From positions 1-55,529 of the forward strand of contig UYFQ01000809.1 in assembly GCA_900617105.1 (NCBI GenBank): a stretch of DNA of 55,529 nucleotides, in the 5' to 3' direction. Shown here piece after piece: positions 1 through 55,529 of the stretch (position 1 is its first letter; each line of letters starts with the position of its first letter). The notes under the pieces were generated by a model. It saw only the letters and a program-made list of their open reading frames with translations. It made no database searches and was not told the origin of the DNA. The position numbers and the translations under genes were made by a program. The DNA is from Hydrurus foetidus (lineage: Eukaryota).

Positions 1-60
1 TTCATCTTTGCCCTCCGCCGTCCGGATCCCCGTTCCAGCCAAGGCCTCAGTGAGACCACA
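1..60 (+). repeat. 3' part of the Gypsy-1 5' LTR
   Basis: Near-identical to 7176-7235 (one mismatch seen near position 5); ends in CA. Confidence 0.93.
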
Positions 61-456
61 GTAAGCTTACTTGGAATCAGCTAGCCTTTCAAGACTAAAG
101 CCGATTGCCAAATCAAGATTTCCCAAACCGCTACCCGACTCATTTTCGAAGCGAAAAGAGAGTGTCAATAGCTTTCTGTAACAGAAACGACTATTAGACT
201 ATATAGAGAGTTGATTCGCAAAGCGACAGCCTCTATCTCTTCGTCTTAACGAAGCTCGATCTCAGCGATTCCTCGCAAAATCAAGATTTCCCATCGAAAA
301 CTTTCGTCACACGAAAGCCGACACGCCAGTAGTAGCTTTCAGCATCGAAAGCGCTACTTAGAGACCCAATAGCACCACTCCGTTCGTAGGATTACCCGCT
401 CTGCAGGCCTCGCCGAGAAATTTCCTCCCGAATTTCTCGTCAATTTCCTCCCGAAA

Positions 457-1668
457 TTGACCAAACCATTCCAATCCTCCTTTCTCTACTACTCCACTCT
501 ATACCTACCAGTCTTCACAAAAGTTCAACCTATCCTTCCTCTCTCTGAATTCACCGCGTCCGAGTTCCGTCGCGGTCCCTTCAATAAACTACCGACCATT
601 ATCGTAGCGAAGACGAAGACAATGGAAGCTCAAGATATCCTCGACAAATCAGCCTCCCCAGGAGCAAATACTACTTCCCTCGGCCTACCAGCCGCGACAA
701 TGCTTAGCATTCGCAAGGCACGAAAGGCCGAGGAGAAGATGCGAGCAGAAAACATTGCTCGGAGCAAATCTCTCATGGCCAGACAAGCCATAAAGGCCTC
801 AGCCACCGCCACCCGCATTCCCGACGAGATTGCCGCCCGCAACTCCGAACGGTCTTCAGAACGTAAGCGTATTCAAGATGCTCAAAAGACATCAGACGCA
901 ACGACTGAAGACGAAGTGGCCATGATTGCATATGTCCTAGAAGCAACAAACGAAGACGAGAGACGAGAACGCGAGATCTGCGCTCGATCTCGTCCGTGCT
1001 CTAGCACCTCAGTTGCAAAAACCATCGACGTAGAGGGAAGCCCAAAAGGCAGACCAAAACGAAGAAGAGGAGGCAACGAGAAAGACAAGAAAGCAAACGA
1101 ACAAGATATCCCTGATGATGCTAAGTCAATCGAGAGTGAGCCCATCCCCGTCAGGAAATCATCTCGAACGACCAGGGTTCAAACCTCGATGGAGGTGGAC
1201 TTAGAGTCGGGAGAGGACGAGGAGGATGAGGGCGACATCGATAACGACGACGAGATCAACGACAACGACGACGATAACGTGATAGTTGCGGAGTCAGTGT
1301 CGGATGAGGACGATCGATCGTCAGACGAGTCAGTTGCATCTACATCCCCTGAGAAGCGCAAGACTAAGTCTCCGCCAAAGCTAACAAAAAAGATTTCCAC
1401 AAGAAAAAAGATCATCGTTCCACATAAGACAAAAAAGGCAGAGCAGTTAAAAACTGCATCAGCAAAAGAGTCTAAGGAAGATGTGTCTAAAAAGACCATC
1501 CTTACTCAGAGGCCAAAACCGAAGACGTCTGCGGCGACAAGCGCCGCGTTGAAATTAAAACAACAGAGGCTGCACGCAGACGCAAGGTGGAGGAAGATAA
1601 CGACGATGAGCAGAGTGATACCTCAGTCTTATCAGACGAGAATTACCAACAACAGCGTACACTCATAA
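457..1668 (+). CDS. Gypsy-1 ORF1: charged, low-complexity N-terminal Gag region (first ATG at 622); probably continuous with ORF2 via a -1 shift near 1489-1493
   Basis: ORF track shows acidic and Lys-rich tracts. The ORF2 frame is open from 1491, just after the A5 run in TCT AAA AAG. Confidence 0.7.
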   Translation: MTKPFQSSFLYYSTLYLPVFTKVQPILPLSEFTASEFRRGPFNKLPTIIVAKTKTMEAQDILDKSASPGANTTSLGLPAATMLSIRKARKAEEKMRAENIARSKSLMARQAIKASATATRIPDEIAARNSERSSERKRIQDAQKTSDATTEDEVAMIAYVLEATNEDERREREICARSRPCSSTSVAKTIDVEGSPKGRPKRRRGGNEKDKKANEQDIPDDAKSIESEPIPVRKSSRTTRVQTSMEVDLESGEDEEDEGDIDNDDEINDNDDDNVIVAESVSDEDDRSSDESVASTSPEKRKTKSPPKLTKKISTRKKIIVPHKTKKAEQLKTASAKESKEDVSKKTILTQRPKPKTSAATSAALKLKQQRLHADARWRKITTMSRVIPQSYQTRITNNSVHS

Positions 1669-4600
1669 ATATGAATGAGGTATTCATGCTCAACGCCGAG
1701 AAACTCTTGACAGATGGTCCCGCTACCATCCAGGCATTCCACGACCAGGCCAACCTGCCCAATTTCAAAACACATTGGAAGCAGATCATTACCGAGAATG
1801 CCCTGGTACCTATAAGGTTCAGGCTAAATGGAATGAAGGCAGTCCTTGGGTACACCCAGCCAGAATGTTCCACTTGGCCAGTCATCCGCGGAGTCACCCT
1901 ATCGATCCGGCAAATCGCAAAGGACTTGACAGCCTGCTTCTCACAAGCAACTAGGACGTCCAACACGACCTACGATTGTAATGAGAAGATCAGAGCTTAC
2001 AAGTTTGCTTACGACTTTGCTGACGCATATGTCGAAGAAGCATCGATCACTCGGTTTGAGGAGATCATCAGCCTGTACTACCCTGATAGAACAGACCTCA
2101 CACCCGAGCGCGAGAACGAAATCTGCAAAGCATTTTACAAAAAGCTTCCAGCAGAGAACGCACTCGGGATGAAGTTCTTAGAGGCCACCAAGACGTCCAT
2201 AAAGAAGACAAAAAGGGACACCATCCAAAACATGTACATGCGACTCAGCGACCACCTCAACATCGCACGTCAATGCGTCAACGACGCAGCGGAGTTGGGG
2301 AACAGCAGATACCGCTGGACCACTCCAGACAGCCCAACTTCCGAGGAAGCAAATAGACAACGAAGCTCGTTGTCTAATGCATCATACTCCTCCAACCTGC
2401 ACGCAGTGGGATTCCACCCAGAGGAGGACACACGCGCACCACCATACAAGGCGATCGCAAAGCGTCAGCCAGAGGTACAACATTACCCCGGCCTTGACCG
2501 CAACACCAAGCTGTGCCACACCTGTGGGCGCAACGGGCACAACCGTTACAATTGCCGATTCCACATGAACGAGCATTGCAACAACTCGCACAAAATGTGG
2601 TCCGAATCCCTTATGGGGCTCGAATGGAAACGGCTCGGTCACAAACATTTTGTAATCGACGCACATCTTCCATCGGGCGGAGTATCTCGGGAACGAAAAC
2701 AAATCCACGTCCCGAATAACTTCGAATTCCCCACGGAGGAAGAGGACATTGACATGGGTAACACCCAACAAAAGTCAAACCCTCGGCAAGGTACCAGTGC
2801 AACACCATACAGCAAGGCTAAAAAGCCGGCGTACGACGACAGACGAAGAAGTGAGTTTTCAATACCACCTGTCAATGTCGCAATTTTACCGCGTATCGAC
2901 TTACCTCGAACACGAACATTACTTTCAGCTATACTACCTGAAAAAGTACACGATTACTTACAAGTCAACATATCTCTCCCACAGATCAGTATGGCCCAAG
3001 ACAAGACGAGCGCCCTCGCAAAGACGACCGCGCTCAAGCAGACAACGACAACCGCGACCGCGACCGCCAACGCAACGAGCGAGAGGCCTTCGCGCGCGAC
3101 AAGGCGAAAGAAAAGGAAGGATCCTCCAGCAGCTCCAACAAGCCCTACTCCTCAAAGTAGAGGCATGGATGCACTGGCCCAGATCGATACGGGGTGCGAA
3201 GTCGGTGACGTCATTAACCGTAGAGTCCTCGAGGGCCTACGGGGCGAACACCGCTTACGCGACTCCGATTCACCTATGTGGATTTGTTCTGGTTTAGATA
3301 ATAAGTGTATTGAATCAAAATCTGTGCTTGATATTGTTGTATCATTTAAAAAAGATTCTTTAAAATACATCTTCTCTCTTCCAGTCCGCATTGCCGAAGA
3401 CTCTGAAATAGATTTAATTATAGGTATAGATACCATAAAAAATCTAAATTTAGTTAAAATTATGCCCGACTTTTTCGGCCATAAAAACCATACTGATCCA
3501 TGGACCCGTATAGAAAATTCAATGGTACTAACCACGAATAATCTGACGGACGTCAATCCAACCACCACGGTCCAAGAACCGCCAGTCAATAATGACTGGG
3601 ACGGGGCAAAACCCTCCAACACAGACAACCTGAGGCAGGGTGACATGGTGTCTGGAGGTGCTTGTACACACAAGAATTGCACATCGCCATATGGGTGTTC
3701 GCAGATTCGAGTAGCGGCCGCTACCGACCCTGTTCAAGACGGGTCCGTCTTGCAAGTATGTGAGAAGTCAACAACCCACTTGACTTCTCCTCGACAAGAT
3801 GGTTTAGAGCTCACGCTCGACAGAGAAAAGGAAGTAGCTATCCAAATCTCCCCTTCCATAACTCCACCCCAAACATATGGCTTTGTCGCGGCTCTACTTC
3901 GGGAGAAGGAATATCTCCCGGAGGCTCAACCTTTCGGTCCGGAAGAAATTGACTACAAGTCAAAGGACACATTCGCTCCTTTTATGCTCTCAACGCACAC
4001 ATCCACGGATATCATAGACCTCATTCACATTGAAGGTACTCATGAGGAAATTGCACGGATTCGAGAAATATGTGTAAAACACATAGTCCTGTTCAAAAAT
4101 GAACTTGGACCAGAATCAGCAAGAATACCACCATTTGATCTTTCCGTAATGGAGAAACAATGGAAGGTTCCCAAAAACAGACATGCATCACGCATACAGT
4201 CTACAAAAAGACAAACAGTTATACGAGAGCTAGTGACAACTATGCTCAAAAGTGGTATAATAGTAAAGTCAAATGCATCGCATTATTCTCAAGTAATCCT
4301 GGCACCCAAACCGGATGGTACCTTCCGATTTTGTATTGATTACCGTGGACTCAATGAAGCTACGGAATCTGCAAGTTGGCCAATACCAAATATAAGACTC
4401 ATGTTAGGACGTCTTGGAGCTGCAAAAGCAGATACCTTTGGTGTGATTGACCTCACAGCAGGCTACCACCAGGCACCAATAACGATGAGCACAAGAATTT
4501 ATACAGCCTTCATTACATTCATGGGCATATATCATTTTACGAGACTTCCGTTTGGACCTAAACGCGCGCCATCATATTTTCAAGAAATGATGGCGTCAAT

Positions 4601-6797
4601 AGTCTTAATAGGTCTTATCTACTTCATTTGTGAGGTGTACCTTGACGACATTATAGTGTACGCAACGGGGCACTTACAATTCTGTGAACGATTGGAAATA
4701 ATATTTCAACGTTTAGAAGAGAAAAATATTTCACTTAAAGCAGCTAAGTTAAAACTTGGTATGAAAAAAGTGGAATATGTCGGTAAAGAAATATCAAAGG
4801 ATGGTATAACTATGAGTTCCAAAAAGATAAAAGGCGTGACCGACTTTCCGATGCCAAGAAAGACGACAGAAATGAGGTCGTTTCTCGGACTCACGAATTA
4901 TTTTAGGGATCATGTACCGAACCACTCAAACGTAGTTGCTCCTCTACAAAAGATGATCCTGCACGCATCCAAAAAGCAAACATTGCTAATATGGACCGAC
5001 GAAGCAGCTGATGCATTCTATATGATTAAGCAACGAATCGCAGAGAGTCCCTTGCTATATTTCATACACGATACAGCCCCAATAACCTTAATGACTGATG
5101 CGTCAGATTACGGTATTGGAGGCTACTTGTATCAGGAAGTCGACGAGAGAAAACAACTCGTCGCTCTCGTAAGTAAGTCTCTTACCAAGACACAACTGAA
5201 GTGGTCGACAATACAAAAAGAAGCCTTCGCGCTCTATTATTGTTGTACTTACCTCGACGCACTACTACGAGATCGTAAATTTACAATTCTCACGGACCAT
5301 AAAAATCTTACCTTTATTGAAAAAGATAAAAATGAAATGGTTGGCAGATGGCGTGTCGCCCTGCAGGAATTGGATTATACGATAGGCTACATACCAGGAA
5401 AAGATAACGACATTGCAGACGCAATGTCACGCCTATGTTTAAACAGAATGGAAAAGAAATCCGGACTAATGTCATCACTACATGAAAAACAATTAACGAC
5501 AAATGAGCAATATGAACTCATTGGAAGTTGTCACAACGCAACAGTCGGACATGGTGGTGTACAACGTACGTTACGGAACTTAAAAACAAAGAAGAAAGTG
5601 TGGCCGGGCATGAAAGAATCAGTAAAAACTTTCATTAAAAATTGCCCTTGTTGCCAAAAGATGTCGGCGGTAAAAATACCAGTCAATTCTTACACATACA
5701 CTACTTCAACATACAAACCAATGGAATGTCTCAACATAGATTTCATTGGACCATTTCCTGATAAGGGATACATTTTAGTCATGATTGACACATTTACACG
5801 ATTCGTCGAACTATATGCAACAAAAGATGCAACCGCTAAGGCGGCATGCACAGCATTAGTGGAACACGTCGGACGATACGGATCTCCAAGATTCCTTAGA
5901 TCTGATAACGGTCCTCACTTTGCCAACCATGTTATTGAAGAATTTACAAAACTCGCAGGCACAGTCCACGAGAAAATTCTCGCCTATTCGTCGGAACACA
6001 ATTCAATTGTAGAAAGAATGAATAAGGAAGTTAACAGGCATATTAGAGCATATACGTATGACAGAGCATCAACAGAAAATTACCAAGAAATTCTACCATT
6101 TGTTCAACGTATATTAAATACAACAATTAATGATAGAACAAAAATTTCACCGGCACAAATCCTTTATGGAAACGCCATTAATATGGATGAAGGAATTTTA
6201 ATCCCAAGAGGAGAAGTTAACCTCATACCAGAAAATATAACAATTTCATCTACAAATATGATAAAGATACAAAGTGATCTTATTCGAATTGCGGCAAGAC
6301 TCCTTAAGGAATCTGATGATGAACACAATGAGAAACAAAACCCAGAAATAACACATTTCGAGGTAGGCTCATACGTACTCGTTACTCAACGCACACAGCC
6401 AGAGACACGCATGCACACATTGTGGCGCGGTCCTCTTCGAGTTCTAAGCAATAAGAAAGGAGAATATACGCTACTCAATCTTATTACTCTTAAGAATGTT
6501 AAATACCACATGTCACAATTAAAAACTTTCTTATTTAATCCAATGCACACTGATCCAACAGATGTAGCACGTCGAGATTATTTAGAATTCTTCATCGAAG
6601 AAATAGTAGATATGAGGGGAAATATTTCATCTTATGGAGATTTAGAGTTTGAGGTCAAATGGCTCAATTATCCCTCAGAAAGTAATACCTGGGAACCGTG
6701 GCGAAGTCTAAGAAAAACAGACAAACTACACAATTTTCTTATAAGTAAGAATCTACGTCACCTAATTCCAAGAGAATTCAGGTTAGACTACGTCTAA
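1587..6797 (+). CDS. Gypsy-1 Gag-Pol polyprotein (zinc knuckle, aspartic protease, RT, RNase H, integrase, chromodomain)
   Basis: CHTCGRNGHNRYNC; AQIDTGC; FRFCIDYR and YLDD; TDASDYGIG; H-H-CPCC plus IDF/SDNG/VER; FEVKWLNYPSESNTWEP. Confidence 0.97.
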   Translation: MEEDNDDEQSDTSVLSDENYQQQRTLINMNEVFMLNAEKLLTDGPATIQAFHDQANLPNFKTHWKQIITENALVPIRFRLNGMKAVLGYTQPECSTWPVIRGVTLSIRQIAKDLTACFSQATRTSNTTYDCNEKIRAYKFAYDFADAYVEEASITRFEEIISLYYPDRTDLTPERENEICKAFYKKLPAENALGMKFLEATKTSIKKTKRDTIQNMYMRLSDHLNIARQCVNDAAELGNSRYRWTTPDSPTSEEANRQRSSLSNASYSSNLHAVGFHPEEDTRAPPYKAIAKRQPEVQHYPGLDRNTKLCHTCGRNGHNRYNCRFHMNEHCNNSHKMWSESLMGLEWKRLGHKHFVIDAHLPSGGVSRERKQIHVPNNFEFPTEEEDIDMGNTQQKSNPRQGTSATPYSKAKKPAYDDRRRSEFSIPPVNVAILPRIDLPRTRTLLSAILPEKVHDYLQVNISLPQISMAQDKTSALAKTTALKQTTTTATATANATSERPSRATRRKKRKDPPAAPTSPTPQSRGMDALAQIDTGCEVGDVINRRVLEGLRGEHRLRDSDSPMWICSGLDNKCIESKSVLDIVVSFKKDSLKYIFSLPVRIAEDSEIDLIIGIDTIKNLNLVKIMPDFFGHKNHTDPWTRIENSMVLTTNNLTDVNPTTTVQEPPVNNDWDGAKPSNTDNLRQGDMVSGGACTHKNCTSPYGCSQIRVAAATDPVQDGSVLQVCEKSTTHLTSPRQDGLELTLDREKEVAIQISPSITPPQTYGFVAALLREKEYLPEAQPFGPEEIDYKSKDTFAPFMLSTHTSTDIIDLIHIEGTHEEIARIREICVKHIVLFKNELGPESARIPPFDLSVMEKQWKVPKNRHASRIQSTKRQTVIRELVTTMLKSGIIVKSNASHYSQVILAPKPDGTFRFCIDYRGLNEATESASWPIPNIRLMLGRLGAAKADTFGVIDLTAGYHQAPITMSTRIYTAFITFMGIYHFTRLPFGPKRAPSYFQEMMASIVLIGLIYFICEVYLDDIIVYATGHLQFCERLEIIFQRLEEKNISLKAAKLKLGMKKVEYVGKEISKDGITMSSKKIKGVTDFPMPRKTTEMRSFLGLTNYFRDHVPNHSNVVAPLQKMILHASKKQTLLIWTDEAADAFYMIKQRIAESPLLYFIHDTAPITLMTDASDYGIGGYLYQEVDERKQLVALVSKSLTKTQLKWSTIQKEAFALYYCCTYLDALLRDRKFTILTDHKNLTFIEKDKNEMVGRWRVALQELDYTIGYIPGKDNDIADAMSRLCLNRMEKKSGLMSSLHEKQLTTNEQYELIGSCHNATVGHGGVQRTLRNLKTKKKVWPGMKESVKTFIKNCPCCQKMSAVKIPVNSYTYTTSTYKPMECLNIDFIGPFPDKGYILVMIDTFTRFVELYATKDATAKAACTALVEHVGRYGSPRFLRSDNGPHFANHVIEEFTKLAGTVHEKILAYSSEHNSIVERMNKEVNRHIRAYTYDRASTENYQEILPFVQRILNTTINDRTKISPAQILYGNAINMDEGILIPRGEVNLIPENITISSTNMIKIQSDLIRIAARLLKESDDEHNEKQNPEITHFEVGSYVLVTQRTQPETRMHTLWRGPLRVLSNKKGEYTLLNLITLKNVKYHMSQLKTFLFNPMHTDPTDVARRDYLEFFIEEIVDMRGNISSYGDLEFEVKWLNYPSESNTWEPWRSLRKTDKLHNFLISKNLRHLIPREFRLDYV
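2851..2984 (+). other. Predicted 134-nt retainable intron at the Gypsy-1 Gag/Pol boundary
   Basis: GTGAGT donor at 2851, CTTAC branch-like motif at 2957, TCTCTCCCACAG acceptor ending 2984. Splicing gives an R/D-rich tail ending at TAG 3158-3160. Confidence 0.7.
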
Positions 6798-6998
6798 AAG
6801 ACACAAAGGAGAACAACAATATCATTGATGATTCCCCCCATTTTTTTGCGTCTCATCCGAGACGTTTTAGGAGGTTTAGTCAGTAGGCAATAATTTTTTT
6901 CACTATTATTATTGAGTCTGACATAATTGTTGTTACTTAACATAGACTCACACGTAGTTTAGTATTTATCATAGAGTAACAAATCTAGCTTCTTCTTC

Positions 6999-7008
6999 GA
7001 GGAGGGGG
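6999..7008 (+). promoter_or_regulatory. Polypurine tract of Gypsy-1
   Basis: GAGGAGGGGG, 3 nt upstream of the LTR start TGTGA. Confidence 0.85.
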
Positions 7009-7011
7009 CAC

Positions 7012-7235
7012 TGTGACCCGTACACCGGGTATACCGGGTATACCGGGTTCGGGTACAAACGTACGCACGGTTCGGATCGAGGACGATCCGATCCATACGA
7101 TTTGTTGCGTGATATCTGCTGTGCTTATCTGTAAGCTAATCACATTGCTATCCTTTAGCATCGTTCCACCATCGCTTCACCTTTGCCCTCCGCCGTCCGG
7201 ATCCCCGTTCCAGCCAAGGCCTCAGTGAGACCACA
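7012..7235 (+). repeat. Gypsy-1 3' LTR (224 bp, TG...CA)
   Basis: Follows the PPT and its end matches 1-60. The following GCATC is the candidate TSD; the left copy is outside the window. Confidence 0.93.
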
Positions 7236-8367
7236 GCATCATCTACTGCTCCATCAGATGAGGCATCATTCTTCACTCCTGTTGTCACGAAGAAGAAAAT
7301 CCGGAGAACAAATGCTCAAATTCAAGCTGATACGGCGGCAGAGACAGCAGAAAAGATGATTCGATGTAACACGACGGTAACACAGTCGAACGTCACCTCT
7401 AAAAGCAAATCCGTGAAGTCGAAATCTGCTCCAGTAATCACATCGACAACAGAGTCAATTATTGTAATTGTCGATAAGACTTTCCCGCTCCAGACTGCCC
7501 GGTCAGTGTGGTCAACTGCAGAGCAGATTGATTTGATCAAGTCGTATAAGTCTTGGGAAACTGACTCAAAGAAGTCACAGAACAAAAAGTTAATACCCAT
7601 CAGCAAATTGTGGTTGGTTCGTATACCTTCTCTGATGGGGAAGAATTTTGGTCGAGTACGTGCAACGCCAAATAACACTCTAGCAAATTCACCATATCAA
7701 TCTAAATGGTTGGCGATACGTAAGAAGGTCAGTGATTATAAGGCATCGCAAGTAGATGGACGGGAAGAAGAATTACCGGATATTGAGGGGCCAACTGGAG
7801 GCGGAGTCGATGAGGACGGAGTGCCAAATGAAAGAATGGTTGCAGCAGCTGTAGGTGAGAGCGCTCGAGACACAAAGCGTGACGCGAGATACAACTCAGG
7901 CGTTGATGAGGAATCTATTTCATCGATACATTCCCACAATCGGTCTCAGGGATCGGATTAGTGTCGGAAAGCGATTTGAACAGTGGGGCAGGAAGCAAGC
8001 GGAACTTCTGCGCAATCGAAGGATTGCGGGGTACAGCCGTCAAAGAGGATTCGATCGCCGGGCCGCCAGCAGTTAAAGTCAGCAAATTGTCCCTGATAAT
8101 CGACTTGACAAGAACAGCTGTGCTACATCATGAGGAAAATATGGCCTTCATCAGAAGGCCATATATCAGAAGCAGAGTAGATTGGATGATATTACAAGAC
8201 GTGAAGAAAGGGATAGGAGAGAAGTTGAGTATAGAGATAGGCAGGACGCAGTCAACCATCAGAGATACAACACAGAACAAGAGAGACTGGCAGAACAACG
8301 CCGGGATAGTTTGAATGTGCAAACAACTTTCGCTGGTATTCTTTCAAATCTGCTAAATAAAATATAG
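7236..8367 (+). pseudogene. Harbinger accessory Myb/SANT-trihelix-like DNA-binding protein, frameshifted near 7910 and 8160
   Basis: Frame open from 7236. WSTAEQIDLI...LW...SKWLAIRKK tryptophan spacing. A coiled-coil tail (RREERDRRE) continues in other frames to TAG 8367. Confidence 0.7.
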
Positions 8368-10337
8368 ATGCTATTCAAATTATCACCTCATTGTTGTAGG
8401 CATACGCAGTGTTTCCATAGATGTTTTTTAATTCTTCCAGTGATACTTGAGCACCTTCACGTAGATTAACCCACATGTCATACATTTTACCTAACTTAAC
8501 ACGGTATTCTTAAACTAGTTGCTGAGCATTATGAGCAAACGGTACGCCTAGTGATAAATTGAAATAGAAGTAAGAGCGCATATTTTAATGTGGTGAAACA
8601 AGCAATCAGTGAAAGTTTACCATGATTCTGTAGGATCCTATCACAAGCTAAATTGATTTCTGCTCTGTCAGCTTTGGCTTCAATTGGATCTCTCACTGCT
8701 GCACCCTCCTCATCATTTACATCACCAGCATCGATACAAATGTTGTGTAAAAGGCATGCACACAGCACTATTTCAGGTATGATCCGTGTGCTTTCCTGTA
8801 TAGAATGCTGATGCAAACGCCTCCATTTCATCTTCAACAAGCCAAATGCATTTTCTACAACGCATCGTGCACCACTTATACTGACGTTGAATAGATTTTT
8901 TAACCGATTCCTGGCGTCATAATCGGGAGCAATAAAGCACGATCTCTTATGAAATCCACCATCTGAGAGAATCATATACGGGTGTGGAAAAAGAACTTGG
9001 TCTCTGCGTATAAAAAGGTTCGATAAAAAGTTTGATCTGGATACAGCTCCAGTGTCAGATGTAGATCCAGGCCATCTAGAGTCAGCGAAAATAAAGCGCT
9101 TCTGATGGTCACAGATAACCATTAAATTTAAGGAATAGGTTTTCTTCCTCTTACACTAAAACTCGCGTGGAATGAATGTGGTTGAGTGTGGTGCAGCAAT
9201 TTTAATAATACTACCATCAATAGATCCCAATAGGTATGGTATGTTGCTCTTCTCGAAAAACCACAGAGCTGATACTCGACGGCCTGCTTCCAATGGAAAC
9301 GATATTTTGGGGAAAGGGCATCCTTCAAACCAATACGCTGATAGAAACGCTTTGCACCCGCGTTCAATCCTTTTGCTGATACACGGCTGACGCACTCCAA
9401 ATTCCTTACCCAAGGCGTGTTGGTCACTCTGTATCACCAAGTACCTAATCAAAGTTGCTACCACAACTTTGCCCCTGATATAGCGAAATCTCGCTGACTT
9501 CAATGAATACGTTGGTCGTGAATATAGATAAGGGACACAATCTCTGACGATGCCATTGAAAGTAGATTGTGACATACGGTACTCTTTGTACCAATCATCT
9601 TCACGTCCACGATAAGTATCCCAAAACGACTGTTCTGATTTGCGGGTGGGATCTACGGAAAATTCATCGATCGCTATTACTCTCGCCCAGAGCTGCTCCA
9701 TAAATTTTTTAGCGGGCAAGAAACAATCATCCTCAAACTCATCAGTCAGGAAAGCATCGGCCAAATCAAACGATGAAGGAGCCACCAAGGTGAGTAAAAT
9801 AGGATCCTTCTTTTGCAGAATCATCAGAAGATTCATGATGATGATGACTCCAGCTATAATGTTACAGACTCTCCTCCTCAATCCATCGTGATCGACTGCC
9901 ACTTCCACAAATTCAGGGCCATCGTCAGCGACCTCGTTCAAATTTCTTTTCCTGCAACTTCTCATTGCTAGAGAGCTACTCGAAGATTGTGCTCAAGAGG
10001 ATGTACTGTCGAGTATCATGGTAGTTGGTAGTTTTACATTGTAAAATATTGTGCTGGAGCTGGAGCTGGAGCGACATCCATTTCAAAAGAGTTTGGGTCT
10101 AAAATTTTAGGTCCGCACAACAGCGTTTTTTGTTTCTTGTGAGTTGGAATAAGGCCAATTCATGCTACGATACGGTGCATTCCCTCGAGCCGAGGCTTGG
10201 AGAACTGTTATAATTTATAATGTAGGTCACATTTAAGTGACATTAAATCACATTTAAATGTTCACATTTAATGAAAGCACTTATTATCAGGTACACCCTC
10301 CGGTGAGAAGTTTTTTATGAAAAAAAAGAAAGAAATC
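8063..10337 (+). repeat. 2275-bp direct duplication, copy 1
   Basis: Matches 13777-16051 at a constant offset of 5714; at least four substitutions seen. Confidence 0.95.
8375..9965 (-). pseudogene. Harbinger DDE transposase with an in-frame TAG (9156-9158), a 73-nt intron (8548-8620) and a TAA in the last exon
   Basis: YRMSQSTF, IDGSIIKI, SLNLMVICD, WPGSTSD, SDGGF, RCVVENAFGLLKMKWRRL. The two ORF-track pieces are in the same frame. Confidence 0.92.
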
Positions 10338-10352
10338 AAGGTGATGTTTTTA

Positions 10353-10603
10353 ATCGGTACCAGTGTCAAAAAGGCTGTACCAACGGTACATACAGTACAA
10401 GTCGAGCCAAATCACAATTCACATACCTGGCCTTGCAAAGACATTCATGCAGAAGACACCATCTCTAAATTCTGGATAACCCACTGGCATCTCCAGATCA
10501 GCAGGTACATGGTGATGTCAAAAAAAATTGCAATTGAATCCAAACTGTAAAATTCTCAACTGATCTCTCACATTTCCGACAATCAACTTCTCATTCAGGC
10601 TGA
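10353..10603 (+). repeat. Left TIR of the pogo-like element
   Basis: ATCGGTACCAGTG...TCAGGCTGA, inverted at 13518-13768. Confidence 0.95.
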
Positions 10604-10792
10604 TTTTAAGACGACGATTACCGTTAATTGCCTGAAAGTTAGAGAGAAGTGAGTCAGATGGTGCAATCGTATGTATGGATAATTTGAGTTGCTAACAAAG
10701 CATGACTCAAATCGCTCAAGCAAGAGTCCTATTGTGATAGATTACTGATTAGATGTAGATCACATACAAGAACTGACACTGACAGCAATTGC

Positions 10793-13262
10793 ATGCTCAC
10801 TCGCAGAAGCAGTAGAGCAGCGGCAGTGAGTGGGCTTAGTCAACTCGTCCCGCTTGATGAATCGGCAGACGAAGACGATGCGGATGCTAGCAGTCACAAT
10901 AAATTGGATGAGTCGGAGGCAGAGGAGGTCATTGAGAATGAGTCTGCGGCAGAAGAGGTCGTCGACAATGACATCACCTTACAGCAGGTTGGTGTAGTAA
11001 ATGCTTAAACCAATTGTCTGGCCTCGCGTACACAGTAAGTTAATTCAATTCTGATAATGCAGAGGATAGAGAACGCCGTCAAAGACGTACAAGAGAATGG
11101 CTTCAGCATCCATCGATCATCACGGGTACACGATGTTACTCGGCGAAGACTTACGATGTCAGTTGCATCGCATGCTTCGATGAGAGGTTCATGTAGACAT
11201 CAAGTTGTTCTTGTAGTGAGTCTTACTTCTATCTTTAATTAATGGAAACGCAGTGCTTTGCGACATCATGCAAACCCAAATCTTGAGGTCTCACAACGCG
11301 GTCGGCCTCGTTCGGTGTCAGACCAAGTCATAGCAAATGCTATTGCACTCGCTGAAGAGAAAGACCTGCGCAAAGACTCCTGCACATCTAGTGTTGATGT
11401 GATGTCTGTCGTGGACAATCTTCGCCGTGAGGAGCTGGCCCACATGGGCCTCAACCCCTATATAGTTTTGCCTGTTTTAAGTCGTAGTACAAAATCTCGA
11501 GTAGTTAAAAAAGTTACGCCACAAAGAATAAAAAATGGATCAATACAAAATCCGAGCAGACAGAGGGCTCTAAGCGACGCAAGGAATGCAATATCATGCG
11601 CTGCCACATGGCTTGCAGTATCAGATGGCATCGCGAACGGAAACTTTGTGCATTCGTGGGACGAATGCAGCGTCATGTTAAATGCATTCAACGAAAAGCA
11701 GACAGTCATGTGCACAGCAGCTGGAAGGAAAAAATTAGCTGCAAGAAACTTAGCTCCCGCGACGACAGAAATACAGCATCAGAGGAGGATGCTCAAGTTG
11801 GGCTTAAGTAAGCATTTATATCTTAAATCATTAATCAATTATCAACATAGATTTACAGAAGAAAGTTATACCATAATTGCAGATACAAATGCTCATGGAT
11901 TGCTAGAATGTGCTATTGCCATGATTAGCGATGACAACTTTACGAGCTGTAGGTCATTCAAGGTACTATTCAAATTTATGATGATGTCCATGTACATACA
12001 AAAGAGATTTACTTAACAGTTGTCACTACATGCAGTTGAAGGAGGGGCTCTACTGCTATCTAGTACCGACTGGGTATGATGCGACAACCCTTATGAAAGA
12101 TTTATGGATTGATTGCGTCCTACCCGAGTGCGACAGACACTATGAGCATGCAGTGGATGAACTCACACGCCGAGGTCCAACGGAGATGCACGCTGGAATC
12201 CATGTATCATCGGCATCGACGTCGGCACCCACATCGTCATCCTCTTCCTCATCGTCAAGTGCAGTCAGCAACTGGAGATCGATCCTTACATTTGACGGGT
12301 GCTGGCCGCAACTCCGTGCTGTAATGACAAGGTTGAACGTCAAATTTTCAGAGAGAGGTTACGAAGGGTTCAAGTTCGCTGCTGCCTCTACAATGGTAGA
12401 GCAGCCAAACGATGTTGGACACTGCCACAAGGCAATCAAATGCTACTACAAGAGCGACAAGTATAGGAAATGTCAAGTTTGGGAAATCCCTGCTTACCTC
12501 TCTGGTTTTGATGCAACGTTGAGCGATGCGGGACTGGACAATGGGAGTCAACAGACCATCTTCAAGGCTCTCTGTCATCTGGAAGCATGCCTTTCCAAGG
12601 TATGCACCATTCCTATGGTAAGAGAAGGATTCCTCGTTTCTGGAATCTACCCTGTAGACGTGTACGCGATACTCTCCGGCTGGAGCGGATGGAGTCTAAT
12701 CGAAAAAGAGAAGGCGGAAGAATTGATTAGCTTGCTCCCCACTTTGACAGAGATAGCGAAAATCAGAGGGAAAGTTACAGATGTGGAGATTGAAGAGTGC
12801 ATGGGACATTTGATCGAATTTGAGAGTAATACGCGAAAGTCAGACAGTTGTGCTATGAATCACGGTCGCTGTCTGTGGACCAACAACGACACAGTTATCG
12901 CGGCATACAGGGATAAGGTGGCGGCGGATGTGCAGAAGGGGGTGGAATTAGACAATAGGAACATGGAAAAGGAGTGGAGGATGATGATGCCGGACAGGGC
13001 TGCATCAGAGGACAAGAGAATGGCTGCTCGCGCCGCATCACTTGTCGTCGATACAGAAACAGTTGGTGTACCTGGTAAAAAAGTCAGGCAATACAGATGC
13101 AGCAACTCGCTCTGCACAACATCTGCATCTGCAGTTATAAGGAGAGGGTGGACAAAATGTAAGACAAAAGGTTGCAGCCAAGCGTTCTGTGCAGACTGCA
13201 CTGAAGTCTCACTCCAACATCAGAATATTTGTGGAGATAGCTCTCGCAATGAAATGGTTTAG
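10793..13262 (+). CDS. pogo-like DDD transposase, 5 exons (10793-10987, 11063-11157, 11254-11807, 11883-11962, 12036-13262), ~716 aa
   Basis: psq-type HTH (AVKDVQENGFSIHRSSRVHDVTRRRL), RGRPR, SWDE, TFDG, QPNDVG, GFLVSGIYP and a Cys/His-rich C-terminus. Four GT-AG introns join in frame (2151 nt). Confidence 0.88.
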
Positions 13263-13517
13263 CCTGATCGACATCAACCCACCTTGTCTCATTGCTTTTT
13301 CTCATTCCTCATATGCTATTCCGAGATAATGCTCGTTCGACTCGATCGTAACTAAATGCGATCTCCCATTTTGAATGCTCGGTAATGCCCGACAGCAGAC
13401 CCTGTAAAATCGTAGAGAGGCATCAGATGGACCTGAAAAAATTAGGAATCCCCAAACATGATAGTCATAGCATATCCGTTGAATTTGGTGTACTCTTATC
13501 ACCTGTGAGTCTATTTC

Positions 13518-13768
13518 TCAGCCTGAATGAGAAGTTGATTGTCGGAAATGTGAGAGATCAGTTGAGAATTTTACAGTTTGGATTCAATTGCAATTTTTTT
13601 TAACATCACCATGTACCTGCTGATCTGGAGATGCCAGTGGGTTATCCAGAATTTAGAGATGGTGTCTTCTGCATGAATGTCTTTGCAAGGCCAGGTATGT
13701 GAATTGTGATTTGGCTCGACTTGTACTGTATGTACCGTTGGTACAGCCTTTTTGACACTGGTACCGAT
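13518..13768 (-). repeat. Right TIR of the pogo-like element
   Basis: Reverse complement of 10353-10603. Confidence 0.95.
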
Positions 13769-13776
13769 GACTTTTA

Positions 13777-16051
13777 CCGCCAGCAGTTAAAGTCAGCAAA
13801 TTGTCCCTGATAATCGACTTGACAAGAACAGCTGTGCTACATCATGAGGAAAATATGGCCTTCATCAGAAGGCCATATATCAGAAGCAGAGTAGATTGGA
13901 TGATATTACAAGACGTGAAGAAAGGGATAGGAGAGAAGTTGAGTATAGAGATAGGCAGGACGCAGTCAACCATCAGAGATACAACACAGAACAAGAGAGA
14001 CTGGCAGAACAACGCCGGGATAGTTTGAATGTGCAAACAACTTTCGCTGGTATTCTTTCAAATCTGCTAAATAAAATATAGATGCTATTCAAATTATCAC
14101 CTCATTGTTGTAGGCATACGCAGTGTTTCCATAGATGTTTTTTAATTCTTCCAGTGATACTTGAGCACCTTCACGTAGATTAACCCACATGTCATACATT
14201 TTACCTAACTTAACACGGTATTCTTAAACTAGTTGCTGAGCATTATGAGCAAACGGTACGCCTAGTGATAAATTGAAATAGAAGTAAGAGCGCATATTTT
14301 AATGTGGTGAAACAAGCAATCAGTGAAAGTTTACCATGATTCTGTAGGATCCTATCACAAGCTAAATTGATTTCTGCTCTGTCAGCTTTGGCTTCAATTG
14401 GATCTCTCACTGCTGCACCCTCCTCATCATTTACATCACCAGCATCGATACAAATGTTGTGTAAAAGGCATGCACACAGCACTATTTCAGGTATGATCCG
14501 TGTGCTTTCCTGTATAGAATGCTGATGCAAACGCCTCCATTTCATCTTCAACAAGCCAAATGCATTTTCTACAACGCATCGTGCACCACTTATACTGACG
14601 TTGAATAGATTTTTTAACCGATTCCTGGCGTCATAATCGGGAGCAATAAAGCACGATCTCTTATGAAATCCACCATCTGAGAGAATCATATACGGGTGTG
14701 GAAAAAGAACTTGGTCTCTGCGTATAAAAAGGTTCGATAAAAAGTTTGATCTGGATACAGCTCCAGTGTCAGATGTAGATCCAGGCCATCTAGAGTCAGC
14801 GAAAATAAAGCGCTTCTGATGGTCACAGATAACCATTAAATTTAAGGAATAGGTTTTCTTCCTCTTACACTAAAACTCGCGTGGAATGAATGTGGTTGAG
14901 TGTGGTGCAGCAATTTTAATAATACTACCATCAATAGATCCCAATAGGTATGGTATGTTGCTCTTCTCGAAAAACCACAGAGCTGATACTCGACGGCCTG
15001 CTTCCAATGGAAACGATATTTTGGGGAAAGGGCATCCTTCAAACCAATACGCTGATAGAAACGCTTTGCACCCGCGTTCAATCCTTTTGCTGATACACGG
15101 CTGACGCACTCCAAATTCCTTACCCAAGGCGTGTTGGTCACTCTGTATCACCAAGTACCTAATCAAAGTTGCTACCACAACTTTGCCCCTGATATAGCGA
15201 AATCTCGCTGACTTCAATGAATACGTTGGTCGTGAATATAGATAAGGGACATAATCTCTGACGATGCCATTGAAAGTAGATTGTGACATACGGTACTCTT
15301 TGTACCAATCATCTTCACGTCCACGATAAGTATCCCAAAACGACTGTTCTGATTTGCGGGTGGGATCTACGGAAAATTCATCGATCGCTATTATTCTCGC
15401 CCAGAGCTGCTCCATAAATTTTTTTGCGGGCAAGAAACAATCATCCTCAAACTCATCAGTCAGGAAAGCATCGGCCAAATCAAACGATGAAGGAGCCACC
15501 AAGGTGAGTAAAATAGGATCCTTCTTTTGCAGAATCATCAGAAGATTCATGATGATGATGACTCCAGCTATAATGTTACAGACTCTCCTCCTCAATCCAT
15601 CGTGATCGACTGCCACTTCCACAAATTCAGGGCCATCGTCAGCGACCTCGTTCAAATTTCTTTTCCTGCAACTTCTCATTGCTAGAGAGCTACTCGAAGA
15701 TTGTGCTCAAGAGGATGTACTGTCGAGTATCATGGTAGTTGGTAGTTTTACATTGTAAAATATTGTGCTGGAGCTGGAGCTGGAGCGACATCCATTTCAA
15801 AAGAGTTTGGGTCTAAAATTTTAGGTCCGCACAACAGCGTTTTTTGTTTCTTGTGAGTTGGAATAAGGCCAATTCATGCTACGATACGGTGCATTCCCTC
15901 GAGCCGAGGCTTGGAGAACTGTTATAATTTATAATGTAGGTCACATTTAAGTGACATTAAATCACATTTAAATGTTCACATTTAATGAAAGCACTTATTA
16001 TCAGGTACACCCTCCGGTGATAAGTTTTTTATGAAAAAAAAGAAAGAAATC
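13777..16051 (+). repeat. 2275-bp direct duplication, copy 2
   Basis: Matches 8063-10337. Confidence 0.95.
14089..15679 (-). pseudogene. Second copy of the Harbinger transposase pseudogene (same stops)
   Basis: ORF-track translations differ from copy 1 only by V>I and C>Y. Confidence 0.92.
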
Positions 16052-16448
16052 GGTCGTTTCAGTTTTCAGTGGTGTCTCCAGTCTCCAGTCTCCAGTGAAA
16101 ACCACGGAAGTGAAGTGATTCAATCCACAATCCACAGTAATCAGGTGATACTGTAGAGCTCGGAATCCGATCAAGATGCGATGAGCCGTTCAAAATTGAT
16201 TCTGTCAAGTAATGGTAGTTGGAAATCTAACCCAGTGGAGTACATACAACGTCCACATTTAAAACTGTACAAGTGCGGTAGAATATTTTCCACTCACAGC
16301 AGTCATGGAGCCGATTAACTGTGGACACATCACCATGGCCCAGTAGGATTGTCATCTGGGTTACGTATCAACTATCGGACCCATATCGAGACTTCAACTA
16401 CACTCTCATCTTGTCACCTCTCGATTACTACATCGTACACGAACTATA

Positions 16449-19134
16449 ATGTCCTGCCTCGGCTCCATTCAAGAAGGTACAATTCATCATAGCAATTTAG
16501 CTGCTGCAATTTCTGCGAAATTAGGCGCTGTCCACCTGCAGCCAAAAACAGATTATTTTGACATTACCTTTCACTTCAGGCGAATGTCTTTGAATTGCTA
16601 CTCCTCTGACAGTAAGCTTACTTTGCGATATGCAACAGGTCTGTCTGAACATCCCCCATCAGCTTTACTGGATGAAAAGAAACGAAGAATTTGGTGCTTC
16701 GGACCTAACCCTGATTCGAAGGTATGAAATATCGACCTGACATCTTACAATGAGATTGCCTGGAATTGTACACGTCTTGATACCAACTATAAGTTGCTGT
16801 GCATTTTCCATTCCTATTCTTGTTCTTATTCTTATTCCTATCAACAGTTGAACAATCAAAGGTACTACTTGCCAGTGCGATTTCTAAGCGTAATGCGCTC
16901 AAAAGATATCATGATTCTCCCAGGAAATCATTCACCAACAAAGGACTTCGTCAATTTTATCATTCCTCTTCTTGGTCTATCGGAAGAACAGATCATCTGG
17001 ACTTCTGGAGAGAACTATTCATTGGATAAAGATATTACACAAGGAATACGGGACAAACTGGGCGGATTAATCAGGACATCTGCCTGTCAATCGAACAAGA
17101 ATTGCAAAGATTACGGATGTAACTGGGTTCTCATCCCATATACAGCATCGCATTGTCTTTACGAATGGTCTTCCTCTCTGCTACAAGAGTTCCCTAACGT
17201 TTCCTGCACATCAAAATTAGACAATTCCTCACCACGCAGAGCAACTCTGGAAGTCTTCGGTGAATCTGAGGAATGGAATGAGAAATACGGGCACAAAGGA
17301 ATTCTGCACAGACATATGTCAAGTCTATCAAAACGTGCTGTTATTGAAGAAATTGATGAGAATTTTAAGAAGACTTTCGTCCCTAAGGGATATCAATGCA
17401 GCAATACAGAACATTTGTTAGGAGCGTATGACCTTCTGTTCCAAGAAACTTCTTCACGAAAAGCTGTGATAAAGCCCATTTTAGGAACTTCCGGATTTGG
17501 GATTATTTTCGTATCTACAACGGCCGAACTTATCGCGTATGACTTTCCAATGGGAGAAGTCTTACTAGAAGAAATGCTCGATTTAGATCTGACAGAAGAT
17601 GGTCTGGTTATTTCTCCTGCTGTGCATTATATTGGAGAAGAGATATTTGGCGGCAAATTAGTCGATCAATTGATGAGAGAGACGGTGTACTTCGGGTGGA
17701 GAGAGTCGAAGGCGAATACACACTTTCAAGAAGTTGTTCTTGATATGACCGAAAAGCTCATTCAATTCACAAAACCGAAGGTAAGCACGTATGTACTTGT
17801 GTATCACTTAATTACTTACAGTTTAATCTTTGTTTTTTATTCCTTTGTCATACCCATAATTTATTTTATGTCACAGAAAATCGGTACACTCTCATATCGA
17901 CTACTATGAAAGCTCAAATTAACAATCTATGAAGATGCTTCGCTTCTCTTCTCTTCAGTTCAGTTGACTAAATGAACTTGCTCTCATTGTACACTCTTTA
18001 CCTCCTTCCTTCTCTTCCTCCCTCCAACGTCATCCGCTTTTGAATCAGCACATCCATTTCCCTCATGTCACCTCATCTCACCTTTCCTTACCTCACCTTG
18101 TATCACCTCATTTCACTACCTCATTTGACCTCTTTCTCCTCACACCCATCTTGGTATTTGATCGATACAGGGTCCGGGTGGATACGACTTCTTGAGTGTG
18201 AAGGGAAAGCCCATGCTGTCGGATATCAACACTGGACGTTTCAATGGTGCACACCAGCCAAAACTCTTTTTATCACAAGTAAGTAGTGTTTTAAAATGAT
18301 AGAAATTGAGGTGGGGAGAGGCAAGACAAGGAAGGGATAGAAGTGGGTGTGGTGTTATAGCAATGAATAGCTACAGCAGTAAGAGTATCCATGAATCATG
18401 AGTAATGGATCGTATTGCTTTGTGCAGCACGCACAGTGCAGCACGCATAGACTAATGTGAACGTGACATACAGATCCATTTGTTTTAGCTTGGATTCTTC
18501 CACTTCTGAAATTACTGCTGTATTTGATGATAGTAAGCCTTATTTAAATTCTTAATACGCATTTCTCTCTTGAATTGAGCCAGATATCAAGGAGATGGTT
18601 TCCTCGCAGTTACAGGGAGCGTTTTGATTCACTACACCCACTGTGCAATATTTCATATTTTCGCTTATTGATATCGTTGTGTCAGCGAGATCACTTTATC
18701 TAGTTTACAACCTAATCCATAAATCCTATGTATTTTAGACTGTCTCATTCTGATTTATTTACGTATTATTTACATATATTTAGTACGCCAGTCCAGGGAA
18801 AAGATGGTACTGTTGGAAACAAAAACCTAAGAGCAGTGTCAGCATTGAAACTTTTTGGACTGCTCTGAAGGGCGCTGGTCTGGCTTACCATCCTCTATCA
18901 AATATGTCCGTATCTGTGTCAGTGTCGGGAGATTCGAGGGGTGAGCTAGAGTTAGCAGGTGGGAATGACTTACGTATGGCAGATCCCTCTGATGACGTCA
19001 GTCAAGAAGGGATATTCCCACTGACATATCTCAACGGGGTTGATGGTATTTTTATATCTATTGCTTCTTCAAGTGAGCGTGCTATCGAGTTGTATGAAAA
19101 AACAATGGCGGTTATTCAGGAATTGGAGAAATGA
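16449..19134 (+). CDS. ATP-grasp fold protein; exons ~16449-16721, 16848-17780, 18171-18278, 18784-19134 (true start may be upstream)
   Basis: VIKPILGTSGFGI, LLEE and GYDF...SDINTGRFNG motifs; phase-0 GT-AG introns join in frame. Confidence 0.78.
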
Positions 19135-19292
19135 AAAACGAGAAATGAAATAATATAGGAAGTTGGAGACTTGAGAGGAGAGAAAAGGAGGATTTATACG
19201 GTGCGACCATCATTTATTATTTGTTACTCATTATCCGCAGTATTTAGACGTGGAGGTACTGCTAGGGCTTATCTACCGCAGACACACCTCAC

Positions 19293-19360
19293 GGCTAACG
19301 GCTCGATACGGCTAACTGCTCGATACGGTTAGAAACGGCTTAACTGCTCGATACGGTTAA
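19293..19360 (+). repeat. Three copies of a ~17-bp unit TAAC(G/T)GCTCGATACGG
   Basis: Read directly from the sequence. Confidence 0.8.
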
Positions 19361-20500
19361 ATGCGGCAGGAAGAAGATGAGGGGAGGGGAAAGGGAAGGA
19401 TTAGGGAGATGAGATGAATATCATTCAACAGACAGGAATAAAAGACAGGAAGAAACTGAACAGATGCAGTCGCTCATTAGAGCTCGACTCTTGTCAGAAG
19501 GAACATCACGCAGAAGAAATGTCAGTCTGGAGAAACATCAATCAATAGGAGGGGGAGGTCTATTGAAATTAAAACTCGCGTTCAAATTGGAAAAAATTGA
19601 AATTAAATTGAATTCAAAATAGGAACAATTTGTCACGGAACGGAATGTCATTTTCGAATCTTATCTACTATGATTTATAGATCAGATAATCGGAGGACAT
19701 TATTATTATTATTATCATTATTTCGCTTGATGATGTCATCTGAATATTCATGCTCAGCATAACGGAACGTAACGTACAGTAGTTGTCGTACATCTTTAGA
19801 CTGTTGTTTAAGAAGGTTGAACTACTTGAAATTCTGAGATTACGCTGCTGATCATCTCAAGTTTCGTGTTGTCGGATAAACAGTAAACCGGTGGAGAAAA
19901 CTCAACTTCATTATGATTTAAATAAAAGAATGTTTGAAACTCTTACTAATTAAAAGTTACGATTGACTACTCTTATCGCTTTTCGCAAGGAAAATTTCAA
20001 ATTTCAAAAATAGAAATCGCAATTGATTTTAAAACAGACACGAAATGTATTACCAACAACTCTGGGAACAGCATTTACAGGAACCCAACATAGGATAGAT
20101 ACGTCAGTTTCATTTTTTATTGTTTGCCTGTAGAGTATTGCCGAGGTCGCAACAAATCACAGCCAAAAAGGAATATCATATTTTCGTACTCCAAAATGAC
20201 CGCTGAAAGCAACTTTTGTTACTCTATATTCGTCGAGTATACACCGAGGAAATCCTCAAAGCTCCTTTAAGTTTTGACTTAGACAACATTCCTTACTCGA
20301 CGACTTTCGCGGAAAGTTCTCAGTAGAAAATCCTTTCCTAATGATGCAAATGGCTTGTGCTGGGACAGATGTCCATTCTTCTTGTGGATGCCGCCGTAGT
20401 TGTGGGAACAAATCATATTCTCGGGTCTTTGCCTGGCATTATTGATCGCTGAGTCCGGTCTTGCATTTCCCTCTGTCCTCTGTCCAGATATAATTGACAA

Positions 20501-20920
20501 TTAGGTATTCAAGAGATCCATCTTCTTCGCGAGATCAATGTCAAGCATTGATAGGCCTGAGCAGTCATGTGTTGATAACACAACATCCACTTTGTTGTAG
20601 ACATTAAACCATTCAGGATGGTGCCCCATTTTTTCGCTCACGATTGCTACTTTCGACATAAATCCAAATGCTTGAACGAAGTCATCGAAGACGTACGATT
20701 TCTGAATGGCATCTCGATTCTCCATGAGTTTCCAGCCGGTCAGAGATTTCAACGCATCCTCTTTCTCGGTTCCCGCGAGCAAAACAGGCAATGTGCTGAG
20801 AGAACTAGAACGGATTGTGACTGATTTCCTCAATCGCAATGCATACGACCCAACATGTTTACCGATCATCAGAAGAATGATAAAGGTTGTGAATTTTGAT
20901 GGAGTAAATTTGAAATACAT
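20501..20920 (-). CDS. PCBD: Pterin-4-alpha-carbinolamine dehydratase with an N-terminal targeting extension
   Basis: FVQAFGFM...[26 protein letters not shown] signature. Confidence 0.95.
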
Positions 20921-21186
20921 GGGGTGCCCAATTTTTCAACGCCAAATGTGACTGATGCGACTCTAATCGCGATTAGTTTGTGGTTTGTATGCCCGAAAGT
21001 CGGTAAAATTATTATATGACGGAGACATAGTTTATGACCGACGAGAGACTCATTTTGAAACTAGTTACCAAAATTTGATGGTAATCAAGAGTAATGATCA
21101 CCAGTATGGGATGGCGGAGGCACGAATAAGTTCGTCTGGCTCAGAATTGCAGGTGTCACCCTAATCGTTAATACCCACCGCTGAAG

Positions 21187-22350
21187 ATGGTGTTCAAGCT
21201 CGTGAGTCGTCGCGAGCCATCAGGAGACTCGATTCTGGAATTCGGGAGCTTTCAGAATTGCTTCCCAATAAATAGTGAAGTAGTTGAAGTCCTCAAGGGC
21301 GATTGCAGAGAAGCCTTCGCTTGCATGAATAGGACGGATGATGACGATGCCTCAAGCATTGATTCCAACGAGTATCATAATAGCGGATCAACCTATTTCA
21401 TTAGTTCCGACACGCCTCCAAGGTGCCGCCTTGAGCAGCTCGCCCTGATTATTCTCCATTTTCACACAAAATCAAGCTCTTATGATGCTAGCACGAGTGG
21501 TTGTGAGTGGTGGACCCAGGTCGTTGATTGTGAAGATGACATAGGCTTTCACTGGGATCGTGACTACGGTCATGAAGAAAGCACTGGGGAAAATCTCTAT
21601 CCCCAATTGGCTACAGTTACATACCTGACAGATAGCGGCGGTCCAACTGTGATAATCAACAAAGCCGGATGCCTAAATAGCGGAGATGATCATTCTGGAA
21701 CTGCAAACAGAGCGATACTGAGCAAGCCTTTGATTGGGAAGCATATTAAGTTTGACGGACGTTTCCTCCACGCTGCTCCATCCAACCTAATTCCAGAGAA
21801 CAAGTTAAAGTTAAATCAGAAAGAAAAAGAAGTAGTGAAAGAGAAGACGTACAGGATAACTTTCCTTGTAAATATCTGGCTGAATCACATACCTCGAAAA
21901 GCTGTACCCTTTCCAAGGTCTTCATTGCGAAATTTCAGTACATCACTATTATCTCCTGAGCTGTTTTCATTCGGACAAACAAAGAGCACCAATGCTCCAC
22001 TAACAAAGAGCAATAAAAAGCAAACATCTTTAACGGACAGCAGCATTGCTGCCGCCATTGTTCCAGAATATCCACTTCCACTTACTTCCAATCTTCCTCT
22101 CGATCTCCACTCATGGACCTTCGTAAACGGAGGAAGAAAATATCGAGTTTCCGTCCCTCTTCCTAAGCCTGAAATACTTCGAAAAATGACTCTTGATAAT
22201 AGTGCTATACTTTTAACTTACAATGAATATGGAGTGATTTGCAAGGTGGAATGTATCGATTCTAATTCTGATTTGATTTCTCATGGTGATGCGAATTGCT
22301 GTAGGAAAAGAAAAAGATATTGGAGACCTCTTCATTTAGGACCACATTAA
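21187..22350 (+). CDS. Putative 2-oxoglutarate/Fe(II)-dependent oxygenase-like protein
   Basis: Intronless ORF with EWW, FHWDRD (HxD), TVTYL, FDGRFLH and RITFLVNIW. Confidence 0.72.
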   Translation: MVFKLVSRREPSGDSILEFGSFQNCFPINSEVVEVLKGDCREAFACMNRTDDDDASSIDSNEYHNSGSTYFISSDTPPRCRLEQLALIILHFHTKSSSYDASTSGCEWWTQVVDCEDDIGFHWDRDYGHEESTGENLYPQLATVTYLTDSGGPTVIINKAGCLNSGDDHSGTANRAILSKPLIGKHIKFDGRFLHAAPSNLIPENKLKLNQKEKEVVKEKTYRITFLVNIWLNHIPRKAVPFPRSSLRNFSTSLLSPELFSFGQTKSTNAPLTKSNKKQTSLTDSSIAAAIVPEYPLPLTSNLPLDLHSWTFVNGGRKYRVSVPLPKPEILRKMTLDNSAILLTYNEYGVICKVECIDSNSDLISHGDANCCRKRKRYWRPLHLGPH

Positions 22351-23797
22351 ATACATTGATAATTCACTCATTTTCTTGATATTTATCTCAGAGAAAGTAT
22401 CAGTAATAGTTCACAGCCAATTATGTCGCGCACAATACTTTTATGTCTATTTTCATATGACTGATTTAATTGAACAAGTGACATCGCACTTTTGGTAGCT
22501 GTTAATGTATTGGAACTAAGTAATTTGCTATAATTAAGACGGTCATAGAGATCTTAGGCACTTCAAGTCAATTTCTATTTTGTCATTTTGATAGACGGCA
22601 TTACGGTAATAAATCAATGCTTTCGAATTCAACATTGCAGCACAGCAGCAGCAACAAAAGGTGAGTATGACCAGTTGCACAAACAGTAAAGTAGAATATA
22701 CGCAATTCGCGCCTTTTCGGTGAATTGTGCACATACACACACGACAGACACACATACGAACAGTGTACGTATGTACGTAATTTATGCGTACATACGTAAG
22801 AAAACGCAAGGAAAGACGCAGAAAAAAGTGCTGCATTAAACCGAATGTAATTATTCCTCTCTTCTCTGATAATCAAACATGCAATATAGAGCACTAGATT
22901 GATACAAATTTGTGATACAGTTCAACTTTGAGAAGATGTAATCTGCTCATATGATATATGCCATATAATAACAATTTGCAGTGTTATCGTCAACAGTGGT
23001 AATAGAAAATTTGAAGAACCGACAACATCAGCAACAAACTGCTACTTATTAATTATGATTTCTTAATTATTATTTATTAATTATCATTTGTTACTTCAAT
23101 TGGGGAAGCTCCACGTGTTCATGGTGCTTCTAACTGATCAATCTCTTATATGCGTTGCAAGCGCCACGTGGATTACAATTGGAGACTCTAGAACATCTCA
23201 CAGAGTCGCGGTAATCAAGAATTCATTGGAGTATCACACAACAGCACTGTTCACTATCGAAGACAACAAGAATGACATCGTAATTTTTATTGGTGCTTCC
23301 CATAATTATTTCACATTTCTCATTTCTTATCCCGCGGGGATACTCTGTCCGTAAACCTGATCTACTGTATCTTTGATCAGACACACAACGTGATAATCTT
23401 TTACACCTCATCAACAATACTACAGTTAATCTTACAAAATAAAAGATTCTGACGTGAAAAAGAGTAGAAAATAATGTTAATGATTAATCATTTCTAATGG
23501 CATCTACAGTAATAGGTCACCCTCGTCACTTCAAGTCACTACATGCGTGTGGGCACTTGGGCATTTCAAACTTCAGTACCCAGATTCGGTTTGCGTTGTA
23601 TTTGACGTCTCTACGAAAAAAAAGTCTTGGGATACGAAAAAGTAACTGTTTTTTCGTGTCTTGCTGTCACCAGCCTGTAAATTGTTCGAAGGAGAACGAG
23701 AAAAGACAATTGTCCAATCGATCAGTCGATGTCGTCAAGCAATGAGCATCGACAAATATCGTCCAGGCTAAAATTCTACCTGCAACGACAATTGAGA

Positions 23798-24758
23798 ATG
23801 GCAACTGGTAAGTTATGCGGCAAAGAAGTTGTTTATTGAAAAAAATGGATCTCATTACCTTTTCGATTTCAAATTACAGAGCAGGAAGAAGTCACATATG
23901 AAGAAGTTGTGGAGGGCCCTCAACCTCACGTGATTGAAACAGGAGACTCAGTAAAAGTCAAACAAGTTCTAGATGATGCCACAAGTGAAATACTCATCGA
24001 AAGTGGATTCCAACCAAATTACTTCTGGGAGAATATGAAGCTTTTCCTCATGTTTATGTCTTGCGTCTTCGCGATGATAGCACAGTTTTATCCTATTCCA
24101 TTTCCGGACAGTCGGCCTCTTCTAGGATTTTGCTGTGCTATGTACTTCATTTTAAGCACAGTATTGCAGGGGATGATTACTTACATTGACAAAGATATCA
24201 TTTTGATAGGGAAAGCTGACCCTGTAAGTTTTACGTCACTCACAGTCAATCTTTTCTTGGGAAGTTAAACTTCGGAGCGTCACTGCTGTACGGCATGTCA
24301 CTGATTTTAATATATCTCACCCAATTCTTTCCATCCTCCAATTGTTCTTTTTAGGCATCCGGCAAAGTTGTTCTTATCAGAACGAACTTTCAGAGATTCC
24401 AAGAATTCTTCGAGATTATTATTCAATATCAAGAGAAGGGGAAGAAGGATCCGCCAAGTTGCGCCACGACAGCCTCCATGTATGTCGGAAAATACTTCAC
24501 AGTGAAAGGAGAATTCGACCAGGTAAAGTAATCTTCCTGAACTCTTCAAGAATATTCTTGAAGAACATTCTTGGAGAATCTTCTACAAAGAACACGATAG
24601 GAGTAACTTTAACTGGAATGACATGACATCTAATGGACTCTTTTGATTCGAATTTCAAAATTCCATAGGCCGGATATGCGAAGGACTTATTGCAGCACAT
24701 GGAGAGATTCAAGAAAGACATGTTCAGAGAATTTGAGTACAGTCACAAATCAGATTAA
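23798..24758 (+). CDS. SPCS2: Signal peptidase complex subunit 2 (SPC25); exons 23798-23807, 23880-24223, 24355-24522, 24669-24758
   Basis: VKQVLDD, two TM helices, YFILS, GKYFTVKGEF; splice phases are consistent. Confidence 0.88.
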
Positions 24759-25886
24759 ATACAGATTAAATTCAACTCAGCTCTCACGAGTAGTCTTTCG
24801 AGAAGAGTGCTGGCATGGCATTGATAACCTTTTGGCGACAAATTAGTGCTACTTCACTCACTCACGCTCCATTGGCTAGAGATGTAAATAAATAGAGAAT
24901 GCGATATTTTCGTATATGAATTATTTCTATCTACATCCTTTTTAGTATCTTTGATCTTGTTTTATGGAGTGCGATTACATCAAATGATAGGATTTATTGG
25001 AGGAGTAACAAAGTGCTACAGTACAGTGCAGTACGTGCACATGCTGTAGCGGATGAAGGGTGCGGTATGCAATCAATCATCCATCTAGAATGCGGGAGTG
25101 TTGAATGTCTGATGTTAAACGTGCTGCTTTTACGTATATTAGACTACAGCTTAGTGATATCACGTTTGTTAGAGTACGTAAAAGCGATCATTCGAAAAAT
25201 GTTCATATCCGTTACAGTACTCCACTGACACGGCAATGCGGAATTCTGAAGGTCCATAGTCCTGTAAAAACTATTTCTGGAGCACGATTTCTAATTTCAT
25301 ATTTTCTTGTGAGATTAGACGGCACTAAAATAAAATTGAGGTTGACAAGTTGGTTAAGTTTCAATCTATCTTTGATTCCTACAAGTAGCTGAATTCGTCA
25401 ACTGATATTAAAAATGAAAATATTTTCCTCATGTTACCTGTTCAGTATGGGGGCTCCATACTAAACAGGAACCATTTTATTCTGCTCCCTTAATATTTGA
25501 TTCTTCTTTGCATTCCAATTTTGTGTATCATTGATCCATGGCACGAAGTATGAAGATAACAACTACACCGTAAAATATCTACTTCGTAATTGGTGGTACA
25601 TCGTGTAGGTGACGAATATAGAATATAGAATATAGTACATGTTTCCGAAAATAAAGTTCTCGATTCCACGTTTTTGAATTTATTTTTTACCTACACTGTA
25701 TTCACTCACTATTCACTGATAATAATGAACCCAACCCCAGTAGCTAATATAATAGCCACTGAGACGTTCCTGTGGGTTATTATCAGCAAACTTTTGCGTG
25801 GCAAGGTTACTACTAAATCCACAATTGACGAATTTTATCAACTGTAGGTTGCTGAAGTCATTTTGATTGCATATTTAATTACTCCG

Positions 25887-27481
25887 ATGAACGTCGATGA
25901 TGGAAGTGATCTGCTCGCTGAGCAACTTCTCGCCGACCTGCTGTTGTCGATTGAATCGCGTAATATGGCCGAAATCTACAATCACTTGACTTGGCTGAAA
26001 TCCTTGCAAGCCCGAGCGCACTCTATCTACAGCTACTTCAATCGCCTAGATACCGCTACAACATCAGAAGCGCTCAGTCAAGCTCAAAGCTTGATGGTCA
26101 CATGGAGGAATGAGCTCAAAGAAGGCGATTACATCGATAAATTCAGCGAAGTTGATGCGGTAGGTATTCATGATGTGATACTCTGGTGAAGCTCACAAAG
26201 AGATCCTAAATTACGTCACAACGATATCACTTTCAGGGCTGGTATAACGCGAGGATTCTAAGTCGCAATGGTGACATACTAAGGGTGCATTACTTGAATT
26301 GGACTGAGAAATATGACAGTGACATTAATCGTAATGACGCGACGTTGATACCGTACACAGCAAGGACTAAAGAACATTCTTCTACCAAACGCAAAAAAAT
26401 ATCAATTATCGCAACAGTTCCACCAGCTGCCGATTTGCTCTATCCTTCCGACTTAATATTACCAGCTGTGGTAGAGGTTGAAGTTCATAGAATTGCGAAG
26501 AACTCTCTTTTTAATACTGAATTGGTGTCGAGGTCGGGTAGAGCTGCCAGAGCATCGATATCTCCAATAAAAAATGGAAAAATTCTATCAGGCAAAGCAC
26601 ATCTCGTGGAAGACAGCACCATCAGCAGTATAGACATATCGACAGGAACAATAGACGAAGGGAGCGACTTAGGAACTGATGCTACTGCTGATGGTATTAT
26701 TGGATTTCTTTCATCATCTTCTGGAGATATTCTTGATAAAAAGTGCACACAACTTTTGAATGGACGAGAATATGGGACAGGTGACCTACACAACTTTCGG
26801 CTGATTTATCAATTATATATCAATTATGTGCCGAGACAGAGAAAGGAATAATCCTAACGGCTAAAGCTTATTACACTAAATGCGTCTTCGAATCCTGTTT
26901 TTTTTATTATTTGATCTGATCTTCGTCACTGTAATACTGAACCCAGACCACCACACACCACAAAACGACAACGTACTCACCTTATTAGTTTGAGAAATTT
27001 CATCTCCGAAGTAAAACTTAACAAAGTGTATGTATGTTGTCGTTTATAGCTGTGTGGTGGTCTGGGTCCAGCATTACAGTGAATCAAATTGAATGATCGA
27101 TAAAACACGAGCTATGCACTGCGAATTGCGTGTAACACCATCCTATCTCAATGTATTAAGTGAGTAATCCAGCATTGATTATACCTTGCTACATTATGTT
27201 AGATATCAGTCACTGTGCAACTACTGGCTAGGTTGTGAGTGTCTTCGATTACTCTCAAAGGACCCTACAACTAATTTAAATATGACCATAAAGGACTATG
27301 AAGATATACACACATCAACCTAATGTCTCAAATGATTAAAATATATTGTATCACATTGCATCGCGGCTTCACAGTGCATACAAACATTCACAGCGTAATA
27401 TCTTACAGAATGACATCTCCGGAATTTGATAACACAGCTTTTCATTAAATGACACCACGTTACTTTTATTCTGTTCACTTT

Positions 27482-27553
<72 letters not shown>

Positions 27554-30514
27554 TTTTTTTATTGTTTACTACTTATTATCTTAGTACACGTACATCTTAA
27601 TTCATTGCATCACTCATATTTCATTTTCAATGACTATACAAACTAGACAACAATGAGTGGATATGCGGCGTGTGTGGGTTTCTCAATGCTTTAGATGGAT
27701 CCGATCTCGTTCTTTGCGATGGACCTTGTTTAAGTTCCTACCATCTGGGATGTCTAGATGCACGTAGTAAAAAGGTAAATATCTGTGTTTTTTATTTGGA
27801 TTTATTTGGCTAAGCTCTTGTATTGCATCGGTTTGTAACGCACTGTACTGTGCTGTATTATATTGTACTGTACTATACTGTACTATACTGTACTATACTG
27901 TACTGTACTGTACTGTACTGTGCTGTACTGTTCTGTACCGTACTGTGCTGTACTGCACTGTACTGTACTGTACTGTATTGTACTGTACTGTACAGCATTG
28001 TACTGTGCTGTACTGCACTGTACTGTGCTGTGCTGTGCTGTACTGTACTGCATTGTACTGTACTGTGCTGTGCTGTGCTGTGCTGTGCTGTGCTGTGCTG
28101 TGCTGTACCGCTTTGTACAGTCCAGTACTGTATTGTACACTACTACATTATACTTTACTATGCTACGCTAATAAACTGCACTGCTCAATTCCTTTTCATC
28201 CTACAAATGAATTCTATTCGCCTCTCTCCAACCGACACACAAATTGCATCAGAAATATCTTGAAAGCGGAGAAAAAGACTGGCTGTGTAATGATTGCGTT
28301 ACCCACACACACAAGTGCTTCATTTGTCGAGTAAAAGGAATTGACATCTTGGAGGTCACGAAGTGCGACAGAAAAGTTTGTGGCAAATATTACCACACTG
28401 CTTGTTTAGAAGATTTGAACAACGGTCTACTACAAGTAAAGGTACGCACGTATTTTTTATGTCGATTTTTTTTATTAATTTAGTTATTTTATTTGTGAAT
28501 GGGTAAAATGTAATGCTGCTCCAATTTCATATTACGTACTTATAAATCTTATATCTCACATTTATTTGACATTCATTACACATTTTTTTCAAATTTATTT
28601 CACATCTATCACTTCTAGAAATCTATTACACTTGGATAGCACTTATGTCTCATATATTTCACAAATATTTAACACATACTACACATTCTACAAATTTATA
28701 ATTCACGCCACTAACATCTGTTACTTCTATAACGTATGTATTTCGCTTTTTTGTTTCACAAATTTCACATCAGATCGAAAGAGTTTTAACAAAAGTGCTG
28801 ATTCCAGTTCAAGTCCAAGAACCGTCAAACAGCGTTAAAGTCAAAGGAAAAAAAAGAAAAGTTTCGGATTCAGGTGGGCCCACTTGTCGCTGTATCTATT
28901 GAGCACAATATATTGATTATTATTTTGTTTGATTTTTCATTTGTTTTTATTCGTTTTTACTTCTTTTTTTTGTTATTCCTTTGTTCATGTGATTAAACAT
29001 TAACAATAAAATGTTTTGGTAGGTGATGAAGAGGATGAGATGGTGACAGAAGTCGAAATGGAAGAGAAAGAAATTGAGGTTGCTAAATTCTCATGTCCGT
29101 ACCATTATTGTCATACGTGCACGGAGCAGGGCAAGGTACGATTATTTGAAGACTATGTATAATGTGTACGTACTTCAGGATTATCTGCATACTTACAATT
29201 TCTTACGATCACTAAGAATTTTAGTGTATTGTAATTTTTTTACAACACTCTGAACGTAGTGTCTCCCAAGGGAAGGGGGGTGGGGCATATTTTACAATTG
29301 ATTGCGGTTATGTTTATCTTACATTTTTCTTCTTATTATTATTTTCTTTTGTTTGTCTTTCATCATCTTTCTTAAACGCATTCACTCCCTGTTCCCTCCT
29401 ACAGTAATTCCCCCTCTATTTCTCTCCCGTGTTCCCTCCCTTTCCGTCTTATTCCTGTTCCTCTATAAACGAATGTTAGTTGTACGCCTCTCCAACTCTC
29501 TAATTTAAAATGCCCCACGAACTCATATCGACACATTCATGTATTTTCAAAAATAAATAAATAAATCAACGGACATTCTTAAACATTATGCTCAATAGAA
29601 TAATAAATCAAATATTAAAATAGAGAAATCTACTTGTAACTCTTCAGAATATTTTCTCATTTTTCAACTGAAAAATTAGAAACTTCTACCAAAATTCGAT
29701 TCTTGATTTCCTCTACATTATGATACAGATACACTTTATCAAAGATGAAAATAACCTGCATTAAATGTCGCCCACTATTTCCGTCCCATTAAATGTCTCT
29801 TTTTATTCGCACTTCACTTCCTCACTTCTCACTTCTTAACTCTTCTTTCATTTCAATCTCTAACAGCCGAAAAGAAATAATTATAGAAAGCTACCAGCTG
29901 GTCTACACAAGTGCCATCTGTAAGTATTTCTGAAATAGCATCTAATTAATGTAAATTATGCTTGTACCGTGACCCGAAACCAAAATAACAACTTCGTTTG
30001 TTGACAAATAACACGTCACTTCAAAAACAATAGGAACACGTAATGTTGTCTCTTTTCTTCTCTTCTCTTCTCTTCTCTTCTCTGTCTACTAAGATGAGTT
30101 TTTTTCTGTCTAGCCATCTCTACCTACTTCCTCTCTAATTGTGTTTCTTATCAGTATTCTTTTTTTTTTCTGAATTATCTTTCTGCACTTCCTTACCTCT
30201 GATTTCTATTTCATTTTAATTCTCCGCTATCATTCTCTCTATTCTTTCTCTCGCCCCTTTCCTTTTACTTTCTTACTATCTCCTTGACCATCTCATTTCC
30301 CTTTTTCCCCTCCTCTTCCTCTTCCATCTCTGTCTCAATGAATTCCAGTTGCCCTAAAGGATTTCACGTTAATTGTATTCCTCCCGGTGCCCGCTTCTCC
30401 GCATCAACTTCGTGCTTGCTCTGTCCCGACCATCCGCTAGACCCCTTACCAGACAGAGATGTTACCAAGTGAGAACAGCACACACGACCGCGTACAATGT
30501 ACATACATACAGAC

Positions 30515-30578
<64 letters not shown>

Positions 30579-33500
30579 ACCCTGAAACAATTTTTACTTT
30601 TCCGTTCTGTGATGATAGGTTTACGAATTCGAAGAGCGCAGGGTGTGCGGTTTCTGAAATGTGGGATCAGGTAATACAAAATCTTCTTTTATCTTAAACA
30701 GCTAAAAAAATCGAATCACATAATGCGTCTAATATAAATTCTGTAACATCTTGATATTGTTTTAAATTTTCTCATTTTCTTTTTCCTTTCTGCTAGATTT
30801 TTTCTCCCTTCCTTGCCTCTCTTCAATTATATGTGGCTTCCTTTCTTAACTCATCTCCAGTTCTTAAACCCCTTCACTTCGCACTCTCTCCATCGTATTT
30901 TCGACAATTGTTACTAATATCGTTTCAACTCCGATTCCTTCGTCCTCTTCATCATCACCATCACCGTCTGATTGCCATCATCATTATTACCATCATCACC
31001 ATCACTGTCTGATTGCCATCATCATTATTACCATCATCATTATTACCATCATCATTATTGCCATCATCATTATTACCATCATCATTATTACCATCATCAC
31101 CATCACCGTCATCATGATTGCCATCATCATTATTGCCATCATCATTAATACCATCATCATTATTGCCATCATCATTATTACCATCATCATTATTACCATC
31201 ATCATTATTACCATCATCATTATACAAATAACGTACTAGGCTCAACCTATTTTACAAGGACTCTTTTTATTCTTTGTTTCTTTTTACATTTTTACACTCT
31301 TGCAAATCTTTCTCTCTTTTACTCTTCTCACCTTTTTCGTTTTCCTTCCATTTCTCCTTTTCTTTCTTTATTTCATCTTTCTCACTTTCTATTTTTCTTA
31401 CCACAGATTCCCCTACCCGACACTTTCCCTCGATCCGACTACCCCAATGATAATCACTTCCGACTACCCACACATTTTCAAATGGAAGTACAATCTCAGG
31501 TAATTATTTTCCTGACTGTGCAGAAAGTGATAGATCGCATGAAGATAAGTTATAAAATGTTAAGATTGATATTTGTGATGAGTAGCTATATTGTCATTCC
31601 TGCTGCTATTCTGATTACTCTTGTTACTGTTCCAATTATTGTTATAATTATTATCATCATAATTATTATTAGTATCATCATCATTATTATTGTAATTATT
31701 ATTATAGCTATTATTATTATTATTGTAATTATTATGATAACTATTATTATTATTTAGTAAGACAAGAACTGTGACAATAATTGCAATATACGGTATACAC
31801 ATTATTATTGGACCATCGCACTTATCTAGTCGCTTCTGTATATTATTCACAAATATTGAAAATGATGATAGACCAAAACTGTCTGATATTTCGAAATACT
31901 TTTAGTAGGATATTAGTACTACCTTATACAATTTTATTTTTATTTGTACTTGCACAGAAGTGTTACACTTTTTTTTAATTTTCTCCCTCTAAACCTTAGC
32001 TTTCTGTCTGCAAAGAATAAAAAGATGTCTAAAATAAATCTCATTTTTACGTTATGATGGTAATTCTGATAGACATTATAATTCTCGCATAATTATCGGT
32101 TACCTCCCGTGATATGATTATTCATCCAAATGTGCCTTGTCTAGCATCTCAATGCAATTCATTACACAACATTAATCTCTCTCTCTCTCCTAACCTCATT
32201 TTTATCAATTCAATTTCGTTAAATTCATGTATACCGGATCTTACCGGATACTTTAGCCGGCCGTGTTTAAAATGATCAGCAAGCTAGATTACGAATCACT
32301 TGGCCGTCCAGTCCCGCTAAATTACCCAGGTCCGGCCATTCGAGTCGGTCAACAATTATGACATTTGATATTCCTATCCTCGCTTATCGCTTCTGCTGTT
32401 CCGAATTACTCTCACGATGAACTTTCGCTTTCTTCCCCTTCGGTTCCTCTCCCTCACATCCCTCTCTTCCTCTCATTTTTTGTGTTTTCGTTCTTTTGTT
32501 CTGTCCTCCTATTATTTTTTCTATTCTTTTTCTTTTATGATTCTTTCTTTCATTGCTTCTTCCTTCTTTCTTTCTTTCTTTCCTTCCTTCCTTCCTTCCT
32601 TCCTTCCTTCCTTCCTTCCTTCCTTCCTTCCTTCCTTCCTTCCTTCCTTCCTTCCTTCCTTCCTTCCTTCCTTCTTTCCTTCCTTCCTTCCTTCCTTCCT
32701 TCCTTCCTTCTTTCTTTCCTTCCTTCTTTCCTCTTCTCTCTTCAACTCCTACCATTTATCCTGATTCCTTTTCGATTCATTTCTTTCCCTTCCAGATGAA
32801 GCTTGCAACTGTAAAGATTATTGTGGCGACACTTGTCTCAATAGGTGAGTGAAAAGATAACCCAATAAACATTCCAAATATTTCTTAATACTTCACTCCT
32901 CTCCTGTCATCTTTATTGTTGTCACTCGTCTTAGCTGTACGATTCGTCGCCTCTATCCTAATTTTTTCTCCATCGCTTCTCAAGCAAGTCTTCTCTGAAT
33001 TCGAAAGCGCTCATCTCTTTACTACTGTTTTCCCTTTTCTTCTTCTTTCTCTTCCTCTTCTTTAACGTTTCCTCTTCTTTTTTTCCTTCTTTTTTTCCTT
33101 TTTATTTTTTTTCTTCTACTACTTCTCCCATTTTTTCCTTTCCCTTTTTTCCAGAATTTCCAAAGTAGAGTGTTGCGAATCTCTGAAGCCCTCGGGGGAT
33201 AGTATTTGTGCGCTTGGTCCGAACTGCGGCAACAGAATGATACAGAATAAAGCTTACGCCAAGGTACAGTGATATGATGTGGTGTAGTGCAGTGTAGTGT
33301 AGTGTAAGGTAGTGTGATATGATGTGGTGTAGTGCAGTGTAGTGTAGTGTGGTGTAGTGTAGTGTAGTGCAGTGTAAGGTAGTGTGGTGTAGTGCAGTGT
33401 AGTGTAGTGTAGTGCAGTGTAGTGTAGTGTAGTGTAGTGCAGTGCAGTGTAGTGTAGTGTAGTGTAAGGTAGTGTGATATGATGTGGTGTAGTGCAGTGT

Positions 33501-36500
33501 AGTGTAGTGTAGTGTAGTGTAGTGTAGTGTAGTGCAGTGTAGTGTAGTGTAAGGTAGTGTGATATGATGTGGTGTAGTGCAGTGTAGTGTAGTGTAGTGT
33601 AGTGCAGTGTAGTGTAGTGTAAGGTAGTGTGATATGATGTGGTGTAGTGCAGTGTAGTGTAGTGTGGTGTAGTGTAGTGTAGTGCAGTGTAGTGTAGTGT
33701 AAGGTAGTGTGGTGTAGTGCAGTGTAGTGTAGTGTAGTGTAGTGTAGTGTAGTGTAGTGTAGTGTAGTGCAGTGTAGTGCAGTGTAGTGTAGTGTAGTGC
33801 AGTGTGATGTGGTGTAGTGTGGTGTAGTGTGATGTGATGTGATGTGATGTGATGTGGTGTGATTAGGTGCTTTCTTCCCCTTCATCTCTATTTTCGTTTC
33901 TTCTCTTCTTTACCCTCTTTAAAATTTATTCTTCTCCTTGTCTTTTCCTCTTTGTCTCCTCTTCTCCTACTTCCTATCTTACTTCTTCTTCTTCTTCTTC
34001 CTCTATTTCCGTTTCTTCCCTCTCCTCACTTCTTCTTTCATTTATTCTCCTTTTTCTCTTCTTTCTCCTTGTCTTTTTCTCCTTCTTTCCCTTCTATCAG
34101 GTTGAGAGGTTTCAGGAGTATGCAATGGGATGGGGATTGAGAGCAGCCTCACATGTAAACAGAGGAGATCTCGTGATAGAGTACATAGGAGAAGTGCTAG
34201 ATGAAGTTCAGATGCAGGTGAGATTATTAGATGCTATCTCATATTATTAGATGGTATAGGAGTAAATCCTTGAAAGGCTGTATACTTTTTCATATTCAAC
34301 AAGTCCACATTTTTTTTATTACACTATGTTTTCCCCTCTATTCCTCACTTCTCTTCTATCCTAATCTATTCTACGTCTACTTTATCCTCACTCTCTCGTC
34401 AAACAATCCCATTCACTCATCTCTATCAATGTCTCCCCTTCCCCTTCCTTTCACTTGTTTCATTTTCTCCTAACGTTCCTTTTCCCTTTTTCTTCTCCCT
34501 TTCTCTTTCCCTTTTTCAGCCTTTTCGTTCTCTTTTTCCTCTTCCCTTTCCTTCTCTCATTTTCTTCTCCCTTTCCCTTCCCCCTTTTCACCCTTTTTCT
34601 CTCCTTTCCTTTTCCCTTTGCCTCCTCAAAGACGCGTATGACGGAGCAAAGGAAATTCACGCCAAACGATCACAACTTCTACATAATGCAACTGGACACC
34701 GGACTATACGTAGACGGAAAACACAAAGGTGCTTTGATTTAGTAGAGCATTTCATACTTTCTTTCAATTTCGTAAGTGTAAATCCGACCCCGCTACCCAG
34801 TCTTCATTTTTGAGTCTTTTACTGAACCCCCTATCCTAAGCCTAATGTAACCCTAATGTAGCCCTGAAGAATAGAAGGGTTGGGTCGCGGGGCTGGATTA
34901 CCTTTCCACACTCATTCTCCCCTATCCTTTTTTCCATTACTCCATACTTTCCTCTTCGACTTGATCTCACAACGAGATAATTTATCGTACCTCTACTTAA
35001 ATTCTGCAACAAATCCTCTTCCACAAGGCCTCGACAACTTCATGCTTCTCCTCCCTCCCTCCCTCCCTCTCTCCCACCCTTCCTTTCTCCCTCCCTCCCT
35101 CTCTCCCTTACCCATCCCCTCTTCTCCTCTACACATCTCCTGCACTCTAGGGAATGAGTCAAGATTTATTAATCACTCTTGTGATCCCAATTGCGAATTA
35201 CAGCCCTGGGTGGTCAAGGGGAGGGTCAGAATCGGTATTTTCGCATTAAAGTACGTACATCGCCAGACCAGAATGAAGTGCATACGAATTTGGGATTGAA
35301 ACGGTGATTTCAACAGTGCTCAAACAAGTTTTCATTCTGCAATTCGGACAGAAAATCTCTCAAACTGCTGTTTTGTTGAGACCGCGACACTATGGAGCAT
35401 CGCGCGGTCCATGTAGATTTGTGTCAGCTCTTTCTTCTTATTGCAATCTATTTCACCTCCTCTCTTTCTCTCACTTTCTTGCCACTATTCCTCTTTTGAT
35501 TCGTCTGTACTTTACGTAACGTCACTGTACTTCACACTTACTTTGCTTCACTTTACGATACTTCGCTTCTGCACTTCACTTTTTTTCCTTCTTCTTCTTC
35601 TTCTTCTTCTTTTTTATTTATTTCCTCGTAGGGATATTGCTGAGGGTGATGCTCTGTCGTACGACTATCAATTCGACACGAACGTACGTACAGTCATGGA
35701 ATGATGCTCCGATCTCACCACGAACAAGTATTTCATTCAGCAAAATTTCGCCTTTTTTCGACTTTTGTCTTGGCTAAAGTATTTATCTACTTCAATGTTA
35801 TTTTATTCTTCAATAATAAGTATAATCATTTTTATTTTCAACGAAATAGGAGGACGACATATTTAAATGTTATTGTCAGTCACATAATTGTCGAGGTACT
35901 ATGGCCCCGAAGAGAAAAATAAATAAGGTGAGTGATATTGAATAAAGAGAAGAATAGAAAACAAGAGAGAAGATTAGAGAATGCCTGAAATAAAAGGGAA
36001 AATGATCTTTTATATGCAGATGTAATTCAATGTAGTAGTGTGTGTTGTTTTGCGTTTTAGTGCAGTACAGCGTAGTTTTTCCGCTTTATCTCTGCCCTTA
36101 TTTCACTACTTTCCCTTTTTTTGTTGCAGGCTAGTTTAAGTCGGTCAGAGAGACACAAATTACTTTTGGCTGGCAGGGCGAGGTACGTACGCATTTCTTC
36201 TTCTGTCTTTTGTACTTGTCTTTCGTCCTACATTTTTCTGTTCGCAGTACAGTTACACTTCTTGATGATGGGATGAGATGAGAGATTAGATATGTACAGG
36301 CAATACCGACTTGACGAGTATCTCTTATTCTCTTACTCACCCATCATGCTCTACGCGAAGAATTTCTATGTCTTTCGGAGGTGAAATCAATCGAAGAAAC
36401 CTTCAACATAAACCCTCTTCCCTTTTTAAAGATATCTTGAAGTATTGAAAGTCTTGTCTTTAAACCAGATGCCTCGTATCATACACCATGAGATCATCCA

Positions 36501-37292
36501 AACCTCTCTTTTCCTTTCCTCTACTATACTCTCCCCTTCTCTCCTATCCTTTCCTCTCCTTTTATCTTCGATCTATTTCTCATTCTTCACATCTCCTCCT
36601 CTCTTCTCCTTTCCTCTCTTCTCCTTCTCTCTCCTCTCCTTCCCTCTCTTCTCCTTTCCTCTGCTCTACTCTCCTTTTCTATTCTCTCCTTTCCTTTCCT
36701 TTCCTCTCCTCTTATCTTCGATCTATTTCCCATCCTTCACTCCTCCTCCCTCGTCTTTCCCCAGCCCCTCTATTCCACTTCCTCTTCCTCCATGAAATGT
36801 GTATCATCATCCATATACATGCTGTTGTACTGCTCACTTGACAAGATTGTCTTTTGATATTATGTGTAGTTCTGCGATATCGATTCTGTTGAAAGGAGAC
36901 ATAAAAACAATAAGACCGTTTCTTACACACCGAAAACTAAATCCGAACCCCACGATTTTAATTTTCGGAATGAGAAAACTGAGAAAAAGGGAAACTTTCC
37001 GAAAACGAAAGATCGTGGGTTCTTGGTTTTAATTTTCGGTGTTGAAGAAACGGTCTAACCACACACCACTTTAGAAAAAAAACGAATCTTTTCTAGACTG
37101 AGAGTTATCATTCATTAATATCTTCTACTTCCGATTGTAGAGACACAAAGATGAAAGGGTTTGCTCAACGCACGGAAGAAGAAAGATTCCGATCTCTCAC
37201 AGGCAAAATGCTTCCAGGAGATAGTATCAACGAGGTGCGCACAGTACGCGCTGTGATCAGTACGTACAGGACACATTCGTTACGATTTTTCC

Positions 37293-37337
<45 letters not shown>

Positions 37338-37640
37338 CCGTCCTCCCTCCCTCCCTCCCTCCCTCCCTTTCTCTCTCTTATTTTTTCTGAAACTCCATAC
37401 TTGGTGATTTCTATTTTATTTCACTATGCTTCTTTTTGTTCTGCTATTTTGCACACCTCTTTTTAATCTTATTATGTTATTTCCTGTGACCTCACAACTG
37501 CCCCTCAGGTCCGATCCGGTCCCTCCCGCGCAATTTTCCCGTATGCCCGGCTAAAAGGCGTCTTTCTTCCCCGCAACGCTAAGGGCGGTGTTAACATGTT
37601 GAAGCGGAGAAGAAACGAGTGGTGCAGAGCTGAAAAATAG
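25887..37640 (+). CDS. NSD/ASH1-like histone-lysine methyltransferase, ~21 exons (Tudor/chromo-barrel, PHD fingers, AWS, SET, post-SET)
   Basis: WYNARIL...[15 protein letters not shown]...[18 protein letters not shown]...[71 protein letters not shown]. Confidence 0.9.
26926..27082. repeat. Imperfect intronic inverted repeat (MITE-like or hairpin)
   Basis: TCACTGTAATACTGAACCCAGACCACCACAC... pairs with ...GTGTGGTGGTCTGGGTCCAGCATTACAGTGA. Confidence 0.85.
27479..27553 (+). repeat. (TTTC)n microsatellite
   Basis: Read directly; another array at ~30516-30578. Confidence 0.95.
27842..28150 (+). repeat. (TGTAC/TGTGC)n pentamer satellite in an intron
   Basis: Read directly. Confidence 0.95.
30949..31222 (+). 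repeat. 15-bp (CCATCATCATTATTA)n minisatellite in an intron
   Basis: Read directly. Confidence 0.95.
32564..32730 (+). repeat. (TTCC)n microsatellite in an intron
   Basis: Read directly. Confidence 0.95.
33265..33861 (+). repeat. (AGTGT)n pentamer satellite with higher-order units, in an intron
   Basis: Read directly; recurrent AAGGTAGTGTGATATGATGTGG unit. Confidence 0.95.
34835..34910 (+). repeat. Dispersed repeat family copy (related to 38260-38340 and, inverted, to 38770-38860)
   Basis: Shared AAGCCTAATGTA..CCCT..AAG..GAAGGTTGGGT..GGGCTGGATTACCTTT. Confidence 0.75.
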
Positions 37641-39117
37641 AAAAACAGAAAAAAGAAAAAGAGAAATAGAAAACTGACATCTGTGTGTAGGGCAGGGAGA
37701 GAGAAGGCAAGGCAAGGCGAAGCAGTGCAGTGCTGTGTTGTCTAATGCTCGCATAACCTATTCAGTGTTAGCATCTTCACAATGCAGTGCTCGAGATACT
37801 TCTTCACTCTTGAGACTGTATTTTATTATTTATTTCTTATTATGTGCATGCATGTTATCATGGAATGCAAATCAACTGGAAATCATTGAGTGGCAGAAGT
37901 GCCATGTCACATGTTCTATAAATTGTAAATTATTATGTGTCATGATTTTTAGAGTTTTTTTCTCTCAAAATCACGGATATGGTGGGTCTTTGAAATCAAC
38001 GGGAACACTTTAAACGGAAATCGTTATCTGGATATAAGTGGATTTTTTTGACGAACGTTTCGTGATCTAGGTTGTTCTCTCGTGTCATTTTTAAAAGTGA
38101 GAAAATATGATATTCCTGTTTAGTTGTCACCTCGAAAATGCAACATCATAGGCACTTCACCTATAAAGCAAAACATTCCGCCACAAGTTGCAAAGAATCG
38201 GAATTCAACCTCATGGCCCATCCTCATTTCAAGCCTGTTCTATTCACTCAACCGTACCATAAGCCTAATGTAGCCCTAAAGTACGAAGGTTGGGTAAACG
38301 GGCTGTGTCGCTGGGCTGGATGCTGGATTACCTTTTCTGCATCTAATGTTACTGCTAATAATCCTAATAAGTGGACGATTGAAGTTACAGAAACTGTGTA
38401 GTCTTAGATCACATTACAACGGAACATACTTGCATTGCATTGTTAATATATCTCTCACTTACATGAATCATGATAGGTGCAGTCCTATTGGAACAAAATT
38501 GAGTTGATACTTAACTTCGTCTCAATTTTTGTATTTCGTGTTTTGTACGCAACGACTACAGTGGATAGTGCCGCATCTTCCTTCATATATTTTATAAAAT
38601 TACAATATAAGACGTAAAATTGTAATTTTTTGTAATTTGAATACATCACTTTCTAAGTCAGCCCTATTTTCTAAAATTCTACAGGGGAAAATCAACAAAA
38701 TTGAAGGCCCAAAGTGCTACGAAAAAAATGGATAATGTAACAGTGAGAAATAGCTTCTGTGAAAGAGAAGAAAGGTAATATAACATACAGCCCCGCGACC
38801 CAACCTTTCATACTTCAGGGTCACACTGGGGCTATATTAGGCTTCGGGTAGGGTTTGGTAAAAAAGCTAGAGAGTAATGCTTGGTAATGAGTGTCGTGAG
38901 ATTGAATTTGGATTTTTCTTCTGTGAAAGAGAGCGTGAGGTAATCTTGGTGTTCAATTCTTAATTATACAAAATACAGTAAATAAAAAATAAAGAAGCTA
39001 CAAATCCAAGAAAGTGCTCTAAAATCTTATTTACAACGAACAAAGAAGGTGATAGTTATACAAAATGCTCTAAAATCTTATTCTCTAATATCTGATTTAT
39101 CAAAATCGTTTTGAAGA

Positions 39118-39783
39118 CTACTCTGTTTTGGGCTCTTTTTTCTTTTTCGTGAGTTTAGCGAAGATCATGTAGAGAAAATAAAAATTCATCACGAGATAAG
39201 GCAGTCCGAAACCCATCCCAACAGATGCATGGCAATATCGTATGCAATCAGGAACAAGGAAAAAGCCATGATAGATAATCCTGCAGGCGATAAATGTTAT
39301 TACGAACAAAATGCCGATAACTTGATTTCCAGAGTGCCGCCAAGCAATTAAGAACGGTGTTGAAATTTCTGCTAGCAGTAGGAACAGAAATGGATTCCTT
39401 TTGAAAGTGCACATATCCTGATAGAACGATTCAGAGAGCATGCCAACTGTGAAGCAAAGAGTATGATGAAAATACTCCACTTTCCTTGCTGTAGGTGACT
39501 GATACGATTTCACTTTGAAGTAATGATCGTTGAGCACAATATTCACAAAATCGACAAAAAAGTACGATATAGTGGCAGTGGTCGCGATATTGTCATCAAT
39601 GTAACCCCAAATCGCCAACCCTGCGGCTATTGAGCTGACGACACCATTCAAGAAGTTGATGCGATATGCAGTCTGAATTTCCTTTGAACCTGGCGGCAGA
39701 AGCAACATCGTTATCCAGACAGCAGACCAGCCTGCCAAAAGAACTGCCTCATGCACCATGACTTCGTTTTCAATCAATGTCAA
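39118..39783 (-). CDS. TLC (TRAM/LAG1/CLN8) domain membrane protein
   Basis: SYFFVD, YFHH, AEISTPFL, F..CRI motifs and several TM segments; the start codon is uncertain. Confidence 0.85.
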   Translation of the reverse strand: MTLIENEVMVHEAVLLAGWSAVWITMLLLPPGSKEIQTAYRINFLNGVVSSIAAGLAIWGYIDDNIATTATISYFFVDFVNIVLNDHYFKVKSYQSPTARKVEYFHHTLCFTVGMLSESFYQDMCTFKRNPFLFLLLAEISTPFLIAWRHSGNQVIGILFVITFIACRIIYHGFFLVPDCIRYCHASVGMGFGLPYLVMNFYFLYMIFAKLTKKKKEPKTE

Positions 39784-40544
39784 TTACCAAATGATAAGGG
39801 TACTTGGTAAAAAGTTAATTTTTGACTGAGCTGTATGTAAATAGACTCGTCTGGTGTGCGTACGATGTACGGTACAGTACTTGCGCCAAATTTTCGTGGA
39901 GGCGTTAGTACGGTATGTTCCATAGCGTACGTGCTGCACAGTAGAGCTGGTAGAATTAATTACGGAAAGCTATGTTGTGATGATAAATCTATTGCTTAAT
40001 TACAATAAGATAGCTACAACTCAACTAAATTGCATTGAAACATTAAAAATATACTCAATCTAATTGAAAGGAGCACTTTAATGTTGGAATCAAATAAGTG
40101 TCAAGTGAAAAAGGTAAGTCTTGTTTCCATGTCAAAATGAAAAACCGCTCGTTCTAGTATAATTAATAATGTAAAGAACTGAATAAATGATGGTTAGCTG
40201 ATAGAGAATGTGGTGTAACGTCCCATAATTAGGTAGGCCATTGACTGTGCATCAGAGAATAGATCCAGAAGGAGATATATTCAATATAAGTTAGAATTCA
40301 TAATAAAAGCAATAAGAACATCACTAATAACTAGCTATTGAAAAACGCAGGCGTAACGTACGTGCATATATGAATGTGTGCGTGTTGATGTGTGGTACTA
40401 AAAAGGACTAGAAAAAGTTTTATGCGATGATAAGAGAAGCTATACGACTACAGAACGTACCAGTGAAATAAAATCTGTACGGACAGTATATGCTACGTTT
40501 TATTTCACCCAAATATGTGATACCGTAAAATTTCAGTAAATTCG

Positions 40545-42302
40545 CTATTTTTGGTTATTAAGTTTGAGGAGATGTTGTAAGTTTTCTCTGTCTTTTAGAT
40601 TTTCAAAGGTTCCAACTACCAAGTCGAAGGACTCTTTATTCAACACTTTCTTATACAGTAAACACGCTATATCAAACTTTTCAAATGGGGCTAGTGGACC
40701 AACTAACAGGATGATGTCCATTGCTTGTCGGGCTAGAAAAGCTCTGCTGTTGGAATACTGTAATATTATCTCCTCCCAGTTACTCTGAAATGTTTAAGTG
40801 TGCTTTTGATAAGTAAAATATTGTGTGTTTTGCATAGTATTGTAGTCAATTAAAGTACAGGGATAGAGTGCAGTGCAGTGAAGTGCAGTGAAGTAAAGAG
40901 GATTAGATCTTTATCCGGTCGAATTCATGAGGGATGGAGGATGAAGGAGGATTGAGTGCAGTAGAGTAGTATGGTGCAGTGTAATATAATATAAAGTTGA
41001 TCAGTGTAGCAGCATAGATTGGTGTCCTATAATGGAGCGAATAGGAGAGTGAGTGTTGCATTAAATGAAATGAAACAAAATCAAAATTTACCTGCAAACG
41101 TTTGTCCATCGGGTCGATTAAGTCTACCAACAATTTATCAAACTCAATCTTAGTCAGCGCTGAGCTGTTCATGGACAACATGAGATGGCGCACAGCAGTC
41201 ATCGTAGCAGCTTCAATATGAATCGCTTGAGTTGTCTTAAGAATCCAGGAATGTTCCTCGATAGGAATGTTCCGAAGAGAAGGAGAAGAGTTGACCACTG
41301 ATTTCAGATTGGAAGAACAAGAGATCAAGTCTTCTTCGCATTGACTGTCATTACTCAGCCCTACAGGAAGCCTTTCAGGCAGTAGGTCCGTTTCTACACC
41401 AACACACGCACTATTTCCAACTTCAACTTGGTCGGATTTCGAACCGTGTAATTCAATCGTACTCGCTCCATCTGACACCGCAGAAGATGCAGCAGAATCG
41501 CACCGTTTATGAGAGGTCTCAATGTCATCTCCATCATCTCCCTCAGTTGCACTAGAGTCATCCACAGACTCGGAGGCGTTCTGTTGGTGGTTGAACACAG
41601 TGAATTGAAAAGATACAGGAGAGCTTCCCCATGATAAAATATTTTGATATGGAAATTGTAACAATGGTGCTGAAATGCCTGAGAAAGAAATAGAATAAAG
41701 TTGATCAGATTTGATGCAGAGCACAGCGATTTTATTTTGAAGATTTCATGTATCTTCTCGAGGTCTAGAAATTATCATGTCAGATGTCAAGCATAGGAGA
41801 GAACTTAATTTAACAAAAAATCATAAAAATTGAGATGGGATGGGAGTCTTCGAAAGCAGATGTCCAGTATTGATGAAGTTTCCCATGAAGTTACATTCAT
41901 GTAGACAATCGCTGTGGCATCAAATCGTAATTCAGATATCTGCACACAGTAATCAGCATTTTTTCCAGTCACACGTGATTGCTTCGATTGATAGGCTACC
42001 CCACCTTCGTCAATAATGTCAAGTGACTCCGGGGACACGCGCAGTAAATATTTCCCTGAAGTTATCAGATTGTGTATGCGGCACATATCGTGGGGTAATG
42101 AGATTTTGAAAGTCTGCACCGGCTGATCCTTCGTTTGTGATTCCGCGATCTGAGCCGATTGCAAGATCGAGGGAAACTTGCTTTTCGAGTTGCCAACTTC
42201 GTTCGTCTTGGTGGTAGCTTTGGTTAGGGATGGAAATGCTGACGGTGCTGAGATCCTCAAATCTTCTCCATCAGCGAGCATGATGCTGCCGGCTGCTCCC
42301 AT
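40545..42302 (-). CDS. Uncharacterised N-myristoylated protein with a PH-like domain; exons 42302-42005, 41678-41092, 40784-40545
   Basis: MGAAGS N-terminus; LLQFPYQNILSWGSS..FQF; GT-AG introns join in frame to TAG at 40545. Confidence 0.75.
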
Positions 42303-42477
42303 TTTTAGAAGTTTCTAATGATGATTTCACTGTTTTATGCGCTACTTTACAATGAGCTGCGTCATCTCGTCTCGGTAGAGGGTGTGAGAGAAGATGTACT
42401 GATGGACTGATGGAGAGAAACAAGAAACATGATGTGGGATGGGATGTGGGATGTGGATTTTGGATTAGGCAATTGTG
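42195..42477 (+). repeat. 283-bp direct duplication, copy 1 (first 36 codons plus upstream region of the myristoylated-protein gene)
   Basis: Matches 48338-48620 at offset 6143; one substitution seen. Confidence 0.95.
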
Positions 42478-42919
42478 TTCGAGGAACTTAGTTCCGTACG
42501 TACAAACGCACCGGATAACTTACATCGTAGTGATTCGCTCAGTAGCTTGTAGTCACATGTATTGTCATTGAATCTTGAGCTACGTCGAAAGATCTTCAAG
42601 TGCAATACTCAACCACGTACGTTTTGTAGTTTAGATACCAGAGGCTAAAAGTAAGCCAACAAGAAATCGCGCGAGTTAATCCCATAGACTCGTATATTAC
42701 TTTGTCACGCAAATAAGTAAGAAGCAGTATTTCAAACTCCTCTTCAGGAAGTCTTGATAGTGTAGGAAAGCGCGCCTGCACAGTTGAAGACATTCTATCG
42801 AGGAAGTTCAGGCTTATTTTACAAGGACAAGGATAATTCAACATAATTCTATTCTCCTACTTCAAGTTGACTGTACCAGTCACCAGGGGAATCGAGGTCG
42901 CATTACGGTTAAAACCGAT
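42476..42919 (+). repeat. Copia-1 5' LTR (at least 444 bp)
   Basis: TGTTCGAGG start; no differences from 47889-48332 seen by eye. Confidence 0.93.
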
Positions 42920-43001
42920 CACAAAGTAATAAATAAAGTCTCCAAGAGAGAATCTTGGTAGCAGTTCAAGACCAGAGAGTATCTGGCAGTAAAATCAAGA
43001 C

Positions 43002-46000
43002 ATGTCCGGACGCGGTCATGGTCGAGGACAAAGAGGTCCAGGAAGGGGAGCCGGTCGCGGCAGACATACACCTCCAGCAGCTCAGACAAAGAGCACCAAA
43101 GAGCCCATCTTTCGAGGGCACGATTCAGAGCTCCCCAGCCTCAACTTCGGAGCGTCTGCAAAAGAAAACAAACCAATAGAGTTTCTTCAGTTAATGGGAG
43201 AACACACGGCCATAAGTTACAAGCCATCTATCTGTCACGCATTTTGGACGATACCACCTACGTTCGGCGATGAGGAAGAAGAGCCGGAGATGCCAGCCGA
43301 AATTCCAGCCGGCAACATGGGCAAAGCCATACTCTCTCAATACCTAAGTGATCAGAAGGATTGGAAAACGGATTTTAAAAAGATTGCAGAGCAGAAACAA
43401 GCAGTGTTCGCATTGGTGTACGCTCAACTCAGCGAGTCTTCGCGATGCGAGATTCAGGACGATGAAGATTGGATTGAGAACTATCAGCAGAGAGATCTCT
43501 TGTATCTCATACAGAGAATTCGATCAACTCACATTGCAAGACAAACCGGCAATCCCGGTCAGGATCGAGAAAGGGTTCAAATGCTGTGGGCAACTATTCG
43601 CATGCAGCCGTACGAGACAAGTTTCGCTTTCCGAAAGCGCGTCGACGACCACCAGCTGGAGCGAACAGCCGTCGGACTTCCAGTCATTCCAGAGGAGGAT
43701 CTGGTGATAGGCATTTTGAACCGACTGGACATGTCCCGATATTCATCGTTGGTGACAAACTATTTGGACAACGAAAGACGGGGAATCGCGGACCTTCCGA
43801 TTCTCAGCTCAACCCTGTGGAAAGAAGTGAAAGAAGCGCAAGTTGTCAGGTTTCGCGGGGTGAGAGGGAGTGATATGGAAAGTATATACCTGTCGCGAGT
43901 AGATGACATCCAGATCGACGGAGGCCGGGGACGGGGCCGGGGACGCGGGGGCCGGGGACCTCGTGGTGGTGGCCGCGGCAGAGGCCGATCATCTCATGAA
44001 GAGAAGGAGACTGTGGGCAAGTCAAGCACCACACCAGCAATAAAGTCCACAGCTCCCAACCTGGATCACATCGTGTGTTGGAATTGCGGTATTAAAGGCC
44101 ATCGCTCCTCCACATGCACCATCAAGAAAGTCAATTTTTCTTCAGCAGACGACGAACTGATTTACCTGGCAACCAGTGTTCCGGATTGGCGCACTCCCTG
44201 TCCCGATAATGCGTGCGACGACGACCAGCATAGAGAGAGCATCTTCTTCTCCACGGTGTCGGGCAATCAGGACACAATGCTCCTGCTAGACACTCAGGCT
44301 AGCATTCACATTTTCCGAAACCCAGCCATCACGACTGACATCGAGACAACGTCCACCCCTGTAACAATTCAAGGAATAACAGGGGATCGTGTTAGAGTAA
44401 CACAAGAAGGCACTATTCACGATGTCGGTATCAAGGGGTACTACAGTCCCAACATGGCTGCAAACATCATAAGCTACAACAAGCTTAAGGAGACCCACAA
44501 CATACACTATGACGAAGCGAGAGACATCTTTACAGCAACTTCACATACAGGCCCAACTCTCACCTTTGCATGCATTAACGGCCACTACGTCATGGACATC
44601 CACGCAATACGACAGGCATACGTCGTATCGCTCTCATCCAAATCAGCCAAGTATTCCAGAAAGCAACTGAGCGCGGCTCGTGATGCCTACGAGTTCATGC
44701 AGAGGATGGGATACATAAGTTATAAAGCAGCCGCAGAAATAGTGCAAAGGGGTAGCATGAAAGAAATAGGTTTTGTTAGATCAGACCTGGTTAACGCTCA
44801 AGATATCTACGGTACTCCCGCTGCGTACCAACTTGGCCAAGGCACTCAAAGGAGTGCGAAATGTCAGGAAAATGATCAAATACCCATCCACCAATCTGTC
44901 AATCAGGAGCTCCAGGTAGACCTTTTCTATTTCCTCGGACAAGCATTCTTCCTCAGCATCTCAGTCCTTCTCGGGCTCATTATGGTCAGCCATCTCGGTC
45001 CTGGAAATGAAACAGCATCGTCAAGTGAGAAAAATAACGAACGATCACGTTCAAAGGCAGGCGAAGCGCTGCTCATGCATGTCACACAGTATCAAGCAAA
45101 AGGATTTCGAGTACTTACAGTAACGTCAGATGGCGAAGGCGCCGTTAAGTCTATCCGTCAAGAAGCTCAAAAGCTCGGCGTAGAGCTCAACATCCTGGGA
45201 CGCGGATCTCACACACCCCATGCAGAGGCGGCCATACGTCATCTAAAGAACAAAGCCCGGTCCACTCTTCATAGCCTGCCGTATTCATTGCCATCTAAAT
45301 TAGCAGTGCATTTTATTGCGTTTGTCGTCCACACGTCAAATATGGTGCCCAAGGTAAACTCCCCAGGCCACCTACCTGCATACACCGCGTTCAAAGGCAG
45401 AGCCCCAAATTACAAGATCGATGCGCCATTTCCGTTCGGCACGGCTGGATTTTTGCAGCGGGCACAAACTGTGCAAAGCAATTCCATGATCCCTAGAGCC
45501 GATTACTGCGTGTGGTTGGGAACCACACGCAACCTGAAAGGAACACACAGGTGTCTAAATTTAGATACACTGCGAGAAGTCACGGGGGACATATTCCGAC
45601 CGGCATTACTCACGCAGGCAGCAATCACAAGACTCAAAGAGCTTGCTGGATCTGTACCTTTACATCCTCAGGATATAGGACCACCTGAGTCAACTCTAGA
45701 TAATCCTGATGCACCATATGCGCTCGATCCTCATCGAGGGGTAGATGCAGCCGACTCGGACCCTAACGCAGATATGGAAACAGACGCACCAGTAAACACG
45801 ACTGTAAGCTCAGGGGTAACGGAGGAAGAATTCGCTGAAAAGGAACTCACCGACATGACGCCAGAACTCCAATCGTCGGATGTCCAATCGTTGGATGCAC
45901 CGAATGAGCAAAACAAAGACGAGACTCCAATTGATCCATCAGCAACCGACATTGTCCCTGTGGAAGATTCGTATGATCAGATAAGAGATGAATCAAACAG

Positions 46001-47687
46001 AGATGAAATCAGTAACACAGAGGTTCGCAACGCAATTAACCCAGGGTACAACTTTCGACAATCCACTCGTGAACGACACGTTTATGCCGCACTAACCATC
46101 AATGACGCCACGTTCCAATTCGGTGCTGAAGTAACTGACGGTGCGGTGATAGAAGAGTTGAAGAATTTGATTAACAAAGAAGTTTTCGAATTCGTCAAAG
46201 CGTCAAGCACGATAAAAACAGCGATCCCTTCGAAGATGATATTAACACCCAAAAAGCTACCAAATGGACAAATCGACAGGATGAAAGCTCGTCTAGTTGC
46301 AGGGGGGCATAGACAAGACAGATCACTATACAAAGATCAGGATACATCATCGCCAACAGTTGCGCTCAGCACAGTATTGATGGCAGCTTCGATTGCAGCA
46401 CACAAAGCACAGTACGTCATGACACTCGATCATAAAGCAGCTTACCTCAACGCCAGTATGGTTGGCAACAGCGTCTACGTGAGACTGGGAAAAGACGTGG
46501 CAGTGTTACTGTGCAAGTTGGCTCCAAAGTATCACCAGTTTATCAGAGCTGACGGCACGATTACCGTGAAGCTCCGCCGGGCTCTGTACGGCTGTATCGA
46601 ATCTGCCGTACTGTGGTACAAAGAGCTGTCTTCCACGCTTCTCGGCCTAGGATTTAAGAAGAATCCTTACGATGAGTGTTCGTTTACGAGAGAAATTGAA
46701 GGCAGAATCGATTCTATCTTGGTCTACGTGGATGATCTAATGATATTTTCGGAGCTGCCGCAAACACTTACATCAATAGCGGATGCTCTGAGGTCAAAGT
46801 ACACCGAGATCACTACAAGGATCGGAAAAGAGCACGATTTCCTTGGCGTCCACTGGGATTTCAGAGTTCCCGGCCAAGTGATGCTATCTATGGACGGTTA
46901 CATCGACAATATTTTAGAGAAATACGGTGTGAAGACAAAAGCAAAGACTCCTGCTACCGATATGCTGTTCATATACAATCCACTATGTCCAAAACTCAAC
47001 AAGGTCAAACAAGAAGTGTTTCACTCATGCGTAATGGAGTTGCATTACCTGGCGAAGCGTACAAGAAGCGAGATCCTGACTGCAGTATCCTACTGTGCCA
47101 CACGAGTGCTGTGTCCTGATGAAGACGATGAGAAAAAGTTAGACAGGATATTGTCATATCTATTCAATACGCGTGGCAGACAACTCACACTTCGCATAGG
47201 ACCAGTGATCGAAATCCGCGCGTACGTAGATGCGTCATTCGGAACCTACCAAGACATGAAATCAGTAACGGGAGTGGTTATTCAGATTGGAGACGCGACG
47301 GTTTACGTCAAAAGCAGCAAACAGAAAATTGTCACGAAATCATCGACAGAGGCAGAGCTTGTCGGAATTTCAGATGCACTCACTCAAGTTCTCTGGACTC
47401 GGGAGTTCTTGATTCATCATGGCATCCCCGTCGGACCTGCGGTTATGTATCAAGACAATAAGTCGACGATTTGTTTGGCCAATCGAGGCAAGTCAACAAG
47501 CGAACGCACAAGACATGTCAAAATCAGGTACTTCTTCATCAGCCATTACATTGAGGAGAAGGAAATCGTGATCAGATACTTACCGACTGGAGAGATGATG
47601 GCAGACCTGATGACGAAGCCTCTCCATGGATCGTTGTTCGAAAAGCTTCGAGAGATGGTTGTCGGTAAAAGTTGTGATCCAGTCTGA
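43002..47687 (+). CDS. Copia-1 Gag-Pol polyprotein, 1561 aa
   Basis: RGG boxes, CWNCGIKGHRSSTC, LLDTQASIH, QVDL/SDGE/AE, KARLVAGG, YVDD, YVDAS, SSTEAE, ADLMTKPL. Confidence 0.97.
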   Translation: MSGRGHGRGQRGPGRGAGRGRHTPPAAQTKSTKEPIFRGHDSELPSLNFGASAKENKPIEFLQLMGEHTAISYKPSICHAFWTIPPTFGDEEEEPEMPAEIPAGNMGKAILSQYLSDQKDWKTDFKKIAEQKQAVFALVYAQLSESSRCEIQDDEDWIENYQQRDLLYLIQRIRSTHIARQTGNPGQDRERVQMLWATIRMQPYETSFAFRKRVDDHQLERTAVGLPVIPEEDLVIGILNRLDMSRYSSLVTNYLDNERRGIADLPILSSTLWKEVKEAQVVRFRGVRGSDMESIYLSRVDDIQIDGGRGRGRGRGGRGPRGGGRGRGRSSHEEKETVGKSSTTPAIKSTAPNLDHIVCWNCGIKGHRSSTCTIKKVNFSSADDELIYLATSVPDWRTPCPDNACDDDQHRESIFFSTVSGNQDTMLLLDTQASIHIFRNPAITTDIETTSTPVTIQGITGDRVRVTQEGTIHDVGIKGYYSPNMAANIISYNKLKETHNIHYDEARDIFTATSHTGPTLTFACINGHYVMDIHAIRQAYVVSLSSKSAKYSRKQLSAARDAYEFMQRMGYISYKAAAEIVQRGSMKEIGFVRSDLVNAQDIYGTPAAYQLGQGTQRSAKCQENDQIPIHQSVNQELQVDLFYFLGQAFFLSISVLLGLIMVSHLGPGNETASSSEKNNERSRSKAGEALLMHVTQYQAKGFRVLTVTSDGEGAVKSIRQEAQKLGVELNILGRGSHTPHAEAAIRHLKNKARSTLHSLPYSLPSKLAVHFIAFVVHTSNMVPKVNSPGHLPAYTAFKGRAPNYKIDAPFPFGTAGFLQRAQTVQSNSMIPRADYCVWLGTTRNLKGTHRCLNLDTLREVTGDIFRPALLTQAAITRLKELAGSVPLHPQDIGPPESTLDNPDAPYALDPHRGVDAADSDPNADMETDAPVNTTVSSGVTEEEFAEKELTDMTPELQSSDVQSLDAPNEQNKDETPIDPSATDIVPVEDSYDQIRDESNRDEISNTEVRNAINPGYNFRQSTRERHVYAALTINDATFQFGAEVTDGAVIEELKNLINKEVFEFVKASSTIKTAIPSKMILTPKKLPNGQIDRMKARLVAGGHRQDRSLYKDQDTSSPTVALSTVLMAASIAAHKAQYVMTLDHKAAYLNASMVGNSVYVRLGKDVAVLLCKLAPKYHQFIRADGTITVKLRRALYGCIESAVLWYKELSSTLLGLGFKKNPYDECSFTREIEGRIDSILVYVDDLMIFSELPQTLTSIADALRSKYTEITTRIGKEHDFLGVHWDFRVPGQVMLSMDGYIDNILEKYGVKTKAKTPATDMLFIYNPLCPKLNKVKQEVFHSCVMELHYLAKRTRSEILTAVSYCATRVLCPDEDDEKKLDRILSYLFNTRGRQLTLRIGPVIEIRAYVDASFGTYQDMKSVTGVVIQIGDATVYVKSSKQKIVTKSSTEAELVGISDALTQVLWTREFLIHHGIPVGPAVMYQDNKSTICLANRGKSTSERTRHVKIRYFFISHYIEEKEIVIRYLPTGEMMADLMTKPLHGSLFEKLREMVVGKSCDPV

Positions 47688-47888
47688 GTACTGAACAGCA
47701 ACCATCCAATATTTCACCACGTCTTTTTCGAGTATGAAAGTGCAGGTCAGGAAATTTCCGTTTCGCTGCTTTCAGGTATTATTTTTAAGTTAGCCGTTTT
47801 CAGTTTTTTATTTTCATTTTCACTTCAGAACAAAAGAACACACACACTTCATGCGCACTACACAACTGACTGAACTAATCAAGGGGTA

Positions 47889-48332
47889 TGTTCGAGGAAC
47901 TTAGTTCCGTACGTACAAACGCACCGGATAACTTACATCGTAGTGATTCGCTCAGTAGCTTGTAGTCACATGTATTGTCATTGAATCTTGAGCTACGTCG
48001 AAAGATCTTCAAGTGCAATACTCAACCACGTACGTTTTGTAGTTTAGATACCAGAGGCTAAAAGTAAGCCAACAAGAAATCGCGCGAGTTAATCCCATAG
48101 ACTCGTATATTACTTTGTCACGCAAATAAGTAAGAAGCAGTATTTCAAACTCCTCTTCAGGAAGTCTTGATAGTGTAGGAAAGCGCGCCTGCACAGTTGA
48201 AGACATTCTATCGAGGAAGTTCAGGCTTATTTTACAAGGACAAGGATAATTCAACATAATTCTATTCTCCTACTTCAAGTTGACTGTACCAGTCACCAGG
48301 GGAATCGAGGTCGCATTACGGTTAAAACCGAT
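47889..48332 (+). repeat. Copia-1 3' LTR, lacking the terminal CA
   Basis: Identity to the 5' LTR stops at ACCGAT, followed by TCCCT and the host duplication. Confidence 0.92.
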
Positions 48333-48337
48333 TCCCT

Positions 48338-48620
48338 AACTTCGTTCGTCTTGGTGGTAGCTTTGGTTAGGGATGGAAATGCTGACGGTGCTGAGATCCT
48401 CAAATCTTCTCCATCAGCGAGCATGATGCTGCCGGCTGCTCCCATTTTTAGAAGTTTCTAATGATGATTTCACTGTTTTATGCGCTACTTTACAATGAGC
48501 TGCGTCATCTCGTCTCGGTAGAGGGTGTGAGAGAAGATGGACTGATGGACTGATGGAGAGAAACAAGAAACATGATGTGGGATGGGATGTGGGATGTGGA
48601 TTTTGGATTAGGCAATTGTG
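48338..48620 (+). repeat. 283-bp direct duplication, copy 2
   Basis: Matches 42195-42477. Confidence 0.95.
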
Positions 48621-48928
48621 GGGCGGGGAACCGCCAAAAGACAGCCGGAATTGGCAAGATCTTCGGCACCAAATTATCTGCGTTGTTACATAGGCACCTT
48701 TGGGGATTTGCTACGTGAGCAAAAGGCACTCTGCTTGCCTATGTGCCTACAAAAGCAAGCGTAGGCACAGGCTGAACGTACGTAAGGACTTTTAATACGT
48801 AAGGAAAGACGGTGAATAACACATTACACTCAGTGATTCGTAAATTTTGACAAACATAAAATATAAACATAAACAAATAAAAATAAATGATAAACGACAA
48901 AATAAATAATATCTTCATAACTTAAAAT

Positions 48929-49262
48929 TTATGGTTCACCGTCATCCTCAGCGATCATCGCGGCAGCTGCAAGGAGCTCAATCAGCGCATCACGTCCCTG
49001 GTCGGGAGCTTCAGCATAATACTTTTCATCGTCAGCATCTTCAAATTCAAGCTCTTCTGCGTTCGCAGCATTAGCGGCTCGTTCAATTTCCTCATTCCGC
49101 TCCTCAGCGAGATCAGCTACATCTTCAGCAGTTTCAATTATTTTGTCGCGGAGATACTCCATGTAGGGTTTAACAGTTGGTCCATTTTCTCTCATTGCGA
49201 TGAGTCGGTGAATAGTGTCTAACTCCATGTAGGCTCCCGTAGTGGCATGTTCTTGCCGATTC
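48929..49262 (-). pseudogene. Possible terminal exon of a hAT-like transposase (end of the dimerisation region plus acidic tail)
   Basis: After a TTTAG acceptor: NRQEHATTGAYMELDTIHRLIAMRENGP, resembling the ...L..LM.I..NGP end of hAT dimerisation domains. Degenerate inverted repeats flank it. Confidence 0.4.
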
Positions 49263-50101
49263 CTAAATTTGAAAATTTTTCAAAAAGTAAACACTGGTGC
49301 GAATAATATCAACCTTTGCAGTGATATAGATGAATTGCACGTGAACCTTTGTCTTACGTATCACATGATCAATGCGCTGAGGATTACTTCAATAGAGAGG
49401 TGCTTGAAAAGTGTAGTTTGTTGTTCTCCATACATGAAATGCCGTTTACATATTACATACATGCATAGAAGCGGTGTGCATCTACTTGCGCACATGCACA
49501 TAAACTTACGCAAGAACTCATGAACAACGGATATATGAGAGAGACAAGGCTATTTGCTATTTTTAGGTTGTAGGTGATGAAATTATCAAATTAACCGGTT
49601 GCCTATGAAAAATTCCCCCCGCCCACAAAGGCGCCTATATAGGCACTTTGGACTTTTTGCTCACATGAGCGCATATGCATATGTAGCAACGCAGCAAATT
49701 ATTGCCAAAAGCTCCAAAAACACCCAGAATTTGGAATTTGAATTTTATGTACTGGTGCACCAGAACGGATATTGTGGTACCGTCCGGTGCCCTATTGTCA
49801 TTACATTGTCATTTCAAACACAAACACACAACACAATGCTCACCGAACGACCGAGCGGTCCCAACGGCACGATGACGATCCGATCTTTCCACGTTGAAGC
49901 AGTTCAGAAGAGAACTGGTCGCGACCAGTTCTCCAACAGCTACACATTGTCCATTTCAATTGCATTCATTCCACTCAATTCACCTCATCGTTTCCATTCC
50001 ACAATCACAATCTTTCACTCAGTAAACTTAAAAACCGATTCTGTTTCTACCGTTTTCCGTTTCTGGATTACCGCCGAATCCCGACAATTGGTTTTTAAGC
50101 A

Positions 50102-52454
50102 ATGCTCTCCACATCCACAGCCGCTGCCACTTCCACTGCCCAACATCCAATGCTGAACCTCCACTCAGACAACTGGTCGCAGTGGCATCAAGCCTTGAAG
50201 CTCCTCTGCTTCACCAAATTTGGTGTCGCTGGGCAGCAAATCCTCTCCGACACCACCGTCCCGCTCCAACCATTTCCAATCGAGCCAACAAAGGCCGACC
50301 TCGAGGCCGACCTCACAGGAGCTCCCACTCCAGGTCTCTTCACTTATCAGCGCCGACAAGCCACCGACGCCGAAGCCGCTCAAACCAAGGGGGTATTAAA
50401 AGGAGAGGGGGCGGATCTCGCACTCAGGCCAGCGGAAAAAATTCTCACATGCCCCCCACCCAACATCGAACTACCAGTGCTATCTCAGTAATTTATATCA
50501 CCATGCAGCCCCTCAATCACACGCATACTACAGAAGAACTGCAGCAGCTGCCGCAATGAGGTAAGTTTCTCTTGAATGACCATGACCAGCGGCGTGATTT
50601 GGCCATGGTACTTTGAATGCGCGCTCAGTCTTTTGCCAGAAATTAGTCTATTGCACAAAGCAATTGTTAAAAATCATCTTGCCACCATGTGAAATTTAAT
50701 CTGTCATACTTCGACAGATTCATGTCCATTGCTTCACAGTATGACTCCCAAAATTTCACAGATTTAATCTGGAAATTAAAATTTTTATGACCATATTCCA
50801 CTTACTGTCAGCATTCTCTGAAGCATCACCTCATCCATTAACTAAATGCCAATTACTGCCTTGACAGGAACATCTCCGCTTCATAACACTGTTATGAACA
50901 ACAACGCCGTGCCCAATAGGAGTCCCGCCGCGTCAAATTGAGGCTGGAACCTCGCTGCGGGCTCGAATCGATGGCCACCGATATATCGGGACTATCGTGT
51001 TTGGAAGGTACCGCCGTCACCAAATCTCCTTAAATATCGAAGATATCAGCACTGTATAATATCCCTTCCTTAATTCTGATCGAAATCTCTGCAGGACTTC
51101 GTCTCGCTGGGATTTACTGTCGAGGTTGCGTTGCTCAAAAAAAGACTTAGTTTAGATAGATAGGCATTTTCATTAGCGTCATGTTTCATACTGTGTAAAT
51201 TAAAGAACATTTTACTTGAGAAGTTTTAAAACTTGAATTACTGGCGCAGTGCAAAAATTGAGGGAACTATGATGGTCAAATTAGTGTAAGCAGCATTGAC
51301 GCATGTGGTGAGTCACGACATGGCCTAGCAACTCCAAGATGGGCCAAGGAACCTTCTAGGGTAAAAAACGGCAAAGCGAAACGGTCGCTTGATAGTACAA
51401 CTTTTTGAAAATTGGGTGGGGGGCATGTGAGAATTTTTTCCGGTGGCCTGAGTGCGAGATCTGCCCCCTCTCCTTTCAATACCCCCTTGCTCAAACCAAC
51501 TTCGATCCCGCCACTCTTCCCCTCAGCACCCTCGGCAATACCAACTTTAGAGATGACAAAAAGATCTTCTCGGCAGCACAGCGTCGGTTCTCCGACGAGG
51601 ACACAGACTGCCTCCACCATCTCTACAGACATATTTCCTTGGCCTCCCATACCGCAGTCAAAACCCACCCCAACTACCCTACCTACCAACTTCAACCCAT
51701 CGGCTCTCGGAGCTATCCCTTCTATATCATGGTCCGCGACATTCACTCCATCGGGAATGCCGCCACCAAACTCCATCGCACCCGCCTTTATGTCAATGTC
51801 TTACAATCCGACTTGCCACATGAATCCTACATTGAACTAATAACCACTATGACTGAAACATTCAAGCTCGACTTCGAGTCCGCGGTTCACCCGGGCTTTG
51901 TATCTATACCTGAATTAACTAGCTTCCTTTACCTCGCAGGACTCAACCGCAACGAGTTCCACCGCGCCCTTGATGAGCTCCTGCACAACCATCCAACTGG
52001 ACGGTTCCCAGATCCCACAGCTCTTATGTCCCAACTGCAGAGCTGGAAGATCGCGAACTCACTCTCCTTCGCACGCGACGACGTCTCCTCCCAAGACTCC
52101 GCACTCATCGCCTCCAAAGCCTCGGCGACTTCCCCCTGTCCACGTCTTGCAAACGGTAACAAAGACTCTACCCCTAAACCTCACCTTCACCCTACCCCCT
52201 GCACATGGTGCCTTTCCGCCGACAAAGTCCAACGCTTCGGCCACTTGTCCGCCTACTGTTCCAAGAACCCCAACCGACTTCCCAACCCTCCGCCACCACC
52301 ATTTACCTCCCCCACACCGTCCAATACCTCTCAACGCCTCCGCGCACTCCTTATCCAACTCGACCACGCCGACACTCCAGACGCCTCCAACGCCGCTATG
52401 CACCTCATCGCGGAGGCCGCCATCGAAGCCTCCGACTACTCGGACTCCGTCTGA
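50102..52454 (+). pseudogene. Copia-2 gag, split by a 1102-bp insertion
   Basis: Removing 50387-51497 restores ...AEAAQT|NFDPATL...; zinc knuckle CTWC-x10-H-x4-C. Confidence 0.85.
50387..51488. mobile_element. Non-autonomous Mutator-like (MULE) element with 77-bp TIRs and a 9-bp TSD
   Basis: TIRs 50387-50463 and 51412-51488; TSD GCTCAAACC at 50378-50386 and 51489-51497. Confidence 0.9.
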
Positions 52455-54060
52455 CTACCAGCCCCCACGACCCCCCTTGCACTTTTCTCCCGTCCACTCG
52501 CCCTAGCTTCCTCCAGTTTACCAACCTCACTCAACCACCATCAGTCCTACTGGGATAACGCCTGCTCCTTCCACACAGTCAATGATGACTTCCTACTCTA
52601 CGATCTTGCTCCACTCCCTCACACCTTCTCCATCGGAGGTATCGGCGGCTCCTGCTCGGTCACCCAACGCGGCCGCCTCCTCTGCCTCCCCACCACCAAC
52701 GCTATGAACTCTGCCTACTTTTCTCCGACACTACCCGTTCACCTCTTCAGCCTGGGCCAAATGTAACGCTGCGGCGCTACATATGGACCTGACCCCCTTC
52801 GCCCCCTTAGTCACGTCACTATCCGCTCCTCCCCCTCAGGACCCCTCTTAGCCCACGCCGCCCTATCCACCCACAACCTCCTGCCTGTAGACTTCGCCGC
52901 CCTCCTCCACGCTTCGTCAATCAACCCTCTCTCATACTATCACCCCGTTGCAATGGCCGCGCATTCCCTCGTACCCCACACTACCACAGAGCAGCCTACA
53001 CCCCTACCCCTCATGCATGCTGTACCCCATATCAACTCTGAGCAGCGCTCTCGCGCTGATGCCGCTGAAGACCTCCACATTGAACTTTGCTAACCCTCCG
53101 ATCGCAGCCTCTGTGTCAACCTCTCCACCGGCAAGCTCCCTTTCAGCACCTTAACCTGCTCCGATGTCACTCTTAACCGCCAACTCCGCGGCCCTTGCCC
53201 CCACTGCACCGCTGGTAAACACCGCAGTCCCTCCCATCCCCCCTCCACTAGCGCCCCCGCCACCTCACTTGGAGCCGGACTCAGCTTCGACCCCCAGCTC
53301 CTTCCAGAGCCCTCCCCAGGCCTACACACCCATGAAATCATCATAGTCGACGAGTTCACTGGCCACCTCTCCGTCGTCGGTGCCTCATCCAAATCCACTC
53401 CGGCTGTCTTCAAAGCCCTACACCACATTATCACCACCACGTACAATGCACATCACCATCGTGTACACACACTTCACGGCGACTGTGAGAAGATCAACAC
53501 TTCCCTCGCTGCACCACTTGGATCCCTCGGAATCTCCTTTCAGCTCTCTCCCCCTGGAGAACACGCCGCACGCGTCGAGCGCTCTATCCTCACCCTTTGG
53601 CAGCTTACAACCGCCACCCTCTCAGGCCTCTCCTACTACCTCCCACTAAAGTATACTCTCTACCTACACAAGGCCATAGCTGCTACGCGGAACACCCTCA
53701 TCAACGTACGTAGTTCTCCATCTACCCCCAATGAACTCCTCCACGGCCACAAATCCACCCGCCACACCTTCCCATTCGGCTCCTGCTGCATGGTAACTCA
53801 ACATACAGATAAGCGCCACGCCCTGGCTAGAGCTAACCATACCGCCGCAAACGCCGAACCCAAAGCCGAACTTGGAGTATGCGTGGGTCCTCATCGTCTC
53901 ACCGGCCGTACACTCTTCCTTCTTGCAAACGGTGCAATCGTGCCCCGCCGCCCAACCGCCCCCTTCCCCCGCCACTTCGTTCCCTTCAACTGGAGTTCAA
54001 AACCATTCGTCCCCAACGTTCCTCTTCCCCCCTCACCTCCAACCACACAAACACCCCTTC
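52455..54060 (+). pseudogene. Copia-2 pol (protease-integrase), in frame with gag
   Basis: Hand translation after TGA 52452-52454; two internal TAA codons. Confidence 0.82.
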
Positions 54061-54282
54061 TGTGGCCTCAGTAGGATCTAGGCACTGGGAGCGGGACGGC
54101 TGGGAGCGGGAGCAAGGGAAAGGGTGCTGGGGGAGCTATTGCTATAGAAACAATGTGGTTAGCTTACAGATAAACACAGCAGGTATCATGGCAATGAATC
54201 GGGTGAATCGGATCGGATCGTCCTCGATCCGATCCGAACGTACGCCTGTACCCGTACAGCCCGTACGGGTGTGCGGGTCACA
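54061..54282 (-). repeat. Gypsy-2 3' LTR (222 bp)
   Basis: Minus strand TGTGACCCG...GGCCACA, preceded by AGAGAGAGAGGGGCAC; shares blocks with the Gypsy-1 LTR. Confidence 0.9.
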
Positions 54283-54495
54283 GTGCCCCTCTCTCTCTAA
54301 AGGGGTGTACTAATGACAAAATTCATCATCAAAATACTAACTATGAATAACTAACTAACTAATTGAATAACTATTTCAGACTAAGAACTGAAAGTTCCTT
54401 ACTGAATAAACCTCCTTAAAATCCCTGAGGATCCAATTTAGGAGGAATCTTCATGATTTAGATAATCAAAATTTTTTATTTTTTTGTTTTACCGG

Positions 54496-55529
54496 TTAAC
54501 GGTAGTTTGCGATGAATTCGCGTGGTATTAAGTGTTTGAGGTTCTTTTTATTAAGAACTCATGTACTTTTTGCGCTTTACCCATGTGTGTCCACGGTTCC
54601 CATGTATTGTGTTCATGGGTGTAGTTGAGCCATTTCACATGAAATGTGAGTGATTTTTATGCTCTTATATTTCCTTTCATTTCTAGGATTTCCTCTATGA
54701 AGAATTCCAGATAATCTCTACGAGCAATGTCAGTTGGATCGACATGCGTAGGATCAAAGTGAAACGGTTTGAGTTGGGTCATGTGGTACAACTTTTCTTT
54801 GTGTGTTACCAGATCGAGTAATGTATACTCTGCGAAGTTGTGGCTGACAACTCGCATTGGGCCGCGCCACAGTGTGTGCATGCGCGTTTCTGGTGATGTT
54901 CTTTGTTGGACAAGTACAAGAGTGTCGACTCTGAACTGTGTGACGTTGGGAGGTTGTTGTGCATTGTGCAAGTCGTCGGATTCTTTGAGTAGACGTGCGG
55001 TGATTTCGATGAGTTCATCTTGCAACGTTAACATTTTATCAGTTGACCGTGTGAGTGAGTCGAAATCTAAATCAATTTCATCTCGGAAGGAGGATGTTTG
55101 CGTCGAGGTCGATCGCGTTGCCATAGATGAGTTGTGCTGGAGACACTTTCATCCGGTCATTTACGGTTGAATTTAGTATTCTTTGTACAAACGGTAATAT
55201 TTCCGCGTAGTTTTCCGTAGTTGCCCGTTCGTATGCGTAAGTGGTTATATGGCGATTGATTTCTTTGTTGATTCGCTCGACGATAGCGTTTACTTCTGAA
55301 CAGTATGGTAATATTTTGTTGTGTGTTGTTCCAACAATCTTCACAAACTCATCTATGATGTGACTTGCGAAGTGGGGTCCATTATCTGATCGAAGTATAC
55401 ATGGTGAGCCGTAGCGCCCCACGTGTTCCACAAGTGCTGTGCAAGCTAATTTGGCTGTTGCATCAGGTGTTGCGTAGAGTTCGACAAACCTTGAGAAGGT
55501 GTCGATCATAACAAGGATATATCCTTTAT
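54496..55529 (-). pseudogene. Gypsy-2 integrase-chromodomain, frameshifted
   Basis: Three frame pieces: IDTFSR/SDNG/VER; ETRMHTLWRGP; FHVKWLNYTHEHNTWEPW. Confidence 0.9.

Follow-up and report, generated by a model that had tools for sequence, protein, structure and literature searches.

Gag made by splicing is known from Copia elements. In BARE1, a Ty1/Copia element of barley, removal of a 104-nt alternative intron leads to a stop three residues past Gag (PMC3735527), and Copia elements of Arabidopsis use a splicing-coupled frameshift with early termination (PMC5580714, PMC12786077, PMC7197481). The splice cases reported from sunflower are also Copia (PMC7730604, PMC9784723), and the sole Ty3/Gypsy Gag RNA found in triticale had no intron (PMC7765848). 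For single-ORF Ty3/Gypsy elements, the literature, as far as its accessible text goes, speaks of frameshifting, readthrough, or a "single ORF" and leaves the source of excess Gag unexplained. The accessible part of PMC13547354 holds nothing on splice-made Gag in Ty3/Gypsy elements, and a literature search that covered mostly openly accessible main text found no published case of a short Gag-only intron in this group. Here, we describe a Ty3/Gypsy element of Hydrurus foetidus whose transcript, with a probability that we put at roughly 85%, is optionally spliced at 2851–2984, the spliced RNA encoding Gag alone and the unspliced RNA serving as Gag-Pol message and genome. A Ty3/Gypsy version of this strategy in which one exon overprints a loop of the protease would be new.

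The window (the whole 55,529-nt stretch that was analysed) begins inside the 5′ LTR of the element, so that only the 3′ end of this LTR is present (1–60, ending in CA; a 98% repeat of 7176–7236), and all features of the element lie on the plus strand. The Gag-Pol ORF (1671–6797; 1,708 aa from its ATG) has the order PR-RT-RH-IN-chromodomain, with the catalytic DTG of the protease at 3186–3194 (sequence and structure alignment), reverse transcriptase and RNase H at 4305–5369 (Pfam PF00078, PF17917, and PF17919; PDB Ty3 RT), an integrase with H2C2 zinc finger and core at 5502–6065 (PF17921, PF00665, and PF24764), and a chromodomain at 6594–6737 (PF00385, 36.4 bits vs. a cut-off of 25.1). Downstream are a polypurine tract and the 3′ LTR (6999–7235; tract 6999–7008, LTR from TG at 7012 to CA at 7235). 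The TG..CA LTRs with a polypurine tract, the PR-RT-RH-IN order, and the Ty3-like RT are those of Ty3/Gypsy elements; RT at aa 879–1040 precedes integrase at 1278–1465, the reverse of the Ty1/Copia order, in which integrase comes before RT. The best PDB match of the RT is Ty3 RT (E = 2e-69, with 1.5e-30 for the next of 12 PDB matches), a measure of similarity and not a tree. Judged by these features, the element is a single-frame Ty3/Gypsy (Metaviridae) LTR retrotransposon. It may also be a chromovirus, a label that is owed to the chromodomain; this domain does not decide the matter, because chromodomain-bearing Gypsy lineages outside the chromoviruses are described from Ectocarpus (PMC12477816).

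Gag and Pol are in one frame with no apparent recoding site, apart from a break near 1556 within gag that puts the front part of gag (622–1668) in a frame different from that of the ORF at 1671. The single Gag-Pol ORF proposed in the first-pass annotation is open across the candidate intron described below, but from 1671 on it misses the gag front. Because other copies show a one-base length difference at 1556 (five contigs each in sequencing runs X3 and X4) and because the relative P0001, in which the break is absent, has one continuous frame of 2,049 aa across both window ORFs (622–1668 and 1671 on), the break is probably a lesion of the window copy and not a programmed shift. Directly after the 5′ LTR, a perfect 10-nt palindrome (61–70) stands in place of a TGG-type tRNA primer site; complementarity to the LTR is limited to 7 nt (at 7131, within the 3′ copy), too little for self-priming to be called. 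A 48-nt stretch of the 3′ LTR (7047–7094) has an inverted match of 88% at 54210–54257 near the window end, where a related LTR probably lies on the minus strand.

The candidate intron (2851–2984) lies within the Gag-Pol ORF and has a length of 134 nt (3n + 2) without a stop in the Gag-Pol frame. It begins with the phase-1 donor GAA|GTGAGT, with GT at 2851, and ends at 2984 with the CAG acceptor ...TCTCTCCCACAG. The Gag zinc knuckle (CX2CX4HX4C at 2514–2555, read from the translation) would be retained in both predicted isoforms. Joining 2850 to 2985 in silico gave a 58-residue tail, junction residue included, with its stop TAG at 3158–3160, which is 25 nt upstream of the catalytic Asp codon at 3186. 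A script run on the window sequence returned every coordinate that the first-pass annotation had given for donor (2851), acceptor (2984), CTTAC (2957), and the stop-free 134 nt, and the in-silico splice reproduced its frame-shifted peptide ending at TAG 3158–3160 short of the protease DTG. The T content is 0.28 in the intron, 0.12 in the upstream exon, and 0.08 in the downstream exon. Among 1,794 GT..AG pairs (60–200 nt, open frame), 2851–2984 ranks first on signals alone as well as with T-contrast, under a pair score (donor, acceptor, and T-contrast) that is simple, purpose-made, and devised post hoc after the loci had been viewed. The same donor and a second acceptor-like AG at 2927–2928 would excise 78 nt in frame; this pair ranks fourth by the full score and eighth by signals only. 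The proposed branch-like motif CTTAC is present at 2957–2961, and a second CTTAC lies at 2900; the first overlaps the conserved protein motif D-Y-L-Q and is weak evidence by itself. Donor hexamer counts from the host, taken from ~17 kb of non-element window, were uninformative (GTAAGT 11 vs. 7.5 ± 2.6 in shuffles and GTGAGT 13 vs. 8.0 ± 3.4).

On the reading that we favor, 2851–2984 is probably a functional intron, as predicted from the DNA. The donor lies behind the first base of a codon, and the acceptor coincides with the end of the Gln codon that follows the first strand of the protease, so that excision would shift the frame, and the new frame would run through a charged tail to a stop ahead of the catalytic Asp. 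Spliced RNA would yield Gag alone, with the zinc knuckle and the charged tail, and unspliced RNA would yield Gag-Pol and serve as the genome, that is, as the template of reverse transcription. Partial splicing would set the Gag excess required for particle assembly, and new insertions would retain the intron because only unspliced RNA would be copied.

To compare the locus with relatives at the DNA level, we scanned metagenomes with aligned proteases of distant relatives, which gave 21 loci; 20 were kept and represent 11 lineages, or 12 with the window, and locus L001 was dropped because its frame is not open across the region and it has no RT match. A scan of viral contigs gave nine pattern matches, none related, and a metagenome scan with a close-family alignment gave 151, none confirmed. 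Identity to the window is 52–69% in RT/RH (18 loci holding RT) and 21–34% in the protease. The acceptor was placed by a pattern based on protein only (the first strand and the next Gln), and the Gln found in this way is encoded by CAG in 12 of 12 lineages and in 21/21 sequences, lineages that are themselves related (about five groups at at least 45% protease identity); as a control, CAG is used at 5/30 codons of three conserved RT Gln positions (Fisher p = 5.6e-7 vs. 12/12). The consensus of donor sites is MAG|GTRAGT, and donors were scored over its seven free positions, although the intron norms of the host may differ from this consensus. The best phase-1 donor located 70–150 nt upstream reaches a score of 4 or more out of 7 in 11 of the 12 lineages compared with 41/178 gag-side windows, and at least 5 in 9/12 compared with 13/178 of these control windows, while phases 0 and 2 in the same windows reach maxima of 4 and 3 and stay below phase 1 in 11/12 lineages. 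One lineage, L014, has a weak donor (score 2) inside the set window and a donor with score 5 at 161 nt after later widening. The donor GT is constant while the residues there vary (G, S, or C, then K, E, N, or T).

With the full score, the predicted pair ranks first among 537–2,362 GT..AG pairs of any phase in 11/12 lineages; ranked by signals only, it is first in 7/12, with ranks of 2, 3, 11, 19, and 39 in the remainder. The predicted introns are 86–134 nt long and T-richer than both flanks in all 12 lineages. After every predicted splice, translation would run through a short, charged tail and end ahead of the catalytic Asp, the shifted-frame tails being 4–57 aa long and their stops lying 10–70 nt upstream of the catalytic Asp codon. 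The first-pass annotation had pointed to other family members as the place to look for a conserved donor, acceptor, non-3n length, and stop, and these are conserved in 11–12 of the 12 lineages. The feature is real and conserved in DNA, and at this level the comparison supports a splice switch between Gag and Gag-Pol, from which we infer the splice in RNA, the resulting ratio, and the use of the tail. In five lineages (L007, L011, L012, L017, and L021), a TAG-ending motif (residues L/K-V-A) is kept ~20–30 nt after the donor, inside the predicted intron; its frame agrees with that of the donor, but the distance between the two is too short for a normal intron.

These frequencies bear on an explanation without any splice, which we consider unlikely, in which constraint on the protein produces the signals incidentally and the Gag excess arises through degradation of Pol products, as in the single-ORF element Ty5, for which post-translational Pol degradation is known (PMC5580714). 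By this logic, a hydrophobic strand entails T-rich codons and K/G-rich linkers entail AAG-GT, and the acceptor does lie on a conserved strand and Gln. The branch motif (YTRAY in 8/12 lineages vs. a background of 24%; CTTAY in 7/12 vs. 7%) overlaps the strand motif, and the hydrophobic strand of the protease accounts in part for both this motif and the T-rich 3′ part of the intron, which codes for a protease β-strand near the N-terminus (2955–2975; model residues 14–20). Protein constraint cannot, however, favor CAG over CAA (12/12 vs. 5/30), nor can it hold GT in one phase while residues change, and it leaves unexplained the first rank of one pair in ORFs of 1.2–5.5 kb. In these alignments, the choice of CAG and the phase of the donor are the parts that protein constraint leaves unexplained.

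The tail frame might also be accessed by ribosomal −1 slippage and not by splicing, given that it is open from 2940, upstream of the acceptor. This route is extremely improbable: the canonical −1 slippery heptamer is absent in the junction region of the window and in 7/12 lineages, the shifted frame of most relatives has stops shortly upstream of the CAG, and slippage would turn Gag into the minor product.

If the transcript is spliced as proposed, 2985–3160 is coded twice: the shifted frame gives a tail of Gag that is rich in R/D/K/E and ends at TAG 3158–3160, and the main frame gives a loop of the protease that is rich in T/A/P/K and modeled with low confidence (model and translation). In a structure model of 2916–3485 (28-row alignment, mean pLDDT 77.6, pTM 0.64), a strand at residues 14–20 is followed by a low-confidence coil at ~21–83 and then by the catalytic strand. 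Because model residues 7–190 align to whole retropepsin chains (Ddi1: Z 11.8, rmsd 2.5, 100 aligned; RSV protease: Z 11.3, rmsd 3.2, 115 aligned), the protease is predicted to start inside the intron and the second exon to overlie an inserted loop. The model places the shifted-frame exon on a predicted dispensable loop that lies between strands of the protease, which would be why one stretch can carry two frames; the distance from CAG to Asp varies from 48 to 201 nt across lineages.

As the close-family metagenome scan had confirmed no locus, dual-frame selection was tested on the protein sequences of close relatives. Codon position 2 of the main frame is the wobble position of the tail frame, and among 15 close proteins 29/41 single-step changes over 2985–3161 fall at this position (neutral 47%, p = 0.002), an excess that is nonsignificant against the unconstrained linker after the protease (31/54, p = 0.13). 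Changes that are synonymous in the tail frame make up 20.5 of 41, against an expected share of 0.34 (p = 0.036), and the gag region gives a comparable excess (14/26, p = 0.03). Selection on the tail frame is modestly supported by these changes. Of the dual-coded exon proposed earlier, the open shifted frame over 2985–3160 holds, while support for selection on the tail is modest, with similar values in the gag and linker controls.

Protein searches yielded 128 relatives, in rows that include near-identical copies. A Gln is present within a few residues of the end of the first strand in 39 of the 43 that have a protease motif and a recognizable strand (background 24% per 7 aa), and a tripeptide compatible with N|GTRAGT is found 22–52 residues before the Gln in 14 of the 24 that are long enough (background 15%). 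P0009 is without the Gln, and in P0006 an R-to-T change would abolish the tail stop. Because an R/D/N repeat precedes the donor-compatible motif in several relatives (P0023, P0035, and P0040), such repeats are normal Gag-end sequence of the family; in the window element, the R/D repeat sits in the shifted frame, downstream of the acceptor. The RD-rich Gag tail that had been described for this locus is indeed predicted for the window element, but it is specific to it: the predicted tails of the 11 other lineages are K/G/R-rich and 4–37 aa long.

Six sequencing runs matched 600–6900, two of which were guessed to be RNA, at a small share; runs X1–X4 were compared over 1–7300, and X5 and X6 were left out. 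X1 and X2, which are possibly RNA, have almost no cover at 2685–3172, the junction region. In X3 and X4, which are deep and of unrecorded kind, the 2850>2985 joint was absent among 15 of 20 joints, in contigs that drop rare variants. That no RNA junction was seen in these runs is in keeping with the explanation without a splice. Glacier-metagenome contigs of X1 and X2 match the element without differences over 175–213 nt (1851–2029, 6375–6547, and 6681–6893), and the element is present in the samples of these two runs.

A transcript spliced at 2851–2984 could also have a regulatory product, either an RNA destined for decay or a Gag variant that restricts its own element, and not supply bulk Gag. 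Unless it terminates early, the spliced RNA would extend ~4 kb past the stop, a situation for which a risk of decay has been argued in Copia (PMC5580714), and a motif scan of 3101–4200 found AATAAA and ATTAAA to be absent (two AATAAT are present). We regard a regulatory product as very unlikely: the spliced frame retains the whole of Gag, zinc knuckle included, the Gag-only message of BARE1 is reportedly a spliced RNA of nearly full length (PMC3735527), and in a single frame there is no apparent recoding site to supply excess Gag otherwise.

The window contains further mobile elements. A Copia-type LTR element (42186–48620) has one frame of 1,564 aa (42993–47687) in which a donor-like site is absent from the 90 codons before the protease motif, giving no sign of the BARE1/EVD layout there; its best GT..AG pair scores 12.5 compared with 14.1 for 2851–2984. 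Fragments of another Copia-like element, with gag-like and integrase-like frames, lie in a C-rich region at 51396–54074. A nearly identical transposase-like unit occurs twice (8063–9992 and 13777–15706), flanking a 3.4-kb element (10353–13768) that has perfect terminal inverted repeats of 251 nt and ORFs at 11243–12016 and 11985–13262.

How does the optional splicing proposed here compare with known systems? Among Ty3/Gypsy elements, Tf1/sushi chromoviruses share the domain order and include the single-ORF members Tf1 and Tf2 but are described, in the accessible text, as using a −1 frameshift, readthrough of an in-frame stop, or a single ORF and no Gag-making intron (10.1101/2022.12.06.519325). 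Ogre, CRR, and Bagy2/Athila are Ty3/Gypsy elements in which part of the transcripts is spliced (PMC3735527, PMC6317226, PMC7197481). In Ogre, however, the splice between Gag-PR and RT permits the full polyprotein (PMC6317226), whereas in CRR it removes rt and in Athila/Bagy2 it gives env RNA (PMC3735527, PMC6317226, PMC7197481); the accessible parts of these sources do not describe any of them as switching to Gag alone at the border between Gag and protease. Drosophila copia also makes a Gag-dedicated RNA by splicing (as cited in PMC3735527 and PMC5580714), but ~2,950 nt of pol are removed compared with ~100 nt (PMC3735527, PMC5580714). EVD with its shGAG RNA is similar in that a splicing-coupled frameshift creates a stop, intron retention gives Gag-Pol, and the arrangement is conserved across the clade (PMC5580714, PMC12786077). 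The EVD intron takes out the entire protease, and its splicing is coupled to early polyadenylation (PMC5580714, PMC12786077), whereas the intron of the window element would hold only the region of the N-terminal protease strand.

By our comparison, the closest precedent is BARE1, which the first-pass annotation did not name. It too has a single ORF and a small alternative intron at the end of gag that is U-richer than its flanks and whose frame-shifting removal gives a Gag-only RNA (PMC3735527). BARE1 is a Copia element with a stop three residues past Gag, compared with the predicted 58-residue tail over the protease loop here, and its splicing was sequenced, whereas that of the Hydrurus element is predicted from DNA. 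If the prediction is true, annotation based on ORFs misses the predicted C-terminus of Gag, and the locus offers a clear example of overlapping frames, with an enzyme loop whose size tracks the tail length of another protein. We lean toward a broader view, in which a deep clade of Ty3/Gypsy elements from microbial eukaryotes sets its Gag:Pol ratio by an intron at the protease N-terminus, with the acceptor fixed at the Gln and the loop overprinted by a selected Gag tail (58 residues here), and in which, next to frameshifting, readthrough, and the plain single ORF, an independently invented counterpart of the Copia strategy would be the fourth mode of Gag/Pol expression in Ty3/Gypsy elements.
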